Assembly (NCBI GenBank): GCA_016182095.1 | Contig: JACOXY010000010.1 | Span: forward strand, 334-64,333 | Direction of reading: 5' to 3' | DNA from: Candidatus Liptonbacteria bacterium | GTDB taxonomy: Bacteria; Patescibacteriota; Minisyncoccia; UBA6257; JACOXY01 | Length of the DNA stretch: 64,000 nt | Part shown: positions 1 to 64,000 of the stretch, piece after piece | Layout of the letters: each line of letters opens with the position of its first letter | Numbering within the stretch: position 1 is the first letter of the stretch | Program-made: the position numbers and the translations under genes | Notes under the pieces: model-generated | Told to the model about the DNA's origin: nothing | The model's input: the letters and a program-made list of their open reading frames with translations, nothing else | Databases searched by the model: none

Positions 1-726
1 TGTCCTTGAAGCCCTGACCCCGGCCAAAGGAGTTGTTGACCACTGCAGGGGTAAAGCCCTTAAAATCATGGAGGCATAGCTGGATTGACCCAGCTATCTT
101 GAGGTAACGACCGAAAAGGTCTATTCTCTCGCCTGTTGCGGCATCCTTCTTGCCGCCCGAGACTGCGTCAACTCCCTTTGCAAGCTCACTCACCAGATCA
201 ACCCAGGCTCCCAGAATCGACTGGACTGGCGCATCAAGTTTGCTTACCGTCGGGAGTTCGGGAACTTCATTGAGCTCTCCGATAATGACCAGCCAAAACG
301 GCACGTGAAGCTCGGACTCCACGATTTCCTGATACATCATGTCAGAAAAACGGTCACGCTTGTAGCCGGCAACCGGGTGCGTGCGGCCATCGGCGCAAAC
401 TGCAGCAAGTTCATCCGGGAGAGAAAGACAGTGATACTCTCCCACTATGCGACGCGACTCGGCGCGATATTCTGCTGCGCACTCTACGTCACCAGGATTT
501 CCGCGGACCTCATAGGCAACGGCGGCCTTTGTGAGTCGCATCACGGTATTTTTGATCGCGTGCCCTACCCGGCCCTCATTCGACCGGTATTCCTCCAGAA
601 GACCATGCACACCGCGAAGCGAGTCAGAAACTCGCTCATAAGTGCGAAAGTCGTCTTTCGGGTCTGGAGTTGGGAAATTTACCTTTGGTAGATGCACCCA
701 GCTCTTCTCCCTGTTGTAGCGCATTT
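1..726 (-). CDS. Hypothetical protein, 5'-partial in window (runs off the left edge). GC-rich, about 58-60%. Possibly a phage structural (capsid-like) protein.
   Basis: Translating the minus strand myself gives a continuous ORF from ATG near 726 to the window edge (MRYNREKSWVHLPKVNFPTPDPKDDF...). AGGAAAGGAA RBS sits 4 nt upstream. It is absent from the ORF track only because it has no stop in the window. GC is far above the ~40% background. Confidence 0.45.
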
Positions 727-1145
727 CCTTTCCTCTTCTCCTTTCCTTTCTCTCGCCCTCCACTGCTTTGCGCGCAGAGGGGTTTTTCTGCTTTCGCAGA
801 AAGTTAAACTGCTCCTCCTACTCCTCCCTTGCCCTCCACAGCTTTATGCGAAGGAGGGTCACTCCACATCAACAACTATTCAATTTGTAAAGAACTCACA
901 AGTTAAAACTACGTTTTAACTACATCTGACACCTAACCCCGAATCAAAACCTTTGGTTTTTGACGGGGCAGGCATATAACAACTAACTTAGTTTGAACTT
1001 GTGAATTCTCTTTTTGCCCGCGCACCAATCTTACCAATGGTAGTCATTCGACTTCGCTCAGGATCTAATTTCTTACTAAGTAAGAAATTAGAAAAAAGGG
1101 GCAGGCCCTCCGGAGTTATCCAGAGAGCTCTGCCCCAGTACTACC

Positions 1146-2012
1146 TTACCAGCGTCGCCCGTCGCGCGCCCGACTGAAAGATGAGCGCTCGTCACCACCC
1201 CGGTGACCGCGAGGGGTCCTCGGCGTGAACTGCCGAGACTCCTGGCTCTGTCGCTCGTTTGCGATCTGCTCCCGGTACTTGGCTCCTGCCTTGCGCAGGT
1301 TCGCCCGATCACCGGAGAGCTTGCCGACCTGCTGTCGGAGTTCCGGCAGAGCCTTCGCCTTCGCGACCTCCGCCTCCACCTTCCCGACCATCTCGCTCCC
1401 GAGCGACTCGGCGAGCTCGACGTTCACCTCGGAGAGGTGATTCACGACTCGGCCCAGGGCCTCCTCGTAAACCGCCTCGGACTCCACGTAGACCGCGCGG
1501 CAGTCCTGGTCGCCCTCAACGCCGAAAGTGAGCGCGAGGAACTGCTTCTTCACGGCCTCGACCCGCGCCCGGAGATCCGAGAAGTCCAGCCGTTCGTTCC
1601 TCCCCGCCTGGTACTCGACCTCGTAGCTCGCGTCGGAGAGCGCCTTTCCGGCCTCCTTGGCGAAGATCGGTCGCGTTCGGTTGTGTTCGACTGCGTCCTC
1701 GACGAGCGACTTCAGCATCTCGAGCGACGTGATGTCGCCGGGAGTGTAATCTCCGCACTCGCCGCATCGATGCCCGGGCTGCATCGTGCCGGCCTCGATG
1801 CGCAAGCCGATGTTCACGGCGAGCGCCTTGATGCTGGCGTGTCCGTTGACTCCGGACTGCCAGGCCTTCACGATCTCCTCGGAACCGAAGTGGACGTGAA
1901 CGCCCACGATGGTCCCCGTTTTCTCCAATCGCTCCATGGCCCTCTCCTTTACCACGTCGCCGCCGAAATTGGCATCCGTGCTCCTTTGGCTACGTCTTTC
2001 CCTCTTTGCCAT
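1146..2012 (-). CDS. Hypothetical GC-rich protein with a C-terminal coiled-coil; possible phage scaffold/prohead-like protein. True start is MAKRERR, internal to the track ORF 1146..2120.
   Basis: Strong AAGGAGG RBS 9 nt upstream of the internal ATG (~2012). About 62% GC. Coiled-coil-like C-terminal half (VEAEVAKAKALPELRQQVGKL). Sits upstream of the capsid-like ORF on the same strand. Confidence 0.4.
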   Translation of the reverse strand: MAKRERRSQRSTDANFGGDVVKERAMERLEKTGTIVGVHVHFGSEEIVKAWQSGVNGHASIKALAVNIGLRIEAGTMQPGHRCGECGDYTPGDITSLEMLKSLVEDAVEHNRTRPIFAKEAGKALSDASYEVEYQAGRNERLDFSDLRARVEAVKKQFLALTFGVEGDQDCRAVYVESEAVYEEALGRVVNHLSEVNVELAESLGSEMVGKVEAEVAKAKALPELRQQVGKLSGDRANLRKAGAKYREQIANERQSQESRQFTPRTPRGHRGGDERSSFSRARDGRRW

Positions 2013-2172
2013 ATCCTTGGCCTCCTTTTGCCTTGACTGCTTCGCCCACTTACGTGGGGTTAATTCTTCCTTTTTTGTAAGCCAACCCAAAGCACCATGC
2101 CTTAGGGGACCAAACAACAAGCGAAGAATGTTAATGTACTTGCGGACATTATATCATAGAATCGAAATAAAT

Positions 2173-2199
2173 GCAAGAGGCGCCATTGGCGCCTCTTGC
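2173..2199 (-). terminator. Perfect 12-bp stem / 3-nt loop hairpin (GCAAGAGGCGCC ATT GGCGCCTCTTGC). An A/T-rich tract follows on the minus strand. Likely terminator for the minus-strand four-helix-bundle gene.
   Basis: Inverted repeat read directly in the sequence. Confidence 0.45.
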
Positions 2200-2231
2200 A
2201 GGGTATGGGGTATAGGGTTTGGGGTATAGTT

Positions 2232-2594
2232 TTAGGGCTTAGGGCATAGCTTTATCAAAAGTTTACGCAACATTTTCATAACTTCTATGGTTATAGATTC
2301 AATGCGCTTAAAATCCGGATCACTTAAATATCTTAACTTCTCCGAAACAATAAGTTGCGTTTCCAGCTCGGTAGCAGATGCTAATGCTATCCTTAAAAAT
2401 TGAATGTATTCTTTTAAGTGACCGCGGTTGTAACCTTCAGCTATATTTGATGGAATGGCAACGGCGGCACGTCTCATTTGCGAAGTAATGCCATATATCT
2501 CTTCACGCGGAAAACTTTTAGTAAGTTTGTAAATTTCTATTACAAGATCAACACTTCTTGACCATACTCTAAGTTCTTTATAGGAGCTAAGCAT
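2232..2594 (-). CDS. Four-helix-bundle protein (TIGR02436 / '23S rRNA-intervening-sequence protein' family). True start likely MLSSYKELRVW. The N-terminal extension of the track ORF is encoded by the G-rich repeat.
   Basis: Motifs YKELRVWSRS...IYKLTKSFPREE...QMRRAAVAIPSNIAEG...ELETQLI are typical of this family. Confidence 0.7.
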   Translation of the reverse strand: MLSSYKELRVWSRSVDLVIEIYKLTKSFPREEIYGITSQMRRAAVAIPSNIAEGYNRGHLKEYIQFLRIALASATELETQLIVSEKLRYLSDPDFKRIESITIEVMKMLRKLLIKLCPKP

Positions 2595-2637
2595 ATTATT
2601 TTTTACTATACCCCATACCCCACACCCCAAACCCAGC

Positions 2638-3735
2638 TTACTTTTTCATCTTCAATAATATTCTTTTCTCTTCCGGTTTAAGCGAGGAGATTATAAACCC
2701 ATATTCTTTGCCAAGCTCTATTGCGGCCTTCATTTCGTCGGTGCCGCCGAATTCAGAAACGTGTATTAGGCCCTGAATATCGCCCGTTAAATCAATAAAC
2801 GCTCCATAGGGGTTGAATTTTTTAACCGTTCCTTTTACTTCTTCGCCCTCTTTAAACCTCTCGGCAACCGTCGCCCAGGGATCCGGCTGGAGCGCCTTAA
2901 GAGATAAAAACACCCTTCCTTCCTTTATATCAATAATCTTTACCTTATAAACTTCATCAACCTTGACTACTTCTTTGGGATTATCTATTAAGCGATGAGC
3001 CAATTCCGAAATATGGATAAGCCCCTCCACCTCCGGATCATCAATAAATTTTACGAAAGCGCCAAAGTCGGCGACTCCGGAAACCATGCCCGTGACCACC
3101 TGGCCAACTTCGTATTTCTTTAGAAGCTCCTTAACGTTAGCGTCGGTTATCTCGCGCTCGGAAATAATAAGTTTCTGCGTTCTGGGGTTCGCGTCAATCA
3201 CTTTTACCTTTAACTCCTCACCGACAAATTTCTTCAGCTCTTTTAATATACCCTCTTTTTGATTCTGATTGGCTTCGGCTGAAATTCTCGGATAGTGTTC
3301 GTTAGAGAGCTGGGAAACCGGTAAAAAAGCCTTAAGTTCGTTAATCAAAGCCATCAAGCCGCCGCTATTTGCCCCTGAAATTTTCACGGCAATAACCTCC
3401 CCGGATTTTGCAAGTTCGCGCACCGTATCCCAAACTTTTTCCTGCTCGGCGGCGCCAAGAGATAACTCCACATAACCGCCTTCGCCGTCCAAGGCAATAA
3501 TTTTGGCACTAACTTTGTCTCCGACTTTCAAGTTCTTGAGAACATCCTTGGCGTTAAGATATTCCAGCCCGAAAACCATACCAGTGCCGAAAGCGCCCAA
3601 ATCAAAATAGGCCTCGCGCGGAGCTTTCTCTATCAAAACGGCCTCTGTGAGTTCGCCTTCACGAGGGAACTTCAATGAGCCGGCCTCACTCTTAATCATT
3701 TCAGCCAGAGTGGTTGTTTTATCGTTATTAGTCAT
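2638..3735 (-). CDS. rpsA: S1 RNA-binding domain protein (ribosomal protein S1-like, 4 S1 repeats).
   Basis: Repeated S1-domain signatures (GxV.G.V..I..FGAFV., EGLIHISE). Confidence 0.6.
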   Translation of the reverse strand: MTNNDKTTTLAEMIKSEAGSLKFPREGELTEAVLIEKAPREAYFDLGAFGTGMVFGLEYLNAKDVLKNLKVGDKVSAKIIALDGEGGYVELSLGAAEQEKVWDTVRELAKSGEVIAVKISGANSGGLMALINELKAFLPVSQLSNEHYPRISAEANQNQKEGILKELKKFVGEELKVKVIDANPRTQKLIISEREITDANVKELLKKYEVGQVVTGMVSGVADFGAFVKFIDDPEVEGLIHISELAHRLIDNPKEVVKVDEVYKVKIIDIKEGRVFLSLKALQPDPWATVAERFKEGEEVKGTVKKFNPYGAFIDLTGDIQGLIHVSEFGGTDEMKAAIELGKEYGFIISSLKPEEKRILLKMKK

Positions 3736-3840
3736 TTTGCAATTATTTAAATAAGCACATTCCTAGTTGCCTATCTGAGTTTAATAATAATGTTTAGGAA
3801 TTCCATTAATATAGTTAATTTTGGGTTGAAAAGCAAGCGC

Positions 3841-3962
3841 TTTTGCGCTACCATAGAGTAGCGTAACGTTATAGTCGTTATAGCGTTCAATTCGTTCTAA
3901 ACGACCCGCATATTGGGTGCCAACGGTTACAACGATTAGAACGTGTACAACGGTTAAACACG
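3841..3962. repeat. Phased (A/T)AACG(T/A)T motif array upstream of the MBL hydrolase gene. About 10 AACG/CGTT cores at ~10-bp spacing.
   Basis: taacgtt, tcgtta, agcgtt, ttcgtt, aaacga, caacgg, caacga, gaacgt, caacgg read in the sequence. Same motif class recurs at 23161-23246, 43135-43165, 43541-43600 and 59775-59815. Confidence 0.5.
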
Positions 3963-4523
3963 ATGGTCATAACTTATCACGACGAAACTTGTTTTAGAAT
4001 ACAAAGCGGCAATTTAAGTTTGGTGGTTGACCCGGTGAGCGAAAAGTTTAAATCCGATGTAACTATCAAAACCAATCTGGCGCTTCCTTATAATAAAACC
4101 GAAAAGGATTTGATCGTCGGGGCCGGAGAATATGAAATCAATGGCATTTCCATAAGAGGCACGCAGGCGAGCTACGACAAAAAGGCGGGGATTAAAACAA
4201 TTTTTGAAGTCGTCATGGAAAACATAGCTCTCGGTTTTTTTGGGAAAATTGACGCGAATCCCGAACCGGATCTGATTGAAAAACTGGGGAATTTGGAGAT
4301 AATTTTCCTGCCCGTCGGGAAAGGTTATTTGGATGAAAAGTCGGCGCTAAAAATAGTAAAACAGGTAAAGCCCAATATCGTAATTCCGTACCCCACAAAG
4401 GCAACAAAAGATTTTTTGGAAGAAATGGGCGGCAAGAGCGAAATTTCTGATAAATTAACCCTGAAAAAAAAGGATATTTTGGAGATGGGGGAGAAGATGC
4501 GGGCGGTATGCTTAAAAAGTTAA
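3963..4523 (+). CDS. Small MBL-fold metal-dependent hydrolase.
   Basis: 186 aa. N-terminal MVITYHDETCFRI...SLVVDP pattern fits short MBL-fold hydrolases. Confidence 0.4.
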   Translation: MVITYHDETCFRIQSGNLSLVVDPVSEKFKSDVTIKTNLALPYNKTEKDLIVGAGEYEINGISIRGTQASYDKKAGIKTIFEVVMENIALGFFGKIDANPEPDLIEKLGNLEIIFLPVGKGYLDEKSALKIVKQVKPNIVIPYPTKATKDFLEEMGGKSEISDKLTLKKKDILEMGEKMRAVCLKS

Positions 4524-4546
4524 AAATTAAAATGTAAAAATCAAAA

Positions 4547-4672
4547 ATCCCTCACTCAAGAAGGAGTTTGGGTCGGTTCTGGAAATCGTAATATTAATTA
4601 CCAACAATAAATTATTAAGATAAAATGAATTTTGAGAAGAAGCGGAAAATGCTCCTTCTTGAGTGAGGGATT
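4547..4672. mobile_element. MITE-like element, family F1 copy 1. About 125 bp with 20-bp perfect terminal inverted repeats ATCCCTCACTCAAGAAGGAG.
   Basis: Terminal inverted repeats read directly. About 92% identical to the copy at 52903-53027. An inverted, more diverged copy lies at 44021-44144. Confidence 0.6.
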
Positions 4673-4694
4673 GATATTAAGTTTAACTTAGACA

Positions 4695-5012
4695 ATGAAC
4701 AGAATTGGAAAATTTATAACTTATTTACAAGAACAAGACGAATCCATGAAGAAGGTTTGGGTTTTTTTGCTAAGCGGCGTTTCGATGGCTCTGGTTGTTG
4801 CGCTTTGGGTGGTATATCTGAACCTCACAATAGCGAAGATTGGGGAGCCCGCTATTGCCATTAAAGAAAAGCAAACCGGAACCCAAGAGTCTAGCGCGCA
4901 GGCCGGCCTTCTTTTTGCCAATTTCAAAAATAACGCAAGCGCTATTTCCAAAAATTTTTCGGAATTTATAGCGGGCATATTAAATAGAGAGAATGAGATC
5001 ATAATAAAGTAG
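4695..5012 (+). CDS. Small membrane protein (one TM) of unknown function.
   Basis: ORF with hydrophobic segment VWVFLLSGVSMALVVALWVVYL. Confidence 0.3.
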   Translation: MNRIGKFITYLQEQDESMKKVWVFLLSGVSMALVVALWVVYLNLTIAKIGEPAIAIKEKQTGTQESSAQAGLLFANFKNNASAISKNFSEFIAGILNRENEIIIK

Positions 5013-5052
5013 CCGCGAGCCAATAAACTGATTAGCGATTCGCTGATATTAT

Positions 5053-8000
5053 ATGAGGGAAAATAAAAATGAAAATAAAATAGTATCCAAAGCGGAACCA
5101 CGCGAAATAACCACTGAACTCAAGGAGTCTTATCTTGATTACGCGATGTCGGTCATAGTTTCGCGCGCCTTGCCGGATGTCCGCGATGGCTTGAAGCCGG
5201 TACACAGAAGAATTTTGTGGGCCATGTGGGACATGGGGCTTACGCATGGAGCTAAATTCAGAAAATCTGCGAATGTCGTTGGATCCGTCCTCGGCGCGTA
5301 TCATCCGCACGGCGACTCATCCGTGTATGACGCAATGGTGCGATTAGCGCAACCCTTTTCCATGCGCTACCCGCTAATCGAGGGGCAGGGTAACTGGGGA
5401 TGTTTTACCAAGGATACCGAAGTAAAACTTGCAGATGGGCGGAACTTGAGCTTTGGAAAACTCATTGAAGAAGATGCTCGAGGAAAAACCAACTATACAT
5501 ACACGGTCAATAGTTTAGGGTTAATATCGGTGGCAAAAATAGAAAAACCAAGAGTTACAAGAGGTGACGCCGAGCTTATTAGAGTTACACTTGATAATGG
5601 CATCGAGATAAAATGCACCCCAGACCATCGCTTTATGTTAAGAGATGGGAATTATAAAGAAGCTCAGTATTTAACGCCACAAGATTCATTAATGCCGCTT
5701 TATGAAAAGTTGTCCGAAAAAACTGATAGATTAAACATATCAAATTTGATTAGATATGAAATTAGAAATAACCACCGCGTTACTAAAATCGAAAAATTAT
5801 CAGAGAAAGAAGACGTTTACGATCTTACGGTCTCTGGTTCGCACAACTTTTCTTTGGGGGCGGGCATTTTCGTACACAACTCGGTCGACGGGGATTCTGC
5901 GGCGGCGATGCGCTATTGCGTTACGGGCGATACTTTAGTTGTTACGGAAAATGGCCTGCAAAAAATTAAAGACATGCCGGGTAAAACTGATAATTTTGAG
6001 CAGGACATAAATATTAAAATCCTTTCTAGGGAGAAAAAAATCCACAAAGCCAGCAAATGGTTTGATAGTGGAGAGCATCCTACTTTAAAAGTAACAACGA
6101 GCCGCGGCCATCAAATAGAAGGATCATATAATCATCCTTTGCTAACTTTAAATAAAAATGGGAGTGGAAAACCAACATTTCAATGGAAAACTCTTGAACA
6201 GCTTACTGCTGGCGACATAGCGGTTCTGGATCGTTCAAGCGATGTTTTGTGGCCGGAAAAAGAAGTTGCTTTAGATAAATTTTATCCAACTGGCCTGCAT
6301 AATAGAACTGAAAGAAAAAAAATGCCGGCGCGCCTTGATGAGAATCTAGCTTTTATAATCGGCGCCATTATAGCAGAGGGGACTACCAGCAGAAAGAAAA
6401 TTGAGTTTTGCAATAGCGACCTAGAATTTGTTGCTGAATTCGAAAAAAGGTGGGCAAAAGTTTTCCCAGACTGCAGAATTCATAAATTTATTAAACAGCC
6501 CTCATCTTATGGGAAGAAAGAATATTGTCGCTTAGAAATTCATTCTCTTTGTGTGGTTTCATTTTTACACAATCTCGGTCTCAATATCGCCACTTCAGCA
6601 TTTAAAACAATCCCGGAACCAATTTTGCAGTCCCCTAAAAATGTAGCGGCGAGTTTTATTAGGGCTTATTTTGAGGGAGACGGCTCAATATCAAACTCTG
6701 ACAAAATGATTGAGCTTAGTAGCTGTTCCATAAGTAAAAAACTAACTGATGAGCTACAGGTTTTGTTGTTAAAATTTGGCATTGCCGCCACCAAAAGGTT
6801 CGATTCTTACAGAAATAACCATAAATTATACATCCGTGGAAGAAAAAATTATTTAGTATTTGCTGAAAATATAGGATTTGTTTCTGCGCGCAAAAATAAT
6901 AGGTTAAAAAACGTTCTAGGACATTATTTAAAGTTTGCCGCCCCGACAGATTTTATTCCTTATCTAACTGGCTATGTAAGAACATTTGTTGCCATGCCAA
7001 GAAGCGCCGATAGGCAGTTTATTCTCAAAAATAACTTTGATCGGTATCATTATTTGGAGAAAAACGGGGGTAGGGTAGCGCTTGCGGTGCAAGCCACGAC
7101 TGGCTTAAATCTTGAACCCCTATTCAGATCTTTTCTCGGCAATAATTATCTTTTTGATCCTGTGGCCAGCATTGAAAAAACGGGGGTCCAAAAAGTTTAT
7201 TCAATCAGGGTGGATAGTGAATGTCATTCCTTTATTGCGAATGGTTTTATTAATCACAATACAGAGTGCCGCCTCTCTAAAATTGCCGAGGAACTTTTGG
7301 GAGACATAGAAAAAGAAACTGTGGAGTGGCAGCCAAACTATGATTCAAGCCGCGAGGAGCCGAAGGTTTTGCCGTCTAAATTTCCCAACTTGCTCGTGAA
7401 CGGCGGTATGGGTATAGCAGTCGGCATGGCGACAAGCATTCCTCCCCATAACTTGAGCGAAGTGGCGGATGCCGCGGTAAAACTTTTGGATCATCCCAAA
7501 ACCAGCATCTCCGAAATAATGGAGATAGTTAAAGGGCCCGACTTCCCAACCGGCGGGATAATTTATGACCGAAAAAACATAAATGAAGCTTATGCCCTAG
7601 GCCGCGGTTCAATAACCACGCGGGCGCTCGCTGAAATTTCCGAAAAAAAGAGCGGCCAATATGTGATCGTCATAACCGAAATTCCATATCAGGTTAATAA
7701 ATCGGAGTTGATAATCAAAATCGCCGAACTAATCCAGGAAAAAAGAATTGAGGGCGTGAGAGACGTGCGCGATGAATCCGATAAAGACGGCCTCCGAATA
7801 GTAATAGAGCTGAAGAGCGACGTCTCGCCGCAAAAAATCCTAAACCAGCTTTACAAAAACACAGATTTACAGAAAGACTTCCACCTTAATTTGATCGCGC
7901 TTCAAGATCGTGGAATTCAGCCCCAGCTTATGTCTTTGAAAGACATGCTGGAGCAGTTTATCGATCACCGCAAAGAAGTTGTGCGCCGCAGAGCGGAGTT

Positions 8001-9351
8001 TGACCTTAAAAAAGCCAAGGAAAGGGCGCATATTTTGGAGGGACTCGCTAAGGCGCTATCGGTTATTGATAAAATAATCGCCACCATCAAGAAGTCGGGC
8101 GACAAAGAAGAGGCGCATAAAAATTTAATCAAGAATTTCAAGCTTACCGACATACAAGCGACGGCTATCCTCGAAATGCGCCTGCAAACTTTGGCGGCCT
8201 TAGAAAGGCAAAAGATTGAGGACGAGCTAAAGGAAAAACTGAAATTAATAAAAGATTTGGAGATATTGCTTAAGAGCCCCGAAAAAATAAAGGGGGTTAT
8301 TAAGGACGAACTCCAAGAAATGCGGGAAAAATTCGGTGACGAAAGAAGAACCAAAGTAGTGTCAGGCGGGCTGAAGGAGTTCAAAGAAGAAGACCTGGTA
8401 CCGGAAGAAGAAACCGTGATAACCCTTTCCGCGGGCGGGTACATAAAGAGAAGCAATCCGGGAGATTTTAAGGTACAAAAGCGGGGCGGCAAAGGGATAA
8501 TAGGAGGCGATGTCGGTGAAGAAGATTTTGTGCGCCACTTTGTGAGCGCCGTAACTCATGACAACATTTTATTCTTTACCACGAGCGGCAAGGTTTTCCA
8601 AACTAAAGTTTATGAAATACCTGCGGCTTCAAGAACATCAAAGGGAAAGGCCATACATAACTTTTTAGAAATCCCCACCTCCGAATATGTAAGCGCTATT
8701 ATTGCATATCCATCCAACACGCAAAATCAAGAAACCGCGGCATCGGGCTTCCTTGTTATGGTCACCGAAGGCGGCGTTATCAAAAAAACCAAAATTGCCG
8801 ACTTTGAAAATGTCAGAAAAAGCGGCATTATCGCCATTAAATTAAGAAGCGGCGACAAACTCAAATGGGTGGGGTTATCTGAAGCCGGGAACGACATTCT
8901 TATCGCCACCATGAACGGCCAGGCGATCAGATTCAAAGAAAAAGATTTGCGCCCCATGGGGAGGGCGGCAAGCGGCGTTACCGCCATAAGGTTAAAAAAG
9001 GGCGATAAAGTAAATGCCATGGAAATAATTAGAGGAGGAAAAGAGACGCGAGAAACACAGCTCCTCGCGGTTATGGCTAACGGTTACGCCAAGCGCACCC
9101 CCTTAAAAGAATATAAGGTGCAAAGGCGGGGCGGCTCCGGGATTAAAACAGCCAAAATAACGGCAAAGACCGGCTCCATAGTGGCGGCAAGAGTTATAAC
9201 CGAGGAAGAAGAACTTCTGGCTCTTTCAACTAAGGGCCAGATAATCAAGACCTTAATCAAGGATGTGCGCATAGCCGGCCGCGCCACGCAAGGAGTTAGA
9301 ATTATGTCGCTTAAAGCCGGAGATAAAGTGGCGGGGATAGTGTGTCTGTAG
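5053..9351 (+). CDS. gyrA: DNA gyrase subunit A, interrupted by two inteins. Extein total is ~824 aa.
   Basis: GyrA motifs are all present: [37 protein letters not shown]|..|[12 protein letters not shown]|..|[13 protein letters not shown], and the C-terminal beta-pinwheel repeats. Confidence 0.9.
5401..5880 (+). other. Mini-intein (160 aa, no endonuclease domain). Inserted between GQGNWG and SVDGD. Starts with Cys, ends His-Asn, with Ser at +1.
   Basis: CFTKDTEV...GIFVHN|S. The flanking exteins reconstitute the conserved GyrA GN(F/W)G-S(V/I)DGD motif. Confidence 0.7.
5917..7260 (+). other. Intein (448 aa) with a LAGLIDADG homing-endonuclease domain, at the canonical GyrA intein site (AAMRY|C...HN|TE). 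It lies only 12 extein residues after intein 1.
   Basis: CVTGDTLV...FINHN|TECR. LAGLIDADG-like blocks [13 protein letters not shown] and [12 protein letters not shown]. Same insertion point as the mycobacterial GyrA intein. Confidence 0.75.
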
Positions 9352-9396
9352 AAACTGAAATTCAAAAATCAAAATGCAAAATGCAAAATTTAAGAT

Positions 9397-9431
9397 TGTT
9401 CGCCGAAGGCGAACTCCATAATTTTTGTTTT
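9397..9431 (+). terminator. gyrA terminator hairpin GTTCGCC GAAG GCGAAC followed by a T-rich tract.
   Basis: Stem-loop plus ttttgtttttg read in the sequence. Confidence 0.5.
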
Positions 9432-9446
9432 TGATATAATATACTT

Positions 9447-10793
9447 ATGCCTTTTACTCTAACTCGCAACCGCATCATCATCATATTTTTAGTACTTGCT
9501 TTAATTGCCGGGGTTTTTATTGCGGTGCTTCTGGGCAAAAGAATTTTTGTGGGTAAAGCTACTGTGTCTTTAACGGTTTGGGGGGTTTTTGATGACAATA
9601 AGGCGATGGAAAAGGCGATCGCGCTTTACAAAAGCGAAAATCGCAACTTAAGCATCCAGTATGTAAACAAAGCATACGCGCTTGACGACGCCGAAAGTTA
9701 TGAAAAAGAACTTTTGGATGCCCTGGCATCCGGTAAAGGACCGGACATTTTTATGTTTCACAACACTTGGCTTCCAAAACATATTGAAAAAATTGCTCCG
9801 CTTAACGAAGAATTGCAAACCGCGCTCAATTTCCCGTTTGTTAATTATCGTGATGCCTTTCCCAAAGTAATTGAGCAGGATTTCGTGCGCGGCACCACAA
9901 TTTACGCAAGCCCCCTGTATCTGGATACTCTGGCTCTTTTTTACAACAAAGATTTTTTTGATAAAAGGGGCGTGGCGCTTTTGCCCGCCACCTGGGGCGA
10001 ATTTGAAAGCTTGGTTAATAAGATAAAAGAGGTGGATGCTGGCACAAATAACATCACAAAAGCCGGCGCGGCCATAGGCGGCTCGGAAAAAAGCATTAAC
10101 AGAGCCACTGATCTTTTGAGTCTCATGATGCTACAGCGAGGCGTAAAATTCACCGATAGCTCCTTCGGCAGGGCCACATTTGCGAGCATTGGCGGCGAAT
10201 CCGGGTCTAGACCGGGATTGGAAGCGCTTAAATTTTATACCCAGTTTGCAAATCCAAACTCACCTCTTTATACCTGGAATGAGCGCCTGCATTATTCCAT
10301 TGATAGTTTCGCATCAGGAGATACCGCCGCTATCTTCAACTACGCCCACCAAATCCCGGTTATTAAATCCAAAAATCCATTCCTTAATTTTGGCGTCTCG
10401 TCTATGCCACAATTAGCCGGCGCCCCAAATCCCGTAAACTATGCCAACTATTGGGGCCTCGCGGTTTCTAACCAAAGCAAAAATATTCCTTGGGCGTGGC
10501 AATTCATCTTGTCCGCCACTACTAAAGAAAAAATCGCGGGAAGTTATGCCGAAAAGGCGGGAAAGCCGCCGGCGCTACGCACACTAATAGACAAGAGCCG
10601 CAACGATCCCGAGCTTGGAGTTTTCGTGAAGCAAGCGCTAACGGCCAGTTCCTGGCCGCAGATAGACAATGTCCTCGTGGAAACCGCCTTTTCCGACATG
10701 ATAGACGCCGTGGTGCGCGGCCAGCTTACACCCGAAGTGGCGCTAAACAAGGCGGCCGACGAAATATCGGCAGTAATGAGAAAAAAACAGTAA
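9447..10793 (+). CDS. Membrane-anchored extracellular solute-binding protein (SBP family 1 / MalE-like). No adjacent permease or ATPase genes.
   Basis: N-terminal TM, then a sequence typical of ABC-type sugar-binding proteins (GPDIFMFHNTW, WGLAVS). Confidence 0.55.
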   Translation: MPFTLTRNRIIIIFLVLALIAGVFIAVLLGKRIFVGKATVSLTVWGVFDDNKAMEKAIALYKSENRNLSIQYVNKAYALDDAESYEKELLDALASGKGPDIFMFHNTWLPKHIEKIAPLNEELQTALNFPFVNYRDAFPKVIEQDFVRGTTIYASPLYLDTLALFYNKDFFDKRGVALLPATWGEFESLVNKIKEVDAGTNNITKAGAAIGGSEKSINRATDLLSLMMLQRGVKFTDSSFGRATFASIGGESGSRPGLEALKFYTQFANPNSPLYTWNERLHYSIDSFASGDTAAIFNYAHQIPVIKSKNPFLNFGVSSMPQLAGAPNPVNYANYWGLAVSNQSKNIPWAWQFILSATTKEKIAGSYAEKAGKPPALRTLIDKSRNDPELGVFVKQALTASSWPQIDNVLVETAFSDMIDAVVRGQLTPEVALNKAADEISAVMRKKQ

Positions 10794-10805
10794 ACTATTA
10801 TTCTG

Positions 10806-11699
10806 ATGAAAAAAACTTATCGCTTTAAATTAGCTCTTATTCTATTGGTTTTGGCAGTCATCCCAATTCTCGCAAACGCCCAATCCATCATAAATCCCGA
10901 CGAGTGTTCAGGAATTTTTGATTTCATCCCGGCCGATAAAGCCAGATACTGCACTCTGTGCGACGGACTGCAAGCGGTAAAAAATGGATTGCTACTGCTT
11001 TTGAAAATTGGTGTGGGGCTCGCCGTGATAATCATTGCTTACGGCGGAGTGCTTATTATGGTTTCGGGCGCAAGTCCCGGCAAATTTGAGCAAGGCAAAA
11101 AAGCGATTATTGGTTCCGTGGTTGGGGTCGCGATCGGCGCTATGGCATGGATCATCATCAATCAAATTTTCTTCATCTTTGTAACGCAAAGCGTAACTCT
11201 GCGTCCCTGGAACGATATCCCCTGTCCCCAAGAACCGCCGAGATTTGGAGCATCATTGGGAGGCACTGGCGGCCCTGGGGGCACTGGCGGCACAGGTGGA
11301 ACAGGCGGTACGGGCGGCACAGGAGTATCTGTAACTGACAACGCCAGAGTAAAAGCTCTATTAGACCCCAGTATTCGATATAACAATAATTCATGCCCAC
11401 CAACCTGTGTGGGGGGATTGCCACAAACCACCATAGATAAGTTAAACACGCTACAGGCGCAGTGCGGGTGCGTTGAAATTACCGGCGGCACAGAACCAGG
11501 CCACGCCTCTCATGGACCAGGCCTTGCTGTCGTTGATATTCGTTACAATCAAAGGGCAATTGATGGTTTGCGAAACATGGGCTACTCCGAAAGCAACTTT
11601 GGAACTGGCTACACCTGTGAACCGGCAGGAGGGAATACTGGCGGAACAAGGGTTCTGTGCAACAGCGGGCGCGCGGATAAAATGCATGTGGAGTTCTAG
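10806..11699 (+). CDS. VirB2/TrbC-like pilin paralog 1: signal peptide, hydrophobic helix pair, GGT-rich linker (GGTGGPGGTGGTGG...) and Cys-rich C-terminal domain.
   Basis: Signal peptide plus LLLLLKIGVGLAVIIIAYGGVLIMVSGASPGKFEQGKKAIIGSVVGVAIGAMAWIIINQIFFIF two-helix hairpin, typical of conjugative-pilin-type subunits. Confidence 0.45.
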   Translation: MKKTYRFKLALILLVLAVIPILANAQSIINPDECSGIFDFIPADKARYCTLCDGLQAVKNGLLLLLKIGVGLAVIIIAYGGVLIMVSGASPGKFEQGKKAIIGSVVGVAIGAMAWIIINQIFFIFVTQSVTLRPWNDIPCPQEPPRFGASLGGTGGPGGTGGTGGTGGTGGTGVSVTDNARVKALLDPSIRYNNNSCPPTCVGGLPQTTIDKLNTLQAQCGCVEITGGTEPGHASHGPGLAVVDIRYNQRAIDGLRNMGYSESNFGTGYTCEPAGGNTGGTRVLCNSGRADKMHVEF

Positions 11700-11975
11700 A
11701 ACCCATCTCAAAAGTATATTCAAGCCGCGTTCTTAGCAATTTTTCAGGTATCCGCAAGGCACGACGAGGAAGGTGTAGCCTATGCGCTACTCCGACGAGG
11801 AGTAACGAAGCGGAACCTGAAAAATTGCAAGAACCCATTCGGGATACGGCCAATTTCTGTCTGATACTTTGTCGCTTCGGGCTTAATGTATCTAAAGATA
11901 CACCTTCGCCCTTGCTCCTCGTACAGACAGAAATTGGCCTGTATCGCGGCCGAAGATACTTTTGAGATGGGTTCT
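11698..11975. mobile_element. 278-bp non-coding element with 20-bp perfect terminal inverted repeats (AGAACCCATCTCAAAAGTAT) and two nested internal inverted repeats. MITE-like or structured RNA, lying between pilin genes 1 and 2.
   Basis: Terminal inverted repeats at 11698-11717 and 11956-11975. Inner inverted repeats ggatacggccaatttctgtctg / cagacagaaattggcctgtatc and cgacgaggaaggtgta / tacaccttcgcccttgctcctcg. Confidence 0.55.
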
Positions 11976-11994
11976 AATTTGATACAATATAAAA

Positions 11995-12513
11995 GTGATA
12001 AGTAATATAAATTTTAAAAACTTTCTTCTTTTGGCCGTTTTTTCTTCTTGGTTATTTTACGCGTTGTTTTTCAGCGCCGCACTGCAGGTGTTCGCCGCCT
12101 GCACCACCAATGCTGACGGAACTATAAGCTGTGACACACCAGGCGAGGTCCCGTCTGGCGCGACAAATTGCACATCAAATGCCACGGGGGGCGTCACCTG
12201 TGGCACTGCGGGGAGCACAGGGAATAATTCGGGTAGTCAAGGACAGGGCACAAGCAGGGTTACGATTGACCCCCCATTCTCGGGAACTCTCTTGCAGGTT
12301 TTGGAGCGCATTGCCAACTTTCTTATCTTAATCGGCGCGCCCATCGCCACCATCATGATTCTTTATGGTGCGTTTCAAATTTTGACAGCCGGCGCCAAAT
12401 CTGAACAGTTCACTAAAGGCAAAAATACTATTATTTACGCGGCGGTCGGCTACGGCATCATAATAATCGCCAGAGGAATCACGTCCATTGTGGTAGATCT
12501 GATTACGGGATGA
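11995..12513 (+). CDS. VirB2/TrbC-like pilin paralog 2 with Cys/Thr/Gly-rich N-terminal extracellular segment.
   Basis: Signal peptide, Cys-rich region, then helix pair LLQVLERIANFLILIGAPIATIMILYGAFQILTAGAKSEQFTKGKNTIIYAAVGYGIIIIARGI. Confidence 0.45.
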   Translation: MISNINFKNFLLLAVFSSWLFYALFFSAALQVFAACTTNADGTISCDTPGEVPSGATNCTSNATGGVTCGTAGSTGNNSGSQGQGTSRVTIDPPFSGTLLQVLERIANFLILIGAPIATIMILYGAFQILTAGAKSEQFTKGKNTIIYAAVGYGIIIIARGITSIVVDLITG

Positions 12514-12575
12514 TTGCTGCTGCAAGTATCATGTATCAGGTATCAAGTGAGTGAAATTAATTTTAATTTACTCAT

Positions 12576-12604
12576 TGTACATGACACATGACACATGACA
12601 CATG
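12576..12604 (+). repeat. Tandem heptanucleotide repeat (CATGACA)x4 overlapping the start codon of pilin paralog 3.
   Basis: catgacacatgacacatgacacatgaca read directly. Every unit carries an ATG and the 7-nt unit shifts frame, so copy-number change would move the start codon (candidate slipped-strand phase switch). Confidence 0.6.
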
Positions 12605-12928
12605 ACACAATTCAAATATCTCGCTCAATCCGCCGTTTCTCCTACCAATGACTTATCGGGAATCCCAATCGTGAACCTTGACTCCGATGATGTGTACAGA
12701 ATTTTGATAGATTTCGCGAATTGGATGTTTATCGTTTTTGTGCTCGTGTTTGTAGTGCTGGTTCTTTTCGCCGCTTTTAGATTCCTTACCGCTTCCGGAA
12801 ATGAAAGTAAAATTAAAGATGCTTATAAGGCATTTTGGTTTGCCATAGTGGCGCTAGTTATAGCTCTACTTGCGACAGGAATAGTAGCGTTAGTAAACCA
12901 GCTTATTTATGGGAGTAGGGGGGGGTAG
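12602..12928 (+). CDS. VirB2/TrbC-like pilin paralog 3 (108 aa). The gene ends in a G8 homopolymer.
   Basis: Helix pair MFIVFVLVFVVLVLFAAFRFLTASGNESKIKDAYKAFWFAIVALVIALLATGIVALV. The 3' end (tat ggg agt agg ggg ggg tag) contains the poly-G run at about 12918-12925. Confidence 0.45.
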   Translation: MTQFKYLAQSAVSPTNDLSGIPIVNLDSDDVYRILIDFANWMFIVFVLVFVVLVLFAAFRFLTASGNESKIKDAYKAFWFAIVALVIALLATGIVALVNQLIYGSRGG

Positions 12929-13155
12929 GCCAACCAGAATTAAGGTGGGCCTGCTATGACCCAGAAACAGGAAAGGCTATTGGCGGCGCGATTGGAGAAG
13001 CGGGATTGGATAACTGCAACGCCAATTGCCCAAGAGACTGCGCTTTATGTGAACCAGACGGAGGAGTCGATTGTGAAAATTAGAATTTGCTTAATATGTT
13101 ATAATATAGATAACATTAAACATGAAAGGTCGGATTTAATAATGAAATGTAAAAT

Positions 13156-13518
13156 ATGAAGAGTCTTAAAGCAAATATCGTGACGGGCCTTGCTGCTGGT
13201 TTAGCGGCGTTCCCGGCGCTTGCGGGCGCGCAGGTAGATAGTTTCGGCGCCATAGTCAATGTAATTCAAAGAGCGATTTCCTGGATATTCGCGCTATTTA
13301 TACTTTTGGCGGTTGTTTTCGTTCTTTACGCCGCTTTTAAGTATTTGACTTCAAGAGGCGATTCAGGAAAGGTTGGCGAAGCAAGCCAGGCGCTAATTTA
13401 CGCGGCAGTTGCAATCGGCGTGGCGCTCATTGCGGCGTCCATCCAATTCATAGTCGCGGAGCTCTTGGGATTAAATTCCGTAGAATTAGTAATTCCTGAC
13501 CCGTTTTTTATCCAATAA
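13156..13518 (+). CDS. VirB2/TrbC-like pilin paralog 4 (120 aa).
   Basis: Signal peptide (AFPALAGAQ), then ISWIFALFILLAVVFVLYAAFKYLTSRGDSGKVGEASQALIYAAVAIGVALIAASIQFIV. Confidence 0.45.
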   Translation: MKSLKANIVTGLAAGLAAFPALAGAQVDSFGAIVNVIQRAISWIFALFILLAVVFVLYAAFKYLTSRGDSGKVGEASQALIYAAVAIGVALIAASIQFIVAELLGLNSVELVIPDPFFIQ

Positions 13519-13545
13519 AAAACGCCCTGCGTCCCTAGGGCGAAG

Positions 13546-13590
13546 GCGTTACCGAGCGCATAACACATGTTATGTGCTCGGTTTTGTTTT
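13546..13590. terminator. Bidirectional intrinsic terminator (14-bp stem CCGAGCGCATAACA/TGTTATGTGCTCGG, loop CATG, T-tract) between convergent genes.
   Basis: Hairpin plus ttttgtttttat read in the sequence. Confidence 0.55.
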
Positions 13591-13598
13591 TATCGGTA

Positions 13599-14132
13599 TC
13601 AATATATCATCCGAAGATCCAGGGATCCCTCTCCCCAAACTTCCCAAGTCCCGACAATTAAGTCCAGCTTGTCTCCAGTTCCGAAAAACTTTGTGTAAAC
13701 TCCATTATATCGGACGCAAAGATATCTTGTATAGAACCAATTAATATCCCCGCCGGAAATCTTGATTCTTACGGGCTTTACCCCGGCTAAATTGGATGCA
13801 GAGCAAGCGCGCTCACCCATAGGCCCAATTTCTAACTTCACATTATCTCCGGTTGCCACATTGGCGATAAGACATCCAGTTTCAGAAAGATCGTGCACAA
13901 CATCCGATCCGGAAACGCTTGGACATGGCACTACCACTTTGATTACAGATTTTTCGGCATCCGTTCCAGAATTTTGCCTTCCATTACCGCATCCCTTTGC
14001 GATCAGAAGTAAGGAAACTCCGAGGAAAAGAAGTGATTTCCAGGCAAACCCAAGCCATGGAGCTAACTTCAGCCAAATTGCTCCCGGAGTTATTGGCTGT
14101 GTCCCCGAGCCGCTTCTACTTACGTCAGCCAT
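13599..14132 (-). CDS. Secreted/membrane-anchored hypothetical protein.
   Basis: ORF with N-terminal hydrophobic segment (LLFLGVSLLLIAKGC). No recognisable domain. Confidence 0.3.
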   Translation of the reverse strand: MADVSRSGSGTQPITPGAIWLKLAPWLGFAWKSLLFLGVSLLLIAKGCGNGRQNSGTDAEKSVIKVVVPCPSVSGSDVVHDLSETGCLIANVATGDNVKLEIGPMGERACSASNLAGVKPVRIKISGGDINWFYTRYLCVRYNGVYTKFFGTGDKLDLIVGTWEVWGEGSLDLRMIY

Positions 14133-15297
14133 TTTTTTTCACTCCTTCCTGTGTCTGCGGATTGCCTTTTATAGCCCTTGCTATCCCCTCAATTATTATC
14201 GGGATTGCATTCAGAAGGCCCTCCGAAGCAGAATATTCAGTGGCGTTGATAATTTTGGTAATTTTGCCTCTTTCTATATGGAGAATGTTCGCGGCAGTTT
14301 CTTTTTTAACTTCCAAATCCATGGCTGTTTCTTTTATTGCTCCTCTTGCAAATTTCATTTCTATTGCATCGGCTTCTTTTTCCTCTTGCTCAATCGCCTT
14401 TTTCTGAATGGCCTTTACCATTTCTGGGTCTGTCGGCATTACTTCACCGATATTTAGCCGGCAGAGAATAACTCCCAATCCGCGTTTCTTGTGCTCGCCG
14501 CGCCCATCTCTGGTTTCTTGAATGGCCTTACGGCGCTCCTCTATCTGCTGCTTCAGAGAAGCGAATTCTTCGTCTGTTAGCTTGTCAATAATCTTATCAA
14601 GCTTTTCCCACTCCGATGCTTCTTTGTTGTTGGGGTCTTCCCTGCCCCAGGCTTTAGCCTCGCATTCACTTGGCGACTTACGCGGCACGTTGGAGTACTT
14701 TAAGAGAACAGAGGTTGGCACAGGAAATGGCTCCCCAGAAGTTCCCAGACAAACCTGGGAAACGTCTTCCCTGTCTACAATCGCCCTAAAAAGCACCCAG
14801 GACATTTCTTCCTGAATACCCTGTGCCTCTCTATACTTGTGCGGACCCTTTTCTTTGGAACTCAAGAACTCCCTGCCGCGCTCCGTAATTATTTCATGAA
14901 TCTGGCCCTTAACTCCCGCTTCGCAGCCGCTTTCAATAAAACGTCTAATGGCTTCAGGATCTTTTTTATCCAAAAGGAGTGTCCACCCAAGCGATTGCTT
15001 CACCGGTGTTCCATCGGGCAGAATTACCTCTATTTCATTTTTATCGCCAAACTTGCCCGCGGGGATAGGAATAAATCCCCACAATAGCGGAAAGCCCAAA
15101 AAAAAGTGCATCCCGGGCTCAATCGGCTCTTTGTCATACTGCGGCCTACCCAAAAAAGTGGGCACGCCTATATATGGCGGACTTTTTTCGGAACCCGCAG
15201 GTATCTCTTGCCATCCTTGTAAAATGATGTAGGCAACTCCTTGAACCAAAAGCGCGATAATTCCCAATGATATTAAGAACCACGCCATGGATAACAT
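14125..15297 (-). CDS. Membrane-anchored protein with a possible SPFH/band-7-like domain followed by a long charged coiled-coil.
   Basis: N-terminal TM, PGMHFFLGFPLLWGFIPIP block reminiscent of SPFH, and a Lys/Glu-rich helical tail. Assignment is weak. Confidence 0.3.
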   Translation of the reverse strand: MLSMAWFLISLGIIALLVQGVAYIILQGWQEIPAGSEKSPPYIGVPTFLGRPQYDKEPIEPGMHFFLGFPLLWGFIPIPAGKFGDKNEIEVILPDGTPVKQSLGWTLLLDKKDPEAIRRFIESGCEAGVKGQIHEIITERGREFLSSKEKGPHKYREAQGIQEEMSWVLFRAIVDREDVSQVCLGTSGEPFPVPTSVLLKYSNVPRKSPSECEAKAWGREDPNNKEASEWEKLDKIIDKLTDEEFASLKQQIEERRKAIQETRDGRGEHKKRGLGVILCRLNIGEVMPTDPEMVKAIQKKAIEQEEKEADAIEMKFARGAIKETAMDLEVKKETAANILHIERGKITKIINATEYSASEGLLNAIPIIIEGIARAIKGNPQTQEGVKKNG

Positions 15298-15493
15298 TTT
15301 CCACCTGCCTTTCTTTCCGGCTGTATGTACTTGTCAGTTTCTGCGAGAATTCTACAATATAAATAAAGATTTGTCAAAAGCATTTTGGCTTGATATACTG
15401 GTCGTGGGTTTTGGCGCTCGGGTGGCGAAACCCCGTAAAAAATTGCTGCGCAATTTAACGGGGCAAGCCGGCAAGGCATATCTTGTGCAAAGC

Positions 15494-15577
15494 GCTGGGG
15501 TGGCGAAATGGCAGACGCACCAGCTTTAGGAGCTGGCGCCGCAAGGCGTGGAGGTTCAAATCCTCTCCCCAGCACCA
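15494..15577 (+). tRNA. tRNA-Leu (anticodon TAG). Class II tRNA with long variable arm and encoded CCA.
   Basis: Folded by hand: acceptor GCTGGGG/CCCCAGC, D-arm GCG..GG..CGC, anticodon stem CCAGC/GCTGG with loop TTTAGGA, variable arm CGCCGCAAGGCGT, T-arm GGAGG TTCAAAT CCTCT, discriminator A + CCA. Confidence 0.85.
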
Positions 15578-15796
15578 TTGAGGAAATTACAAGTTTTGAA
15601 GGTTCGCCTCGCTTCCTAGAGCGTCCGTGCGGACGCACGGAGTAGCTCGCTCGGCGACTAATTCGTATTGGATTTTCGGGGCAAAAACGAATTGGCGATT
15701 TTGAAAGAAGAAAAGAAAAATTTTTAATCATTGAATTCATAACTTTTAAGGTTTTAAGATAAGAAACGGCAGAGATGCTGATTTTTGGTTTTGAGC

Positions 15797-15825
15797 TTGA
15801 CATATGAGACCTATTATACTATGAT
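15797..15825 (+). promoter_or_regulatory. Near-consensus sigma70-type promoter (TTGACA - 17 nt - TATGAT) driving the GC-rich membrane-protein gene.
   Basis: Hexamers read directly. A strong AAGGAGG RBS lies 8 nt before the ATG at 15890. Confidence 0.45.
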
Positions 15826-15833
15826 TAAGCGAA

Positions 15834-15854
15834 ATCCAAGCATGATGCTTGGAT
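15834..15854 (+). promoter_or_regulatory. 21-bp palindrome ATCCAAGCA-TGA-TGCTTGGAT in the 5' UTR between the promoter and the RBS (operator or attenuator candidate).
   Basis: Perfect 9-bp arms read directly. Confidence 0.45.
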
Positions 15855-15889
15855 GAAATCAAGCAATTCCTTGAAAGGAGGATAGCGCA

Positions 15890-16519
15890 ATGCAAATGCT
15901 TCTGCTTTTCGGATTGCTGTTATTGAACTTCGGCATCAGTTGGTTCAACGCCTACTCGGTGGGCCGCTCGTGGGCGGACTCCAAGGCGATCGGTGGTTGG
16001 CCTCGCTTCATCACGTGGTGCGCGGCGATCATGTCGGCTGCTGGGTTCACCTGGTGTTATCTCATCGTGCTGGCGATGATCGCCGGAGCGACAGGCTTGC
16101 TCGCGCCCCAATACGTGCAGGCAGCTCTCGAAGTCAGCTACGTGATCATCATCTTGCCAGTTCTCGGTTCCGGCTTCGGAATCTGGATCGACTCCTTTAC
16201 CACTGCATGGCGGCGGCGCGACGCAGTGAGCATCGGAATCGCTGGCTGGAACACGTTCGCTCAAGTGCACAACACATACGAGGCCGTCAGCGCACTTCCC
16301 GATATATTCAAACATCTCGGCGATATCTTCGAGGGTGGCGGCAACGACGACGCGAAGGGTAAGGCTCTGCTTCTCGTGCTTCTGCTCGTGCTTCTCGCGC
16401 TGTGCGGCGGAGTGTTCACCACTGTCGCCATCGTGCGAACGACCGCTCGCAAGTACGCCCACGGCGTGCTCGGCAAGATGGGATCGGCTCGCGGCCGTCT
16501 GGCACGGGAGCGGGCGTAA
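15890..16519 (+). CDS. GC-rich (~60%) multi-pass membrane protein of unknown function on a compositional island downstream of tRNA-Leu.
   Basis: Strong RBS. 4-5 predicted TM helices. GC content far above flanking DNA. Followed by a textbook intrinsic terminator. Confidence 0.55.
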   Translation: MQMLLLFGLLLLNFGISWFNAYSVGRSWADSKAIGGWPRFITWCAAIMSAAGFTWCYLIVLAMIAGATGLLAPQYVQAALEVSYVIIILPVLGSGFGIWIDSFTTAWRRRDAVSIGIAGWNTFAQVHNTYEAVSALPDIFKHLGDIFEGGGNDDAKGKALLLVLLLVLLALCGGVFTTVAIVRTTARKYAHGVLGKMGSARGRLARERA

Positions 16520-16570
16520 CCTCCAAGTCGGGAGATGACCCCACGCGCAAAAGAAGTTTATCTCGTACTC

Positions 16571-16616
16571 GAGCCCCTTGCGAAACACGTTTTCGCTCGG
16601 GGCTCTTCTTTTTTCT
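16571..16616 (+). terminator. Intrinsic terminator: nested hairpin GAGCCCC..GCGAAA CACG TTTTCGC..GGGGCTC plus TTCTTTTTT.
   Basis: Read directly in the sequence. Confidence 0.6.
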
Positions 16617-16894
16617 AAAATCTCAATCATTGTAATTTTCATAAAAATTCTATATTATTTATGTATTCGTCTTGCGAATTCTGAATTGGTTGCCGCCAAA
16701 GAAAAATTGGAAATTGTTATCGGTGCGGCTTCGCCGCAAGTTCTGAATTTTTTTGCGGAGGGATTTCCTCGCCGCCGCAGGCGGCGAAATGCATTCGAAC
16801 TAATTCAAGAATACTGCACTTTGTGCGAGATGTTCTATTGTGGGGCGCTAGCGCCAACGCAAACATATTTGCTTGAGCCACAATCTAGACACAA

Positions 16895-17230
16895 ATGGAA
16901 AAACTTAAGAACAATACAGAACAAAAAGATGGCAAAGACATTACCGCTCTTTTATTGGAAAGCAATATTTCTCTAAACAAAATAATTCGCAACATGGAAA
17001 GCGTGGGCGAACTCCGAAGAGACACTCTTTTCAGCGTCAATGCAGACCTTACGGGAATTTCTGATGTAGTGAAAATGAGACACATCACCACTGGCCTCAA
17101 ATCTGCCCTCGAGAAATATGGTGAATATTTTGCGGATGTTCAAATCATTATTAGGCGTAGCCAGATGAACGATGCCGCAGTCGCCAACGCAGTCTATTCT
17201 TTTGCATCCAAGTATAAGATTATTGATTAG
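16895..17230 (+). CDS. Hypothetical protein (111 aa).
   Basis: ORF only. Confidence 0.25.
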   Translation: MEKLKNNTEQKDGKDITALLLESNISLNKIIRNMESVGELRRDTLFSVNADLTGISDVVKMRHITTGLKSALEKYGEYFADVQIIIRRSQMNDAAVANAVYSFASKYKIID

Positions 17231-17251
17231 AGCGCCTCAAAATAATTGGCG

Positions 17252-18199
17252 CTATCTTCTCTTCCCATGGAAAGCTTTATGCACTTCTTTAAGGCCCTTG
17301 TTCGTGATGTGAGTATAAACTTGGGTGGTTGCGATATTCGCGTGCCCCAAAAGTTCCTGCACCGAGCGCAAGTCGGCTCCGTTTGTTAAGAGGTCGGTCG
17401 CGAAAAAATGCCTCAACATATGCGGAGTTATGCGATCTTGAACGCCAATTTGTTTGGCATAACCGTCAACCATTCTTTGGACCGCGCGAGATGTAATTCG
17501 CCCAATTACTTTTTCGCGCCTATTTGACCTATTAGACTCATTAGACTGGTGGGGCTTATTATTTTTATTCAGCGCCGGGTTGCCAGCGGCAAAACTTACA
17601 AACATCGCCTCTTCCGCGTCTTCCCTGCGATCAAGATAATTTTTAATTGCTTTTTTTGCTACATCCGCAAAAAAAACCACGCGAATTTTGTCTCCCTTGC
17701 CGCGCACACTTAACTCTCCGCGGTCTAAATTAATATAGCGGTTCAGGGCACACAATTCTGATAAGCGCAGCCCGGTAGAAAATAGTGTTTCCAAAATCGC
17801 CTTATCCCGCAAACCGCGAAGCGTTCCCGTGTCCGGCGCCCCCAAAAGAGATTTCAAATCCCGCTCGTCAGGAATATCAATTTGCCGCGATGGAGTCTTA
17901 GGAAGCTCAATTTTATCGGGAGATAAAACTTTTAAATCACGCTTGATTAAATACTTCAAAAAATTGCGAAGCGCTATTATATAATAAGCCTGGGTATTTT
18001 TTTTAATTTCTCTTCTCGCGAGCCAAAGTCTGAAGTTTCTGATTAGCTCTGCGTCTATATCTCTTACCGATTTTAGCTTGGACCACCCTAAAAAGATTTT
18101 TAGATATCGCCCATAATTTTCCTGTGTTTTTATGGATCGTCCTTTTTCAATCTCTAAATAATCCAGATATTCGTTTAGGTATTTCTCCGCTTCGTTCAT
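17252..18199 (-). CDS. xerC: Tyrosine site-specific recombinase, XerC/XerD family. Carries an in-frame N/K/S-rich low-complexity insertion.
   Basis: N-terminal SAM-like domain (YLDYLEIEKGRSIKTQENYGRYLKIF) and catalytic domain with R..HxxR..Y (HMLRHFFATDLL, LLGHANIATTQVYTH). Confidence 0.7.
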   Translation of the reverse strand: MNEAEKYLNEYLDYLEIEKGRSIKTQENYGRYLKIFLGWSKLKSVRDIDAELIRNFRLWLARREIKKNTQAYYIIALRNFLKYLIKRDLKVLSPDKIELPKTPSRQIDIPDERDLKSLLGAPDTGTLRGLRDKAILETLFSTGLRLSELCALNRYINLDRGELSVRGKGDKIRVVFFADVAKKAIKNYLDRREDAEEAMFVSFAAGNPALNKNNKPHQSNESNRSNRREKVIGRITSRAVQRMVDGYAKQIGVQDRITPHMLRHFFATDLLTNGADLRSVQELLGHANIATTQVYTHITNKGLKEVHKAFHGKRR

Positions 18200-18348
18200 A
18201 AGCTAATTATATCACAACATTGTGCGACAATTCATTTTAACCCCCAGCTATTGCGGAAAACTTGAATCTATGATAGAATGATTGAAAATTAAGTCGGGCT
18301 TTTTTATTTCGTAATTTCGTACTAATTTCGTAATTCGTTAGAGAAATC

Positions 18349-18615
18349 ATGTTAACTACTCGCAAAAAGCAGAATGTCATAAAAGAAATCCAGATACACG
18401 ATGCCGATACCGGCTCGGCAAACGTTCAAGTGGGACTCTTGAGCCGCCGGATTGATGAACTCTCGGGCCACCTAAAACAACACCCTAAAGATAATCATTC
18501 GAGGAGGGGTCTTTTGAAGATGGTCAATAAAAGAAGGAAGCTCCTAAAATATCTGGAAAAAAACGATGAAAAGAGTTATAATTCAATTATTAAAAAATTA
18601 GGCCTAAAAAAATAG
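18349..18615 (+). CDS. rpsO: 30S ribosomal protein S15.
   Basis: TGSANVQVGLLSRRIDELSGHLKQHPKDNHSRRGLLKMVNKRRKLLKYL. Confidence 0.85.
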   Translation: MLTTRKKQNVIKEIQIHDADTGSANVQVGLLSRRIDELSGHLKQHPKDNHSRRGLLKMVNKRRKLLKYLEKNDEKSYNSIIKKLGLKK

Positions 18616-18753
18616 CATGCGAACAGCGCTTAGCGAACGCGCCCATGCGAACTAAAAAATATACCGCGGACAATACGAATTGTATGCGAATGTTGCGAAT
18701 CAAGATTCGCAGTGTTCGCATGTGATTCGTTGGTTCGCATTACCAAACGAATG

Positions 18754-19296
18754 TCTACTTCTCAATACAAAGATCAGCGGGTCGGGATATTTATTGATAT
18801 TCAAAACCTCTACCACTCTGCCAAAAATCTTTACCGTGGCAGAGTAAATTACAAGGAGCTTGTAAAAAACCTCGTCTATGGCAGAAAACTGATAAGGACA
18901 ATGGCCTATGTCGTGAAAAGCGAAGGGCTGCTTGACGAGGAGGCCGAAGTCGCTCGCGAGAAAGAGGGCAAGGAGGCCGCCTTTTTTGAGGCGCTTGAGA
19001 ATGCCGGAATTGAATTAAGGGTAAAAGACATTCAAGTCTATCCTGGCGGCATGAAAAAGGCCGACTGGGATGTGGGGCTCGCGATTGATGCCGTAAGAAT
19101 GGCGCCGATGCTTGACGTCATAATTTTAGTCACCGGAGACGGGGACTTTATCCCACTGGTTGAATATCTGAAGTGGGGCATGGGCCGACAAGTGGAAGTC
19201 GCCGCCTTTGATAAAAGTACGTCCGCTAAACTCAAGGAGGTGGCCGATCATTTCATAAGCATTGATAAGATACCAAAAATCATTATAAAAAAGTAA
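18754..19296 (+). CDS. NYN-domain (LabA-like) protein. Likely true start MSTSQYK, internal to track ORF 18712..19296.
   Basis: VGIFIDIQNLYHSAKNL...ILVTGDGDFIPLVEYL matches the NYN/LabA family. Confidence 0.55.
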   Translation, partial: STSQYKDQRVGIFIDIQNLYHSAKNLYRGRVNYKELVKNLVYGRKLIRTMAYVVKSEGLLDEEAEVAREKEGKEAAFFEALENAGIELRVKDIQVYPGGMKKADWDVGLAIDAVRMAPMLDVIILVTGDGDFIPLVEYLKWGMGRQVEVAAFDKSTSAKLKEVADHFISIDKIPKIIIKK

Positions 19297-19344
19297 CTTT
19301 GATTATAATTTTAATTTTTAATTATTAATTTCAAATTTAAATTC

Positions 19345-21471
19345 ATGGACAAAGAAAATAAAATATATTCAATTGAAATTGGCGGTCGTGATTTAGTATT
19401 AGAATTCCCCGGTTACGCCGAACAGGCAAATTCTTCGGTGCTTGCCAAATACGGCGATACGGTAGTACACGTGGCAGTCGTGATGAGCAAGCACGAGCAA
19501 GATGGGCTGGACTATTTCCCGCTAACCGTTGATTATGAAGAAAAATTTTACGCCGCGGGTAAGATTTTGGGCAGCCGCTTTGTGCGGAGAGAGGGGAGGC
19601 CGTCGGATGAAGCAATACTGTCTGCCCGCTTGATTGATAGGGCGTTGCGTCCGCTCTTCAACCAAAAGATGAGGCGCGACGTGCAAGTTACTACCACCGT
19701 TCTTTCATTTGACGAAGAAAACGATCCCGATGAAATAGCCTTAATTGCCGCATCAGCCGCGCTAGTACAATCGGATATTCCATTCAAAGGACCGGTCGCT
19801 GGCTTAAAAATTGCGAGGATCGGAAATGAGCTTTCCGTAAACCCAAAAATGTCTCTCCTTAAAAATGGCGAGCATCAATTTGAAATTTTCACGTCCGGAA
19901 CCGTTGATAAAATAAATATGGTTGAAATGGAGGGATTAGACGCCAAAGAGGAAGATCTTATTGCCGCTTTTGAGTTGGCCCAAAAAGAAATTAATCGTCT
20001 AAATAAAATACAGGATGAAATTCGGGAAAAAATCGGGAAAGAGAAGGCGGAAGTGTATTTGGCAGAAACAGACGAGGTTTTAAGAGCCGCGGTAAAAGAA
20101 TTCTTAAAAAATAAGCTTGAGGCGGCGGTTTATACAACTGAAAAGATTGACCGACAAAGCAAGATGAACGTATTAAAACATGAAATGAAAGAATTTTTGG
20201 AGGGCAATAAATATGATGAGAAAGCGGTTAACTCCGCAGAAGAATTTTTTGAAGACGAGATAAACAACCTCATACACGAAAAGGTGTTAAAAGAAAACAA
20301 GAGACCTGACGGCCGGGCGACCGACGAACTACGCGCGCTGAATTCCAGAGTCGGGCTTTTTGAAAGAACTCACGGTTCGGCGCTATTTACGCGAGGCAAT
20401 ACCCGGTCGCTCGCGATAACAACCCTGGGGCCGCCAAGTTCTCATAAGCTCGTTGAAACCATGGAGTCAACGGAGAAAAAGAGATTCATGCTTCATTATA
20501 ATTTCCCGAAATATTCAACCGGGGAAACTGGAATGTCGCGCGGTCCGGGCAGAAGAGAAATCGGTCATGGAGCGCTGGCCGAAAAAGCCGTAAGGCGCCT
20601 AATCCCCACCGCCGACATTTTTCCTTACACCATCAGAGTTGTTTCCGAAATCATGTCTTCCAATGGGTCGTCCTCAATGGCAACCGTTTGCGGCACAGTG
20701 CTTTCTTTGATGGATGCCGGGGTGCCGATTAAAAAACCAGCGGCTGGCATAGCGATGGGGCTCATGGTAAATCAAAAATTAGAGGATAAAAATCAAGAAA
20801 TAGAATACAAAGTTCTAACTGACATTCAGGGACCGGAAGATCACCACGGAGATATGGATTTCAAAGTAGCCGGGACTGCGGACGGCGTAAACGCCATTCA
20901 GCTGGACGTAAAGATAGATGGACTAAACACCAAAATGATAAAAGACACTTTAGAACAGGCAAGAAAAGCGCGCCTTCAGATATTGGATAATATGCTCGCC
21001 GCCCTAAAGGAGCCTCGCAAAGAACTCTCTAAATACGCTCCGTCAATCATAACTATAAAAATTGACCCCGAAAAAATAGGAGAGGTTATCGGCCCTGGCG
21101 GGAAGATGATTAATGGGATCATTGAAAGAACCGGCGCGATTGCTATTGATATAGAGGAAGACGGCACAGTATTTATAACAGCCCCCAATCAGGAATCTGG
21201 AAGCATGGCCCTGGAAGCGGTGAAGAGTGTTGTAAGAGAATTTAAGGCCGGCGATATAGTTGAGGGCAAAGTAATTAAAATACTGGACTTTGGAGCTATT
21301 GTGGACTTGGGCGGCGGCAAAGACGGCATGATACACGTATCGGAGCTTAAACAGGGCTTTGTTAAAAAAGTTGAGGACGTTGTGCGTTTGGGAGATTTTG
21401 TAAGAGCCAAGGTTATAAACGTAGAAAACGGCAAGACCGGACTATCAATAAAACAGTTGGGGAGTAGATGA
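19345..21471 (+). CDS. pnp: Polyribonucleotide nucleotidyltransferase (PNPase).
   Basis: Two RNase PH domains, KH and S1 domain (GDIVEGKVIKILDFGAIVDL). 708 aa. Confidence 0.9.
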   Translation: MDKENKIYSIEIGGRDLVLEFPGYAEQANSSVLAKYGDTVVHVAVVMSKHEQDGLDYFPLTVDYEEKFYAAGKILGSRFVRREGRPSDEAILSARLIDRALRPLFNQKMRRDVQVTTTVLSFDEENDPDEIALIAASAALVQSDIPFKGPVAGLKIARIGNELSVNPKMSLLKNGEHQFEIFTSGTVDKINMVEMEGLDAKEEDLIAAFELAQKEINRLNKIQDEIREKIGKEKAEVYLAETDEVLRAAVKEFLKNKLEAAVYTTEKIDRQSKMNVLKHEMKEFLEGNKYDEKAVNSAEEFFEDEINNLIHEKVLKENKRPDGRATDELRALNSRVGLFERTHGSALFTRGNTRSLAITTLGPPSSHKLVETMESTEKKRFMLHYNFPKYSTGETGMSRGPGRREIGHGALAEKAVRRLIPTADIFPYTIRVVSEIMSSNGSSSMATVCGTVLSLMDAGVPIKKPAAGIAMGLMVNQKLEDKNQEIEYKVLTDIQGPEDHHGDMDFKVAGTADGVNAIQLDVKIDGLNTKMIKDTLEQARKARLQILDNMLAALKEPRKELSKYAPSIITIKIDPEKIGEVIGPGGKMINGIIERTGAIAIDIEEDGTVFITAPNQESGSMALEAVKSVVREFKAGDIVEGKVIKILDFGAIVDLGGGKDGMIHVSELKQGFVKKVEDVVRLGDFVRAKVINVENGKTGLSIKQLGSR

Positions 21472-21495
21472 TTGGCATATGGTCGGCGACGGTTA

Positions 21496-21520
21496 GAAAA
21501 AATGCCTCCGGGCATTTTTT
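21496..21520 (+). terminator. pnp intrinsic terminator (AAAAAATGCC TCCG GGCATTTTTT).
   Basis: Read directly in the sequence. Confidence 0.6.
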
Positions 21521-21703
21521 CTTTATGTGAATAATGAATATGGTATAATAGAAGTACTTATTATTAAATATACCGTCGATAACACAAAAATTATTTTACG
21601 GAATACTAATTAAGAAAATACCAATCCCTTTTCGTATTTTCGCTCGCCGTGCCGAAGTCTTCGGTATAGTGCTGGTACTATTTTGTATTTCGTCATATAA
21701 CTC

Positions 21704-22702
21704 ATGAAAATTTTCCCGGATCCGAATGAACAAAATGATGGTGGCGCGGTAAGGCCGCCGCCGCCCCCACCGATAACCATACGCACAATGGATTCAGACG
21801 TAAAATCGGTAGAACAAACTGGCGGAGGCAGACCGGTGGGCGAAACATTGAACTTGGGTTCCGAAGGCGTAAAACGCCCGGAGCCGCCAAAGCTCACCGA
21901 AGAAGGCGTAAAAATAAAAATACCCGGCTATTCCGGTCCCGAAGAAAAATTATTTTCCCCGGAAACGCTCCCGGAACAAAAACCGGAGATGATAGCAGAG
22001 AAAAAATCTTTCAAGGCGCTTCCGGTTGTTATAATTATCGTGGTTGCCGCGCTAATCGGAGCGGCAGGATATTACTTTGTGTATCCTCTGCTCTTACAAA
22101 CAGAAGTCCCCGTGGGTGATGTTGGAATGTCCGCGAACCCTCCGCCGCCTCCTCCGCCGCCAGCCGCCACACACGCGCCGCTAATCTTATCAGATAAGGC
22201 TGAAGAATCCACATCAATGTCCGCGGCATCCCAAGAAACTATAGCGGGAGCACCGATATTAAAAGAGGTTATATTAAAAAATCAAGAAGGAGCAGCCGTT
22301 TTGCTCTCCGAGTATTTGCCAAGTCTAGTGCCAGAATTTAGCGTGAGTGAATTAATAGCAACTTTTGAAGAAGACTTTACGGCATTTGTATATTATGACG
22401 AAAACGGTTCTTGGCCGGGATATGTACTAAAAAGAAAAGAGGGGGTCTCGCCGCTCATAGCCCAAAATTATTTGGGTAAATTGGAAAGCTCGCAAAATTT
22501 GAAAAGTTTGTTTATAGAGGACCCCGGAGAGGTAAGCGGTGAGTTCAAGAGCGGAGAATATAAGGGTGTCGCGACAAGATATCTGGTTTACGCCAATAAA
22601 AATGCCGCGGTAGATTATGCTTGGGCAAACGGAGACTTGCTTGTTCTTACCACATATTTCCCTGCCCTCAAAGAAGTGCTGGACAACAGGATAAATAAAT
22701 AG
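21704..22702 (+). CDS. Membrane-anchored protein with two poly-proline tracts. Unknown function.
   Basis: PPPPPP and PPPPPPPP runs. One TM (ALPVVIIIVVAALIGAAGYYFVYPLLL). Confidence 0.35.
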   Translation: MKIFPDPNEQNDGGAVRPPPPPPITIRTMDSDVKSVEQTGGGRPVGETLNLGSEGVKRPEPPKLTEEGVKIKIPGYSGPEEKLFSPETLPEQKPEMIAEKKSFKALPVVIIIVVAALIGAAGYYFVYPLLLQTEVPVGDVGMSANPPPPPPPPAATHAPLILSDKAEESTSMSAASQETIAGAPILKEVILKNQEGAAVLLSEYLPSLVPEFSVSELIATFEEDFTAFVYYDENGSWPGYVLKRKEGVSPLIAQNYLGKLESSQNLKSLFIEDPGEVSGEFKSGEYKGVATRYLVYANKNAAVDYAWANGDLLVLTTYFPALKEVLDNRINK

Positions 22703-22816
22703 ATTTGGTTATTCGCTCGCCTTGCCAAAGCCCTTGGCGAAGCGCAGGCTCGCCTTGAGCATGGCCGAAAGGCTCGTCTTGACTTCAATTTTGCATTACT
22801 ATAAAGTAAGCTTGTT

Positions 22817-23164
22817 ATGATACCTCAAGAAAAATTAAATCAGTTAAAGCAAAAACTGGAGGGGGAGAAAGAGACAATTGAGCAGGAAATAAAGGAGCTG
22901 GAAAAAGCTCCGGATTTTGGCGATTCTGCCGCCGATCCGGAAGCCGAAGAAGTGGACGAGGCGGAAGAGTGGAGCACTAATAACGCCTTGTCTCAAAATC
23001 TTAAAGTGCGCCTCTTGGAAATCAACAGCGCTCTTTCTAAAATTATAAACGGCGGAGAATATGGGATTTGCGAAAAATGCGGCAAGGAAATGGAAATAGG
23101 ACTCTTAGAAATTGACCCCGAATCAAGACTTTGCAAGGAATGTAAGCTCAACACCAAGTTATAA
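22817..23164 (+). CDS. DksA/TraR-family C4 zinc-finger protein.
   Basis: Coiled-coil N-terminus plus C-terminal CEKCGKEM...CKEC zinc finger. Confidence 0.55.
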   Translation: MIPQEKLNQLKQKLEGEKETIEQEIKELEKAPDFGDSAADPEAEEVDEAEEWSTNNALSQNLKVRLLEINSALSKIINGGEYGICEKCGKEMEIGLLEIDPESRLCKECKLNTKL

Positions 23165-23246
23165 CGATCTAATCGTTCTAGTCGTTCTATCGCTGTTTAT
23201 ATTTGCGATTATAACGTTTATAACGCTATAACGGCTACAACGCACC

Positions 23247-24779
23247 ATGGACTCCTTTTCAAAAGTCTATGCCGCCGAACTTGATGGCATAGATGCCAAG
23301 TTAATAGATGTGGAAATCGACATTAATGTTGGGCTCCACGCATTCAACATTGTCGGCCTCGCGGATAAGGCTCTTTCCGAAGCCAAAGAGCGGGTGAACT
23401 CCGCTCTTAAAAATTCTGATTTAAAACCGCCCAATAAAGAAAACAGGAAAATTATCGTAAACCTGGCGCCGGCAGACGTTAAAAAAGCCGGCTCTCAATA
23501 CGATCTCGCCATAGCCATAGGTTATGCCCTGGCAACCAAGCAAATAAGGAACTTTGAAACGCGTGATAAGATTTTTGTGGGAGAACTGGCGCTAAATGGA
23601 GAATTACGGCCGATAAGCGGCGGATTAAACATCTCCGAAATGGCAGCCAAGTCAAATTTTAAATACGTTTTTTTGCCGAAAGAGAACGCGGAAGAGGCAG
23701 CAGTTATAAGTGAAATAAAAGTAATACCGGCGACATCATTAAAAGAAATAGTCGGCTTTCTTGAAAATCCCGAAAGAATTAGCGGTTTACAAACGAAGCT
23801 CCGTGGCAGGAAAAGATCAGACCATCACATTAAATTTGGAGATATAAAAGGACAGGGGAACGCCAAAAGGGCAATGGCCATAGCAGCCGCCGGCGGGCAT
23901 AACCTCCTGATGATTGGCCCCCCCGGATCCGGGAAGAGCTTAATGGCCGAAGCCATGATATCAATCCTGCCAAACTTGGCGTTGGAAGAGGCCATAGAAA
24001 TAACAAAGATTTACAGCGCCGCAGGACTTAATAAGGAAGGCCTGATGCAAAAAAGGCCTTTCAGGGCGCCGCACCACACGGCTTCAGCAATATCAATAAT
24101 AGGCGGCGGGAGTAACCCAAGGCCCGGAGAAATAAGCTTGGCACATCGTGGGATCTTATTTCTAGACGAACTGCCGGAGTTTCCAAGAAATATTCTTGAG
24201 TCCTTACGCCAACCTCTGGAGTCCGGCAAGGTGCATATTTCGCGCGCCAAGGCAAGCTTGATATTCCCCGCGCGATTTACGCTTATCGCCGCCATGAATC
24301 CTTGTCCATGCGGATACTTTGGAGACACTGACATAGAGTGCCGTTGTACCGCGAATGAAGTATTTAGATATCAGAAAAAAATATCGGGACCCCTCTTAGA
24401 CAGGATAGATATGCAAATCACAGTTCCCAGAATTAAAACTGATGAGCTTTTGGGGAAAAACGATGGCGACAATAGTCCAGATATAGCGGCAACCATCGAA
24501 AGGGCAAGAGGGGCTCAAGCTATGCGATTCAAGAATTGGAAAAGGCCGATCTACGCCAATTCAGAAATGTCTTCAAAAGAGTGCGACGCAAACATTAATC
24601 TTGCAAATGATGCCGAAAACTTTCTAAAGAAGCTTTTGGAAGAAAATTTCATATCAGCCAGGGGTTATTATAGAATCCTGAAAACGGCCCGCACTATTGC
24701 AGACCTCGCGGAGTCAGACTCTGTAAAAAAAGAACACCTTGCGGAGGCGTTTGGATACCGCATTAGACAAAAGGAATAG
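23247..24779 (+). CDS. comM: YifB/ComM-family Mg-chelatase-like AAA+ ATPase (competence-associated helicase family).
   Basis: Lon-like N-terminal domain, Walker A GPPGSGKS, ILFLDELPEF, C-terminal Mg-chelatase domain. Confidence 0.8.
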   Translation: MDSFSKVYAAELDGIDAKLIDVEIDINVGLHAFNIVGLADKALSEAKERVNSALKNSDLKPPNKENRKIIVNLAPADVKKAGSQYDLAIAIGYALATKQIRNFETRDKIFVGELALNGELRPISGGLNISEMAAKSNFKYVFLPKENAEEAAVISEIKVIPATSLKEIVGFLENPERISGLQTKLRGRKRSDHHIKFGDIKGQGNAKRAMAIAAAGGHNLLMIGPPGSGKSLMAEAMISILPNLALEEAIEITKIYSAAGLNKEGLMQKRPFRAPHHTASAISIIGGGSNPRPGEISLAHRGILFLDELPEFPRNILESLRQPLESGKVHISRAKASLIFPARFTLIAAMNPCPCGYFGDTDIECRCTANEVFRYQKKISGPLLDRIDMQITVPRIKTDELLGKNDGDNSPDIAATIERARGAQAMRFKNWKRPIYANSEMSSKECDANINLANDAENFLKKLLEENFISARGYYRILKTARTIADLAESDSVKKEHLAEAFGYRIRQKE

Positions 24780-25091
24780 ACTTAAGCCCTCTACGAGGAC
24801 GGTCCTCGTAGAGAATGGTTTATTTCACAAAAGGGTTCGGGAACCACTTTGTGAAATAGTTGAAAACGCGTTGCGAGGTAAAATTAAAAATTTCAAGGCT
24901 TGCCGACAAAGCTGTATCCGGTGCGATACAGCGAGGAGACATAACACAGAAATTTTTAATTTTAACCGCAACCCAAAGAGATATGCCAATTTAAAAGAAT
25001 CGCGGTGTTGCCCCTCGTCGTCGTATCACTGGGGATACGCCGTCCTCGTCACGTCTTGCGCTTCTTTTAAATTGGCTATATCGCGCCTCAA

Positions 25092-26099
25092 CTATTTCAC
25101 AAAGGGGTTCCTAGCTCCCTCAACTTCAAAATGCAAATGACATCCCGTGCTACCATGCACATTGCCGGTATTCCCGATTTTGGCAACCTGCGCGCCTTTC
25201 TCAATAAAATCACCCATCTGAACCAGATTTTCTTTGGTGTGAGCATAGGTTGTCTTAGTGCCGTTATTATGTTCTAAAACCACAAAGCCGCCATATCCGG
25301 AGTTCCATTTATCAGGACTACCAACTTTTAGAACCAAGCCGTCGGCTGATGCATAGACAGGGGTGCCGCAAACATTCGCTATATCCACGGCATTCGCTTG
25401 ATGCAAAACTCCCCAGTTCCAGCTATTTAAGAGTGCCGGAAAACCGAAAAATCCAACAATGGAAGGCAACTGCGGCAAAGAGCTTATGATAGAAGCCAGA
25501 GTTCTTTGGGGCTTACCGCTCGGGATAATGAGTGACGTGCCAGCTTTTAGTTCCAGGGAATTTTCAATCTTATTCGCCGATTTTATTTTTGAAACATCAA
25601 CCCCAAAGACAGAAGCAACTGACGCAAGCGTGTCGCCATCTTTAGTTTTATAAAGCACTCCGGAAACCGGCAAAATAATAAGTTCTTCATCAATACTTAA
25701 AACACCGCGGCCGATTTTAGGATTGGCCCAAAGAATAGTATTAACGGATATGCCAAATTGAGCTGCTATTTTGGAAAGATTGTCGCCAGACCGAACCCGA
25801 TATACCATAAGACCATTTTGCACCTCGGTTCCCCCGCCAAAAACAGAGCCCCTGTTATAGACAGAGGCGCTCGCCTCTGAAATTAGCCCACGCCCCCCTT
25901 CGCCCCCCAACCCCATTCCCTCGGTCGGAGCGCCTGGATTCTGGAGAGCATACAAAACCACTGATTCATCCCCAGAATTAATGTAGAAAGCGCCATCCGC
26001 AGGACCGCCAAAAACGCCGTTTCGCAAAATATCGGCCGAGGCAGAATTAAGAACCGCGTTCAGAGTTAAAACCGCAAAAACAAGAACGCTTACAAACAA
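25092..26099 (-). CDS. Secreted LysM-domain + M23 family metallopeptidase.
   Basis: LysM (YRVRSGDNLSKIAAQFGISV, YKTKDGDTLASVASVFGVDV) and M23 motifs (HNNGTKTTYAH, GNTGNVHGSTGCHLHFE). Confidence 0.8.
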   Translation of the reverse strand: MFVSVLVFAVLTLNAVLNSASADILRNGVFGGPADGAFYINSGDESVVLYALQNPGAPTEGMGLGGEGGRGLISEASASVYNRGSVFGGGTEVQNGLMVYRVRSGDNLSKIAAQFGISVNTILWANPKIGRGVLSIDEELIILPVSGVLYKTKDGDTLASVASVFGVDVSKIKSANKIENSLELKAGTSLIIPSGKPQRTLASIISSLPQLPSIVGFFGFPALLNSWNWGVLHQANAVDIANVCGTPVYASADGLVLKVGSPDKWNSGYGGFVVLEHNNGTKTTYAHTKENLVQMGDFIEKGAQVAKIGNTGNVHGSTGCHLHFEVEGARNPFVK

Positions 26100-26183
26100 A
26101 AGCGATGGCGAGGTCCAGTCAAAAGCAAGTCCGCTTCTGAAAACCGTTTTCCTAAATTGTGAGAAAATGTTACTAATAGTAGG

Positions 26184-26311
26184 TATAATGCGAAACTACG
26201 AATGAATCATGCCTATAGCCTGTCGGCTCGGCCGATTAAGGCGAAACTTGCGAATAAGAGATTTGCCCTTTTCGCGTATTTCGCATGAGTTTATTAGCAC
26301 ATTTCGCATTA
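26184..26311. mobile_element. Repeat family F2 copy 1. About 128 bp. Core ATGCCTATAGCCTGTCGGCTCGGCCGATTAAGGCGAAA, ends carry ATAATGCGAAA inverted repeats.
   Basis: Core is identical in three places (26208, 40668, 44908). GCGAAA/TTTCGC-rich flanks read directly. Confidence 0.6.
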
Positions 26312-26354
26312 TGCTTGGTTCAAACAAAAAAGCCGCTTACGCGACTACCCCATT

Positions 26355-28253
26355 ATGCTACCACAAAACTTAAACAAAAAACAAATGGAGGCTGTGGAGA
26401 GTCCCGAGGGGCCGCTTCTAATAGTAGCTGGCGCCGGATCGGGCAAAACCAGGACGCTAACCAGCCGCCTGCAGTATTTGTTGTCCAAAAACATTAACCC
26501 CAGCTCCATTATTGCCATCACTTTTACCAATAAAGCGGCCGACGAAATGCGCGGTAGAGTTCAGAAGTTCATAGGTTCAAATCAGCCGTTCATTGGCACC
26601 TTTCATTCTTTGGGAGCGCGGATCCTAAGAAGAGAGACGGCGAGCTTGGGGAGGGGCGCTAATTTCAGCATTTTTGACTCCGATGACTCCTTAAGCGCCA
26701 TTAAAAAAACCATTAAAACTCTCGCGCTTTTAAAACAAGACAAGGCGGGTCCCACCATGTTTCGCTTTTATATTTCAAAAATTAAAAATGATCTGCTCCG
26801 GCCATCCGATTTATTGGAAGGAACAAAGCTCGCAAATTTGGAGGCGGTGTATGAAGAATATGAAAATCAATTAAAACGGATAAATGCCTTTGACTTTGAC
26901 GACTTGATTGAAAAACCAGTAAAACTTTTTGCGCGGAATCCCACGATTTTAAACGAATATCGCGAGCGCTTTAAATATATCTTGGTTGATGAATTTCAGG
27001 ATGTTAATACCGCCCAATATCAATTTATAAAGCTCCTGGCCAAAGAACATAAAAACATAAATGTGGTCGGGGATGACGCGCAATCTATATACAAATTTAG
27101 GGGGGCGAATTTCCAGCATTTCCTTAATTTTGAAAGCGATTGGCCAAATGCCAAAGTTGTGTTTTTGGAAGAAAATTATCGCTCAACCGGGAATATTATT
27201 TCGGCAGCTTCGGCGGTGGTGGGGGAAAATAAACTGCAAAAACAAAAAAATCTTTGGACGCGAAATCCCGCTGGAGCCCCAATATCTATCATGGAGCACA
27301 GAGATGAAATTGGTGAGGCAGAGTGGATAGCAAACAATATTAAAAATCCTTACACGGCCGAGCCGTCCGAGACCGTCCGCGGTCGGACTAGGTCAGGCTT
27401 TAGGCAAATATCAAAAATAAAAAATAAGGAGGCTGCCGCCATTTTATATAGAACTAACGCGCAATCGCGGGCAATTGAGCAGGCGTTGATTGAAAGAGGA
27501 ATCTCTTACCAAATTTTCGGGAGCATAAGGTTCTACGAAAGAAAAGAAATAAAAGATCTTGTTGCATGCCTCCGCTATGCCTGGAATCCAAAAGATCTTA
27601 TTAGCCTGGAGAGATTATCCAAAAACTTTCTTAAAAAACCATATTTAATTCTTCAAGCAGAGCTCCCCCAAAGGGCCTCGGGGCAGGCCGCGCTTTCGCC
27701 ATACGAACTTTTAATTTATGTGATAAATACCACCAAATATTTTGATTATTTAAAACAAAATTATCCAAATGCCGAAGAGCGCGCGGAAAATATTAAGGAG
27801 CTTTTGAATTTCGCGTCAGCCCACAATGATTTGGGCGGGTTTTTGGAAAAAATCACGCTTTTGCAGTCAAATGATGATCAAAACAGTCGCGTAACGACAA
27901 CTAATAACAAAAGCGGGCGTCCTGTTATAAGTAATAAGTTATCGGTTGTAAATTTAATGACAATCCACATCGCCAAGGGCCTTGAGTTTGATAGGATTTA
28001 TCTCGCGGGATGCAACGAGGGGCTCTTGCCGCATCAAATGTCATATAGCTCTCCCGACGAAATAGAGGAGGAGAGAAGGTTGATGTACGTAGCAATGACC
28101 CGAGCCAAGCAGGAGCTCATTTTAAGCTTTTATGATGTTGGATCAAGGTTTCTATACGAAATTCCCCCGGAATTAATAAAATTCCAAAGCGCGTTAAAAT
28201 CAGAGCAGGAAGAATTTTTGGATGACGAAGAAAGATATATCGTGCACGACTAG
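26355..28253 (+). CDS. pcrA: UvrD/PcrA-type ATP-dependent DNA helicase.
   Basis: Walker A AGAGSGKT. Helicase motifs DEFQDVN, VGDDAQSIY, ENYRS, MTIHIAKGLEFD. Confidence 0.85.
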   Translation: MLPQNLNKKQMEAVESPEGPLLIVAGAGSGKTRTLTSRLQYLLSKNINPSSIIAITFTNKAADEMRGRVQKFIGSNQPFIGTFHSLGARILRRETASLGRGANFSIFDSDDSLSAIKKTIKTLALLKQDKAGPTMFRFYISKIKNDLLRPSDLLEGTKLANLEAVYEEYENQLKRINAFDFDDLIEKPVKLFARNPTILNEYRERFKYILVDEFQDVNTAQYQFIKLLAKEHKNINVVGDDAQSIYKFRGANFQHFLNFESDWPNAKVVFLEENYRSTGNIISAASAVVGENKLQKQKNLWTRNPAGAPISIMEHRDEIGEAEWIANNIKNPYTAEPSETVRGRTRSGFRQISKIKNKEAAAILYRTNAQSRAIEQALIERGISYQIFGSIRFYERKEIKDLVACLRYAWNPKDLISLERLSKNFLKKPYLILQAELPQRASGQAALSPYELLIYVINTTKYFDYLKQNYPNAEERAENIKELLNFASAHNDLGGFLEKITLLQSNDDQNSRVTTTNNKSGRPVISNKLSVVNLMTIHIAKGLEFDRIYLAGCNEGLLPHQMSYSSPDEIEEERRLMYVAMTRAKQELILSFYDVGSRFLYEIPPELIKFQSALKSEQEEFLDDEERYIVHD

Positions 28254-28270
28254 AACCCATCTAATCTATA

Positions 28271-28696
28271 TTAACTTGTGCCCATGATAACAACGGGTTT
28301 CCCTGATTCAATTTTTACACAACCATAGTAGGGGATAGGAATCCGGCATTCTATTTCAAAAGGCAACGCCGTTCCAATAACCCAGTGGTCTATTAATGGG
28401 GTATATCTTTCATATACCCGGCTTAAAGGGGTTACCATAAAATATCCCGGTCTCGGATCGCCAACCTGAATCCACAAAGACGCCTCGCAGACACAGGGGA
28501 GCACCAATTCCACTCTACCGCCAAAAACAGGGAAAAGACTTAAACTAAAACCGGTAATGCTATCCACTTGAGCAGACGCATGCTTTGGTAAAAAAATATT
28601 TGAAACCACCGCGCTTCCGAATAAAAGAAGTGTTGCTAAAAAAGTGACAAGGATACAACTAATAAATTGTTTGGCGCGTTGCATAATATACGGCAT
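28271..28696 (-). CDS. Secreted hypothetical protein.
   Basis: Signal peptide and Cys-containing mature region. No domain recognised. Confidence 0.3.
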   Translation of the reverse strand: MPYIMQRAKQFISCILVTFLATLLLFGSAVVSNIFLPKHASAQVDSITGFSLSLFPVFGGRVELVLPCVCEASLWIQVGDPRPGYFMVTPLSRVYERYTPLIDHWVIGTALPFEIECRIPIPYYGCVKIESGKPVVIMGTS

Positions 28697-29916
28697 TAGT
28701 TAAGCGTTAATGTAAATGCGCTTTTCCCAGCCAAGGAAGAATCTGCGTCTTCTATGGCAATAACATACGCGCCAGCCGGGATCGCGGCGCCAGTTATGTC
28801 TTTCTCGGCAGTCCACGCAAACCAACCCTCATTAGGAAAATTTTTAGCAATTTGATATTGACCGCTTCCTTGCTCCAAAAAGATATTCACGCGCAGAACC
28901 GAGAGCGGCGCAAACCACATCATGCCGGTGATCGCGCCCCTTGTTACTGCCACACTTCCGGTAGTTGATGTCGGATGAAAAAGTGTAATGTTGGGGGTTT
29001 CATTGGCCGGCGCTATAGCAAAAAAATCATCGCTTACGTCATATATGGTTTTAGCGGAATTGGAAATTGTTATGGTATATCTATTCGCGGAAATATCATT
29101 ATTATTCGCATCCTTGCCCACAATCCAAGAAAATAGGCCATTATTTGCGGCGCTCTTGACAATTGAGTAGGTACGAGCAAGCGCGTTTACGGCTCCGCAA
29201 AGAGCATCTCCGGCACACGGAGAAAACCATTCTTTAAGCACAATGTCCACATACGGAATCGCGCCCGAAAACTGCCAACGGATAGTTTGAGTGGAACCAA
29301 TCGGCAAAACTTCATTGCCATTTGGGGATAAAATTTTTATAAAATTTTTAACATCCGCGCCAGAATTGGCCAAAGAATCGTTCTGGCATTTCAAAAGAAT
29401 GGCGGCTCTGGTTTTCGGGCCGAGAACTCCATAACCGGTTGTGGCAGGCGAACCGGAAGAGACTATCCCATTCCGCGCCTGAAAGCGCCGTACCGCAGTC
29501 TGTGTTAAGGAGCCGAAATAGCCGGTCACGAGGCCCTCGGGATAGAGCGTGGGGTCTGCCGCTAAATATCGCTGCAACTTCGTAACCTCTTCGGAAGTGG
29601 CCGCGTCGCTTAAACCAAAATAAAGATTTTTGGTTAAATTTAAACAAGTGGCGGCGGCAGGAGATGCCGCGGTGCCACCGGCAACGCCAACCTGGGCTTG
29701 AAGCGCTTGCGCTTGTTTTTGAAGCTCAACGATTTGAGCTTGTAATTGCTCCACGGAATAGCTACTTTGCAGCTCCGCGAAAATTACCGACGGCATAAAA
29801 ATAAAAAGGGGCAGAATAATCAAAACAACAAAGAAAAAAGAAGTTTGGGCGCGTCCATTCATAATTTTATTATAACATAAGAAAAATTCGGGGTTTCCTA
29901 ATTTTCTCAAGATCAT
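28696..29916 (-). CDS. Secreted protein with coiled-coil, a putative peptidoglycan-binding domain (PG_binding_1-like) and a large C-terminal beta-rich domain.
   Basis: VTKLQRYLAADPTLYPEGLVTGYFGSLTQTAVRRFQARNGIVSSG matches the PG-binding-1 pattern. Confidence 0.45.
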   Translation of the reverse strand: MILRKLGNPEFFLCYNKIMNGRAQTSFFFVVLIILPLFIFMPSVIFAELQSSYSVEQLQAQIVELQKQAQALQAQVGVAGGTAASPAAATCLNLTKNLYFGLSDAATSEEVTKLQRYLAADPTLYPEGLVTGYFGSLTQTAVRRFQARNGIVSSGSPATTGYGVLGPKTRAAILLKCQNDSLANSGADVKNFIKILSPNGNEVLPIGSTQTIRWQFSGAIPYVDIVLKEWFSPCAGDALCGAVNALARTYSIVKSAANNGLFSWIVGKDANNNDISANRYTITISNSAKTIYDVSDDFFAIAPANETPNITLFHPTSTTGSVAVTRGAITGMMWFAPLSVLRVNIFLEQGSGQYQIAKNFPNEGWFAWTAEKDITGAAIPAGAYVIAIEDADSSLAGKSAFTLTLN

Positions 29917-29960
29917 CGCAAGACTGCCAGTCTTGCGATGACAAAAATATTGGGACTTCT

Positions 29961-30785
29961 GTGTTTTTGTGTTTTAATACTTTTATGAGCAAGCGCCTCG
30001 GCCAACATTTTTTAATAAACAAAAGGATCTTGCAAAAAATTTCCACCTCTCTGGAAATTAAAGATAACGACACAATTATTGAGATCGGGCCGGGACACGG
30101 TGAATTAACAGAAGAAATATTAAAAATTAAAGATAAAAAATCAAAAATTATTGTAATTGAAAAAGACAAAGATCTGGCAGGGGCTCTGCGTCTGAAATAT
30201 CAAAACAACAAAAACATTGAAATTATTGAGGGCGACGCTTTAAAAGTTCTTCCTGAAATTACCATACCCCACACCCCGGACCCTAAACCCTACAAGCTTG
30301 CGGGAAACATCCCCTATTATATAACCGGGCGGCTTTTCCGCATTATTGGCGAAATAGAGCAAAAACCGCAAATCTGCGTATTCACAATACAAAAAGAGGT
30401 TGCGGAGCGCGTGGCCGCAAAGCCACCACGCATGAATTTGCTTGCCGCCTCTCTTCAGGTATGGGCCGACGTTAAAATAATTGAAACAGTGCCGGCAAGA
30501 TACTTTAATCCACCGCCGAAAGTTGATTCCGCAGTTATTAAGCTTATTACTAAACCCCCAGAACTTATAAACTTAAAAACTTATGAACTTACAAACCACT
30601 ACAAAATCCTGCGGATTTTATTCAGACAACCCAGAAAGACGATTTTAAACAATTTAAGCGATGGATTGGGCCTAAAAAAATCAGAAATAGTTGCAAAACT
30701 TAAAAAAATTGGCACAAAACCAACCGATCGCCCGCAGAATCTATCTATGGAAGATATGGTGAAGCTCTCTGTTTGCTTTCAATAA
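29961..30785 (+). CDS. rsmA: 16S rRNA (adenine1518/1519-N6)-dimethyltransferase KsgA/RsmA. Contains an ~11-residue insertion (TIPHTPDPKPY) encoded by a copy of the C-rich telomere-like repeat.
   Basis: GQHFLIN, IIEIGPGHGELT, GNIPYYITG motifs. The insertion DNA accataccccacaccccggaccctaaaccctac closely matches the repeat at 2607-2636. Confidence 0.8.
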   Translation: MFLCFNTFMSKRLGQHFLINKRILQKISTSLEIKDNDTIIEIGPGHGELTEEILKIKDKKSKIIVIEKDKDLAGALRLKYQNNKNIEIIEGDALKVLPEITIPHTPDPKPYKLAGNIPYYITGRLFRIIGEIEQKPQICVFTIQKEVAERVAAKPPRMNLLAASLQVWADVKIIETVPARYFNPPPKVDSAVIKLITKPPELINLKTYELTNHYKILRILFRQPRKTILNNLSDGLGLKKSEIVAKLKKIGTKPTDRPQNLSMEDMVKLSVCFQ

Positions 30786-30807
30786 TCACCAATGCCTAAT
30801 GTCTATT

Positions 30808-30905
30808 GGTTAAGGTTAGGAAGCCAGTTTGGTTTGTGGGGTTCTGGTTATTGGTCTTAAAAACGCTTAGCCTAAAAACTTTTTACCAAACCGGCATCTT
30901 AACCC
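30808..30905. repeat. Repeat family F3 copy A: imperfect inverted repeat GGTTAAGGTTAGGAAGCCAGTTTGGT ... ACCAAACCGGCATCTTAACCC.
   Basis: Arms read directly. Related copies at 36797-36902 and a collapsed hairpin form at 56202-56245. Confidence 0.5.
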
Positions 30906-30969
30906 TTACCCGAATACTTTTTTAGAATCATTAGTAATTATTTAGAGTAATTGCCCGCTACGCGGGCTG

Positions 30970-30989
30970 TTATCCACACGTCATCCACA
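30970..30989 (+). promoter_or_regulatory. Two tandem DnaA-box matches (TTATCCACA perfect, TCATCCACA 8/9) 13 nt upstream of a TATAAT -10 hexamer (31003-31008) in front of the first gene of the T4SS-like locus.
   Basis: Boxes and -10 hexamer read directly. Preceded by hairpin GCCCGC TAC GCGGGC. Confidence 0.5.
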
Positions 30990-31015
30990 AAGCTCCGCGT
31001 GCTATAATAATAAGG

Positions 31016-31825
31016 ATGCGTTACATCAAATTATTCGGCATTTTGACGCTTGTTTCAGCAAGCGCAAGTTTTGTTTTGTTTCTTTTTTCCTATAATTTAT
31101 CGGCTTTGACAGCTGAAAATTCAAAAAAACAAACAAAATCTTCGCTGGAAGAGAATTTCACGTCCATCGTAAAGCAAACCGGCCTAAATAATAAAATAGG
31201 CTCAACTAAGGTTGCGCCAACGGAAAATTATAAGAAAGAAGAGAATCTTACGCAATCCTTTATTGAAGAGCTAACTAATGAGATTGTAACCAAAAATCCC
31301 GCGGGTGTCGCCACAATAGACGGGGAACTGTCTTTGGTCGCTCCCAACGAAATATCTATAAGTGACTTCGCGGCCAAGAATAGCAAACTTATTGATTGGC
31401 GTAATTTTATACCTAAAATTTCCGATAAAGACATAAAAATAACATCCATAAATTCATCCAAGGAATACAAAAAATATCTAACTTCTCTGTACGGCATTAT
31501 CAAAGAAACTCTTTCGGATACAAGCTCTGCAACCGAAACACAGCCAAAACAAAAAGATTATTATCAAACAGCGAACGCGGTAGTAAATAAGTATGAAAAC
31601 ACGATTCAGGCAGTCTACGCGCTTCCCACGCCCGAGGGCCTGAAAGAGTTCCATAAAAAAGAATTGGCGCTCCTGATAGCCCAAAAAAATGTTTATCAAA
31701 AAGTCAGCGGCGCCAAAAAAGATCCATTAAGCGCGCTTATCGCGATGCAAGCCAATAAAAAAATTGATGCCGCTTTTTCGGATCTCAAAAAGGAGCTAAA
31801 AACAACCATAGAAAACACCCTTTAA
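31016..31825 (+). CDS. Secreted/membrane-anchored hypothetical protein. First gene of the T4SS-like locus.
   Basis: N-terminal signal/TM (LFGILTLVSASASFVLFLF). Lys/Glu-rich, no recognisable domain. Confidence 0.3.
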   Translation: MRYIKLFGILTLVSASASFVLFLFSYNLSALTAENSKKQTKSSLEENFTSIVKQTGLNNKIGSTKVAPTENYKKEENLTQSFIEELTNEIVTKNPAGVATIDGELSLVAPNEISISDFAAKNSKLIDWRNFIPKISDKDIKITSINSSKEYKKYLTSLYGIIKETLSDTSSATETQPKQKDYYQTANAVVNKYENTIQAVYALPTPEGLKEFHKKELALLIAQKNVYQKVSGAKKDPLSALIAMQANKKIDAAFSDLKKELKTTIENTL

Positions 31826-31836
31826 CCACGCGCAAC

Positions 31837-33330
31837 ATGAGTAATAAAAATTTTTTCTATATTTTAACAGCCGCAATAGCCATAGCGATAATGCTCGCGG
31901 CTCTGCCCGCAAATAAAGCGAGCGCCCAACTGCACAACATTGAATTTGACGCTTCAAACGGCTGTGACGAGGCGCATGGCGGAGGTGGCGGTGATTTTGT
32001 GCCGGTCTGCGAAGTAAATCCCCGCATCGTTTTGCCAAGCCGGCCGGACTACACATTTATAGATGATCTGATATTTATGGCAACCGATGACCCACAGGGG
32101 CTTTCGGAAATATTGCAACAAGGGGGACTGCCCGGGGAACTCCAATCCGACATGAGTATTTTGGGAAACCTGCAGAACTTGAATATGTTTTTCTTATTTG
32201 ACGAGTTTATATTCAAGTACATCAAAGAGCAGTTTAAGCTTCAGGCGATTGATACTATGGCCAATCAGGCGACTCAATGGGTTACAGGTGACGGAGAAAA
32301 CCCCCAGTTTATACAAGACTGGGAATCATATTTGTCCAACGCTTATGATATCGGGTACTATTCAGTGCCTAATGAGCTTGCGGTTGCGGAAGTTTGTCCT
32401 CAATTTAAAGATCAGCTAATATCCACAGTTGGCGGATCATTCCCGGAGTTCCCGGTTGATGAAGAGTCGCCATTTATAGACCAAATGCAGTGTACCTTAA
32501 ACAGCTTCCTTGAAAGCCAGGGCGGTTCGTATGACTTGTATCAAGAAGACTTCAGGAATGGCGGCTGGCTTGCCTATTCGGAGCAGTTATACAAACCACA
32601 AAATACTTATCTTGGATCGGTGTTCGCGTCTATTGATGAAGGACAGCGCAGGGCCGAGAGCAAACAGAACGCTATTGAACGCGAAGCCTTGGCAAGTAAC
32701 GGCTACCTTCCAATAAAAAGATGCTCTAGGGCTTTGCCTTCCATTTCCAATCCTTTCACGGCGTCACCCACAGAATGCTTAGAGTATCAGGTAACTTCAC
32801 CGGCATCGGTGTTTGAGAGCGCGCTTGATGCTTCAGTGCAGAGCCGATTTAACTATGTGGTAAACGCCGATCAATATATGGAGTTCCTGAATGTACTGCT
32901 GAATTCTTTTACCAATAAGCTAAGCGCGGCCGGGAGCGGCGGACTGTATGATTATGGCAGAGAAGCGGCAGAGGATGTTGGCGGAGTTAGCGGTGGATAT
33001 TTAGGAACACCAGAGCAAATGCCGCCGTCTGGAGAGGCGGGGCTTCGCTGGGCGTGTTATGACGCCATAAGCGGTAATAGCATTGGCTCCACCTTTAATG
33101 ATCTTGATGCCTGCCGGGCGCAAACAACCTGCGGAACGACTCCGGCCCGTTGCGGACTTTGCATGCCGGAAGGCGGAGTTGATTGTTCGGGAGATGAGTT
33201 TTATCCTCTGCCGGGAGAACTGATGGGAGCCGAGCCAATATGGCCGGAAATAGCGGACGAGGGCGCCCAGCCAATATGGCCGGAGGATTGGATACAGTGG
33301 CTATTAGATTTGTTTAATTGGTTTTTATAA
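31837..33330 (+). CDS. Secreted Cys-containing hypothetical protein (497 aa) with tandem C-terminal EPIWPE repeats.
   Basis: Signal peptide (AALPANKASAQ). GAEPIWPEIADEGAQPIWPEDW near the C-terminus. Confidence 0.3.
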   Translation: MSNKNFFYILTAAIAIAIMLAALPANKASAQLHNIEFDASNGCDEAHGGGGGDFVPVCEVNPRIVLPSRPDYTFIDDLIFMATDDPQGLSEILQQGGLPGELQSDMSILGNLQNLNMFFLFDEFIFKYIKEQFKLQAIDTMANQATQWVTGDGENPQFIQDWESYLSNAYDIGYYSVPNELAVAEVCPQFKDQLISTVGGSFPEFPVDEESPFIDQMQCTLNSFLESQGGSYDLYQEDFRNGGWLAYSEQLYKPQNTYLGSVFASIDEGQRRAESKQNAIEREALASNGYLPIKRCSRALPSISNPFTASPTECLEYQVTSPASVFESALDASVQSRFNYVVNADQYMEFLNVLLNSFTNKLSAAGSGGLYDYGREAAEDVGGVSGGYLGTPEQMPPSGEAGLRWACYDAISGNSIGSTFNDLDACRAQTTCGTTPARCGLCMPEGGVDCSGDEFYPLPGELMGAEPIWPEIADEGAQPIWPEDWIQWLLDLFNWFL

Positions 33331-33386
33331 AGGCGAGCATTAAAAGCGATTAGGCTTTTAAATATAATCAATACGCGACTCTACCC

Positions 33387-35558
33387 ATGAAATTATTTAA
33401 CACAAAAAAAATATTTTTCATTCTAATTTTGGTCTTTTTTTCTGCTTCATTTTTTGCTTCACCAGTCAAGATAGCTAACGCGCAGGCATGTGACCAACCT
33501 GGCTCTACCTGTACAACCTCTGGTGGGGAAGATGGGAAGTGTATCAACTCCGGCCAAAACAACAGATGCATCGCCAATGTTCTGCTTGGCTCTACACAAA
33601 AAATTGGTCCGGCAACCGCCGCGAGCGTAGCCACTAAAGTTGGTTTGGGGGCGTTATCTGGCATAGCTTCATTTTTTAATTGGCTAATCACCTTAATTGC
33701 CGGGGGGTTGATACAGTTAGTGGTCTGGCTTATTGAAGTTGCCTTGGGTTTAAATAGCAATATTTTAGCAATGCCAGCCGTGCAAATCGGTTGGGTCTTG
33801 GTCCGCGACGTGGCAAACCTGGGCTTTGTTTTGGGAATTATCGTGATCGCCTTTGCGACTATCATTAGACAGCAGAGCTACGGCATTAAAAATTTGCTCG
33901 TAAAACTGATTGTGGCGGCGGTGCTCGTAAATTTTAGCTTGCCCATAGCCGGGCTCGCGCTTGACGCCGCCGGAATCCCAACTCAATACTTTATAGATCA
34001 AATAGCAACACACGGCTCTCCCGGAGAATTTGCGCTAACTTTAGCCGGAGCTTTTGATATACAAAAAATTCCGGAGGCAAGCGACTCCGACCGAGGAGCG
34101 GCACTAAGAGCTCTGGGAGATGGAACCGTAGCGGTTTCCAACACTTTTTTCTCGGCTATATTTAGCTTGCTTATTCTTATCACGCTCGCGGCTGTCGCGA
34201 TAATGTTATTTATGCGATTTGTCGCTGTCGGATTGCTTTTGGTATTAATGCCTATGGCAATCCTTTTTTCCGTTTTCCCAAAGTTCAGCGGCAATTTTCA
34301 CAAGTGGCTGGAACAATTTTTGCGCTGGACGTTTTTTGCCCCAGCGGTTCTTTTCTTTATATATCTCGCAATCTACACGGTTAAAGTTCAACAGGGGTTT
34401 TTTGGGGCGCTCTCGGCTAAACTGCAAGCAGATCCGTCGGGAGTGGCGGCGGCGCTTACGAGCAATTTAAAACTTATTGGCAGTAACCCGCTTTATACTA
34501 TCGGCAATATGGCTTTAATGATCGGTTTAACCATGGGGGGGCTTTTTGTTGCTAATTCACTAAGCTTAATGGGGGGCATGGGGGTTGCCACGGCGGCACA
34601 AGGTTACGCGCAAAGATGGACAAAGAAAATTTTAAAGGCTCCGGTTGTGGCCGGTGGAGCAGCTGGCGCGTACGCGTGGGAGCGGGCTAAGACCGTAGGC
34701 GGAGCAGAAGTTGGGCCGGATGGCAAGGCAAAAGCTCCTTATTTACAACGCGCCTCTTCTTATTTGGCTACCATACCTGGCGTTGGGAGAGCATTTAGAG
34801 GAATAGCCGAGGGCAGAGCCACTGCGACTAAAGATATAGGAGCTGAGGTGGAAAAAATGAGGGGTGAGCGGTTTGATAATATGTCCAAAGATTACAGGTT
34901 TGCTATTGGCAACAAATTCACGAGGGTCGCAAATCCAAGGGTTGTGGCCGCAAATGCCCTATCTATGGCGGGGAAAGGAGAGTTTAGGGAGTTCCTTGAA
35001 AAGGCGGGGCCGGAAACCATAGATATTTTCTTAAATGCCCTACGCAAAACCGGAACCTCCAAAAACTTGCTTTCATCAAACCCGGAACTTGCTCCCGAAT
35101 TCGGAGAGGATCTCAAGAAAGTTATGCCTAGGGTACCTGGGGAAAGTTATGAGAAGTTTAGCGAAAAAACATTTGAACTTGCTAAAGATGCCGCTGGAAA
35201 TATTAAAAGTCTGGCGGATAATATGGCAAAGCAAATCGTCTTATTCGGCAGTCCTGGTGGATTTACAAGAATTGCTCAAAACGCGCCTCAATTAGTTGGA
35301 CCGGTAATGCAAGCATTTGAAGAATTGCGGAAGGAAATGCAGGCGTTAAAAACAACAAAGATAGATGCGGGAACGGCTACCGATGAAGAAAAACAAAATT
35401 ATAATAGATTCTTGACCCAGCGCAGCTTATTCTACCAGAATTATTCATATCAAAGTCTGGCAAATGCCGCCGATTTAGCTGCATTTAACGCCACAAGCAG
35501 ACGAAGGAGGCGCGGTGGAGGTGGAGCCGGCGGTGGAGGCGGATCCACAACGCCATAA
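33387..35558 (+). CDS. VirB6/TrbL-like polytopic inner-membrane protein with Cys-rich N-terminal secreted segment, a long hydrophilic C-terminal domain and a Gly/Arg-rich tail.
   Basis: Signal peptide, >=6 TM helices in the central region (IAGGLIQLVVWLIEVALGL, FVLGIIVIAFATII, LIVAAVLVNFSLPIAGLAL, LLILITLAAVAIMLFMRFVAVGLLLVLMPMAILF, FFAPAVLFFIYLAIY). Architecture as in T4SS VirB6-family proteins. Confidence 0.45.
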   Translation: MKLFNTKKIFFILILVFFSASFFASPVKIANAQACDQPGSTCTTSGGEDGKCINSGQNNRCIANVLLGSTQKIGPATAASVATKVGLGALSGIASFFNWLITLIAGGLIQLVVWLIEVALGLNSNILAMPAVQIGWVLVRDVANLGFVLGIIVIAFATIIRQQSYGIKNLLVKLIVAAVLVNFSLPIAGLALDAAGIPTQYFIDQIATHGSPGEFALTLAGAFDIQKIPEASDSDRGAALRALGDGTVAVSNTFFSAIFSLLILITLAAVAIMLFMRFVAVGLLLVLMPMAILFSVFPKFSGNFHKWLEQFLRWTFFAPAVLFFIYLAIYTVKVQQGFFGALSAKLQADPSGVAAALTSNLKLIGSNPLYTIGNMALMIGLTMGGLFVANSLSLMGGMGVATAAQGYAQRWTKKILKAPVVAGGAAGAYAWERAKTVGGAEVGPDGKAKAPYLQRASSYLATIPGVGRAFRGIAEGRATATKDIGAEVEKMRGERFDNMSKDYRFAIGNKFTRVANPRVVAANALSMAGKGEFREFLEKAGPETIDIFLNALRKTGTSKNLLSSNPELAPEFGEDLKKVMPRVPGESYEKFSEKTFELAKDAAGNIKSLADNMAKQIVLFGSPGGFTRIAQNAPQLVGPVMQAFEELRKEMQALKTTKIDAGTATDEEKQNYNRFLTQRSLFYQNYSYQSLANAADLAAFNATSRRRRRGGGGAGGGGGSTTP

Positions 35559-35569
35559 TTTAATAATAT

Positions 35570-36784
35570 ATGCCCCATAAATTAATAGACATACCGCAAG
35601 AAATTAGGGTTTGGTTAGCGTCAGAGGCCGCCACACAGCACATCGTGTTTATAAATAAACAGTTTGCTTTTGTTGAGGAAAAAATGAGAATAATACCTAT
35701 TTTGTTATTTCAGCTGACATCAAAAGAAATCCAACCGCAAGATTTTGTAAGTGAACTAAGCGACTGGTTAGATGTGAGCTCAGAATCCGCAAGGACACTC
35801 GCAAGAGAAATTGAAGAAAAAATTTTAGAGCCGATCAAGAGACCTCTTTTAAACTGGGGCATTGATATAAGCCTGATAAAAATAGGGGCTTTGAGTGAAG
35901 AGCTACGCCCAATCATTGCGCCCCCGCCTCCTTTGCCCCCCGACTTGCCCCCCGAAGCCTCGGCGAAGGGGGGAGCTTTAGCGCAGGAGGGCGCCACCAC
36001 ACCCAAAATATCAATATTCCCTTCTGCGAGTGAACCCCAAAAATCCTACACCCCTCCGCCGCCACCCGCCCCGGGGAAAAGTTTTGAGCCGTCATTTATG
36101 GGTGGCGCTCCGCGCACAGAAGATCTTGGCGCAAAAAAAATAAGGGCAATTGGCGGCACCCATGGCATTGGGGAAGAAAGTGAGCGCGAGGATAAGTCCT
36201 TCGGCGAAGCTCAGGACAAGCCCTTTATTATTCATAAGGAACCCTCGTTAGAGCCGGTTTCTAAAGATTTGCCATACGCAATCCCGTCCATCCCAAGCTC
36301 GCAAAACGAACAAAAAAACATACCAAGGCCGGATTTAGTGGCGCGCGCAAGAGAAGGGCAAACTCCGTGGCAGGATTTGATTCCCAAAAAAGAGCACTCC
36401 TCTCACGCTAAGGAAAAGCCCTTCGGCGAAGCTCGGGGCAAGCCCGTAGTCCTACCGCCCAAGCCAGTCGGAAAGAATTTAAGAGAACAAACACCACACA
36501 ATAATCCGGATTTAGCGGAACAAGCAAAACCAAGAAAAGAGGTGAGGCTCCCGGAGTCATCTTTTAAGATCGTGCATTATGACGAAGAAGAGCTGGCCGC
36601 AAAAGAGAAATTTAAAGCTATACCAAAACCAAGCGCCCCCCTAGACGGAACGTTAAGGGGCGAGCATTCTGTAAAACAGAATGTTTTAGCCAAGCCAGCC
36701 GATCTGCCAATGTTGCCCGATAAAGATGTTCATAAAAATAAACCCGGGCCCAAAGTTAAGGGGAATATGGTAGACCTTAGGTAA
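35570..36784 (+). CDS. Pro-rich protein with internal KPFGEA(Q/R)(D/G)KP repeats. No TM.
   Basis: PPPPLPPDLPPE and PPPPPAPG tracts. DNA-level ~30-nt repeat near 36193-36240 and 36417-36460. Confidence 0.3.
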   Translation: MPHKLIDIPQEIRVWLASEAATQHIVFINKQFAFVEEKMRIIPILLFQLTSKEIQPQDFVSELSDWLDVSSESARTLAREIEEKILEPIKRPLLNWGIDISLIKIGALSEELRPIIAPPPPLPPDLPPEASAKGGALAQEGATTPKISIFPSASEPQKSYTPPPPPAPGKSFEPSFMGGAPRTEDLGAKKIRAIGGTHGIGEESEREDKSFGEAQDKPFIIHKEPSLEPVSKDLPYAIPSIPSSQNEQKNIPRPDLVARAREGQTPWQDLIPKKEHSSHAKEKPFGEARGKPVVLPPKPVGKNLREQTPHNNPDLAEQAKPRKEVRLPESSFKIVHYDEEELAAKEKFKAIPKPSAPLDGTLRGEHSVKQNVLAKPADLPMLPDKDVHKNKPGPKVKGNMVDLR

Positions 36785-36796
36785 ATTTGCCTGTTG

Positions 36797-36902
36797 TGGG
36801 GTAAGGGTTAAGAAGCCGGTTTGGTAAAAGTTTTTGGGTTAAGTGTTTTTAAAGACCGACTACCAGAACCCCTAAACCAAACTGGCCTCCTAACCCTAAC
36901 CC
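36797..36902. repeat. Repeat family F3 copy B (inverted-repeat hairpin element). Right arm ends in (CCCTAA)-like telomere-type hexamers.
   Basis: GGGGTAAGGGTTAAGAAGCCGGTTTGGT ... ACCAAACTGGCCTCCTAACCCTAACCC read directly. Confidence 0.5.
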
Positions 36903-36929
36903 AACCATGGGTTTTTGATTTTTAATATT

Positions 36930-37598
36930 ATGGCCCAATTTCAAGTTCCACAATTCATAGAAATTGAACAGAAGATTATAGCCGGCCGGATGACGCTAAA
37001 GCAATTTATTTTAGTGTGTGCCGGAATTTTGGTGGCTTTCGGTTTATTTTTTGTATTATATTTTATTACCTGGATAATTCTCACGACAATACTCGCAGCC
37101 GCCGTTTTGGCTCTTGGGTTTTTAAAAATCGGGGGGCGGCCGCTCTTGTCCATTCTTAGCGCCGCCTTTGTTTATTATTGGAATCCGTCTTTTTATCTTT
37201 GGCAATCGGAGGAGGGAGTAAGGATTGAAATTCCCAAAATAGAAACTAAAATTCATAAGGTTCACGAAGAAAAAACAGCGGGGGAAGAGTATATAAGACC
37301 GCAACTACCGCGAGAATTTACCGCGAGACCAGAGGTTAAACTCCCCGCAATTACCGAGAAAAAATTCGCGCCTCCGGCATCACCGGCCGCATATCAGGAT
37401 AAAGAGGCGCGCGCGAAAGTCGCGGGCGGACGCGAATTGCAAAATTTATGGGAGAGGATAAGCACATCAAAACTCGCCCTGCCCAAGCGAGAAAGAGCAA
37501 TAAATTTTTTCCTCAAAGACAAGGCGCGCGAAAATTACGAGATTCTGCGGAAAGCAACCGGAGAGATGGAAGTGGCAAAACGTGTTGATTTCAAATGA
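36930..37598 (+). CDS. PrgI/VirB3-like small membrane protein (true start MAQFQVPQFIEIE).
   Basis: N-terminal QFQVPQFIEIEQKIIAGRMTLKQFIL followed by two TM helices. Lies immediately upstream of VirB4, as is typical for PrgI-family proteins. Confidence 0.5.
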   Translation: MAQFQVPQFIEIEQKIIAGRMTLKQFILVCAGILVAFGLFFVLYFITWIILTTILAAAVLALGFLKIGGRPLLSILSAAFVYYWNPSFYLWQSEEGVRIEIPKIETKIHKVHEEKTAGEEYIRPQLPREFTARPEVKLPAITEKKFAPPASPAAYQDKEARAKVAGGRELQNLWERISTSKLALPKRERAINFFLKDKARENYEILRKATGEMEVAKRVDFK

Positions 37599-37611
37599 AA
37601 TCAACACGTTC

Positions 37612-37755
37612 AAGTTCTAAATCCTAAACCCTAAATTCTAAACAAATTTAAAACCAAATTTTAAAGTTCAAACCAGTATTTATTTTGCTTTGTGTTTAGA
37701 GTTTAAAGTTTTAAGTTTGTTTAGAGTTTAGAAATTAGAATTTAGAGTTTAATTT
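37612..37755. repeat. Inverted array of telomere-like CCCTAAA / TTTAGAG heptamers forming a long imperfect hairpin between the prgI-like and virB4-like genes.
   Basis: ctaaatcctaaaccctaaattctaaac vs gtttagagtttagaaattagaatttagagttta read directly. Confidence 0.45.
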
Positions 37756-37770
37756 AGCTATAATATCATT

Positions 37771-38418
37771 ATGACTCAATCTGGCGCTTTGCCCTCTCAA
37801 CAATTTGTTGAAGTTGAAGAGATTAAAGAAGACACCGTGGTTTTAAAAGCCGGCGGCCTAAGAAAGATACTGCTCGTGTCCGGCATCAACACGGAGCTTA
37901 AATCCGAAGAGGAACAAAGCGCCGTTTATTTTCTTTTTCAAAATTTTTTGAACAGTTTAGATTTCAGCATCCAGATAGCCATACACTCCCGCAAATTAAA
38001 CATTTCGGAATATTTAGAATACCTAAAGGGGCAGGAAGAAAATGAAACAAACGAACTTTTAAAAAATGGCATTGAGGAATATGCGGAATTCATAAAGTCA
38101 TTCGTCCAGGAAAACGACATTATGACAAAAAATTTCTTCGTGGTAGTTCCGTTTGAATCTCTGGCTATCCCCGGAGAAAAGAAAATCAAGTCGATGCTTC
38201 CTTTTGGTTTGGGGAAAAGCACGAACGCCGACACGGGCGAGGAAGAAGAGGATGATTTCACGCAAAGCGTTAACCAGTTGAACCAGCGGGTTGATCAGGT
38301 TATCGCCGGTCTCCACAATGTTGGCCTCCGCGCCGTGGTTTTAAATACAGAAGAGCTTACGGAGCTTTTTTATAACCTGTATAACCCGGAAACAATAGAA
38401 AAGAAAATGGCGTTATAA
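37771..38418 (+). CDS. VirB4/TrbE-family N-terminal domain as a separate 215-aa ORF.
   Basis: Stop codon then 5-nt gap (attaa) before the ATG of the ATPase ORF in a different frame. Combined, 215+570 aa puts the Walker A ~447 residues from the N-terminus, as in full-length VirB4. Confidence 0.4.
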   Translation: MTQSGALPSQQFVEVEEIKEDTVVLKAGGLRKILLVSGINTELKSEEEQSAVYFLFQNFLNSLDFSIQIAIHSRKLNISEYLEYLKGQEENETNELLKNGIEEYAEFIKSFVQENDIMTKNFFVVVPFESLAIPGEKKIKSMLPFGLGKSTNADTGEEEEDDFTQSVNQLNQRVDQVIAGLHNVGLRAVVLNTEELTELFYNLYNPETIEKKMAL

Positions 38419-38423
38419 ATTAA

Positions 38424-40136
38424 ATGGACGAAAAACAAATCAAAAACATCATAGCGCCTTCGGCGATTAAGATTAGCCCCAATAGCGTGAAAATCGGGGA
38501 CAAGTATTTAAAAACCCTGTTTATTTTTTCATTCCCCCGCTATCTTTCTTCGGGCTGGCTGAATCCGATTATAAATTTGCCGGAGCTTTTGGATATGTCT
38601 ATTTTTGTGCATCCGGTTGATACCTCAATTGCCTTGAAAAATTTAATGAAAAAGGCCGCCCAGCTTGAGGCGGAAATAATGGAACACCAAGAAAGTGGAT
38701 TGGTGCGCGATCCAGCGCTAGAAACCGCCTATAAAGACATTGACTCGCTCCGCGATGCCCTACAGCAGGCCAGGGAAAAGCTTTTTAATGTCGGCTTATA
38801 TGTCACAATCTATGCCGACACCGCTGAAAATTTAAACAAGCTGGAAGCAAAGATTACTTCAATGTTTGAGAATAAGCTGGTTTACATTAAAAACGCCGTC
38901 TTTCAGCAAGGCGAGGGCTACACCTCCATTCTGCCTTTGGGCGAAGACAAGTTAAGAATCTACACGCCGTTAAACTCCGGCCCTCTTTCAAGTTTTTTCC
39001 CGTTTATTTCAACGGACCTTACAAGCAATAAAGGCGTAATGTATGGTTTAAACCGCCACAACAGCACGCTCATAATTTTTGACAGGTTTTCTTTAGAGAA
39101 CGCCAACACCGTTATTTTTTCTAAATCCGGCGCGGGAAAATCTTATGCCGCCAAACTTGAAATCTTGAGAATGCTTATGACCGGGGTTGACGTTTTGATT
39201 GTTGATCCGGAAAACGAGTATGAGACGCTCACAAGATCCGTGGGCGGCACGGTGTTTAAAATAGGCCTGCTATCAAAAGACCATATAAACCCCCTGGACA
39301 TCCCGCCAGTGCCCGAAGACGAAAATCCCGGAGAAGTTTTGAAGTCTCACACGCTAAATTTAGCCGGGCTCCTTAAGCTTATGTTAGGCAAAATAAAACC
39401 GGAGGAAGACGCATTGCTAGACCAAGCGATAACCGAAGTTTATGCCGCGAGAGGCATAACGGCCGGTAAAGATTTTGGAGGAATTGAGCCTCCGCGCCTG
39501 CAAGACTTAAGAATAGTTTTGGAAAATATGCAAGGCGGGAGAGATTTAGCCCAGCGCCTCTACAGATTTACCGATGGAAGTTTTGCCGGCTTCGTGAACC
39601 AGCCAACCAATATTAATGTTTCAAATCGCCTTATCGCCTTTTCCATCCGCGATCTGGAGCCGGAATTACGGCCAATTGCCATATATATAATTCTAAACTT
39701 CATTTGGAATATGATCAGATCAAAACTTAAAAAAAGAATTATTGTTTTGGACGAGGCATGGTGGATGATGAAAATAGAGGAAGGAGCGCAATTTCTTTTT
39801 GGACTGGTAAAAAGAGCCAGAAAATATTATCTGGGCGTAACAACCATCACGCAGGACGTGGAAGATTTCATAAATTCTCCGTATGGCAAACCGATTATCA
39901 CCAATTCTTCCCTGCAGTTATTGCTCCAGCAGGCGCCAGCCGCAATAGACGTAGTGGCCAAAACTTTCGCCCTGACAGAAACAGAGAAAAACCTGCTTAT
40001 TGAAGCGGAGGTGGGTCATGGTATATTTTTTGCCGGCCTAAAACACGTCGCCATACAAATTATCCCATCCTTTTTTGAGAATAAAATTATAACCACTAAT
40101 CCCGAGGAAATACTGCAGATGAGGAAAGAAACTTAA
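38424..40136 (+). CDS. virB4: VirB4/TrbE/CagE-family T4SS ATPase, C-terminal (RecA-like) part.
   Basis: Walker A SKSGAGKSY and Walker B IIVLDEAWWMM. Overall pattern matches VirB4 C-terminal domain. Confidence 0.65.
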   Translation: MDEKQIKNIIAPSAIKISPNSVKIGDKYLKTLFIFSFPRYLSSGWLNPIINLPELLDMSIFVHPVDTSIALKNLMKKAAQLEAEIMEHQESGLVRDPALETAYKDIDSLRDALQQAREKLFNVGLYVTIYADTAENLNKLEAKITSMFENKLVYIKNAVFQQGEGYTSILPLGEDKLRIYTPLNSGPLSSFFPFISTDLTSNKGVMYGLNRHNSTLIIFDRFSLENANTVIFSKSGAGKSYAAKLEILRMLMTGVDVLIVDPENEYETLTRSVGGTVFKIGLLSKDHINPLDIPPVPEDENPGEVLKSHTLNLAGLLKLMLGKIKPEEDALLDQAITEVYAARGITAGKDFGGIEPPRLQDLRIVLENMQGGRDLAQRLYRFTDGSFAGFVNQPTNINVSNRLIAFSIRDLEPELRPIAIYIILNFIWNMIRSKLKKRIIVLDEAWWMMKIEEGAQFLFGLVKRARKYYLGVTTITQDVEDFINSPYGKPIITNSSLQLLLQQAPAAIDVVAKTFALTETEKNLLIEAEVGHGIFFAGLKHVAIQIIPSFFENKIITTNPEEILQMRKET

Positions 40137-40178
40137 TATAAATCAAAAACCAAAAATAAAAAATTAAAATTATAGATT

Positions 40179-40214
40179 GTCCCCCACCGCTTTTTTAAAA
40201 AAGCGGTGGGGGAC
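40179..40214. terminator. Strong bidirectional terminator: GTCCCCCACCGCTTTTTT AAAAAAGCGGTGGGGGAC.
   Basis: Perfect 18-nt palindromic hairpin read directly. Confidence 0.7.
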
Positions 40215-40253
40215 TCCATCATATTTGATTTTTAATATTTAATTTTTAATTTA

Positions 40254-40640
40254 ATGAACAAGCCCCATATTTCTCTGCCGGAAGCCATTATAATGCTACT
40301 AATAGCGGCGATGTCTGATGTTTTTGAGCTTTTGGTAACATTGGTTGGGTGGAGCGCGGTAATTATTCCTTATGTTGGCTGGCTTATAACCACGGCGGCG
40401 CCTTTTATAATTTTTTTTGAAAATCTGGTTGTTTTGGCCATAATTCAATTCTGGCTTATAATAAAAGGGGTGCGAAGTTGGATATTCGGAGTTGGCGGGT
40501 TGCTAGATTTTGTTCCTCTGCCGGGCATTAGCGCTTTCAATTTGAAAACTTTATGGTTGGTGGCGCTCATTATACGGGTCAATATGGGCGCGTCGCTTCC
40601 GTTAGTAGGAAAAGTAGCCGGGGCGACGGCAAAGAAATAA
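40254..40640 (+). CDS. Small polytopic membrane protein (3-4 TM).
   Basis: Hydrophobic ORF, no domain. Confidence 0.3.
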   Translation: MNKPHISLPEAIIMLLIAAMSDVFELLVTLVGWSAVIIPYVGWLITTAAPFIIFFENLVVLAIIQFWLIIKGVRSWIFGVGGLLDFVPLPGISAFNLKTLWLVALIIRVNMGASLPLVGKVAGATAKK

Positions 40641-40642
40641 AT

Positions 40643-40716
40643 ATATAATGCGAAAGTACGAATACATTATGCCTATAGCCTGTCGGCTCGGCCGATTAAG
40701 GCGAAATTTGCGAAAC
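40643..40716. mobile_element. Repeat family F2 copy 2 (truncated, lacks right end). Overlaps the annotated start of ORF 40648.
   Basis: atataatgcgaaagtacgaatacattatgcctatagcctgtcggctcggccgattaaggcgaaatttgcgaaacc read directly. Confidence 0.6.
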
Positions 40717-41418
40717 CAGCTCAAAGTCCAACCTCGGAAATCTAGGAGTACTTGCTTTATAACAGTTTTAGCCAGCATAGCGTTGCTTATTTTGGCTGTT
40801 TTGCAATTTAGATCGGCTAACGCCCAATCAACCCCGGCCTTTTGGGTTACTTGGGGCGCAGATTCATATGTCCCGGATTATTTTATTGGGAAAGCAATGC
40901 CATCCCGCGCTTCCAACATAACCGTTTCTTTTGAGATTTTAGAAAACGGCAAGCCATTAAGCTTAAGCGGGCAGGAGGTGAGGTGGTTTATAAATAATAC
41001 CATAGCGGCAAAAGGCGTTGCTTTAAAAACTTTTTCATTTCGCGCGGGCGCGAGCGCTCCGCTTGTAAGAATTGAATTGCCTGGATTTAGGGGGGGGGCA
41101 TCTCTCATAAAGTCGTTTCAAATACCCGTAAGAGAGCCGGAGATTGTAATTAAAGCGGCGGGCGTTGCGCAAGCGGGACAAGATATAAGTCTTAGCGCCA
41201 TATCCTATTTTTTCAATATCCAAAATCTGTCAGAACTTTTTTTCACTTGGAAAGTTAACTCTGTCTCTCCGGAGGGAACACCTAAGAATCCGGAACTTTT
41301 GACTATTTCCGTGCCGACGGAGGCAAAAAGCGGGGACAAGATAATAACAGAGGTGTTTGTTGGGACTTATGGATCTTCCCTAAGGGTATCCGGGAGAAAA
41401 ATTTTAACGGTAAAATAA
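40648..41418 (+). CDS. Secreted hypothetical protein. N-terminal 23 residues of the track ORF are encoded by repeat F2, so the true start is probably later. Contains a G9 homopolymer in-frame (41090-41098).
   Basis: Hydrophobic signal-like segment CFITVLASIALLILAVLQFRSANAQ. Poly-G read directly. Confidence 0.35.
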   Translation: MRKYEYIMPIACRLGRLRRNLRNQLKVQPRKSRSTCFITVLASIALLILAVLQFRSANAQSTPAFWVTWGADSYVPDYFIGKAMPSRASNITVSFEILENGKPLSLSGQEVRWFINNTIAAKGVALKTFSFRAGASAPLVRIELPGFRGGASLIKSFQIPVREPEIVIKAAGVAQAGQDISLSAISYFFNIQNLSELFFTWKVNSVSPEGTPKNPELLTISVPTEAKSGDKIITEVFVGTYGSSLRVSGRKILTVK

Positions 41419-41454
41419 GTTATCCTTCGACAAGATCAGAAAATAAATTTTAGA

Positions 41455-42210
41455 ATGACACAAATGAATACAAATAAAATTATTTCTAAAATACTGCTTA
41501 TTCTAATCGCGGCTTTGGTTCTCGCGGCTCCTTTTGTGGTTTATGTCGCAAGCGCGGCGGAGGGGTATAAAATCACCACCTCTTTGCCGGGCACAGACAT
41601 CATCAAAGGACAAACGGCCAAGGGAATAACTCTCCAGCAATATGTGAGACAGCTTTATCTTTTCTCGTTGGGCATCGTGGGGCTAGTGGCGCTTGCCGCC
41701 ATTACCTATCAGTCGGTCCGTTATATAATGGCCGCCGGAAACGCCTCTAAAATGAGCGACGCCATGGGCGGCGTCCAGGATGCTGTTTTGGGGTTGGTTC
41801 TACTGCTTCTTGCCGCCACAATTCTTGTTTTTATTAATCCCAACCTTGTGAACCTGCGTTCATTTGACGATTATTTACAGCCCATCTCCGGACCACAAGT
41901 TTTACCATGTAACGTTGGCGGGCCTTGTACAACTTTTAGCAGTTGCCCAGGCACCGCAACCGCCTGCAACGCGGATGGCTCATATAACTGTGCCGACAAT
42001 CCCAATGACAATTGCCCTGCGACTAATACTGGCCTATATTATTGTAGAGCAAATACCGTTGACTGCGACAACCTTTTGGTGGGTCCATATAATACAAGCG
42101 CCAGTTGCACGTCGGTGTGCAACTCCGCGCTAATAGAAAGTCAGCCATGCAGCGGCCCGGGAGACAGAATTTTAAGCGGGCCTACTTGCGCCCAGGCGCC
42201 GGCCCCATAA
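41455..42210 (+). CDS. VirB2/TrbC-like pilin paralog 5 with long Cys-rich C-terminal extension (about 20 Cys).
   Basis: Signal/TM, helix pair LYLFSLGIVGLVALAAITYQSVRYIMAAGNASKMSDAMGGVQDAVLGLVLLLLAATILVF, then a Cys-rich tail. Confidence 0.45.
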   Translation: MTQMNTNKIISKILLILIAALVLAAPFVVYVASAAEGYKITTSLPGTDIIKGQTAKGITLQQYVRQLYLFSLGIVGLVALAAITYQSVRYIMAAGNASKMSDAMGGVQDAVLGLVLLLLAATILVFINPNLVNLRSFDDYLQPISGPQVLPCNVGGPCTTFSSCPGTATACNADGSYNCADNPNDNCPATNTGLYYCRANTVDCDNLLVGPYNTSASCTSVCNSALIESQPCSGPGDRILSGPTCAQAPAP

Positions 42211-42213
42211 ATT

Positions 42214-43137
42214 ATGAAAAGGCTTTTAGTATTAACTTTAATTTTAGCGGGTTTGATCGCAGCCGGAATAGGCGGTTATTATATCTGGCAGTACTACTCG
42301 GAGACTGTAAGTAATGAACCAAAACCCCCTGATAATAATAACGGCGGAACTACACCGCCCGAAACAACGGGGGTCCCGGTGAGTAAATTCAAATTGGTAA
42401 CCGATGCCGCTCTTCGCGCTTCTTTTGATAAAGGATGGGCTCCTCCGCAATTTCAGGAAAATTGGGTTAGCGCCGATTGGTCGCCCGATTCTTCGCAAGT
42501 TGTTTACTTAGAAACCGTGGGCGGAAAAACAAATCTGGGATTATTCACTCCGTCTAATCTTAAGAGCCAGGCACTTGCTTCGCTCACGCTCCGGGACACG
42601 ACGGTAACATGGCTAAATTCAAACGAAATAATTATCTCCGATAAACCATCTAAAGCAGTCCGGGGGTCGGTTTGGAAATATAAAATTAAGGAAAAGATTT
42701 TTGAGCCGGTCATCACGGAAGAGTTGGGTCCTTGGATTCAATGGGACAAGAATTTTAACGGCGGCATTAAATTTAGTACGAGTCAAGGCGGGACAAGCCC
42801 CCCCACGAAGCTCGAGGCAAGTATTATTGATAACACCGGCAAAGTTGTAAAAATGCTGCCTTTTATAACCTTCCCCGACAAGTGCGTTTTTGAAAATGCC
42901 TTGGTTTTTTGCGCTGTGCCAAATCGCATTCTATCCGGCGCGAATCTGCCAGACGATTATTTAAAAGGCTCTCTTGTTTTATCCGATGCCTTTTTTAGCT
43001 TTAACATAAAAACTGGGGCGGTGGAGTTCCTTGTCGATTCCGAAGGGTCAATTAACGCGACGCGCCTTAAAAAAATCGGCAATAAACTGCTTTTTATGAA
43101 CCACTACGACGATAAGCTTTATGAGATGCGGTTGTAA
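42214..43137 (+). CDS. Membrane-anchored periplasmic protein with TolB/PD40-like beta-propeller features.
   Basis: N-terminal TM. ADWSPDSSQVVYLETVGGKTNLGLF resembles PD40 repeats. Confidence 0.3.
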   Translation: MKRLLVLTLILAGLIAAGIGGYYIWQYYSETVSNEPKPPDNNNGGTTPPETTGVPVSKFKLVTDAALRASFDKGWAPPQFQENWVSADWSPDSSQVVYLETVGGKTNLGLFTPSNLKSQALASLTLRDTTVTWLNSNEIIISDKPSKAVRGSVWKYKIKEKIFEPVITEELGPWIQWDKNFNGGIKFSTSQGGTSPPTKLEASIIDNTGKVVKMLPFITFPDKCVFENALVFCAVPNRILSGANLPDDYLKGSLVLSDAFFSFNIKTGAVEFLVDSEGSINATRLKKIGNKLLFMNHYDDKLYEMRL

Positions 43138-43151
43138 TCGTTATAGCCGTT

Positions 43152-43544
43152 CTAACGTTCAAACGTTGAAGCAGATAGAGACTTTTCTAATCCCAAAAGC
43201 TTGAAATATTCTTTTTCAAGAAGCGCTTGAAGCGTCTTAACTTCTTCTACTAAAACAAAGTTTTCCTGTAGAGCTATTTTTACACACCCAACACACTCTA
43301 CTGTTGAGCCAATAGATCTTCGTATATATAAAATGAAAGATTTTTTTGTTGGTTGAGCGCTTCCTTCAACAATATTTAACACAATAGAAGTTGCCGCCCT
43401 TTTTAGCTGATTTACTAACGAAAAAAGCTCGTCTTTGGGAAACTTTTTAGTCACTTTATAAATCTCTTTAACAATATCCATTGCTATTCGGTAAACTTCC
43501 AAATTTTCAAAGCGATAATTTTTAAATTTTTTTTCGCTTTCCAT
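43152..43544 (-). CDS. Four-helix-bundle protein (TIGR02436 family), second copy. Flanked on both sides by AACG-type phased repeats.
   Basis: YRFENLEVYRIAMDIVKEIYKVTKKFPKDE...SIVLNIVEG family pattern. Confidence 0.65.
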   Translation of the reverse strand: MESEKKFKNYRFENLEVYRIAMDIVKEIYKVTKKFPKDELFSLVNQLKRAATSIVLNIVEGSAQPTKKSFILYIRRSIGSTVECVGCVKIALQENFVLVEEVKTLQALLEKEYFKLLGLEKSLSASTFER

Positions 43545-43586
43545 GCGATTAGAACGCTTAGAACGTCATAACGACTATGGCGACCG

Positions 43587-44021
43587 CTACACCAGCGTTA
43601 TCACCACATGCCTCTCTTTTCCCATCCCCTCGCTCCCGGTTTTAACTTCCGGATGAACCGCGAGCGCGGTGTGTACCAGTCGCCGCTCGTAGGAATTCAT
43701 TGGCGGCAAAGCGATTGGTTCTTTGGTGGCTATAACTTTTTTGGCGGCCGCCCTGGCAAGCTCCGAAATAATGCGCTCTCTCTCCATCCGATAATTATTG
43801 ACGTCAACAAAAAACGGCGGCTCGTTCTCACGTTTGGCAATAAGCTGGGCCACAATATTAAAATCCTGCACAAAATGACCCAGGTTTTTCTCTATAACCG
43901 GGGTTAGCTCGTCACTAATAAAGATAGAAATCTTCCTTGCTGATTCGTCGCACTTTACGTCCGATTCTTCAAAGCCCATCTGCTCAACAATTTTTTTAAT
44001 TGTGTCGGGTACATTGGTCAT
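43587..44021 (-). CDS. jag: Jag/KhpB-like RNA-binding protein (KH + R3H domains).
   Basis: C-terminal R3H motif (MNSYERRLVHTAL). Position downstream of yidC in the conserved rpmH-rnpA-yidC-jag order. Confidence 0.7.
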   Translation of the reverse strand: MTNVPDTIKKIVEQMGFEESDVKCDESARKISIFISDELTPVIEKNLGHFVQDFNIVAQLIAKRENEPPFFVDVNNYRMERERIISELARAAAKKVIATKEPIALPPMNSYERRLVHTALAVHPEVKTGSEGMGKERHVVITLV

Positions 44022-44144
44022 CCCTCACTCAAGAAGGAGCATTTTCTGCTACTTCTTGTATTAATATTAATTTGATTTAATGTTCAGAATAATCATGGTA
44101 TAACGACTGTTTAATTGATGGCTCACACTCCTTCTTGAGTGAGG
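44021..44144. mobile_element. MITE family F1 copy 3 (inverted orientation, interior diverged) between jag and yidC.
   Basis: Same terminal inverted repeats TCCCTCACTCAAGAAGGAG / CTCCTTCTTGAGTGAGGGA. Interior begins cattttctgct, the reverse complement of the copy-1 interior end. Confidence 0.5.
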
Positions 44145-44157
44145 GATTTTTGATATT

Positions 44158-44877
44158 TTATTTAGATAGCGCTCTATTTATAATATATTGCTGTAAAATT
44201 GAAAAGGCGGTTGTAGATGCCCAATAAAGAGATATGGCCGAGGGAAACCCCCACAATAAAACCAGGGTGATCCCCGGCATCATATAGGTCATATTGCGCG
44301 AGACCTGCTCGGCTGTGCTTAGTTCTTTTTTGCTCTTGCCGTCTTCCGCCGCCTTCGCCGCGGCATATCGTCCTTGAAAATACTGTAAAATAACCGCAAC
44401 GATAATGAGGATAATACTACGTTCGCGCATATTTATCAAGCCCAAAAATATAAAGTTCACTCCATCCCGCAGGGCAATTGATGGGTAAAGGGCCACGAGC
44501 GCTCCGTCTCCCAATCCCCTAAACAGGCCATACATTGCTATGAAAATAGGAAGTTGTAAGAGCAAAAAAAGAAATCCGGAGAAGGGGTTGACCTTGTGTT
44601 CTCTGTATAAATCCAAAAGCGCCTCTGATTGCTTTTGGGTATCGTTTTTGTGCTTTTCTTGAATTTCCTTTATTTTTGGCTGAAGCTTTTGCATTATTGA
44701 CTGGTGATACATTCCCTTATGAAAAAGCGGATAAAGAACAATTCGAACAGCGAGCGTGAGTATAATTATGGCGATGCCAATATCATAAAGGACAAGGTTG
44801 TCATAAATAAAAAACAGGACGACGTAAAGTCCGTTGAATATTGGACGATAGAATATTTCGTAGAGAAAGGAAAACAT
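44158..44877 (-). CDS. yidC: Membrane protein insertase YidC (short form).
   Basis: Multi-TM, with the conserved YidC/Oxa1 core. Synteny with rnpA and rpmH. Confidence 0.75.
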   Translation of the reverse strand: MFSFLYEIFYRPIFNGLYVVLFFIYDNLVLYDIGIAIIILTLAVRIVLYPLFHKGMYHQSIMQKLQPKIKEIQEKHKNDTQKQSEALLDLYREHKVNPFSGFLFLLLQLPIFIAMYGLFRGLGDGALVALYPSIALRDGVNFIFLGLINMRERSIILIIVAVILQYFQGRYAAAKAAEDGKSKKELSTAEQVSRNMTYMMPGITLVLLWGFPSAISLYWASTTAFSILQQYIINRALSK

Positions 44878-45017
44878 ATATATAACGCGAAATTGGCGAA
44901 TCTTTTATGCCTATAGCCTGTCGGCTCGGCCGATTAAGGCGAAATTGGCGAAAAGAGTCATTTTGTTTTTTTTATTATTTCGCGTGTTTCGCATACTCAA
45001 TTCGTAGTTTCGCATTA
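44878..45017. mobile_element. Repeat family F2 copy 3 with both terminal GCGAAA-rich arms, between yidC and rnpA.
   Basis: Identical core. Right end ttcgtagtttcgcattat is the inverse of the copy-1 left end tataatgcgaaactacgaa. Confidence 0.6.
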
Positions 45018-45338
45018 TTTTAAAAACTTTAAAATATTGCTGGCTTCTTTTTGTAGGTCTTTTTTTGTTAAATCGTTAACCGCCGGCAATATGGTAATAA
45101 TAACATCTTTGCCGGGTTCTAGGCCCTTGCCGGCAATTCTAATAAATTCATAAACTTTTCTTTTAAGAGAGTTTCTCTTGGGTGCTTTTTTGTTAATTTT
45201 ATTACCCACCACAACGCCAAACCGAGAAAAATTCAGGGCAGATCCCATAATTTTAATAACAAAAAAGTTGTTCCTCACAACTTTTCCCGGCTTTTTATAA
45301 AAATATTGAATTGGAAGGCGATATTTTTTGGCAAGCAT
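45015..45338 (-). CDS. rnpA: Ribonuclease P protein component.
   Basis: Basic protein (KKYRLPIQYF...RNSLKRKVYEFIR). Lies immediately downstream of rpmH. Confidence 0.8.
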   Translation of the reverse strand: MLAKKYRLPIQYFYKKPGKVVRNNFFVIKIMGSALNFSRFGVVVGNKINKKAPKRNSLKRKVYEFIRIAGKGLEPGKDVIITILPAVNDLTKKDLQKEASNILKFLK

Positions 45339-45394
45339 ATACTAGCTAATAGCCAATAGTTTTACCCTAATGGCCAGACTCTGGTGACCAAGTC

Positions 45395-45535
45395 TTAAAC
45401 TGTCAACCTTTTCCTTCCTTTGGCTCTCCTCGCTTTGAGTACGCGCCTCCCGGTAGCCGCCCTAGATCTCTTTAAAAAGCCGTGGGTCCTGCTTCTTTTC
45501 CTTTTTTTGGGCTGATATGTGCGTTTTGTGGCCAT
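45395..45535 (-). CDS. rpmH: 50S ribosomal protein L34 (46 aa). Below the ORF-track size cutoff.
   Basis: My translation of the minus strand: [46 protein letters not shown]. Confidence 0.9.
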
Positions 45536-45692
45536 TTTGGTTAATTTTATTTTAGCTCCTAGATTTGAATTAATACTAACATGACATGCGCAAACAGTAA
45601 ACCGTAGAATCGCATGAAAATTAAAGACCGGGGCGTTCGTGTTGTGTGTTTTTTAATTTTAATCTCATAGTCTTGGCTAAAATTAAAAATGC

Positions 45693-45712
45693 TTTTCCAC
45701 AACTAATCCACA
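45693..45712 (+). promoter_or_regulatory. Two adjacent DnaA-box-like 9-mers (TTTTCCACA, TAATCCACA) in the AT-rich rpmH-dnaA intergenic region (oriC candidate).
   Basis: Read directly. The surrounding 500 bp are >70% AT. Confidence 0.5.
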
Positions 45713-46042
45713 CCTTGTAAAGTATTTGCATTTTGACGCTGGTTACATAAAAATTAAAATTGATTTAAGATTATGTGATAGACCTTTTACGCAATTCCTT
45801 CTCTACTGCAATTTCCATATTTTGGCTGCGGCTTTCCTAAAAATTTCTTGAAATATACCGGTGTATATTCCTTCAAAATTTTTACTTTGCCTCGCTCAAA
45901 ATCTGAAAATTTCGTTACGAAAAGAATTGCGCAAAAGGTCTGGTATGTGAAAAGATAAATTTGTTAAGCTGTGATCGCCTTTTGATATTTGATAATAAAA
46001 TTAAAATTATATATTCAGGTAACAATATAAAATAAAAACGGA

Positions 46043-47437
46043 ATGGAAAATTTAGAGCAACAAGAACTAACAAAAATTTGGCAGTCGATTTTAAATGAGA
46101 TAGAGCTGCAGTTGCCTAAGGCAAGTTTTGTAACTTGGCTTAAAAACAGCGAGTTGGTTGATAAAAAAGATGGCGTTGCTTACATTGCTTTACCCAACAG
46201 TTTTACAAAGGCCTGGGTGGAAAATAAATACAATAAGATTATTTTAGGCAACATAAGACTGCTGGATGATTCAACTAAAAACATAAAATATTTGGTTAAA
46301 AGCGCCAAATCTTCCGACTTTCCCAAAGACGCCGATAAAAATAACGGCTCAAAAACCGAAACATCCGAAAAACAGCTTGCTTTCCCGGAATTTAAAATTG
46401 ATCCCGAAACCAACCTTAATCCCAAGTATACTTTCGCGACTTACGTAGTTGGCGGTTCAAATGAACTTGCCTATGCCGCCGCCCAGGGGGTTGTTGGCGA
46501 CATCGGCAAAAAATACAATCCTCTTTTTATTTATGGCGGGGTTGGACTCGGCAAAACGCACCTGATGCAATCTGTTGGCAATGAAATAAAAAATGCTTAC
46601 AAAAACCAGGTAAGGGTAAAATACGTAAGCTCGGAAAAGTTCACCAGTGACGTAATAGCCGCGATAAGAGCCAAGCGCGCCGAAGACGTTAAGAAAAAAT
46701 ATCGAGACGTTGATGTTTTGATAATAGACGACATCCAATTCATAGCCGGCAAAGAAAAAACAGAAGAGGAATTTTTTAATACTTTTAATGCTCTTTACGA
46801 GGTTAATAAACAGATTGTTATATCTTCCGATAGGCCGCCAAAAGCCATCCCTGTTTTAGAAGAGAGGCTTCGCTCCCGTTTTGAGGGCGGAATGGTGGTG
46901 GACATCAGCCCCCCGGATTACGAAACAAGAACGGCAATTATAAAAACCAAGCTGCAGCAAAAAAACAAGGAATTGCCCGACTCCGTTATTGACGTTATAG
47001 CCGCAAAAGTAAGAAAAAACATAAGGGAAATAGAGGGCATAGTAAATGTCGTTCTTTTCTATAAAGAACAAAAAAGGGCCGACCTTACGCCGCAGGCAGT
47101 TGAGGAAATTATTAGAAAAAATACCCAACACACCCCGGAAAATATAACTCCGAATCACATTGTAAGAGCTACGGCCAACTTCTTCCAAATTCCTATTGAT
47201 GACTTAATGGGTAAGTGCCGCAGGAAAGAATTTGTAAGGCCTCGGCAGGTTGCAATATATCTTTTGCGCGACATGCTTGATTTATCATATCCGCACATAG
47301 GAGACATTGTGGGGAAAAAGGACCACACCACCGCCATTCACGCCTATGAAAAGATCAATAAAGAATTAAACAAAAACAGCGATTTAAATCAAAAAATAAT
47401 TTTAATCAAAGATATTATTAATAAAAGCAGTGAATAA
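46043..47437 (+). CDS. dnaA: Chromosomal replication initiator DnaA.
   Basis: AAA+ Walker A GGVGLGKTHL, box VII, C-terminal DNA-binding domain (FVRPRQVAIYL...IGDIVGKKDHTTAIHA). Confidence 0.9.
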   Translation: MENLEQQELTKIWQSILNEIELQLPKASFVTWLKNSELVDKKDGVAYIALPNSFTKAWVENKYNKIILGNIRLLDDSTKNIKYLVKSAKSSDFPKDADKNNGSKTETSEKQLAFPEFKIDPETNLNPKYTFATYVVGGSNELAYAAAQGVVGDIGKKYNPLFIYGGVGLGKTHLMQSVGNEIKNAYKNQVRVKYVSSEKFTSDVIAAIRAKRAEDVKKKYRDVDVLIIDDIQFIAGKEKTEEEFFNTFNALYEVNKQIVISSDRPPKAIPVLEERLRSRFEGGMVVDISPPDYETRTAIIKTKLQQKNKELPDSVIDVIAAKVRKNIREIEGIVNVVLFYKEQKRADLTPQAVEEIIRKNTQHTPENITPNHIVRATANFFQIPIDDLMGKCRRKEFVRPRQVAIYLLRDMLDLSYPHIGDIVGKKDHTTAIHAYEKINKELNKNSDLNQKIILIKDIINKSSE

Positions 47438-47657
47438 TAAGTTTATAAGTTTGTTTGTTTATTGATTAATGAGTTTAAAACTTGATATTAATTTTTGTGA
47501 ATAAAACACATAAATTAAAACAGTAAAATACTTATCTTTTTTTATTACGGAAAAATAGACACAATATTAACAGATTAAAAAAATAATCCCGCAATAAAAT
47601 AATTAATTGGTAATAATTTTTATAGGAATAATTTTTATTTTTTTGCTTTTTGAATAA

Positions 47658-47675
47658 TTATCCACATTTCCACAT
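47658..47675 (+). promoter_or_regulatory. Perfect DnaA box TTATCCACA plus adjacent ATTTCCACA in the dnaA-dnaN intergenic region. A further box (TGTGGATAA) lies at 48843-48851 after dnaN.
   Basis: Read directly. Confidence 0.55.
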
Positions 47676-47726
47676 ACTAATAATAACTGCAGTAAGTTTT
47701 ATTATATTTAATTTATAAAACATATT

Positions 47727-48833
47727 ATGTCGGTCATTATACTAAGAAATAATTTAAAAGAAGCGCTTGAAAAAGCTAATCGGGCTTTGGGAGAAGCATC
47801 TCATCTGCCGGTTCTTAAAAACTTTTTAATAAAAGCTGAAAATAATAATTTAATTATTACTTCAACTAATTTAGAATTAGGGATAACGGTATATGTTCCT
47901 GCTAAAATAATAGAGCCAGGATATTTTATGATCCCGGCTTCGGTATTTTCATCTTTAATTTCCAATATAACAAGCGAGAGACTAGATATTCAAATAAAAG
48001 ATTCTAATTTAGAGATAAAAGCCGATAATTATGAAGCAGAAATACCAATATTGAATTCTGAAGATTTTCCGATTATACCCGATATTGAAAATAAAAATAA
48101 ATTTATTGAATTTAACTCCAGTTTTATAAGTGAAGCTTTTAATCAAATTATATCCACTGTCCAGTTTTCGGAAATTAGGCCGGAGATCAGCGGTATTTTA
48201 TTTGATTTTCAATTAAACGAATTAACTCTTGTCGGAACAGATAGTTTTAGACTGGCTGAAAAAAAGATATCCAACAGTAAATTTAAAACAAATTTTGATA
48301 CCAACTTTAAATTTATAATCCCAATTAAAACAATACATGAGTTTATACGAGTATTTAAAAAAGACGAGATTGTTAAATTTTACTTTGATGAAAATCAAAT
48401 ATTATTTAAAAGTAATACCGTAGAAATTATATCCCGCCTTATAGAAGGAAACTTTCCGGATTATAAAGCAATTATTCCTAAAAATTTTGAAACAGAAATT
48501 GAAATAAATAAAAATGATTTCATGAATTCTCTTAAGTTATCCGGGGTTTTAAATCCAAGTATTTATGAGATTAAAATTATTATAAAAAGCGGCAAAAAAA
48601 ATATAGAGGTTTTATCAACCGAAAAAAGTTTTGGAAAAGCAAAATCAACCCTTCTGGCTAAAATCAAAGGCAAAGACGCGGAAATACTTTTTAACTGGAG
48701 ATATTTTTTTGACGGATTGAAAAACTTTAAAGACGAAGCTGTTTTTATTGGATTAAACGACGGTTCCCGTCCGGCACTTATTAAATCAGAAGATATAACT
48801 TATTTGTACATTTTGATGCCTATAAAACAATAA
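47727..48833 (+). CDS. dnaN: DNA polymerase III beta sliding clamp.
   Basis: 368 aa, three-domain clamp pattern. Position after dnaA. Confidence 0.8.
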   Translation: MSVIILRNNLKEALEKANRALGEASHLPVLKNFLIKAENNNLIITSTNLELGITVYVPAKIIEPGYFMIPASVFSSLISNITSERLDIQIKDSNLEIKADNYEAEIPILNSEDFPIIPDIENKNKFIEFNSSFISEAFNQIISTVQFSEIRPEISGILFDFQLNELTLVGTDSFRLAEKKISNSKFKTNFDTNFKFIIPIKTIHEFIRVFKKDEIVKFYFDENQILFKSNTVEIISRLIEGNFPDYKAIIPKNFETEIEINKNDFMNSLKLSGVLNPSIYEIKIIIKSGKKNIEVLSTEKSFGKAKSTLLAKIKGKDAEILFNWRYFFDGLKNFKDEAVFIGLNDGSRPALIKSEDITYLYILMPIKQ

Positions 48834-49035
48834 TATTACCGCTGTGGATAATTGTCGGTATTGACTAAGTTTCTTTGGATATTATTCTCTTTACATATAA
48901 GGATATTATTTTTTTTAAAAACCCTACCTGCATTTCTACCACCCGGTTGACACAAGAAAGGATATGGTTATACTTTTGTAATAATTTAAAAGCAATCCAA
49001 ATCTTTTTAAAAGGTCGGAAAACAGAACAAAAATT

Positions 49036-49272
49036 ATGGCATCTGCTTTCAAAAAAACCATAACCTTAGAAGATAATAGAATGTTGTTGGATAAAAAAAA
49101 CGCGGGGGCTGATGAGGATAGTTTTGAGGATGGCTTTAATATAGACGACGGGATGTATTTTAAATCAGCTGACGATAATCAGAATGACGATGGGTCTTCA
49201 AAGGAAGACGAGGAGGACGACGACCCAGATCTTGATTATGACGAAGAAGAGGACGGAGAAGAAAGCCTTTAG
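49036..49272 (+). CDS. Small highly acidic protein (78 aa, about 40% Asp/Glu).
   Basis: ORF MASAFKKT...DDDPDLDYDEEEDGEESL. Function unknown. Confidence 0.3.
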   Translation: MASAFKKTITLEDNRMLLDKKNAGADEDSFEDGFNIDDGMYFKSADDNQNDDGSSKEDEEDDDPDLDYDEEEDGEESL

Positions 49273-49369
49273 GCAACCTTGTTTAAATCTCGCGCTCCTA
49301 AAACAAAAACCCCATTATGCGCACTGGGGTTTTTGTTTTAAAGCTTTATAATAAAAAAGGCTGACACAT

Positions 49370-51763
49370 ATGCACAAAAGGAAAAAGAAAAAAAATCTTA
49401 TAAAACTCTCCTTGATAACCGGAGGCATTTTTATATTTTTATTAACCGGATTTGCTTTAATTTTTATAGCGGCGCTAATAAGAGATTTGCCAAAGGCCGA
49501 CGACTTAGTTTCAAAAAGAGTAAATCAATCAACTAAAATTTATGATCGGACGGGCGCTATTTTATTATATGAGGTTCATGGTGAAGAAAAAAGAACCATT
49601 ATACCCTACGAAGACATTCCCGCAGTTGTTAAAAACGCGACCATAGCAATTGAAGACCAAAATTTTTACAACCACCCCGCCTTTGATTGGAGGGCCATTA
49701 TAAGAGCCGTGATTCAAGATATTCTGCGCTTAAGGGTGGAACAGGGCGCCTCAACCATCACCCAACAACTTGCCAAAAATGCCTATCTTACCAACGAAAA
49801 AACCATTACCAGGAAAGTCAAAGAGCTTTTGCTGGCGCTGAAACTGGAAAAACAATTTTCTAAAGACGAAATACTAAATCTCTATTTAAACCAAATTCCC
49901 TATGGAGAAAACGCTTATGGAATAGAAGCCGCCGCCAAAACCTATTTTAATAAAAGCGCCAAAGACTTAAATATGGCGGAGGCCGCGCTCTTGGCCGCTC
50001 TGCCGCAGGCGACAACCTACTATTCTCCCTGGGGCCTGCACAAAGACGAGCTTTTAACAAGGAAAGACCTTGTTCTTAAAAAAATGTATGAATTAAACTA
50101 CATAACCGAGGAGCAGCTTGAGGGCGCGAAAGGAGCCGAATATGAATTTGCCCCACAAGCCACAACCATTAAGGCGCCTCATTTCATAATGGCTGTTCAG
50201 GACTATCTTGTTAAAAAATACGGAGCGGAAACGCTGGAAAAGGGCGGACTGAATGTAATTACGACGCTCGATTGGGAACTTCAGCAGGTGGCCGAAACGG
50301 CGGTTTGGAACGGAGTCACAAGAAACACAGAACTGTATAAGGGCGAGAATGGCGCGCTTTTAGCGGCAGATCCGAAAACCGGGCAAGTGCTCGCTGTGGT
50401 TGGCTCTAAGGATTATTTTGACGAATCTAATGAGGGCAATTTTAATGTGGCTATGCAGGGGCTAAGACAGCCCGGATCGGCTTTTAAACCATTTGCTTAT
50501 GTGACCGCTTTTAAAAAAGGATTTACTCCGGAGACCATTTTGTTTGATTTGGAGACCGAATTTGATGCGACCGGCATACCAGAGAAAAGCTACAAGCCGG
50601 GCAATTTTGACGAATACTTCCGCGGACCAGTTAGCCTGCGAACCGCTCTCGCGCAGTCCATAAATATACCGGCTGTAAAAATAATGTATCTCGCGGGGAT
50701 TGATAATGTTTTAAATACAGCGCGAGATTTTGGTATTAAAACCCTTACTGAACGAAGTCGCTACGGGCTGTCTTTGGTTTTGGGCGGGGGCGAGGTTAAG
50801 TTATCGGAACTCGTGAACGCCTATGCTGTTTTTGCGAACGACGGCATCTATCATGACCAGACGCTTATTTTAAAAATTACGGACGCGAAAGGCGAGACTT
50901 TAGAGGAATTTTCCTCTGAAGCGGGCGAAGAGGTTATAGACCCCGAATACGCCAGAACTATCAATGATATTTTATCCGATGTTTCTGCGCGCTCCGGCCT
51001 TTTTGGCGCCAGCTTAAACCTGACCGTTTTTTCGGGCTATCAGGTAGCTCTTAAAACCGGCACAACCGACAATTATGTTGATGCCTGGGCTATTGGATAT
51101 ACTCCGGGGATTGTTGTCGGAGTCTGGGCCGGCAACAACCACAGAGAGCCGCTTCAGAAAAAGGGAGGCAGTATTTTAGCAGCAGTTCCCATTTGGAGCG
51201 AATTTGTGAATGAGGCGCTTAAAAAACAACCTGTGGAATTTTTTGTGCGGCCGGCTCCTTATGCGGCGGAGAAGCCGATATTAAGAGGGGACTATCTTTA
51301 CGGCAAACAAATTCATAATATTTTGTATTATGTCCAGAAAAACGACCCACAAGGGCCGATGCCGGTAAGGCCCGAATCGGATCCGCAATTTCTAAATTGG
51401 GAACTGCCGGTTTTGGCGTGGGCGGAACGAAATTTGCCGGATTTTGCTGAATACAACAAGAGCTGGGGCGTAGATTTTGATTTAAGCGACATTTCTATAG
51501 ATGTTAGATCTCCGCTAAGCGGCGAATTTATAAAAAACAATACCGTTAACCTAAGCTTTAGCGTAAATTCATCCCATAAACTTAACTACGTTGAAACTTA
51601 TTTTAATAATGAGATGTTGGAGAAAATACAGGCGGCTAACTCGCCCCTTGTTTATCAGAAAAATATTTTAATAAACAACGCGCAAACGCAGAATCTTTTG
51701 CGCATTAAGGCCGTTGCCGAAGGAGGCAAAACAAAAGAAAAAGAAATTATCCTTTTTAAGTGA
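49370..51763 (+). CDS. Bifunctional class A penicillin-binding protein (glycosyltransferase + transpeptidase).
   Basis: GT51 motifs (IEDQNFYNHPAFD, GASTITQQLAKN). Transpeptidase motifs SAFKP, SxN, KTGT. Confidence 0.85.
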   Translation: MHKRKKKKNLIKLSLITGGIFIFLLTGFALIFIAALIRDLPKADDLVSKRVNQSTKIYDRTGAILLYEVHGEEKRTIIPYEDIPAVVKNATIAIEDQNFYNHPAFDWRAIIRAVIQDILRLRVEQGASTITQQLAKNAYLTNEKTITRKVKELLLALKLEKQFSKDEILNLYLNQIPYGENAYGIEAAAKTYFNKSAKDLNMAEAALLAALPQATTYYSPWGLHKDELLTRKDLVLKKMYELNYITEEQLEGAKGAEYEFAPQATTIKAPHFIMAVQDYLVKKYGAETLEKGGLNVITTLDWELQQVAETAVWNGVTRNTELYKGENGALLAADPKTGQVLAVVGSKDYFDESNEGNFNVAMQGLRQPGSAFKPFAYVTAFKKGFTPETILFDLETEFDATGIPEKSYKPGNFDEYFRGPVSLRTALAQSINIPAVKIMYLAGIDNVLNTARDFGIKTLTERSRYGLSLVLGGGEVKLSELVNAYAVFANDGIYHDQTLILKITDAKGETLEEFSSEAGEEVIDPEYARTINDILSDVSARSGLFGASLNLTVFSGYQVALKTGTTDNYVDAWAIGYTPGIVVGVWAGNNHREPLQKKGGSILAAVPIWSEFVNEALKKQPVEFFVRPAPYAAEKPILRGDYLYGKQIHNILYYVQKNDPQGPMPVRPESDPQFLNWELPVLAWAERNLPDFAEYNKSWGVDFDLSDISIDVRSPLSGEFIKNNTVNLSFSVNSSHKLNYVETYFNNEMLEKIQAANSPLVYQKNILINNAQTQNLLRIKAVAEGGKTKEKEIILFK

Positions 51764-52238
51764 GTGCCACCCTATATTCAAAATCATACCCGGCGGTAAG
51801 GGCTACTGCTATCGCGTCCGTTATGTCATCTGGCCCGGGAATATTTTTTAAAGAAAGCGCGAACTTTACCATTTTGCCCACCGCTTTTTTGTCGGCTCTC
51901 CCGCTTCCGGCCACCGCCTTTTTTATTTCTGTGGGCGCATATTCCGCGATTCTAACCCCGGCTTCTTTGGATAGCATAATTAAGGCACCTCTCACCTCGG
52001 CAACGGCCATGGCGGTTTTTTGATTCTTCATAAAAAATAATTTTTCTACCGCAAGCAAGTTTGGGCGGTATTTTTCCAGTATAAGTCTTAAATGATCCGC
52101 CGCCTCCATAAGCCGATCAGCATTATCCCCTTTTGTTATTTTTAATATTCCGCAATCCAAGAGGCTGAAGATTCGGTCCTTTTTTATAATCCCGTAACCT
52201 ATTCTTGCGGTGCCGGGATCGAGGCCTAATATAACCAT
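51756..52238 (-). CDS. ruvC: Holliday junction resolvase RuvC (true start MVILGLDPGT).
   Basis: ILGLDPGTARIGYGII and catalytic acidic residues. The track ORF extends 11 codons upstream. Confidence 0.8.
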   Translation of the reverse strand: MVILGLDPGTARIGYGIIKKDRIFSLLDCGILKITKGDNADRLMEAADHLRLILEKYRPNLLAVEKLFFMKNQKTAMAVAEVRGALIMLSKEAGVRIAEYAPTEIKKAVAGSGRADKKAVGKMVKFALSLKNIPGPDDITDAIAVALTAGYDFEYRVALT

Positions 52239-52329
52239 TACACCTGACACCCGACACCCGACATCTGACAATCTTATTTTGTCAGCTGTTATTTGTCAGT
52301 TGTTATTTGTGGAGTTTATACTAATTTAG

Positions 52330-52866
52330 CTAAACAGCTAAATTAGTATAAACTCCCTGTACATCCTCGTGGTCGTGAAGCGCCCTTATTAAAGCAAGAA
52401 GCCCACTTTTTTCTTCCGGGGCAATATCTTCTGTGAATTTAGCTTCGGGATCTTTGCCGGGGAGGATCTCGCTAAACGCCCACCTAACGCTTCCGGGCTC
52501 GGCCCACTTCCCGTGATTCGCGCTTAAGACCTTTTTAATTTCCGCGACGGTTTTATTATGGCTTCCAGTAATGGCGATTATTAATATTGCGGCTCCGCCG
52601 GGGCCATAAGCCTCAAAAACCAACTCTTCCAGGTTCATGCTTTTTTCCACTGCGCCCTTGATTGCTTTCTGAATGTTGTTGTGAGGAATATTTGCTTCTC
52701 GCGCCTTCTCTATTGCCGTTCTAAGCCGCGGGTTAAAATCGGGGTTTGGTTCTGGTTTGGCCGCCACCGATATCGCGTTCAAAAGCTTGGAAAACACAGC
52801 TCCCCTTTTAGAGTCCTTCTCTTCTTTTTTGTGTTTTATACCAGCCCAATGGCTGTGTCCGGACAT
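52330..52866 (-). CDS. yebC: YebC/PmpR-family transcriptional regulator (short form, 178 aa).
   Basis: MSGHSHWAGIKHKKEEKDSKRGAVFSKL...NPRLR matches the YebC N-terminus. Confidence 0.7.
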   Translation of the reverse strand: MSGHSHWAGIKHKKEEKDSKRGAVFSKLLNAISVAAKPEPNPDFNPRLRTAIEKAREANIPHNNIQKAIKGAVEKSMNLEELVFEAYGPGGAAILIIAITGSHNKTVAEIKKVLSANHGKWAEPGSVRWAFSEILPGKDPEAKFTEDIAPEEKSGLLALIRALHDHEDVQGVYTNLAV

Positions 52867-52902
52867 ATAAGCTTAATATAAAATATAAAAAATTAAATAT
52901 CA

Positions 52903-53027
52903 ATCCCTCACCCAAGAAGGAGTTTGGGTTGGTTCTAGAAATCGTAACATTAATTACCAACAATACATTATTAAGATAAAATTAATTTTGAGAAGAAGCA
53001 GAAAATGCTCCTTTTTGAGTGAGGGAT
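52903..53027. mobile_element. MITE family F1 copy 2 (about 92% identical to copy 1).
   Basis: Terminal inverted repeats ATCCCTCACCCAAGAAGGAG / CTCCTTTTTGAGTGAGGGAT and near-identical interior. Confidence 0.6.
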
Positions 53028-53079
53028 CAAATATAAACGGATTGATTTTTAATTTTAAGTATGCGACACTGTTAATATT

Positions 53080-54780
53080 ATGGCTGATGCTTTGCAGAAA
53101 AAATCAGCAATAGAGGACAAGCTTAAAAAAATTGAGCGGGAAGCCGAGGAAAGAGATGCCAAAAGGAAGGCTTCGGACGCGGGCCTTTCTTACGTAGATC
53201 TTAAAAATATTCCCGTACAAATAGACGCGCTTTCTTTAATATCCAAAGAGGACGCCATAAAAAACAAAATGGCTGTTGTGGCCAAAAAAAGAAACAGCGT
53301 GGCGGTGGTTGTTTCGGATCCCAAAAATCAAGGAACCAAAAAAGTTACAGAGAGGCTTAAGTCTCAAGGGTTAAAGCCGGAGATTATGGTAGGTTCTTTG
53401 GCGGGACTTCGGACAATTTGGCGATCTTATGATTTTGTAAAGAAAGAACTCGCGGAAATTACCGGCCAGGTTGTGATAGACTCACAGCGCCTTAAGGAAT
53501 TGCGGCCGAAACTTGTTTCTATCCAGAGCGCCAAAGACGAAATTGTGAAAATTTTGGGAAGCAAGCTTGGTGTGGCTCCGGTTTTAGAAATATTACTTGC
53601 GGCCGCGCTTTCTCTAAAAGGATCCGACATCCATCTCGAGCCCGGAGAAAAAAATATCAAATTTCGGCTGCGCATTGACGGTCTTCTGCATGATGTTTTT
53701 AACGAAATTGCGACCCAAGACTATTTTTTCCTGATATCGAGAATCAAGCTCTTGTCTTCGATGAAGTTAAATATCCACGACGCGGCGCAAGATGGCAGGT
53801 TTACGATTAATCTTGGGGACAAGGACATTGAAATTAGATCTTCCGTTTTGCCTTCGGAATATGGAGAGACTGCGGTTTTAAGGATTTTAGATCCAGAAAC
53901 AATCCGGCTCACCCTGAACGATCTAGGGTTGCGCGATGACGACCTCGTGATTATTAACGAAGAACTGGGAAGGCCGAACGGGATGCTTTTGAACACTGGC
54001 CCGACCGGCTCCGGGAAAACCACCACGCTTTACGCGTTTATAATGCAAGTAAATAAGCCGGAATCAAAGATTATAACGCTTGAAGATCCGATAGAATATA
54101 GATTGGAGGGAATTGAACAAACCCAGGTTGACGATGAGGCCGGCTACACTTTTGGTAATGGTTTGCGTTCCATAGTTCGTCAAGATCCGGACGTCATTTT
54201 GGTGGGAGAAATCAGAGATTTGGAAACAGCCGACATTGCCTTAAATGCCGCCTTAACTGGCCACCTGGTTTTCTCAACGCTTCATACCAACGACTCTTTT
54301 GGAGCTATACCGCGACTTCTGGACTTGGGGGTGAAAACGGCCATTATCGGACCAGCGCTGAATCTTATAATAGCCCAGCGCCTGGTTAGGCGGTTATGCG
54401 ATAAATGTAAAGCAGAGGACAGCTCATTTGGCGGGCTCAAAAAACAAGTTCAAAGTTTTCTCAAAAATCTTCCGGACAAAGTTTCTAAATCTAAATATAA
54501 AGATTTTATTAAGGGCCAAGGAAAGATATTTAAAGCTCGCGGCTGTACCGCTTGCGGCGGGATTGGCTATGGAGGAAGAATCGCGATTATGGAACTCTTG
54601 AGGATCAACGATGAATTAAGCGGCCTGATATCAAAAGAGGTTACCGAATCAGAAATTAAAAAAAGCGCCGCTAAACAGGGGACGGTTTCAATACAGGGGT
54701 CAGGAATATTAAAAATTTTAGAAGGCGTTACAACGATTGAAGAAGTTATAAGAGTAACCGGACCGATTGTGTGGCAGTAA
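53080..54780 (+). CDS. pilB: GspE/PilB-family type II secretion / type IV pilus assembly ATPase.
   Basis: Walker A GPTGSGKTTT, Asp box, Walker B ILVGEIRD, His box, tetracysteine CDKC...CTAC. Confidence 0.85.
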   Translation: MADALQKKSAIEDKLKKIEREAEERDAKRKASDAGLSYVDLKNIPVQIDALSLISKEDAIKNKMAVVAKKRNSVAVVVSDPKNQGTKKVTERLKSQGLKPEIMVGSLAGLRTIWRSYDFVKKELAEITGQVVIDSQRLKELRPKLVSIQSAKDEIVKILGSKLGVAPVLEILLAAALSLKGSDIHLEPGEKNIKFRLRIDGLLHDVFNEIATQDYFFLISRIKLLSSMKLNIHDAAQDGRFTINLGDKDIEIRSSVLPSEYGETAVLRILDPETIRLTLNDLGLRDDDLVIINEELGRPNGMLLNTGPTGSGKTTTLYAFIMQVNKPESKIITLEDPIEYRLEGIEQTQVDDEAGYTFGNGLRSIVRQDPDVILVGEIRDLETADIALNAALTGHLVFSTLHTNDSFGAIPRLLDLGVKTAIIGPALNLIIAQRLVRRLCDKCKAEDSSFGGLKKQVQSFLKNLPDKVSKSKYKDFIKGQGKIFKARGCTACGGIGYGGRIAIMELLRINDELSGLISKEVTESEIKKSAAKQGTVSIQGSGILKILEGVTTIEEVIRVTGPIVWQ

Positions 54781-54820
54781 CCGGCCGTTTGAAAATATAA
54801 GCATATCGCGCATCATGGGC

Positions 54821-54997
54821 TTAGATCTGTGGGCATGTGCCCCCCGCCACTTACGCAAAATGTTATTTGGCAGAAGTGGTGGGGGGACGTAGCGAGTCTC
54901 TTTTTTATGTAAAAGAGTTTAGAACTCCTTTGAGGAGTAATCTAGCCAAAGCCGGATTATCCTTAAATCTAAAAGAAGTTCCCGCCCACAGATCTAA
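54821..54997 (+). ncRNA. Candidate structured non-coding RNA / cis element: 12-bp terminal inverted repeat AGATCTGTGGGC...GCCCACAGATCT enclosing three consecutive hairpins.
   Basis: 13-bp stem CCCCCCGCCACTT/AAGTGGTGGGGGG (one G-U), CTCTTTT/AAAAGAG, ACTCCT/AGGAGT. No protein-coding signal. Overlapping track ORF 54837..55145 is likely spurious. Confidence 0.35.
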
Positions 54998-55182
54998 AAC
55001 GGTGATTTATGAGACCTATCCGTTTCATGCGAATGATAGCATAAAAACTATTTTTTGTCAATATCAAGCGAATTGTCTATTTAAGATGCCGGTTCCACGA
55101 GAATTTATAATTAAAAGGCCAGCGAACCATAGAATACTCCAATAATTTATTATGTCAACTTTTTTAGAGGCTCCCAAAATAT

Positions 55183-56202
55183 ATGTCTAAAAACAAACCC
55201 GTAAATAATCCGTCAATCGCGGATGCTCTCGTCTCTAGCGGCATAGATCAAATTTTGCGTCCGTCAAATTGGGACGAATATATAGGACAGGAGAATATCA
55301 AAAAAAATATCAAGGTTATTATTGAAGCCGCCATAAAAAGATCTGAACCTATTGATCATGTGCTTTTTTACGGCCAGGCGGGGCTTGGCAAGACAACCCT
55401 CGCTTATCTTATAGCCAACGAGCTTAAGGCGCAGATAAAAACCACCTCTGGCCCCGCGCTGGAGAAGGTTGGGGATATAGCTGCTATTTTAAGCAACCTT
55501 GAGCCATATGATGTTTTATTTATTGATGAAGTTCACAGGATAAACCACTTAATTGAAGAAGCGTTTTATCCGGCATTAGAAAGCAGGAAACTTCACATAA
55601 TGGTGGGCAAGGGGCCAAGCGCGAGAAGTGTGACTCTGGATTTGCCGCCGTTTACTCTTATCGCCGCCACTACAAGAGTAAATCTTTTGTCGGGGCCCAT
55701 GCGGTCGCGTTTTGGCGCTACTTTTAAGCTTGATTATTACAATACTCACGACATAACTAAAATTATTAAAAGATCCGCCAAGGTTTTGAATGTTGCGATT
55801 GATGAGCCGGCGATAAAAATTTTGGCCGCAGCAAGCCGGAGAACGCCGCGCGTGGCCAACAGATTATTAAAACGAATTAGAGATTATGCGGAAGTAAAAG
55901 GAACCGGAGAAGTAAATGCCAGCACATGTTCTGCCGCGCTGCAATTTTTGGGTGTTGATTTTTTGGGGCTTGAGGATGCTGACAGAAGATTTTTGGAAAC
56001 AATTATTCATAAATTTAACGGCGGACCGGTAGGCGTTAACGCTCTGGCGGCGGCTCTAAATGAAGACAAGGGAACCATAGAAGATGTTTATGAGCCATAT
56101 TTGATGGGTTTGGGATTTTTAGAGCGAACACCTGCCGGGAGAATTGCCACTGCCGCGGCCTACGAACACTTTGGTGTTAAAACGGCGGGAAAATTGGTTT
56201 AG
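55183..56202 (+). CDS. ruvB: Holliday junction branch-migration ATPase RuvB.
   Basis: Walker A GQAGLGKTTLA, Walker B LFIDEVHR, sensor motifs. Confidence 0.9.
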   Translation: MSKNKPVNNPSIADALVSSGIDQILRPSNWDEYIGQENIKKNIKVIIEAAIKRSEPIDHVLFYGQAGLGKTTLAYLIANELKAQIKTTSGPALEKVGDIAAILSNLEPYDVLFIDEVHRINHLIEEAFYPALESRKLHIMVGKGPSARSVTLDLPPFTLIAATTRVNLLSGPMRSRFGATFKLDYYNTHDITKIIKRSAKVLNVAIDEPAIKILAAASRRTPRVANRLLKRIRDYAEVKGTGEVNASTCSAALQFLGVDFLGLEDADRRFLETIIHKFNGGPVGVNALAAALNEDKGTIEDVYEPYLMGLGFLERTPAGRIATAAAYEHFGVKTAGKLV

Positions 56203-56245
56203 GGGCAAGGGTTAAGAAGCCAGTCCGGCATCCTAACCTTAACCC
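56202..56245. repeat. Repeat family F3 copy C: collapsed single-hairpin form (GGGTTAAG...CTTAACCC) right after the ruvB stop. Likely terminator.
   Basis: ggggcaagggttaagaagccagtccggcatcctaaccttaaccc read directly. Confidence 0.45.
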
Positions 56246-56257
56246 ATCTATTCGACC

Positions 56258-56785
56258 ATGCTGCGAATTAATGAATTTCTTCCCAACCCAGCTGGCAAGG
56301 ATACTGCCGGTGAATTTATTGAGCTTTACAATTCGGGGTTCACGCCGATTAATCTCTCGGGGTTTTCTTTACGCGACAAAAGCGGCAAAGTTTTTAAATT
56401 ATCGGGGAGCATAGAGCCGCAAAGCTTCCGGATTTTTTGGCGCAAAGAAACAAAAATATCCTTAAATAATATCAATGAGAAAGTTTTTTTATTTGATAAT
56501 AGTGGCGCCCTGCTCCAGGGCGCGGGATTTTTAGGCGAGGCCAAAGAAGGCGCCAGTTTCTCTTTTGTCGCCCCCGATTTTATCTTTTCAAATACTCCTA
56601 CGCCGGGCGCGCCAAATCAAGCCGGCCCCATCTTCCGATTAACCGAAGAGTCGCGGTTCGCGCAAGCGGGAGATGTTGTGCGCAATAATCTATCCCTTTT
56701 CAATTTTATGTCTGCTATGATTTTTGTCGCTTTGCTATTTGGGCTTGGATCGGTTTATTTGCTTAAGTTTTATTTTGCTAAATGA
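56258..56785 (+). CDS. Lamin-tail-domain (LTD) protein with C-terminal TM anchor.
   Basis: INEFLPNPAGKDTAGEFIELYN...NLSGFSLRD matches the LTD consensus. C-terminal hydrophobic helix. Confidence 0.55.
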   Translation: MLRINEFLPNPAGKDTAGEFIELYNSGFTPINLSGFSLRDKSGKVFKLSGSIEPQSFRIFWRKETKISLNNINEKVFLFDNSGALLQGAGFLGEAKEGASFSFVAPDFIFSNTPTPGAPNQAGPIFRLTEESRFAQAGDVVRNNLSLFNFMSAMIFVALLFGLGSVYLLKFYFAK

Positions 56786-57279
56786 TATATAAAAGCACTT
56801 CTTTGAAAGAGGCGGAAAAGAATGTTGCGGCAATAGCAAGGCAGCTTGTTGATTCCCGTGATAAAGCTTTGGTTTTGGGGCTTACGGGAGAATTGGGCTC
56901 CGGCAAAACTTTTTTCGTGAAAAAATTTCTAAGCTTTTTAGGTGTTAAAGAAAAAGTTGTGAGCCCGACCTTTGTTATAATGAAAGAATACGCGCTCACG
57001 AATAAGTCTAATAAGACCAATAAGTCCGATAAGATTTATAAGACCAATGGAACTTACAAAAAAGCTTATCATGTTGATGTTTACAGACTTGAGGACGAGA
57101 GGAGCGTTTTGCGTCTTGGATTAAAAGAGATTGTGGCAGAAAATGGCAACATAGTATTTATAGAGTGGGCAGAAAAGATAAAGAAATTACTGCCCAGAAG
57201 CACTATTTGGATAAAGTTTATGCATGGCAAAAGAGAGAACGAACGAATATTAAAATATGCGCACCCTTCTTTTAATTGA
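56782..57279 (+). CDS. tsaE: tRNA threonylcarbamoyladenosine biosynthesis ATPase TsaE, with an in-frame 9-nt tandem-repeat insertion.
   Basis: P-loop GELGSGKT and SPTF motif. Insertion TNKSNKTNKSDKIYKTNGT encoded by 5 x AATAAGNCN units (56998-57045). Confidence 0.7.
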   Translation: MIYKSTSLKEAEKNVAAIARQLVDSRDKALVLGLTGELGSGKTFFVKKFLSFLGVKEKVVSPTFVIMKEYALTNKSNKTNKSDKIYKTNGTYKKAYHVDVYRLEDERSVLRLGLKEIVAENGNIVFIEWAEKIKKLLPRSTIWIKFMHGKRENERILKYAHPSFN

Positions 57280-59770
57280 TGCCAATGCCTTAATTCACCG
57301 GGCATTTCACGCGCTACCGCCTTTAACCGCCCCCGACGGCAGGCCGGCTCACGCGATCTACGGACTCTCTAGTATTCTTTTGAAAATTTGGCGTGATGAG
57401 CGGCCCGATTATGTTGCGGCGCTTTTTGATCGGCCGGAACCAACGCTTCGCAAACAGGAATATAAGGAGTATAAAGCGCAGCGGCCAAAAGCAGCTAACG
57501 AGCTTATTGCTCAAATAATTGAGGCCCATCATTTGTTCGCGGCGTTTGGCGTTAAAATATTTGAAGTGCCCGGATATGAAGCCGATGACTTAATCGGAGC
57601 CGCGGCCGAAAAGTTTAAAGATGAGCCTGATTTGAAAATTATAATTTTGACGGGGGATTTAGACGCTCTGCAACTCGTCTATAAAGACAAAATAGTCGTG
57701 AAAACTTTAAAAACAGGCATTAGTAACACAGTTGTCTATGATGAAAAAGCGGTCATCGAAAGATATGGGCTTGCCCCCCAAGAACTCCCCGACTATAAAG
57801 CGCTTGTAGGCGATGCGTCCGATAATATTCCGGGGCTTCCCGGTGTTGGCCCAAAAACTACGACCGCGCTCCTCCAAAAATATCACACAATTGAAAACTT
57901 ATACGAGTCGCTGGACAATGAACCAAAAATCAAAGAAAAATTTGAGACTTATAAAAAAGACGCTGTTTTGTATAAGCGCCTCGCGACCATTAACCGAAAA
58001 GCCCCGCTTGCGGTAGATAATTTAGAAGAACTTAAATCACGCGAATTAAGCCCAAAACTCACGGAATATTTTAAGAGTTTTGGGTTTGGTAGTTTATTAA
58101 AGCGCATTGGCGCTGAAGAAATGGCGACCGCGGCACCTAGAGAAGAGCCGGCAAATCTTTTCTCGCAAAACAAAACAAACAAAGAAGACGGAGTTTTTAT
58201 TTTAAATACAAACGATATTTTGAACCGCAAAAATGATTTAATGACAGATAAAACAAAAATAGGATTTTACCTCAAAGATTTAGTCAAAACAGCGCGCGGC
58301 AAGGACATTGCTATGCCGGGGCCCTACTTTGATTTGGGCGTGGGGTTTTGGCTTCTTGACCCCGATTATAAAAAATACGACCCGGAGTCTGTTTTTTCCG
58401 CCGTAGGCGGATCCGCCTGGGGCGGAAAAAAGTTTTCTAACCACGGTTGGCACAACACAGAAGAAGACCTACAGATCGCATATCAATTTTTGAAGCGCGA
58501 AATAGACAAGCGCGGACTTCAAAAAATTTTTGAAGGAATTGAAATGCCGCTTATTGATATACTGGCCGGAATGGAACGAGCCGGAATAAAAATAAATAAA
58601 ACCGTCCTTCAAAAATTGTTTGCGCGCCTGGAAGAGGAAGCGGGGATACTTAAAGAAAAAATTTATAAAAGTGCCGGCAAAAAACTGAATATTAATTCGC
58701 CCAAACAACTTTCCGAACTATTGTTTGAGGTTTTAAAAATTAGTTCGCCCAAAATAAAACGCACGCCAACCGGGCTTCGCTCAACTGATGAAGAGGCCCT
58801 CTCTTCTCTTCGCGGAAGTCATCCGATTATTGATCTTATTTTACAATATCGCGAGATATTTAAGTTGGAATCTACGTACGTCAAGCCAATTTTAGAGTTT
58901 GTGGCGAGTGATGGGAGACTGCATACCGAGTACATTCAAACCGGAACGGCGACAGGAAGATTAAGTTCAGAGAATCCGAATCTGCAAAATATTCCCGTGG
59001 CCCAAGACACGGGGGGTGGCGATCGGGGGTGGTTGCTTCGCTCTGCCTTTGTCGCGGATACAGGATTCACGTTTGTTGCCTTTGACTACTCACAGATTGA
59101 GCTTAGGGTTTTAGCTTCCGTGGCCGAAGACGAAAAAATGATACAAACTTTTATAGACGGAAAAGATATCCATGCCGCGACTGCCGCGACCGTTTTTCAC
59201 GTTCCGCTTCCGGACGTTACTCCGGAGATGAGGCGTATAGCAAAAACGTTAAATTTTGGCATTATTTACGGAATGGGCGCAACCTCTTTCGCGAGAAATG
59301 CCGGCCTAAAACGAGACGAAGCTAGGCGGTTTATTGAAAATTATTTTCAGGAATTCCAACAAATCAAAAATTGGCAGGAGAAAACCATTCAAGAGGCAAG
59401 AAGCGCCGGGTTTGTAAAAAATGAAAATGGACGGATAAGAAACGTCGCGGCTTTAAGATTGGGCGCGTTTCGCGCCGCAAGCGAAGCCGAGCGGATTACA
59501 ATCAATATGCCCATCCAGAGCTTAGGGGCGGATATTATCAAGCTCGCCATGATTAATACGGCGGCTATCATAAAATCAAATTTCAAAAACGGCGAAGTGC
59601 GAATGCTGCTTTCAATTCACGATGAATTGCTGTTTGAGATTCGTGATGATATTATTAAAGAAGCGAGCGAGCTGATTTACGAAACCATGAGTTCGGTTTA
59701 TAAGCTTAAAGTTCCATTGATAGTGAATATGAAAAGCGGGAAAAATTGGGGGGATTTAAAGGAATTATAG
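57257..59770 (+). CDS. polA: DNA polymerase I (5'-3' exonuclease + polymerase domains).
   Basis: 5'-nuclease motifs (LLIDANALIHRAFHA, GYEADDLIG). Pol A motifs (DYSQIELR, RRIAKTLNFGIIYG, HDELLFE). Confidence 0.9.
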   Translation: MRTLLLIDANALIHRAFHALPPLTAPDGRPAHAIYGLSSILLKIWRDERPDYVAALFDRPEPTLRKQEYKEYKAQRPKAANELIAQIIEAHHLFAAFGVKIFEVPGYEADDLIGAAAEKFKDEPDLKIIILTGDLDALQLVYKDKIVVKTLKTGISNTVVYDEKAVIERYGLAPQELPDYKALVGDASDNIPGLPGVGPKTTTALLQKYHTIENLYESLDNEPKIKEKFETYKKDAVLYKRLATINRKAPLAVDNLEELKSRELSPKLTEYFKSFGFGSLLKRIGAEEMATAAPREEPANLFSQNKTNKEDGVFILNTNDILNRKNDLMTDKTKIGFYLKDLVKTARGKDIAMPGPYFDLGVGFWLLDPDYKKYDPESVFSAVGGSAWGGKKFSNHGWHNTEEDLQIAYQFLKREIDKRGLQKIFEGIEMPLIDILAGMERAGIKINKTVLQKLFARLEEEAGILKEKIYKSAGKKLNINSPKQLSELLFEVLKISSPKIKRTPTGLRSTDEEALSSLRGSHPIIDLILQYREIFKLESTYVKPILEFVASDGRLHTEYIQTGTATGRLSSENPNLQNIPVAQDTGGGDRGWLLRSAFVADTGFTFVAFDYSQIELRVLASVAEDEKMIQTFIDGKDIHAATAATVFHVPLPDVTPEMRRIAKTLNFGIIYGMGATSFARNAGLKRDEARRFIENYFQEFQQIKNWQEKTIQEARSAGFVKNENGRIRNVAALRLGAFRAASEAERITINMPIQSLGADIIKLAMINTAAIIKSNFKNGEVRMLLSIHDELLFEIRDDIIKEASELIYETMSSVYKLKVPLIVNMKSGKNWGDLKEL

Positions 59771-59774
59771 ACGT

Positions 59775-59815
59775 TGCAATCGTTCTAAACGTTAGAACGT
59801 TAGAACGTTAGAACG
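59775..59815 (+). promoter_or_regulatory. Three tandem GTTAGAACG repeats (AACG-family) abutting a GCTATAATG -10 element upstream of the histidine-kinase gene.
   Basis: atcgttctaaacgttagaacgttagaacgttagaacgctataatg read directly. Confidence 0.5.
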
Positions 59816-59831
59816 CTATAATGTTTCCGCG

Positions 59832-61160
59832 TTGTTTAAGCGTTTTTTAAAAAACATAAAACTCTATTCTGCTTTGCCGGAGATGAGATTGTTTTGGATA
59901 TTTTTACCCATTGCATTGGTTATTTTGGTTATAAATTTTTTGAATCTTGCCCCAGCGCTTTTTTACGCGACTGCAAGCCTTATTGCTGTTTTAGGAATTG
60001 CGGTTTTATTTGCGAGCTTAAAACTTGCCTCCTCCAACCTGGAGGTAAAAGTTGAAAGGAATGAAATGAAGAGCATTATTCAAAATCTTCGCGATGGCAT
60101 TATAGCTTACGACACGGACTTTCGGGTTTTGGTATTTAATAGGGCTGCCGAAGAGATTTTTAGCATACCGGCTCACGAAATTATAGGCAGCATCATCTCG
60201 CTGGATTACGCCGGCAAACTTCAATCCAAAATGCTGACGCAGTCAATGTTTCCATCGCTTGCCGAATCAAGCACGAATCGCACCGAAATATCTTCCAATA
60301 TCCAAGTGGTTGACGTTTCATTTGATAACCCGGAAGTGGAGCTGCGCATTACAACCGCGAAGATCGTTGATCCGGGTGGCAGCCTATTGGGATTTGTGAA
60401 AATAATTCATGACAGAACCAGAGAAGCCGCCATCTTAAAATCTAAGAGCGCTTTTATTACCATCGCGGCTCACCAGTTAAGAACTCCGGTGAATGCTATC
60501 CAGTGGACGTTGGAAACCCTTGAAAAAGAGGATGGCTTAAGCGCCGAAGGCAAGCTTTTTATTGCTAATGGCGCGAAGGCGGCCACGAATCTTTCCCAAA
60601 TCGTCAATGGCCTTTTGGATGTGGCAAAGATCGAAGAGGGGCGCTTTGGTTATAAATTTGAAGAGCTTGATCTAATCGGCCTGATAGAAGAGACTCTGAA
60701 GAATGTAGCACTCACTGCTAAGGGGTACGGTATTAACATATATTTTAATAAGCCGAAAGACGAATCAATCAATGTAGTCGCGGACAGAGAGCGGCTCATG
60801 CTCGCCATTACCAATGTTCTTGATAACGCCATAAAATATAACGTTAAAAATGGCAGCGTTACACTGGGGGTCGCGAAACTTCCCGACTCTACGTTTGTGG
60901 AGATAAAAATAGAAGATACTGGCATAGGAATCCCCGAGGGAAACTTAAGCAAATTATTCACAAAATTTTTCCGAGGAGAAAATGTTTTAAAAATTCAAAC
61001 CGAGGGCTCCGGCTTGGGGCTATATATTACGAAAAATATTATTAAAAGACACGGCGGAGACATCAGGGTGGAATCCGAATTGAATCGTGGTACTATATTT
61101 TATTTCACCCTGCCGCTAGATCCCAATTTAATACCGAAAAAAGAGACAGTATTTGAGTAG
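59832..61160 (+). CDS. Membrane sensor histidine kinase (PAS-like + HisKA + HATPase_c).
   Basis: Two TM helices, H-box AHQLRTPVNAI, N-box LDNAIKYN, G-boxes DTGIGI / GSGLGLYITK. Confidence 0.8.
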   Translation: MFKRFLKNIKLYSALPEMRLFWIFLPIALVILVINFLNLAPALFYATASLIAVLGIAVLFASLKLASSNLEVKVERNEMKSIIQNLRDGIIAYDTDFRVLVFNRAAEEIFSIPAHEIIGSIISLDYAGKLQSKMLTQSMFPSLAESSTNRTEISSNIQVVDVSFDNPEVELRITTAKIVDPGGSLLGFVKIIHDRTREAAILKSKSAFITIAAHQLRTPVNAIQWTLETLEKEDGLSAEGKLFIANGAKAATNLSQIVNGLLDVAKIEEGRFGYKFEELDLIGLIEETLKNVALTAKGYGINIYFNKPKDESINVVADRERLMLAITNVLDNAIKYNVKNGSVTLGVAKLPDSTFVEIKIEDTGIGIPEGNLSKLFTKFFRGENVLKIQTEGSGLGLYITKNIIKRHGGDIRVESELNRGTIFYFTLPLDPNLIPKKETVFE

Positions 61161-61161
61161 G

Positions 61162-61278
61162 GTGTGGGGTAGGGTGAGTGGCCTGCCTGCGCAGGCAGAG
61201 GGTATAGTAAAAACCCCAAACCTCATTCGATCCTGAGGCTCTCAGAGCCGATGGCCTAAACCCCAAACCCTAAACCCC
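61162..61278. repeat. Telomere-like G-rich / C-rich repeat block (GGGTGTGGGGTAGGG ... CCCCAAACC ... CTAAACCCCAAACCCTAAACCCC) containing the 16-bp palindrome CTGCCTGCGCAGGCAG.
   Basis: Read directly. A related palindrome recurs at 62132-62145 on the other side of holA. Confidence 0.5.
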
Positions 61279-62091
61279 ATGATCATTACCCTCTACGGCC
61301 CCGATTCTTACCGGCGCAAAATAAAACTTGACTCTCTTGTTTCGGAATATCTGCAAAAACGCCAGTCTATGGCTTATGGGTTATTTGATTTAGCCGGTGA
61401 TGATTTAAGTTCTGGCGACGAGGAAGGCAACTTTCAAAAATTTGCAGAATTTTTAAAAACACCGAGTTTATTCCAGTCAGCAAAGCTTGCGGTGCTTAAA
61501 AACCCCTTTTCTTTTGAAAATCAAGCTAAATTAAAAAAAATTATGAAAGAGCTTATTTTGAGAGACGTTAATTTGATAATTTCCGACTCAACAAGGTCAA
61601 TAAAAAAAGAATTTGATTTTTTGAAAGAAAAACCAAACGTAAGCCAAATCTTTGATAAACTTTCTGGCCCGGAGCTTGCCCATTTTATAAAGGAAGCGGC
61701 GAAGGAAAAAGAAGTGGTGCTTCAGGATGGGGCGGTAAAATTTTTAGCCGCGGCCTTGCCAAGTGATAGCTGGGGGATAGTTAATGAACTTGCGAAGCTG
61801 AAATTTACCGGGATAAAAAAACCGATTGATGTAGCCGTTTTGAAAGCCGCTGGCCTTGTCCCAGAGGAAGATTTTTTTTCAATGGTTTCGGGCTGGTTAA
61901 GCAGGCCGATCCACAGCCGGCTTTTTTCTCTGGAGAAAATTTTTTATTTAAAAGAAGAAACGCCAAAAATTTTCAATATTCTGGCTTATCAGGACATTTC
62001 TAAATTGCGCAATTTTGCCGATTATGATGTCGCGATAAAATCCGGCAAATTGGATTATGATGAAGTGTTGTTGGATTTGGCTCTGCGCTAG
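61279..62091 (+). CDS. holA: DNA polymerase III delta subunit.
   Basis: IITLYGPDSYRRK start and delta-subunit pattern. 270 aa. Confidence 0.6.
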   Translation: MIITLYGPDSYRRKIKLDSLVSEYLQKRQSMAYGLFDLAGDDLSSGDEEGNFQKFAEFLKTPSLFQSAKLAVLKNPFSFENQAKLKKIMKELILRDVNLIISDSTRSIKKEFDFLKEKPNVSQIFDKLSGPELAHFIKEAAKEKEVVLQDGAVKFLAAALPSDSWGIVNELAKLKFTGIKKPIDVAVLKAAGLVPEEDFFSMVSGWLSRPIHSRLFSLEKIFYLKEETPKIFNILAYQDISKLRNFADYDVAIKSGKLDYDEVLLDLALR

Positions 62092-62211
62092 GAGCCTCCT
62101 CAATGTATTCTCCGAATACAATTTCGTCGCCTGCCTGCGCAGGCAAGTCATGCCTTGAAATCATCTTATTTTTTGGCTTCTAAATTTGATTTATGTTCGT
62201 ATCTCACACTC

Positions 62212-62478
62212 CTAACTCGTCTTGCGGTTCAGCATTTTGCTTAGCCGTGATTTCAGCCGGCTGGCTTTTCCTTTCTTAATAACATTGGTTTTGGCGGCCT
62301 TGTCCAAACTCTTAAAGACTTTTGACAGTGTCTGGATTGCGTCATTAATCTTCCCGGCCTCCAAAAACTTTTTATAATCCTTCAGGATTTTTTTATAAGT
62401 CTCTTTAACTACAAGGTTTTTTGCGCGCCTTTTAATGTTTTGCCTTAGCGCTTTTTTTGCTGAAGATGTTATTGGCAT
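62212..62478 (-). CDS. rpsT: 30S ribosomal protein S20 (true start MPITSSAKKA, internal to the track ORF).
   Basis: SAKKALRQNIKRRAKNLVVKETYKK is a typical S20 N-terminus. Confidence 0.8.
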   Translation of the reverse strand: MPITSSAKKALRQNIKRRAKNLVVKETYKKILKDYKKFLEAGKINDAIQTLSKVFKSLDKAAKTNVIKKGKASRLKSRLSKMLNRKTS

Positions 62479-63000
62479 GATAGGAAAATAAAAATTAATC
62501 CATTCGGCCAGCTCAGGATTAATGCTGAGCCATGCCGAAACATTAAATATCAAAAATCAAATATATAGTACTATAGATTTTTAAAAAAATCAAGGCATCC
62601 TTTCGGATGCCCGCGCCAACCCTTAAAAGAGCGGCGCTCTCTGCAGAACCTCAAGTGTTATTGAGGCAGCAGTGAAAAGACGCAGAAGAAAACTCTCCAT
62701 GGCGGCGAATACCGCTCCCATGAGGAGTTTCAGCACGATTATCACCGCGGCAAGACGTATGGCGATGATCATATATACAGGAGCGTTTGTTTCAGAGTTC
62801 GACGCGCTCCCGACACTATCGTGCCGTCATCTCCTGCTTTAGAAGGGCAAAATTCCCCTTTTAGCTTCTCAGGCTGATTTATGTTCGTATCTCACACTCC
62901 TAAAGCAGGAGACGGCAAGCTCTCATTTTGTAATTATACCATATTAAAATAAATTTGTCAAAGACTATAAGAGCTGTCAGCAAAGAGTTATAATAAAAAA

Positions 63001-63573
63001 ATGATCCACTTCTTAAGCGGAAATTTGGCGCTAAAAGGCAAAAATTTCGTTGTAATAGAAACGCATGGCGTTGGTTACAAAATTTTTGTTAGCGACGCAA
63101 TGATGGAGCACTTGCAAACTGGCGTTGAGACTAAATTATTCTGCTATTTTTACATGAAGGAAGACGGAATCAGTCTTTATGGATTTTTGAATAGTGAAGA
63201 CCTGGAGCTTTTTGAAATGTTAAATTCGGTTTCCGGAGTGGGCCCCAAGACTGCATTGGGTATTATGAATCTTACCGCCACACCCAATCTTCTCGCGGCA
63301 ATTAAAGAGGGGCGCGTTCTGCTTCTCACCAAAGCTTCCGGCATTGGGCGGAAAACCGCGGAAAGATTAATTCTTGAGCTGAAAGAAAAAATCAAAAGCC
63401 ACGAATCAAAAGATCTGATAGGCGCGATGGAGTCTGACGCTGATGTTTTGGGCGCGCTTATTAATCTTGGCTATGGGAGGAGCGAGGCAAAAGAGGCGCT
63501 AAGGAAAATTGATCCGGCTATTCTCGGTATCCCGGCGCGCCTTAAAGAAGCCCTAAAACTCTTGAAAAGGTAG
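63001..63573 (+). CDS. ruvA: Holliday junction DNA helicase RuvA.
   Basis: MIHFLSGNL..KGKNFVVIETHGVGYKIFVS OB-fold start, HhH motifs (VSGVGPKTALGIM, ASGIGRKTAERLI). Confidence 0.85.
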   Translation: MIHFLSGNLALKGKNFVVIETHGVGYKIFVSDAMMEHLQTGVETKLFCYFYMKEDGISLYGFLNSEDLELFEMLNSVSGVGPKTALGIMNLTATPNLLAAIKEGRVLLLTKASGIGRKTAERLILELKEKIKSHESKDLIGAMESDADVLGALINLGYGRSEAKEALRKIDPAILGIPARLKEALKLLKR

Positions 63574-63611
63574 TATAATTATTACAGTCAAAGTTAAAGG
63601 AGTGTGCGTCT

Positions 63612-63974
63612 ATGCTTGCCCTATTTGCGGCGCATCCTCTTCTTATTATATTTTTCCCGCTTCTCATTTTTGTCGCCGCGCTTATTTATATTTTTGTTCC
63701 GCGCCATGAAGGGAGATTTATAATTATTGAAAATAAAAGCTATAAAAGAGCCGGTAAATTTCTAGTTCACGGCGCTTACCAGTGTGGTAATATTTTGTAC
63801 GTTTCAGATTCAAAACTCGGCATAGACGGATGTTTGGTGGAGCTAATTGATGAGGGGGGCCATAAGGAGACCTATTGGTTTAAGAAACCTCCGGAGGCGA
63901 TGAGAAATAGAATGATAGGGATTAATATCGGCAGCTTTGAAATAAAGCCGGAAGATATCAAAGCGGACTTCTAA
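63612..63974 (+). CDS. Hypothetical membrane-anchored protein (120 aa).
   Basis: N-terminal TM. No domain recognised. Confidence 0.3.
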   Translation: MLALFAAHPLLIIFFPLLIFVAALIYIFVPRHEGRFIIIENKSYKRAGKFLVHGAYQCGNILYVSDSKLGIDGCLVELIDEGGHKETYWFKKPPEAMRNRMIGINIGSFEIKPEDIKADF

Positions 63975-64000
63975 TGGAGCCGCTTTTTTAGACCGATTCT

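Follow-up and report, generated by a model that had tools for sequence, protein, structure and literature searches.

A probable decayed copy of a very small integrative element carries a phage-derived gene behind a tRNA gene in Candidatus Liptonbacteria

tRNA-linked islands start precisely where a tRNA gene ends, bring foreign cargo, and are bounded by a 15-50 bp repeat of one specific tRNA; their tyrosine integrase lies beside the tRNA in full copies and is lost in decayed ones. Integron cassettes are single-gene units, very diverse and mostly of unknown function, whose ends are imperfect palindromes resembling recombination sites (arms conserved, some bases bulged, center variable). They form tandem arrays at a fixed chromosomal platform, attI, and are mostly promoterless, being served by a platform promoter. 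Passenger genes without a recombinase of their own are found between the ends of autonomous elements or between recombinase sites, as in MIC/MITE elements, with ends from IS transposase elements, and pdif modules, with Xer sites; exploitation of Xer recombinases by integrase-less elements is established. Phage morons are self-contained promoter-gene-terminator units.

Here we analyzed a locus within a 64-kb stretch of DNA, referred to here in its entirety as the window, whose source contig belongs to Candidatus Liptonbacteria (CPR/Parcubacteria). Our data suggest, with a probability that we put at roughly 60%, that positions 15578-16819 (approximately 1.24 kb) represent a decayed and non-autonomous copy, with phage-derived cargo, from a family of integrative elements of very small size that occurs in groundwater Parcubacteria (Table 1). 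Like a tRNA-linked island, the insert begins exactly at the tRNA gene 3' end and carries foreign cargo, and full copies of the family have a recombinase beside the tRNA that decayed copies have lost. Unlike such islands, the family is associated with a large serine recombinase, its units are tiny (1.2-2.7 kb), they follow many tRNAs with which they share only GCAC, and their far end imitates a tRNA end, which would allow tandem additions. The units resemble integron cassettes in their single-gene content, diversity and tandem arrays at a fixed platform, and their imperfectly palindromic ends may be comparable to attC. However, IntI is absent here (on TIGR02249, with its cutoff of 265 bits, the neighboring recombinase reaches 117), the associated enzyme is a serine recombinase, the platform is the tRNA end, the cassettes have their own promoter, Shine-Dalgarno and terminator, and inverted cassette orientation occurs as well. 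Inverted end copies, approximately 1 kb apart in 13 loci, and passengers without a recombinase recall MIC/MITE elements and pdif modules, but the ends come from a serine-recombinase element, and those of the window copy differ from each other (left T-boxA, right X-core-E) rather than forming simple terminal inverted repeats. As with phage accessory and anti-defence genes, the cargo family occurs in accessory regions of phages, and sister cassettes encode Mu Gam and the anti-Thoeris protein Tad4. The unit is also as self-contained as a moron, but its promoter and terminator are a conserved, bacterial-side scaffold reused for unrelated ORFs.

Table 1. Features of the tRNA-Leu(TAG) locus, in window coordinates.
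Feature	Position	Strand	Remarks
tRNA-Leu(TAG)	15494..15577	+	ARAGORN; Rfam tRNA 57 bits
tRNA-Leu(TAG) 3' end ...CAGCAC-CA	GCAC at 15572-15575	+	left boundary of insert
Module T, left arm	15578..15702	+	starts directly after tRNA CCA
boxA GAAAGAAGAAAAGAAAAATTTTTAATC	15703..15729	+	serine recombinase 5' untranslated leader in intact copies
Scaffold 5' half	15730..15889	+	hairpin + T-run 15767-15792, promoter, stem-loop, Shine-Dalgarno
Promoter TTGACA-17-TATGAT	15797-15825 (-35 15797-15802; -10 15820-15825)	+	11/12 consensus positions
5'UTR stem-loop, ATCCAAGCAT-g-ATGCTTGGAT	15834-15854	+	perfect 10+10 palindrome
Shine-Dalgarno AAGGAGG	15875-15881	+	8 nt ahead of ATG
Cargo ORF, 209-aa membrane protein, phrog_37671	15890..16519	+	GC 0.60, GC3 0.74
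Scaffold 3' half: intrinsic terminator + AT-rich spacer	16561..16689	+	73-82% identity with 21 loci
X1 + palindromic core + E	16690..16819	+	right boundary, ends GCAC (16816-16819)
X1	16692-16718	+	serine recombinase codons AAKEKLEIV
End motif E ACTAATTCAAGAATACTGCAC	16799-16819	+	21-mer
Orphan 111-aa ORF, between cassette and xer	16895..17230	+	outside cassette
Xer-type tyrosine recombinase	17252..18199	-	Pfam Phage_integrase 3.6e-37 + Phage_int_SAM_1

The features on which a sequence-only reading of this DNA had been built, i.e., the tRNA, a 60% GC ORF, promoter, palindrome, ribosome-binding site, terminator and recombinase, were all recovered in their places. We found that the non-coding parts of the insert recur in other loci, always behind tRNA or tRNA-like ends in ...GCAC, and that homology to every locus ends at the last base of E. 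Module T was found by blastn in 44 loci (up to 100% identity over 56 nt) and 35 distinct junctions place it behind a tRNA or E end; tRNAs of at least nine other anticodons end in GCACCA right before it in 14 other loci. boxA is unique in the window (a match in 0 of 100 shuffles) and is duplicated around a different cassette in locus L014. The exact E 21-mer is present in at least 120 groundwater metagenome contigs, a sample biased toward conserved copies since the loci were fetched by this 21-mer, and in 0 IMG/VR contigs. In the palindromic core, a closing stem of 11 bp carries two bulges and surrounds a variable center; an alignment of 54 distinct core-E sequences (16706-16821) was 94.7% paired, compared to 28-46% in slid controls, with little covariation; the minimal core, in L138, consists of two 8-9 bp inverted arms with 6 nt between them. 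The arrangement tRNA-T-boxA-gene-X-core-E is seen again with tRNAs for Leu (four anticodons), Gly, Tyr, Val, Lys, Arg and Ile, and the family comprises 56 distinct units and 47 encoded protein families. Whereas the flanks of the window cassette are common to 21-120 loci, its ORF is common to only one or two: L001 and L002 carry it (90% amino acid identity) with different downstream genes and with homology over 15703-16819 only. L014 and L031 share with the window only non-coding parts.

By comparison across the family, the junction appears to fall between GCAC and CA. A direct repeat of the tRNA 3' end, proposed earlier as the mark of an att site, did not appear in any long form in 13000-21000; only GCAC is common to both boundaries, and four shared bases are too short for the boundaries to prove the crossover site. 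The family also shows inverted E pairs, L-boxA joints and a second X motif, and its internal architecture is a mosaic that we could not resolve into simple attL/attR logic. Beyond E, the stretch 16820-16894 matched none of the cassette-family loci. The orphan ORF that follows is native-like in composition (GC 0.40), had no matches in Pfam, PHROG and NCBIfam searches, and has no homolog among the 80 xer loci considered below.

Fuller copies of the family carry a large serine recombinase gene between the same flanks. Ten loci contain over 300 aa of this recombinase, and in L137 and L246 the Resolvase, Recombinase and Zn_ribbon_recom domains were recognized (1e-20, 2e-13 and 3e-8). boxA precedes a protein beginning MKYILYARKST... 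and lies approximately 25 nt upstream of the recombinase ATG in seven loci, while the end of the recombinase reading frame abuts the tRNA 3' end in six. A tblastn search of the window with the L137 recombinase returned 15548-15703 on the minus strand (aa 455-495, 50% identity, E 2.8e-7); read on that strand, module T corresponds to the last ~40 codons of a serine recombinase reading frame. The 27 nt of X1 match recombinase coding sequence in both L137 and L223. T and X1 are the only serine recombinase fragments in the 64-kb window, which contains no intact gene. T also flanks the recombinase gene on either side in inverted orientation. It may be an att arm instead of true coding sequence; the reading frame simply runs up to the tRNA with no stop. 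Our data indicate that the integrase signature actually present at this locus is this set of large serine recombinase gene fragments. From this association alone we infer that insertion at GCAC is the work of the serine recombinase, and that the enzyme could move the window copy in trans.

We found that the expression signals around the ORF, which had been regarded as the gene's own, recur with other genes. The same scaffold layout carries unrelated ORFs, mostly GC-rich and with covarying stem-loops, in at least 20 cassettes; its 3' half is common to 21 loci with other cargo, and in 15703-15802 the window and L146, whose cargo is another, agree at 93% over 97 nt before they diverge. Scaffold sequences were absent from IMG/VR viral contigs. 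These data show that promoter, palindrome, ribosome-binding site and terminator belong to the shared scaffold and not to the 209-aa gene. The foreign segment of about 750 bp described earlier narrows to match: the GC-rich ORF is foreign, but the GC-rich, unshared part covers only ~15890-16560, and the regulatory parts lie in AT-rich, shared sequence. The promoter motif by itself is weak evidence, given 14 promoter-like matches in the region versus 8.3 expected, and the call is supported by its conservation in homologous cassettes. The terminator, a hairpin at 16571-16605 followed by a T-run (-23.2 kcal/mol, z = -5.9), was missed by a simple terminator scan. As RNA, the palindrome in the 5'UTR folds at -12.1 kcal/mol (z = -3.2), and among cassettes its structure is kept while its sequence covaries; this is in better accord with an RNA 5'-stem-loop than with the sequence-specific operator suggested previously.

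The scaffold data bear on an explanation without any dedicated recombinase, in which intergenic repeats serve as portable homology and cargo is exchanged by DNA uptake and homologous recombination, as in a 'replacement island'. Flanks are 77-100% identical where the proteins are only about 50-65% identical, which would permit homologous recombination, and identical scaffolds hold different cargo, as in L146 and the window. Native-looking genes also lie between boxA and X-core-E ('class I' intervals; e.g., an aspartate carbamoyltransferase-like ORF recognized by eye), so the repeats may spread or recombine independently of cargo capture. CPR bacteria have DNA-uptake machinery, and comM (23247-24779) and T4SS-pilin-like genes are located in the window. 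We nevertheless regard this explanation as rather unlikely: it leaves unexplained the sharp, recurrent junctions exactly after ...GCAC at many tRNAs, the serine-recombinase origin of the repeats, whose intact form always abuts a tRNA, and the first capture of an ORF just past the Shine-Dalgarno of the scaffold.

We next consider the neighboring Xer-type recombinase, the integrase of the islet layout (tRNA, cargo, integrase) proposed by the sequence-only reading. It shares a SAM-like N-terminal domain and a catalytic domain with the XerC, XerD and XerA resolvases and is the only tyrosine recombinase gene in the window. Its NCBIfam scores of 232 (XerC), 230 (XerD) and 218.6 bits (XerA) formally lie under the equivalog cutoffs of 335, 330 and 220, as expected for the divergent CPR lineage of the host, and it differs from these resolvases further in a low-complexity insertion of ~25-30 aa (residues ~205-235). 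The gene order comM-pnp-NYN-rpsO-xer-tRNA-Leu(tag), with ribosomal and RNA-turnover genes, is kept across Parcubacteria. Among 80 xer loci retained (47-65% identity), rpsO-NYN-pnp directly precedes xer in more than 20, and a tRNA scan covering 30 loci placed tRNA-Leu(tag) downstream in 12. Between xer and the tRNA lie 1 nt to 1.9 kb, with unrelated inserts; at empty sites with gaps of 1, 9, 90, 200 and 229 nt, T, boxA and E are all absent, and unrelated bases come after the ...GCAC of the tRNA. xer is not part of the shared element, occupies the same place in cassette-free relatives, and is transcribed convergently, not divergently, with respect to the cassette.

An islet integrated by this recombinase, or a cassette exploiting the host Xer system (as in IMEX or Acinetobacter pdif-like elements), would accord with the distance of ~430 nt between recombinase and cassette end, with the imperfect-palindrome end, whose L138 arms and 6-nt spacing have the geometry of a tyrosine-recombinase core site, and with the inverted end copies that flank many cassettes as in pdif modules. 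Against this, xer is conserved beside rpsO-NYN-pnp and tRNA-Leu(tag) in relatives with a gap of only 1-9 nt, the cassette family follows at least 10 other tRNA species, and xer was within the fetched DNA in just 3 of ~60 long metagenome loci. Moreover, the flanks are serine recombinase gene fragments, and neither a dif-like 11-6-11 site nor a long att repeat was found. Genomes with many cassettes but distant xer and dif have already largely been seen. We consider the Xer route very improbable; its conservation with these neighbors, including in relatives without the cassette, indicates that the adjacent recombinase is a housekeeping neighbor and not the integrase of the islet. Of the proposed layout, the tRNA-linked insertion and the acquired cargo hold, and the integrase does not.

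The cargo ORF has a GC content of 60%, compared to 43.7% across the window, and a GC3 of 0.743, compared to 0.43-0.52 in seven neighboring genes. The comparison with relatives that had been proposed as a check found the gene absent from the xer-tRNA site in all 80 loci, with empty sites among them. Together, the anomalous GC3 and this absence support horizontal acquisition of the gene. A native gene, with GC content set by membrane-protein amino acids or mRNA selection and surrounded by ordinary gene signals, is essentially refuted: Ala, Gly, Leu and Trp richness does lift GC at codon positions 1 and 2, and the homologs of several other hosts likewise exceed their flanks in GC to some degree, but GC3 stands at 0.74 against ~0.45, the site is empty of the gene in relatives, its context differs in every genome examined, and phage copies are compositionally at home.

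Indeed, in a comparison of 37 viral and CPR loci, phage copies do not depart in GC from their flanks (mean difference +0.009), while CPR copies (the window and four other loci) are 9-16 points GC-richer. A phage origin of the cargo, suggested previously, is borne out by the phrog_37671 profile (E 3.5e-46; residues 4-186 on positions 2-184 of 196), an uncharacterized phage family with homologs in 10 GenBank phages and 37 IMG/VR contigs; 12 alignment columns are invariant across 48 homologs. The protein had no matches in Pfam, NCBIfam or PDB sequences, nothing among PADLOC models at E <= 0.01, and no fold match by Foldseek in PDB and BFVD. Hydropathy gave about four strongly hydrophobic segments and the AlphaFold2 model five long helices (pLDDT 95, pTM 0.87), in agreement with the multi-pass membrane protein originally proposed. 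Homologs in phages neighbor early or accessory-type genes, and a 65%-identical copy in a 72-kb phage-like contig lies three genes from an Acb3 gene. A holin-like identity, also raised earlier, was rejected: at 209 aa, the protein forms five long helices in the model, and no lysis genes are annotated beside the homologs in Dolphis, phiT5282EW, BcepSauron, ST4 and the 72-kb contig, a check limited by annotation since most neighboring genes are labeled merely 'hypothetical'. The cargo would be a five-helix inner-membrane protein with conserved polar residues within its helices, drawn from the accessory genes (early or anti-defence) that GC-rich phages carry. As a guess, it may act in phage-host conflict, e.g., in infection exclusion or interference, or as a small polar channel.

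We propose that full-length members of the integrative-element family sit directly behind a ...GCAC tRNA end, with the 3' end of the serine recombinase gene abutting the tRNA and, beside it, one or more single-gene cassettes that end in the palindromic core and ...ACTGCAC. Since this end imitates a tRNA 3' end, further units could land behind it. The window copy would have lost the recombinase ORF and retained the T flank, the boxA leader, nine N-terminal codons (X1) and core/E. Between boxA and X1, the AT-rich scaffold, composed of an insulating hairpin, a sigma-70-type promoter, a 5'-terminal mRNA stem-loop, a strong Shine-Dalgarno and a terminator, would drive the foreign GC-rich ORF. More tentatively, groundwater Parcubacteria may own a gene-capture platform in which a serine recombinase inserts units after the GCAC of essentially any tRNA gene, the units regenerate a tRNA-like landing site so that arrays grow, and an AT-rich vector is loaded after its Shine-Dalgarno with GC-rich ORFs largely from phages of other bacteria (Gam, Tad4 and the membrane protein). 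If true, the platform would do the work of an integron with a different recombinase family, and it might give these episymbionts phage counter-defence tools against their own or their hosts' defence systems.

All of the features that the sequence-only reading had noted beside tRNA-Leu(tag) were confirmed, since the tRNA, GC-rich ORF, promoter, palindrome, ribosome-binding site, terminator, and tyrosine recombinase gene (xer) were each located in this stretch of a Candidatus Liptonbacteria (CPR/Parcubacteria) MAG contig. The GC-rich ORF, referred to here as the cargo, has a third-codon-position GC content of 0.743, compared to 0.43-0.52 in xer, rpsO, NYN, pnp, gyrA, and other neighboring genes. 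An Rfam search of 15300-17400 returned nothing beyond the tRNA; a weak match to sX8 RNA, at 22.9 bits, fell below the gathering score of 50 and was dropped. Overall, our data suggest, with a probability of roughly 0.6, that the locus is a decayed serine-recombinase islet carrying a phage-type cargo.

Features of the locus and its surroundings, and the number of related loci sharing each cassette segment
Feature	Position	Strand	Properties	Loci
Second foreign single-gene unit	1100-2170	-	ORF ~2011 to 1146; GC 0.63, GC3 0.79	
23S-rRNA-intervening-sequence (bAvd-like) gene	2232-2630			
gyrA	5053-9351		Intein with LAGLIDADG homing-endonuclease domain (Intein_splicing 1.6e-33, LAGLIDADG_3 3.7e-20)	
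Four small membrane proteins	10806-11699, 11995-12513, 12602-12928, 13156-13518		Match Pfam T4SS_pilin	
SPFH/Band7-like gene	14125-15297		390 aa; after the T4SS_pilin cluster, upstream of the tRNA	
Copy of tRNA-Leu 5' end	15414-15430		17 nt, 16/17 identical to 15492-15508	
tRNA-Leu(tag)	15494-15577		ARAGORN and Rfam; single tRNA found in the window	
Recombinase reading-frame end	15548-15703	-	aa 455-495, E 2.8e-7	
Islet	15578-16819			
Module T				44
boxA to -35			93% over 97 nt in L146, which has a different cargo	22
Promoter TTGACA-17-TATGAT	15797-15825		11/12 positions match	
Promoter and UTR				2
Perfect 10+10 palindrome	15834-15854		RNA fold -12.1 kcal/mol, z = -3.2	
Ribosome-binding site AAGGAGG			8 nt 5' of cargo ATG	
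Cargo ORF	15890-16519	+	209 aa; 60% GC vs 43.7% for the window	1
Terminator hairpin and T-run	16571-16605		-23.2 kcal/mol, z = -5.9	
Terminator and spacer				21
X-core-E				at least 120
Segment after the islet	16820-16894			0
Orphan ORF	16895-17230		111 aa; GC native-like (0.40)	
xer (tyrosine recombinase)	17252-18199	-		
Low-GC region	47000-49000		28-30% GC vs ~44% for the window	
Sister cassettes with Tad4, Mu Gam-like, and haem-oxygenase-like cargoes	L178 (3296-4511), L193 (2547-3687), L149, L248			

Comparison with related loci in other genomes and metagenome contigs (L-numbers) delimits the cassette. The closest cargo homolog (90% amino acid identity) occurs in L001 (assembly GCA_964515255.1), and nucleotide homology between this locus and the window is limited to 15703-16819, with different genes beyond. 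L014, a syntenic locus (comM ... xer ... tRNA-Leu), has only non-coding pieces in common with the window: a stretch after the tRNA (window 15647-15729, 93% identity) and the last ~110 nt of the cassette. Since the cassette end adjoins xer directly in L014, the ~430-nt stretch before xer in the window is lineage-specific. The orphan ORF within this stretch, between the cassette end and xer, had no family match and no homolog among 80 related xer loci. L014 also contains two copies of boxA, a 27-nt motif, enclosing a different GC-rich promoter-gene-terminator unit, and L031 (Wolfebacteria) is 84% identical to the window over the final 160 nt of the cassette. The terminal 21-mer of the cassette, ACTAATTCAAGWATWCTGCAC, was found in at least 120 metagenome contigs, mostly from groundwater, and was absent from all IMG/VR contigs; scans of viral contigs for the end motif, module T, and spacer found none.

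Motif maps and junction listings of the metagenome loci revealed a recurrent order: a tRNA ending in GCAC-CA, module T (the left arm), boxA, a gene, X (GCCGCCAAAGAAAAA...), a palindromic core, and the right end motif E (...CTGCAC). This order follows tRNAs for Leu (tag, caa, gag, and taa), Gly, Tyr, Val (2 anticodons), Lys, Arg, and Ile, and it also occurs behind the E end of another unit (21 distinct E-T junctions). At empty sites in relatives, unrelated bases follow the ...GCAC end of the tRNA, so GCAC (15572-15575 and 16816-16819) is the sole sequence common to both boundaries of the insert. The downstream repeat of the tRNA 3' end that had been proposed as an att site was not found, as no long copy is present in 13-21 kb of the window. 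A short copy of the tRNA 5' end in the tRNA leader, 78 nt upstream of the tRNA, was set aside as an att repeat because it encloses only 61 nt. Empty-site tRNA-Leu(tag) genes (L029, L026, L033, and L024) have no encoded CCA, while every tRNA preceding module T reads GCACCA (15572-15577 in the window); from this difference, the element appears to supply the CA of the encoded CCA end.

The pieces flanking the cargo are derived from a recombinase gene. In L137, L204, L246, L223, L175, L230, and L186, boxA precedes an ORF that begins MKYILYARKSTEEDDRQVLSIEAQLVELQEYAAKEKLEIV..., and the full proteins encoded by boxA-led ORFs (~470 aa; Resolvase, Recombinase, and Zn_ribbon_recom domains) are large serine recombinases. 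X corresponds to codons AAKEKLEIV of the recombinase gene (the 27-nt copy in the window matches the L137 sequence), a second X motif to codons TAKEPG, and the "linker" to a piece of the C-terminal region (IGSNHVL), while module T corresponds, on the opposite strand, to the last part of the reading frame of the recombinase. More than 300 aa of the recombinase are kept in 10 of 124 loci, and its 3' end adjoins a real tRNA in six (L137, L204, L246, L243, L172, and L209). Complete islands (L137, L243, and L246) span 2.3-2.7 kb and consist of the tRNA, recombinase unit, cassette, and E, in that order. The island in the window has lost the recombinase ORF and kept both ends, and we interpret it as a non-autonomous, decayed derivative. 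We propose that the large serine recombinase would catalyze insertion at GCAC and that the E end could then serve as a surrogate tRNA end.

The organization of these loci is mosaic. Inverted copies of T flank the recombinase gene, L-boxA joints are present, 13 loci contain inverted E pairs with ~1 kb between them, and in some loci native-looking genes lie between boxA and X. The arrangement of T, boxA, linker, X1, X2, core, and E did not yield a consistent attP/attB model. The core itself, across 54 distinct copies, is closed by an 11-bp stem that is bulged once on either side, and it contains two internal hairpins. Its pair positions are 94.7% paired, compared to 28-46% with slid partners; covariation is limited, and loop triplets are present in both complements. 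The RNAalifold consensus is weak (-1.9 kcal/mol), and the core copy in the window is no more stable than shuffled sequences when folded as RNA (z = -1.15) and modestly more stable when folded as DNA (z = -2.4). A minimal 36-nt cassette end in L138 (951-986), ACTTGGAATT-GTTACT-AATTCAAGAATACTGCACCA, consists of two inverted arms and a 6-nt spacer without the ~80-nt variable center, and could represent an ancestral form or the functional core.

Distinct boxA...E units numbered 56, and their products represent 47 protein families. Among their ORFs, 25 are more than 5 points above host GC (GC3 0.6-0.86), and most start 110-430 nt after boxA. A line-up of 20 units with GC-rich ORFs revealed a common expression scaffold around unrelated ORFs: a small hairpin with a T-run, GGGCTTGACT-N17-TATGCTATATT, a stem-loop, CACnTTGAAAGGAGG, 6-10 nt, and the ATG, and, 3' of the stop codon, a conserved terminator (GAGCCCCTTGCrGA...TCTGCTTGGGGCTC) followed by an AT-rich spacer. 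Promoter, palindrome, ribosome-binding site, and terminator had been attributed to the cargo gene itself; their reuse around unrelated ORFs assigns them to the vehicle. Moreover, the stem varies in sequence among cassettes with pairing kept (CCAAGC/GCTTGG in the window, CAAGTC/GGCTTG in L170, CGAGTC/GGCTCG in L181, and CTGGAC/GTCCAG in L235), which argues against an operator of the cargo gene. Given this pattern in a scaffold common to unrelated ORFs, the best-fitting interpretation of the palindrome is a stem-loop at the 5' end of the mRNA, conserved in structure and belonging to the vehicle, and we infer that it may function in stability or translation control. Sister cassettes encode a Mu Gam-like nuclease inhibitor (E 3.6e-36), the Thoeris inhibitor Tad4 (E 4.8e-31), a haem-oxygenase-like protein, and small membrane proteins. 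Based on the first three of these cargoes, the cassette pool seems to be enriched in phage-conflict genes.

The cargo protein is 100% identical to NCBI protein HYT12_01500 and matches phrog_37671 over its full length (E 3.5e-46). By tblastn, homologs with 37-40% identity are present in 10 GenBank phages, including the Burkholderia jumbo phages BcepSauron and BcepSaruman, Pseudomonas phages Dolphis and UAntarctica, and Aeromonas phage ST4, and the family is also present in 37 IMG/VR contigs, many of them 70-600 kb long. It is a small family (only 627 cluster representatives among 1.84 billion proteins in an exhaustive profile search), nearly all members are ~200 aa, and conservation is strong, with 12 invariant columns across 48 sequences, among them polar residues within helices (N13, S17, N20, N121, and T177). 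The AlphaFold2 model contains five long helices (pLDDT 95.2, pTM 0.87); hydropathy and charge fit an N-terminus outside and a C-terminus inside, and both the WRRRD loop and the C-terminal tail (in the tail, 8 K+R vs 1 D+E) are basic. The protein had no match in Pfam, NCBIfam, or PADLOC, nor in a profile search of PDB sequences, and Foldseek against PDB and BFVD gave nothing significant (all matches E > 0.1, TM < 0.5). The phage copies sit among small early or accessory genes: the homolog (gp122 in Dolphis) lies two genes from a phosphoesterase in Dolphis and ST4, and a 65%-identical copy on a 72-kb phage-like contig lies three genes from an Acb3 gene. A holin-like role had been suggested for the protein; in the five phage neighborhoods examined, no annotated lysis genes adjoin the homologs, most of whose neighbors are annotated only as hypothetical, which speaks against it. 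Phage copies equal their flanks in GC (mean difference +0.009), while CPR copies are 9-16 points above theirs. Together, the phage homologs and this GC contrast indicate that the cargo is a phage-type gene, compositionally foreign in CPR genomes.

The xer gene had been taken for the integrase of the islet, and it is the one tyrosine recombinase gene within the 64-kb window. Its best profile matches are XerC (232 bits), XerD (230 bits), and XerA (218.6 bits), all below the curated cutoffs. From a scan of 185,579 species genomes, we kept 80 loci encoding relatives at 47-65% identity. As in the window, rpsO-NYN-pnp, often with comM, lies directly upstream of xer in more than 20 of the 80 loci, and tRNA-Leu(tag) lies just downstream in 12 of 30 loci scanned for tRNAs. 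The gap between xer and the tRNA is ~1 nt in L030, 9 nt in L029, and 90, 200, or 229 nt in further relatives; in others it is 0.6-1.9 kb and filled by unrelated small genes. This conserved context with variable gaps argues for an ancestral linkage of xer to tRNA-Leu, with an insertion hot spot in the intervening stretch. Relatives with gaps of ~1-9 nt still keep xer, which identifies it as a conserved bystander. Unrelated inserts were seen in this interval in other Parcubacteria (L014, L024, L025, L027, and L033), including an ORF of 98 aa that is rich in Cys and in GC, a membrane protein of 215 aa, a GC-rich 179-aa protein (GC 0.63 vs 0.51) that appears coiled-coil by eye, and a 115-aa protein resembling by eye the 23S-rRNA-IVS family.

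The window contains a second foreign single-gene unit, downstream of an S1-domain gene and the bAvd-like gene. Its ~288-aa product appears charged and coiled-coil-like by eye, and had no Pfam, NCBIfam, or PADLOC match. The unit carries a -10-like box, ribosome-binding site AAAAGGAGG, and a terminator-like hairpin, and is without the T/boxA/E scaffold.

The earlier islet concept holds in its layout, which is that of tRNA-linked islets. The window islet differs from classic islands, integrons, and Xer-dependent modules in enzyme family, in site logic (the GCAC of many tRNAs), and in its reusable scaffold. A bolder reading, in which CPR bacteria would capture phage-derived genes through an integron-like platform, is tentative and we consider it rather doubtful. 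An integron itself was discarded on the integrase score (117 bits for xer against the integron-integrase model; cutoff 265), the cassette promoters, and gene orientation. A tRNA trailer with cassette-specific sites does not account for module T, boxA, X, and linker, because the last three are leader or coding pieces of the recombinase gene. A simple transposon with terminal inverted repeats would fit the 32-nt inverted repeat flanking the gene in L001; the window is without the left copy, and the L001 repeat is part of the recombinase-derived mosaic. Xer/dif (IMEX or pdif-like) mobility was discounted, chiefly on distribution. In the library searched, we found no paper mentioning the motifs and nothing relevant on cassettes or repeats of CPR bacteria.

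For the original observation, our preferred reading, a decayed serine-recombinase islet, carries a caution: the tyrosine recombinase close by is a conserved bystander, and the "textbook" promoter, palindrome, and terminator are part of the vehicle and not of the gene. CPR bacteria have tiny genomes and few recognized mobile elements, and their gene acquisition is poorly understood. If our explanation holds, a concrete and testable route of gene gain in CPR bacteria would be provided by a family of tRNA-linked serine-recombinase islets of 1-3 kb whose single-gene cassettes are interchangeable. A recombinase that takes many tRNA ends (GCAC) and leaves a reusable landing site would also be of interest for the mining of genome-engineering enzymes.

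Follow-up and report, generated by a model that had tools for sequence, protein, structure and literature searches.

Small dispersed repeats (SDRs) of heterocyst-forming cyanobacteria are reportedly hairpin units of 21–27 nt that can sit inside one another, inside heptamer arrays or inside mini-transposons. The genomes of CPR bacteria are tiny and streamlined, and to our knowledge almost nothing has been established about their repeats and non-coding elements. The paper on SDRs by Elhai et al. 2008 (Genome Res 18:1484) is among the references of PMC3116915 and PMC2884548. In the REP/BIME/REPIN systems, the inverted units themselves are conserved and a RAYT transposase gene is linked to them (PMC3116915); the same source cites IS1397 and REP hairpins as IS targets. 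The subject here is F2, a repeat family from a CPR bacterium. In anatomy F2 is closest to REP/BIME/REPIN, and in behaviour its closest analogue would be the SDRs, by analogy and not by membership.

The stretch of DNA that was analysed (the window) is 64 kb long and comes from a MAG labelled Candidatus Liptonbacteria (CPR). The window contains the 38-mer ATGCCTATAGCCTGTCGGCTCGGCCGATTAAGGCGAAA three times, always on the + strand (26209–26246, 40669–40706 and 44907–44944). An earlier note on this DNA had reported three identical cores; their number and identity hold exactly, but each of the starts it gave (26208, 40668 and 44908) is off by one. No further match with up to three mismatches was present in the window (the expectation from shuffles being 0), and a covariance-model search for the core, with filters switched off, turned up no degenerate copies elsewhere in it. 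Alignment and repeat finding gave the extents of the elements around the three cores:

26184–26312, + strand: F2 copy 1, a full palindromic element of 129 bp
26185–26195 and 26302–26312: terminal arms of copy 1
26212–26242, + strand: the 31-nt module CCTATAGCCTGTCGGCTCGGCCGATTAAGGC within copy 1
40644–40715, + strand: F2 copy 2, 72 bp, the left half only (left arm, core and first GCGAA units)
44882–45018, + strand: F2 copy 3, a full palindromic element of 137 bp

Copy 1 begins with a left arm that carries two CGAA units 8 nt apart and leads into the 38-nt core; after the core come two GCGAA units 9 nt apart, a spacer, and inverted TTTCGC units. The arms of F2 are built of GCGAA(A/T)-type units 8–9 bp apart, two of them 5′ of the core and two 3′, with inverted counterparts further right, and clusters of GCGAAA/TTTCGC occur in the window at the three F2 places only. 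The inverted GCGAAA-rich arms that had been noticed before were found at the ends of copies 1 and 3, as ATAATGCGAAA and TTTCGCATTAT (with one mismatch at the left end of copy 3), and 19 nt of the left arm of copy 1 recur, reverse-complemented, in the right arm of copy 3. Copy 2 had rightly been called truncated, as it is without its right half. No target-site duplication is visible at copy 1 or copy 3, whose flanks (..TAGTAGGT / GCTTGGTT.. and ..ACATATAT / TTTAAAAA.., respectively) contain no direct repeat.

The fold of copies 1 and 3 is a long branched hairpin from which the core projects as a side hairpin. The folding z-scores are −4.8 (+ strand) and −5.5 (− strand) for copy 1, and −3.2 (+ strand) and −5.3 (− strand) for copy 3; copy 2 alone folds no better than shuffles. 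Since copies 1 and 3 fold on both strands, no RNA strand is singled out. The inner 30–31 nt of the core make up a separate unit, CCTAWAKCCTGTCGGCTCGGCCGATTAAGGC, here called the module. In copy 1 it contains the inner hairpin GTCGGC-TCG-GCCGAT, with a G-T wobble on the + strand; the corresponding G-U pair exists only on the strand as written. Direct reading of the core also reveals the palindrome TCGGCCGA.

The identity of the core is 38/38 in every pair of F2 copies. The left arms, compared pairwise, are identical at 21/25, 17/26 and 18/26 positions (65–84%), and the right part at 51/77. The contrast between an invariant core and diverged flanks, to which the earlier note had drawn attention, is therefore real and strong, and the core is conserved far beyond what the divergence of the arms predicts. 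The window holds a second repeat family, F1, at three places:

4546–4672: F1 copy
44020–44147: F1 copy
52902–53028: F1 copy

F1 has perfect terminal inverted repeats of 20–21 bp, ATCCCTCACTCAAGAAGGAG, around an interior of about 85–88 bp; two of the copies agree in this interior at 87%, the remaining one has an unrelated interior, and the arrangement is that of a classical MITE. The conservation of F2 is the opposite of that of F1, which indicates that the centre of F2 is its constrained or recognised part. One copy of F1 fills the yidC-jag spacer, which in relatives is 7–114 nt long.

All copies of F2 are intergenic, and the three gene contexts first proposed for them (M23/uvrD, the T4SS locus and yidC/rnpA) are all correct. 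The spacer that holds copy 1 is 255 nt long and separates the divergent genes for an M23/LysM peptidase (25092–26099, −) and uvrD (26355–28253, +). Copy 2 is flanked by two genes of a T4SS-like locus, which is conserved and includes a VirB4/TraG-like ATPase, pilins and PrgI. The neighbours of copy 3 are yidC (44158–44877, −) and rnpA (45015–45338, −), in the dnaA-rpmH-rnpA-yidC-jag region, and the copy is antisense to that operon. The stop codon of rnpA (45015–45017) is inside the right terminal arm of copy 3. For MBI2035360.1, a 256-amino acid protein of the T4SS locus, the deposited start is the ATG at 40648, in the left terminal arm ATAATGCG of copy 2, which contains two further in-frame starts of the same protein, an ATG at 40669 (in the core) and a TTG at 40708. 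The claim that copy 2 supplies the annotated start codon is thus upheld, with the qualification that the codon belongs to the arm and not to the core. The ortholog of this protein in the closest relative, L005 (GCA_964616565.1), aligns from residue 38 onward only, which suggests that about 33 N-terminal residues are derived from the element. Because no canonical start codon is found between copy 2 and the conserved signal-peptide region of the protein, the element would supply these residues together with the start codon. F2 has been co-opted at two sites, where it forms the beginning of the T4SS-locus protein and the end of rnpA, and such elements distort annotation accordingly: a start codon and about 33 residues in one gene, a stop codon in the other.

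The module was then sought outside the source genome by one exact-pattern scan each of species-representative genomes and of metagenomes, with 22–23-nt sub-patterns, a design under which variants with one mismatch fall outside the scans. The exact 22–23-mer is very rare: it was found in three contigs, one among the species-representative genomes and two in metagenomes. L001 is a contig of a MAG labelled Saccharibacteria, L002 is from a soil or rhizosphere metagenome, and L003 is from a groundwater metagenome; for all three these are bin or metagenome labels and not a verified taxonomy. The module of copy 1 is identical to that of L002 over 30 nt, and matches L003 at 34/35 and L001 at 31/33 positions. 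Thus, the core is not confined to its source genome, as the inner 30–31 nt occur in three unrelated contigs; confinement to the three places in the window was the outcome that the earlier note would have taken to mean recent duplication only. Six copies are known, in four independent contexts, and all six share an invariant block, CCTA-A-CCTGTCGGCTCGGCCGATTAAGG, with R before it and Y after it. Outside this block, no similarity of L001–L003 to the window or to each other was found. The unrelated flanks of L001 and L003 form long stems that carry the module at their tip (z −3.5 and −4.0, respectively), and the element in L002 folds weakly. Every outside contig with an exact 20–23-mer holds a single copy.

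The L002 contig has a GC content of about 50–60%, and its element lies in an island of 35% GC. This module-bearing island (1800–2100) is beside a FAD-monooxygenase gene of 58–63% GC, with few long open reading frames downstream. L002 may be a chimeric contig, or its host may be something other than a CPR bacterium. In L003, the best homologue of the HD-domain neighbour is only about 60% identical, too distant for a comparison at the orthologous site. Several origins for the core were considered and set aside. An rRNA or tRNA origin does not agree with the lack of any match in E. coli genomes and the presence of the exact 22–23-mer in three contigs only; phage and plasmid collections gave no match; and matches in IMG/VR are attributed to chance, as that in L004 is inside a high-GC coding region and those in L013–L016 are without a hairpin or pairing flanks. 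A coding reading was also rejected: frame 1 is open in the window copies only, and L002 and L003 are without a start codon.

One of the outside copies can be compared with an equivalent site that is without the module. The site is in the window, 37 nt downstream of tRNA-Leu:

15615–15647, + strand: ‘empty’ host hairpin CCTAGAGCGTCCGTG/CGGACGCACGGAGTAGCT, 33–34 nt, without the core

In L001, the module is flanked by TCCTAGAGCGTCCGTG on one side and CGGACGCACGGAGTAGCT on the other. At 15615–15647 of the window, these flanks are 100% identical and directly abutted, i.e., 16 and 18 bases stand around a clean gap of 31 nt. L001 without its 31 nt therefore equals the window hairpin, which places the module in the loop region of another small GC-rich hairpin. 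On this comparison of sequences, the 31-nt block would have been either inserted into the L001 hairpin or precisely lost from 15615–15647; this is the one filled/empty pair known. The hairpin itself, a GC-rich 33-nt sequence (CCTAGAGCGTCCGTGCGGACGCACGGAGTAGCT) with no Rfam match, may be a second conserved mini-module. A different kind of exchange is seen in L002, whose AATTAG-unit arms match arm families of L005 at 89–95% over 20–29 nt; in L005, arms of this type surround a GC-rich centre which differs from the module. One centre with different arms, and the same arms with different centres, are a further sign of modularity. The module is a unit in its own right, being invariant amid changing surroundings, present within unrelated hairpins or short-unit arrays of other uncultured bacteria, and delimited as a clean 31-nt block.

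Syntenic loci of relatives were gathered through YidC homologues (59–79% identical), and gene order at these loci is conserved. The rnpA-yidC spacer, which is 137 nt in the window, measures 12–13 nt in L006–8 and L012, 32 nt in L010, 67 nt in L009 and 82 nt in L005. The covariance model of the core gave no match in about 96 kb of syntenic DNA of the relatives, some of which have at the same hot spots between genes palindromic elements of another kind. As the syntenic spacers lack the core and some contain other palindromes, F2 is specific to its lineage at these sites; insertions would give this picture, and an ancestral regulatory element would not. F2-type elements thereby mark intergenic hot spots that differ between close relatives. 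L005 contains at least two abundant palindromic intergenic families with AT-rich units every ~9 bp (ATAACAGATGCCAATATACTAATG... and AATTAG), some elements having GC-rich centres, such as the one at 13095–13128 of L005; hot spots are common to L005 and the window, and the elements in them are different:

6000–6130, 9520–9665, 13620–13860, 15560–15670 and 16050–16100 of L005: palindromic elements
8230–8400, 13060–13235, 16760–16830 and 17195–17250 of L005: palindromic elements, second coordinate group

The F2 arms were also compared with the palindrome that L005 has between rnpA and yidC, and homology was rejected: unit types are shared, and the local alignment score is not above that of shuffles.

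In the window, further intergenic inverted repeats lie at 37616–37746, 11697–11976 and 24840–25111; the units of the first are 9 nt long and CTAAA/AATTAG-like, and thus similar to the type of arm seen in L005 and L002. Two genes for four-helix-bundle proteins of 23S_rRNA_IVP type are present (43152–43544, −, and 2232–2630, −). The gene at 43152 looks like an inserted cassette, since L006 and L012 are without a gene between the T4SS-like locus and jag; similar genes in L005 have inverted repeats of AATTAG units on their flanks. Inside a 404-amino acid open reading frame of the T4SS locus, the sequence ..CCCTTCGGCGAAGCTC(A/G)GG.. occurs at 36184–36223 and at 36406–36445, 222 nt apart, and is similar to a GC-rich centre found in one of the intergenic elements of L005 (..CCTTCGGCTTAGCTCAGGA..); a repeat inserted in frame could account for this, or simply a repeat in the protein. 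Finally, an open reading frame of 1432 amino acids (5053–9351) gave DNA_topoisoIV, DNA_gyraseA_C and Intein_splicing in a pooled Pfam scan, which suggests an intein-containing GyrA.

What, then, holds the module constant? It could be a structured RNA motif selected by the host (a protein-binding hairpin, or a catalytic or processing signal), for which the arms are only scaffolds. The invariant centre within variable self-complementary flanks (L001, L003, copies 1 and 3) agrees with this, as do the better folding of the written strand, whose inner hairpin alone has the G-U pair, the junction-closing stem, in which C:G of copy 1 is replaced by U:A in copy 3, and the orientation of five of the six copies, which point the same way as the downstream gene. 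Against it, copy 3 is antisense to its operon, and the outer arms of copies 1, 3 and L001 fold equally well or better on the opposite strand. The covariance and structure analysis that had been proposed as a check gave no support from covariation for a function: paired and unpaired bases of the core are equally invariant and, as no base of the module varies, counts of pairs are uninformative about covariation. Rfam 15 at the gathering threshold found tRNA-Leu only in the whole window, and even at E values up to 10 the best matches (surroundings of copy 1, L001 and 15560–15760) were spurious ones of 10–18 bits. By eye, the invariant bases fit neither a hammerhead, a k-turn, a group II domain V nor a tRNA fragment. 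Proximity to promoters had been suggested as a further check, and no sigma-70-like promoter or intrinsic terminator is present within any F2 copy, so that the signals of an independent small RNA gene are absent; as CPR promoters are poorly known, this is weak evidence. The neighbouring genes are uvrD and those for the M23 peptidase, T4SS proteins, yidC, rnpA, an LTD protein, a FAD monooxygenase, a cupin and HD_4 proteins; no gene class is common to the contexts of the window copies and L001–L003, and the consistent position and orientation upstream of one gene class that mark a riboswitch or leader are not seen. The module is also absent from the syntenic spacers of all sampled relatives. Altogether, a host-selected RNA is regarded as unlikely, though it is the chief rival to the reading preferred below.

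The same constancy might reflect a site on double-stranded DNA, recognised by a recombinase, by a nucleoid or replication factor, or by a relaxase-type nicking enzyme linked to the T4SS. Core sites of recombinases or relaxases are ~30 bp, which is the size of the stretch that is absolutely conserved here, and the core contains a palindrome; the window has an XerC/D-like recombinase gene (17252–18199) and the T4SS-like locus, and copy 3 is ~1.1 kb from dnaA. But relatives without the core show synteny at the T4SS locus, the Xer gene and the origin region, the core is without dyad architecture of the 11-6-11 type, plasmid and phage collections gave no match, and self-complementary flanks, which always surround the core, are unneeded by a duplex binding site; such a site is improbable. 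There is similarly little probability in a neutral history, i.e., a recent local duplication in which gene conversion homogenised the GC-rich centre, the outside matches being rare transfers of a functionless fragment. That only three copies occur, in one orientation within 19 kb, and that the core is very rare in public collections, would suit such a history. Conversion, however, would not end sharply at the same 38 nt while the arms differ by 16–35%, and the same 30 nt are kept in four sequence contexts in different organisms. It is very improbable indeed that the core is a solitary unit like a CRISPR repeat, with a hairpin and a 3′ handle ending GATTAAGGC. The likeness, which we take to be to the Cas12d (CasY) repeats of CPR bacteria, is one of resemblance only (31–38 nt, a hairpin inside and a tail rich in A at the 3′ end), whereas no spaced tandem array is seen (each outside contig has one copy, and in the window the distances between copies are 14.5 and 4.2 kb) and no cas gene is in the window.

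The interpretation to which we give roughly an even chance is that F2 is a non-autonomous, selfish palindromic repeat like REP, BIME or MITE, built around a very small, probably insertable hairpin module. The module behaves like a very small insertable unit, possibly a mobile one, and not like a gene-specific regulator. The earlier note had read the conservation of the core as a sign of function, as a protein-binding site or small RNA. Conservation beyond the arms and beyond one genome is borne out; a host regulatory site or small RNA is not favoured over a selfish repeat, because there is no Rfam match, promoter, terminator, common neighbour or covariation, the module is absent in relatives, and a 31-nt insertion or deletion separates L001 from the window hairpin. 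For a selfish repeat of this kind, a trans-acting factor would recognise the module on a folded single strand; candidates would be a DNA-acting enzyme of HUH/RAYT type, or a route through RNA like the one proposed for the SDRs of cyanobacteria. Recognition by such a factor would explain both the spread and the perfect conservation of the module. The partner is hypothetical, since scans of the open reading frames for domains found no transposase, HUH, RAYT or reverse-transcriptase gene in the 64-kb window. Effects on the host (protection of mRNA 3′ ends or insulation of transcripts, as for REP/BIME) would be secondary. Counting against the selfish repeat are the lack of a visible target-site duplication at copies 1 and 3, the lack of a partner gene in the window, the number of copies (only six), the number of contexts (four) and the single filled/empty pair; moreover, an RNA or DNA site under selection by the host would equally account for 30 nt that stay perfectly conserved across lineages. 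If the module is active at all, its activity is sporadic, given its rarity in public collections.

Perhaps the module belongs to something larger. It is possible, though we hold this only tentatively, that it is a member of an undescribed class of ultra-small insertable hairpin elements in CPR/Patescibacteria. The hairpin at 15615–15647 and the GC-rich centres of the relatives could then be further members, and such elements would move into hairpin loops and into the short-unit arrays of other repeats, and would cross lineage boundaries. Their sequence would be invariant as the complete recognition signal for an enzyme, or as something itself catalytic. If the insertion of the 31-nt block and its invariance across lineages are true, the module is among the smallest mobile or selected elements known, and it offers a handle on a nucleic-acid-processing activity in organisms that cannot be cultured. 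If F2 is only a selfish repeat like REP, it is a modest addition to a well-known class.

The likeness to known systems can be set out point by point, F2 being a demonstrated member of neither the SDR nor the REP/BIME/REPIN families. Classical MITEs, the Correia elements of Neisseria and the palindromic elements of Rickettsia share with F2 terminal inverted repeats (present in copies 1 and 3), a length of 70–140 bp and an intergenic position, and MITEs and in-frame palindromic elements share the donation of gene ends. Unlike MITEs, F2 has termini that are less conserved than its centre, copies 1 and 3 are without target-site duplications, and no related autonomous IS was found in the window; F1, in the same window, behaves as a textbook MITE, whereas F2 does not. 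A block lodged in the loop or at the centre of a different palindromic repeat, as in L001 compared with 15615–15647, recalls elements of the IS1397 type, but those are full insertion sequences encoding a transposase, and the block here is non-coding and has 31 nt.

With REP/BIME, F2 has in common extragenic palindromic, GC-rich units of 30–40 nt in inverted pairs, forming hairpins of ~100–150 nt (copies 1 and 3 fold as such inverted doublets, z −3.2 to −5.5), as well as location in operon spacers, lack of target duplication and likely action as a single-strand hairpin. The conserved part is different: in REPIN it is the inverted REP units, whereas in F2 a single asymmetric module is conserved (100% in the core) and the inverted arms drift (65–84%). 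REP sequences are species-specific, whereas the F2 module is common to distant lineages, and the linked RAYT gene of REP/RAYT systems has no counterpart seen with F2 in the window. SDRs differ from the module in length (21–27 nt, compared with 31 nt), in host (cyanobacteria, compared with CPR/uncultured bacteria) and in sequence, there being no similarity; only six copies of the module are known, so that its copy number and recent mobility are conjectural. Both are very short hairpin units that reside within tandem short-unit repeats or mini-transposon-like palindromes, are nested in other repeats, have a patchy distribution and encode no protein. For the module, what was observed is its position within arrays of GCGAA or AATTAG units spaced by 8–9 bp, and its nesting within another hairpin.

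Follow-up and report, generated by a model that had tools for sequence, protein, structure and literature searches.

A T4SS locus next to the chromosomal origin in Candidatus Liptonbacteria

Introduction

A block of co-oriented genes lies beside the replication origin of this Candidatus Liptonbacteria genome, which raises the question of what machine these genes encode and whether it serves conjugation, DNA import, attachment or exchange with a host. We consider it highly probable that the block is a chromosomal, vertically inherited Patescibacteria T4SS that derives from Gram-positive (MPF-FATA) conjugation machinery and most likely functions in contact-dependent host exchange. A Patescibacteria T4SS has been studied in Southlakia, a cultured Saccharibacterium (Wang et al. 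2023, Cell, PMC10633639), where it is essential, is accompanied by a pilin array and is missing a relaxase and a coupling protein. An equivalent architecture and chromosomal context were reported by Quinonero-Coronel et al. 2025 (Microb Genom, PMC12102498).

Results and discussion

A T4SS gene cluster adjoins the replication origin

The window, which is the whole 64-kb stretch of DNA that was analysed and to which all coordinates refer, contains 11 plus-strand ORFs of at least 120 aa (the length used to count genes) between 31016 and 43137. The encoded proteins have lengths of 269, 497, 723, 404, 227, 215, 570, 128, 256, 251 and 307 aa, in that order. The first-pass annotation had described 12 same-strand genes; their shared orientation stands, but a twelfth gene was not found. 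The block is flanked by ksgA on one side and by jag-yidC-rnpA-rpmH-dnaA on the other, and the full order reads ksgA-g1-g2-virB6-g4-prgI-trsD-virB4-g8-g9-pilin-g11-jag-yidC-rnpA-dnaA-dnaN. The rpmH (45395–45535, minus strand) and dnaA (46043–47437) genes lie 2.3 kb and 2.9 kb beyond the block end, respectively, in agreement with the earlier placement about 2 kb from rpmH-dnaA and next to oriC. The GC content is 0.40–0.47 over the block and its flanks, with no compositional anomaly.

The T4SS assignment is anchored by the VirB4-family ATPase (38424–40136, plus strand, 570 aa), which is of the Gram-positive CD1110/PrgJ type. In profile searches it scored 368 bits against the NCBIfam CD1110 family NF045971 (cutoff 325) and matched P-loop_TraG with an E value of 2e-23, and it matched pCF10 PrgJ with an E value of 3e-43. 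Its Walker A (SKSGAGKSY) and Walker B (IIVLDEAW) motifs are both intact. All 8000 scored candidates of a homologue search had E values of 1e-20 or below, and the named ones among the best 120 of these 8000, at 66–100% identity, are Patescibacteria or unclassified MAG bacteria. One protein with 100% identity is labelled Candidatus Liptonbacteria.

Ending 5 bp short of virB4 is a TrsD/TraD-like ORF of 215 aa (37771–38418, plus strand), which matched NF041427 (E 7.9e-11) and positions 105–233 of NF045975, VirB4_plasma (E 4e-12), in NCBIfam searches. The ORF corresponds to the VirB4 N-terminal domain, separately encoded. About 100 of the best 120 VirB4 homologues are also ~570–600 aa long (split), while 19 are of 718–801 aa and apparently fused, and TrsD-like orthologues were found in 56 of 80 loci.

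Directly upstream, the PrgI/VirB3-like small membrane protein (plus strand, 36930–37598 from its ATG, with a TTG opening the ORF at 36915) matched PF12666 with 29.7 bits in a Pfam search, above the gathering score of 27. It has a hydrophobic hairpin at residues ~21–49 (numbering of the 227-aa ORF from the TTG), and its orthologues lie immediately 5' of trsD-virB4 in 38 loci. The 723-aa protein (33387–35558, plus strand) is an extended VirB6/TrbL-like polytopic membrane protein whose several hydrophobic segments fall within residues 87–395 and which has a C-terminal hydrophilic region of ~300 aa. Its own match to PF04610 is below threshold (17.7 bits, gathering score 25.9, E 0.003) but is backed by its orthologues from syntenic loci, 10 of 28 of which match this family (best E 1.8e-8). 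Thus, the VirB4, PrgI and VirB6 identities proposed in the first-pass annotation were all upheld, and, with the VirB4, PrgI and T4SS_pilin profile matches above their cutoffs, the block is a genuine T4SS gene cluster.

Pilins and accessory proteins

The in-locus VirB2-like T4SS pilin (41455–42210, plus strand, 251 aa) matched PF18895 with 27.8 bits (gathering score 26.6). It contains, in order, a signal or TM segment, a pilin domain of two helices and a ~115-aa C-terminal tail, with hydrophobic segments at residues 13–31, 67–85 and 109–127. A cysteine-rich tail had been noted previously, and the pilin assignment stands, but the tail contains 12 cysteines rather than ~20. A VirB2-like pilin is unusual in a monoderm.

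Four extra pilin genes, newly described here, form a plus-strand array at 10.8–13.5 kb, 20 kb upstream of the block. The first encodes a 297-aa protein with a Gly-rich, Cys-containing tail (10806–11699; PF18895 32.0 bits versus 26.6), and the others encode proteins of 172 aa (11995–12513; 40.6 bits), 108 aa (12602–12928; 33.7 bits) and 120 aa (13156–13518; 31.5 bits). In alignments the array pilins share 19–30% identity with the in-locus pilin. The earlier inventory of VirB2, VirB3-PrgI, VirB4 and VirB6 only was therefore incomplete, since it left out the separate TrsD-like ORF and these four genes.

The lineage-specific exported proteins of the block comprise the g1-g2 module, g9 and g11, and the accessory genes g1 and g2 open the block. 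The g1 protein (31016–31825, plus strand, 269 aa) is Lys/Glu-rich with one N-terminal hydrophobic segment and matched no Pfam or NCBIfam family; in 8 loci its orthologues occupy a constant place, 6–7 kb ahead of virB4. The g2 protein (31837–33330, plus strand, 497 aa, 12 Cys) is secreted or anchored and contains a conserved domain of ~270 aa (residues ~120–390) that had no match in Pfam, NCBIfam or the PDB. This unannotated secreted domain, newly described here, is widespread: clustering at 50% identity leaves 2266 representatives at E ≤ 1e-3 and 960 at E ≤ 1e-10. Its invariant residues are C187, C219, F239 and G289. An AlphaFold2 model of g2 had a pLDDT of 34, too low for use. In 23 of the top 150 g2 representatives, and also in one related locus (L014), the g2 domain has a g1-like domain fused at its N-terminal side; g1 is a lineage-specific partner of g2.

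The g4 protein (35570–36784, plus strand, 404 aa) is proline-rich (53 Pro), conserved in its N-terminal part only and without a Pfam or NCBIfam family; it has no TM-like segment and is presumably cytoplasmic. Orthologues were found in 5 loci, in one of which (L003) a single ORF matches both g4 and PrgI. Downstream of virB4, g8 (40254–40640, plus strand, 128 aa) encodes a small membrane protein, hydrophobic along most of its sequence, which matched no Pfam or NCBIfam family and has weak orthologues at the equivalent position in 3 loci (L004, L016 and L027). The bitopic g9 protein (40648–41418, plus strand, 256 aa) has a basic N-terminus and a single TM segment, and its exported part (~190 aa) is predicted to be all-beta; it had no Pfam or PDB match, and its orthologues lie ~2 kb past the virB4 start in all 12 loci that contain them. 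A single-sequence AlphaFold2 model contained beta strands only, at an unusable pLDDT of 44. The last block gene, g11 (42214–43137, plus strand, 307 aa), encodes a membrane-anchored TolB/PD40-like beta-propeller, newly described in the block here. The previously proposed PD40-like fold was borne out at the family level, as the family profile matched a TolB propeller in the PDB (E 4.5e-8). Orthologues of g11 lie ~3.5 kb past the virB4 start in 11–13 loci, and the window copy is ~60 aa shorter than the majority of them. Possible roles for g1, g2, g8, g9 and g11 are suggested by position and conservation only.

These features bear on whether the block encodes no more than a surface filament by which the cell adheres to its host, with no substrate translocated. 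The five pilin genes are divergent, two of their products (10806–11699 and 41455–42210) have Cys-containing tails, and pilin-domain orthologous ORFs 3' of virB4 range from 125 to ~1546 aa, their extensions (up to ~1500 aa) resembling displayed adhesin domains; the exported g9 and g11 proteins are, moreover, beta-rich. However, an extended VirB6 channel protein conserved with VirB4 seems more than a simple adhesin fibre would require, and type IV pili already serve adhesion and motility in Patescibacteria (PMC11665869), the sole T2SSE-family ATPase of the window (53080–54780) being of the PilB/GspE type. We therefore regard a filament of this kind as improbable.

The locus is conserved and chromosomal

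Placement of the block between ksgA and jag-yidC-rnpA-rpmH-dnaA recurs in many Paceibacteria genomes. The ksgA-to-dnaN gene order is complete but for g8 in L003 and but for g4 and g8 in L006 and L061, and ~40 loci have partial versions. This conservation weighs heavily on whether the block is an integrated conjugative element or a decaying remnant of one. The families nearest to its VirB4, CD1110 and Mbov_0397, are those of ICEs and plasmids, a tyrosine recombinase is encoded at 17252–18199, and MITE-like repeats occur inside and beside the block. Yet the recombinase is 13 kb off, amid unrelated genes, and the repeats are short palindromes that occur elsewhere too and are not element ends. Further, many species share this gene order with the same housekeeping neighbours, their VirB4 proteins being 53–80% identical, GC does not deviate, and the ORFs are intact with Walker motifs kept.

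Profile searches of the ORFs also revealed no VirD4, relaxase or VirB11 within the 64-kb window, just as the first-pass annotation had stated, and, outside the block, every ORF of at least 400 aa was assigned to a housekeeping Pfam family. The examined span is 64 kb, and a coupling-protein gene may lie in another part of the genome; VirD4-like genes were found in most Patescibacteria genomes surveyed in PMC12102498, usually distant from virB4. A conjugative element is thus a very remote prospect, already largely refuted, and the earlier view of a chromosomal locus rather than an ordinary conjugative element is supported.

No VirB8- or VirB1-like protein was recognisable in the block. The earlier statement that a lytic transglycosylase is absent needs qualifying, since a LysM + M23 peptidoglycan endopeptidase (25092–26099, minus strand; Peptidase_M23 E 1e-24, LysM E 9e-20) adjoins the locus, and its position ahead of ksgA and the T4SS is conserved in 15 related loci. 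PMC12102498 describes VirB1 homologues that contain M23 and LysM domains, and this peptidase is a candidate cell-wall remodelling partner that may have a VirB1-like role.

The locus had been proposed as an undescribed variant, but the type was described in 2023–2025. Together, PMC10633639, PMC12102498 and PMC12857230 report a Patescibacteria VirB4 clade with TrsD, PrgI/VirB3, VirB6 and PF18895 pilins, without a relaxase, and place the T4SS near dnaA, dnaN, rnpA, ksgA and rpmH in Paceibacteria. Like the Southlakia T4SS, the Liptonbacteria block lacks a relaxase and a coupling protein (here in cis) and has a pilin array. It is another example of the described non-conjugative, pilin-bearing T4SS and not a new machine.

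Possible roles in host exchange and DNA import

With neither a relaxase nor a coupling protein in cis, and with a fixed place among housekeeping genes, the locus most likely serves contact-dependent host exchange (protein export or host macromolecule import) rather than conjugation. TrsD and VirB4 would dock onto VirB3 and VirB6 within a single membrane and use ATP to extract two-helix pilins from it. The extracted pilins may then polymerise into a filament or conduit across the cell wall, with the variable Cys-rich pilin tails and exported accessory proteins displayed toward the host cell. The pilus-as-conduit idea is found in a 2025 FEMS review (PMC12857230).

A DNA or nucleotide import machine, like Helicobacter pylori ComB or the archaeal Ced system, is conceivable though unlikely. 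In such a machine, DNA from the host or the environment would be caught by the pilus and then pass inward through a VirB4/VirB6 channel, feeding recombination or nucleotide salvage. The block resembles ComB in gene content, with VirB2/3/4/6 and no coupling protein, VirB11 or relaxase. The VirB4 also weakly matches the import ATPases CedB (E 3e-7) and CedD (E 2e-5), but these matches are far under the cutoffs and span the shared P-loop region only. ComM (23247–24779), UvrD, RuvABC and an LTD protein are encoded in the window, although the ComM and Ruv genes are ordinary housekeeping genes near the origin and neither comEC nor comEA was found in the window. In PMC11665869 the Saccharibacteria T4SS is said to have a 'completely unknown' role, and a DNA-uptake hypothesis is already raised there as speculation. 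In Southlakia, however, comEC deletion abolishes competence without affecting viability while the T4SS is essential (PMC10633639, PMC12857230), which argues against ComEC-coupled uptake as the essential role there.

Palindromes and DnaA boxes between the genes

The intergenic gaps of the block hold palindromes predicted to form hairpins, which are newly described here. The MITE noted ahead of the block is present as a ~105-nt palindromic (MITE/REP-like) repeat between ksgA and g1 (30808–30910), with inverted arms of 26 nt that are 81% complementary and a predicted fold of -38.2 kcal/mol (z -3.1). A second, inverted copy, missed previously, lies in the g4-prgI gap (36799–36901) on the opposite strand, with 87.6% identity to the first and a predicted fold of -44.7 kcal/mol (z -3.8). 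Relatives of this palindrome were found on 3 metagenome contigs, where T4SS genes are absent nearby.

Two DnaA-box-like 9-mers, TTATCCACA (30970) and TCATCCACA (30981), lie 11 bp apart on the plus strand (30970–30989), with a TATAAT and the g1 start codon (ATG, 31016) just downstream. TTATCCACA is a perfect DnaA box, one of only 3 in the window, the other two of which flank dnaN. The proposed DnaA-box promoter is present as sequence elements, but 23 related loci do not conserve the boxes at the equivalent position, which leaves a regulatory role without support.

The prgI-trsD gap contains an AT-rich palindrome of ~140 nt (37612–37750) made of GTTTAGA heptamers and their complement (8.7 copies by TRF; predicted fold -44.6 kcal/mol, z -9.3), which occurs once in the window and is followed by a TATAAT and the trsD start codon (ATG, 37771). 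Finally, a perfect 16-bp GC-rich hairpin 3' of virB4 (40179–40214; predicted fold -33.1 kcal/mol, z -7.9) is terminator-like in both directions.

Components of the block

The forward-strand block at 31016-43137 consists of 11 tightly packed ORFs encoding proteins of 269, 497, 723, 404, 227, 215, 570, 128, 256, 251 and 307 aa; the first-pass annotation had counted 12 genes, the twelfth of which was not found in the ORF listing of the block. The VirB4-family ATPase (38424-40136) matched the NCBIfam model NF045971 (CD1110 family) with 368 bits, against a cutoff of 325, and Pfam P-loop_TraG with an E value of 2e-23, and gave weaker TraC-F and VirB4_CagE matches in the profile searches. The second-best model was Mbov_0397 (273 bits, under its cutoff of 590). 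Walker A (SKSGAGKSY) and Walker B (IIVLDEAW) motifs are both intact in the translation. The PrgI-family (VirB3-like) protein (36915/36930-37598) matched PF12666 with 29.7 bits (gathering score 27), and the VirB4 and PrgI identities first proposed from the sequence alone are both supported above cutoff.

A further ORF (37771-38418), overlooked in the first pass, ends 5 bp ahead of virB4. This TrsD-like ORF matched NF041427 (TrsD/TraD) with an E value of 7.9e-11 and also matched the N-terminal part of VirB4 models, indicating that VirB4 is encoded here in two pieces, 5 bp apart. Roughly 100 of the best 120 VirB4 homologues are 566-596 aa long, while 19 are 718-801 aa, the latter size suggesting a fused form; among these 120, the split gene is the usual state. 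All 8000 scored VirB4 candidates had E values of 1e-20 or less, and the named organisms among the best 120 listed were Patescibacteria or unclassified MAG bacteria. The protein is 100% identical to one named Candidatus Liptonbacteria and 45-80% identical to the VirB4 proteins of 80 related loci from Paceibacteria, Gracilibacteria and Saccharimonadia.

The remaining assignments are of mixed strength. The 723-aa protein (33387-35558) matched TrbL/VirB6 (PF04610) weakly, with 17.7 bits against a gathering score of 25.9. The call was checked by aligning 28 positional orthologues from related loci, 10 of which matched PF04610 independently (best E value 1.8e-8). The VirB6 identity is thus sub-threshold for the protein itself but carried by its family, which is VirB6-like and belongs to the "extended" type that ends in a long hydrophilic region. 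The 251-aa protein (41455-42210) matched PF18895 (T4SS_pilin, VirB2-like) with 27.8 bits (gathering score 26.6) and, weakly, the Mbov_0395 pilin-like family (E value 0.004, under the curated cutoff). It had been described as a VirB2-like pilin with a tail of about 20 cysteines; the pilin identity and the Cys-rich tail hold, but the cysteines number 12. The PD40-like call for the last gene, g11 (307 aa, 42214-43137), is supported at the family level, as its family profile matched the TolB beta-propeller with an E value of 4.5e-8.

Absence of conjugation functions

Profile searches of the window ORFs bore out the earlier statement that VirD4, relaxase and VirB11 are missing: a relaxase domain was found in no ORF, and neither a coupling protein (VirD4/TcpA) nor VirB11 was found in the 64 kb. 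Going by the 2025 survey (PMC12102498), a VirD4 gene may be expected at a distance from virB4. VirB8, VirB9 and VirB10 had no profile match in the block. The ORFs of at least 400 aa outside the block all received housekeeping assignments (GyrA, a solute-binding protein, PNPase, ComM, UvrD, a peptidoglycan-binding protein, DnaA, PBP1, PolA, a histidine kinase and a PilB/GspE-type ATPase). The last of these, a T2SSE ATPase at 53080, was considered as a VirB11 and rejected, being of the PilB/GspE type. This type IV pilus ATPase (53080-54780) and a lamin-tail-domain protein (56258-56785) lie amid ruvABC, tsaE and polA and are unrelated to the T4SS block.

Synteny and inheritance of the locus

Upstream, the block is neighbored by genes for ComM, an M23/LysM peptidase (reverse strand), UvrD, a peptidoglycan-binding protein (reverse strand) and, directly upstream, KsgA. 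Downstream, all on the reverse strand, are genes for a 23S-IVP-family protein, Jag (R3H), YidC, RnpA and RpmH (45395-45535), after which come DnaA, DnaN and PBP1A. A VirB4 scan with one genome per species gave the 80 related loci, which were compared by tblastn and profile searches with the window proteins. Comparison with these Patescibacteria revealed the same gene order between the same housekeeping genes: ksgA-g1-g2-virB6-g4-prgI-trsD-virB4-g8-g9-pilin-g11-jag-yidC-rnpA-dnaA-dnaN. The whole order is present minus g8 in locus L003, and minus g4 and g8 in L006 and L061; most of it is found in L004, L009, L012, L013 and L014, and part of it in ~40 Paceibacteria-like loci. The small g8 gene (40254-40640) was matched only in L004, L016 and L027. 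Across the 80 loci, trsD was found in 56, prgI in 38, a pilin in 35 and virB6 in 28-31, and dnaA lies within 10 kb in 37.

On this synteny, the locus is vertically inherited and chromosomal rather than a mobile element. The alternative that it is an ICE or the remnant of one was rejected on synteny and composition, given that the block is fixed between housekeeping genes across species and that GC content shows no step at its position; the absence of a relaxase and a coupling protein from the 64-kb window also argues against an ICE, which we consider highly improbable.

Genes for 23S rRNA intervening sequence proteins (PF05635, weakly bAvd-like) are present at 2232-2630 and at 43152-43544, the latter directly after the T4SS block. 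A PF05635-family gene also occurs inside the T4SS locus in L006, L009, L014, L025, L028 and L036, where it immediately precedes prgI (in L036 it immediately follows it). The window showed no reverse transcriptase.

Relation to known T4SSs

The "apparent T4SS" of Southlakia epibionticum was found to be essential by Tn-seq (Wang et al. 2023, PMC10633639). It is similar to the conjugative systems of Gram-positive bacteria, has essential pilin genes and is without recognisable coupling or relaxase proteins; Tn-seq in this one organism is the evidence that such a system is required for epibiotic growth (PMC10633639). In a survey of 3,035 genomes, 2,425 VirB4 proteins grouped as a Patescibacteria clade inside MPF-FATA (Quinonero-Coronel et al. 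2025, PMC12102498). In that survey TrsD was the commonest associated component, PrgI/VirB3, VirB6 and VirB2-like pilins (including PF18895; arrays of 2-11 genes, ~25% identity) lay close to virB4, relaxases were nearly absent, and the Paceibacteria locus was near dnaA, dnaN, rnpA, ksgA and rpmH (PMC12102498). A 2025 FEMS review gives the Patescibacteria systems a new branch of their own within the superfamily (PMC12857230). The proposal that the block is an undescribed variant must be withdrawn, as the system had been published already (PMC10633639, PMC12102498, PMC12857230), while the reasoning of the first-pass annotation was otherwise sound.

By gene content and order, the locus is a typical member of this published group. 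Like the Patescibacteria-clade systems (Southlakia SEML1_0006-0019 and those of the survey), it has a VirB4 with MPF-FATA affinity, a separate TrsD, PrgI/VirB3, VirB6 and PF18895 pilins including a multi-gene array, it has no relaxase or coupling protein nearby (here, in the 64-kb window), and it is chromosomal and adjoins dnaA, dnaN, rnpA, rpmH and ksgA, as reported for Paceibacteria. It differs in that the pilin array lies outside the core, 20 kb away, and in that no lysozyme or peptidase gene lies directly 3' of virB4, the M23/LysM peptidase being encoded 5 kb upstream of the block. As the published Paceibacteria pattern is matched gene for gene, the locus adds no new principle.

When all block proteins and family profiles were compared with pCF10 PrgC-PcfC, only the VirB4-PrgJ match was significant (E value 3e-43), establishing these two as homologous; pCF10 PrgL, PrgK and PrgD drew no significant sequence match from any block protein or family profile. 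As in pCF10 (PrgF-PrgL, PcfC), a PrgI-family gene lies directly upstream and a VirB6-type polytopic protein is encoded upstream of PrgI, while the separate TrsD-like ORF recalls pGO1 in the pIP501/pGO1 (TrsD) group. The monoderm envelope and the lack of VirB7, VirB9 and VirB10 are likewise shared with Gram-positive conjugative T4SSs. Gram-positive systems are, however, generally without VirB2-like pilins (PMC12857230), which the locus has. Unlike pCF10, pIP501 and pGO1, it is chromosomal and vertically inherited; a relaxase and VirD4/PcfC are absent from the 64-kb window, and the block has no LPXTG adhesins and no recognisable PrgK-type hydrolase or PrgL/VirB8. The sub-cutoff Mbov_0397 and Mbov_0395 matches point to Mycoplasma ICEs, which set a precedent for a small pilin-like protein in the T4SS of a wall-less or monoderm cell; those elements, by contrast, are mobile, with their own integration and transfer functions.

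The Helicobacter pylori ComB system is chromosomal and combines homologues of VirB2, VirB3, VirB4 and VirB6 with a diderm outer-membrane core (ComB7-10); it lacks a relaxase, VirB11 and a coupling protein. The locus shares this VirB2/3/4/6 set, the same absences (within the 64 kb) and the chromosomal location, a likeness of gene content only; no counterpart of the ComB7-10 (VirB7-10) core was found in the block, and the VirB4 is of Gram-positive lineage. A ComB/Ced-like machine for uptake is possible but doubtful, and the Southlakia comEC result argues against an essential role coupled to ComEC. A PNAS perspective calls the function of the Saccharibacteria T4SS "completely unknown" and mentions effector delivery or ComB-like uptake as speculation (PMC11665869).

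Accessory proteins

The 497-aa secreted or anchored protein g2 (31837-33330) contains a conserved domain of ~270 aa (residues ~120-390) with invariant C187, C219, F239 and G289. Among representatives of 50%-identity clusters, at least 2,266 are related to the domain at E values of 1e-3 or less. Relatives of it in Pfam, NCBIfam and the PDB were sought and none were found, and scanning 49 members of the g2 family against Pfam and NCBIfam revealed no family in common. In 23 of the 150 best g2 relatives, and in locus L014, the domain of the Lys/Glu-rich protein g1 (31016-31825) is fused N-terminally to the g2 domain (E values down to 2e-46), indicating that these first two block genes form one functional module. 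[quoted passage not shown]

In contrast to the core genes of the Patescibacteria-clade systems, g1, g2, g11 and g9 (256 aa, bitopic, 40648-41418) are confined to some close Paceibacteria relatives, namely the closest 8-13 of the 80 loci, at constant offsets from virB4; the 10 Saccharimonadia-like loci examined yielded none of them. Family profiles of VirB6, g2 and g9 retrieved nothing meaningful from PDB sequences, the best matches (E values 0.1-0.005) being to coiled coils. For modeling, a word-indexed search gave six g2 homologues, and a query with a 14-sequence alignment gave the same six. AlphaFold2 models of g2 from the six-sequence alignment (mean pLDDT 34) and of g9 from its single sequence (pLDDT 44) were unusable.

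We tentatively suggest that the g1-g2 module, the all-beta g9 and the TolB-like g11 may be undescribed structural parts of a pilus-forming monoderm T4SS that could replace the VirB5, VirB8 or VirB1 functions, found by nobody in most Patescibacteria, and that variably extended pilins would form a decorated host-recognition filament.

Pilins and a possible filament

Five proteins in the window matched PF18895 above the gathering score: the in-locus pilin and the products of a four-gene array of VirB2-like pilins at 10806-13518, 20 kb upstream of the T4SS core. The array pilins are divergent (297, 172, 108 and 120 aa, in order) and share 19-30% identity with the in-locus pilin; the tail of the first is Gly-rich and contains Cys. 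Compared with the pCF10 proteins, all five had PrgF as top match, with insignificant scores of ~5 bits at most. The gene immediately upstream of the array encodes a solute-binding protein. In the related loci, pilin-domain ORFs 3' of virB4 range from 125 to ~1,546 aa, marking the C-terminal tail as a variable appendage, which is probably displayed.

That the components are present, intact and conserved, and that DNA-processing partners are missing in cis within the 64-kb window, are direct observations. By analogy with established T4SS biology, TrsD and VirB4 would act with VirB3 and VirB6 at the membrane, and the four would extract pilins and assemble a filament or channel through the monoderm wall, with the exported accessory proteins and pilin tails turned toward the host. 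Such an apparatus may export proteins or import host macromolecules; that it serves for adhesion only seems unlikely to us. Patescibacteria account for much of bacterial diversity, and no T4SS before theirs had been shown to be essential to its own bearer; what such an essential system does is no more testable here than with the published examples. The practical value of this locus is that of a clean, fully ordered example, together with a list of conserved unannotated accessory genes for structural and genetic work, the most useful being the g1-g2 fusion family.

Repeats, hairpins and DnaA boxes

Each of the larger intergenic gaps at or within the block contains a strong hairpin, except the 56-bp g2-virB6 and 36-bp g9-pilin gaps. 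A 105-nt palindromic repeat is present twice, in opposite orientations (30808-30910 and 36799-36901; 87.6% identity), and the two copies bracket the g1-g4 part of the block. Relatives of this repeat occur in three unrelated metagenome contigs (L082-L084) with T4SS genes absent nearby, indicating a dispersed element and not a T4SS-specific signal. Upstream of trsD-virB4 is an AT-rich palindrome of ~140 nt (37612-37750) made of GTTTAGA heptamers and their complement, with a predicted fold z of -9.3; it is single-copy in the window and has a weakly similar stretch in L069. A perfect 16-bp GC hairpin (40179-40214, z -7.9) follows virB4. The putative transcription units of the block are g1-g4, prgI, trsD-virB4 and g8-g11. 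Rfam at gathering thresholds gave no match in the block.

The DnaA-box promoter noted in the first pass is real in that two boxes are present, at 30970 and 30981, but none was found at the equivalent position upstream of the operon in 23 related loci, and DnaA control as a conserved feature was rejected. The window has only three perfect DnaA boxes, one here and the others either side of dnaN (47658-47666 and 48843-48851), where they probably mark oriC. A second pair of DnaA-box-like 9-mers lies upstream of dnaA (45693-45712), 11 bp apart, the spacing of the 30970/30981 pair.

Other features of the window

The first 2000 nt of the window are GC-rich (57% versus ~43% elsewhere) and may be foreign DNA; a 324-aa reverse-strand ORF in this stretch (1146-2120) had no Pfam match, and there was no Rfam hit. 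A 176-aa ORF (15273-15803) runs antisense across the tRNA-Leu gene at 15494-15577 and is probably spurious for that reason. A XerC/D-type recombinase is encoded at 17252-18199. GyrA (1432 aa, 5053-9351) is split by an intein that contains a homing endonuclease domain of the LAGLIDADG type (Intein_splicing, E value 2e-33; LAGLIDADG_3, E value 4e-20).
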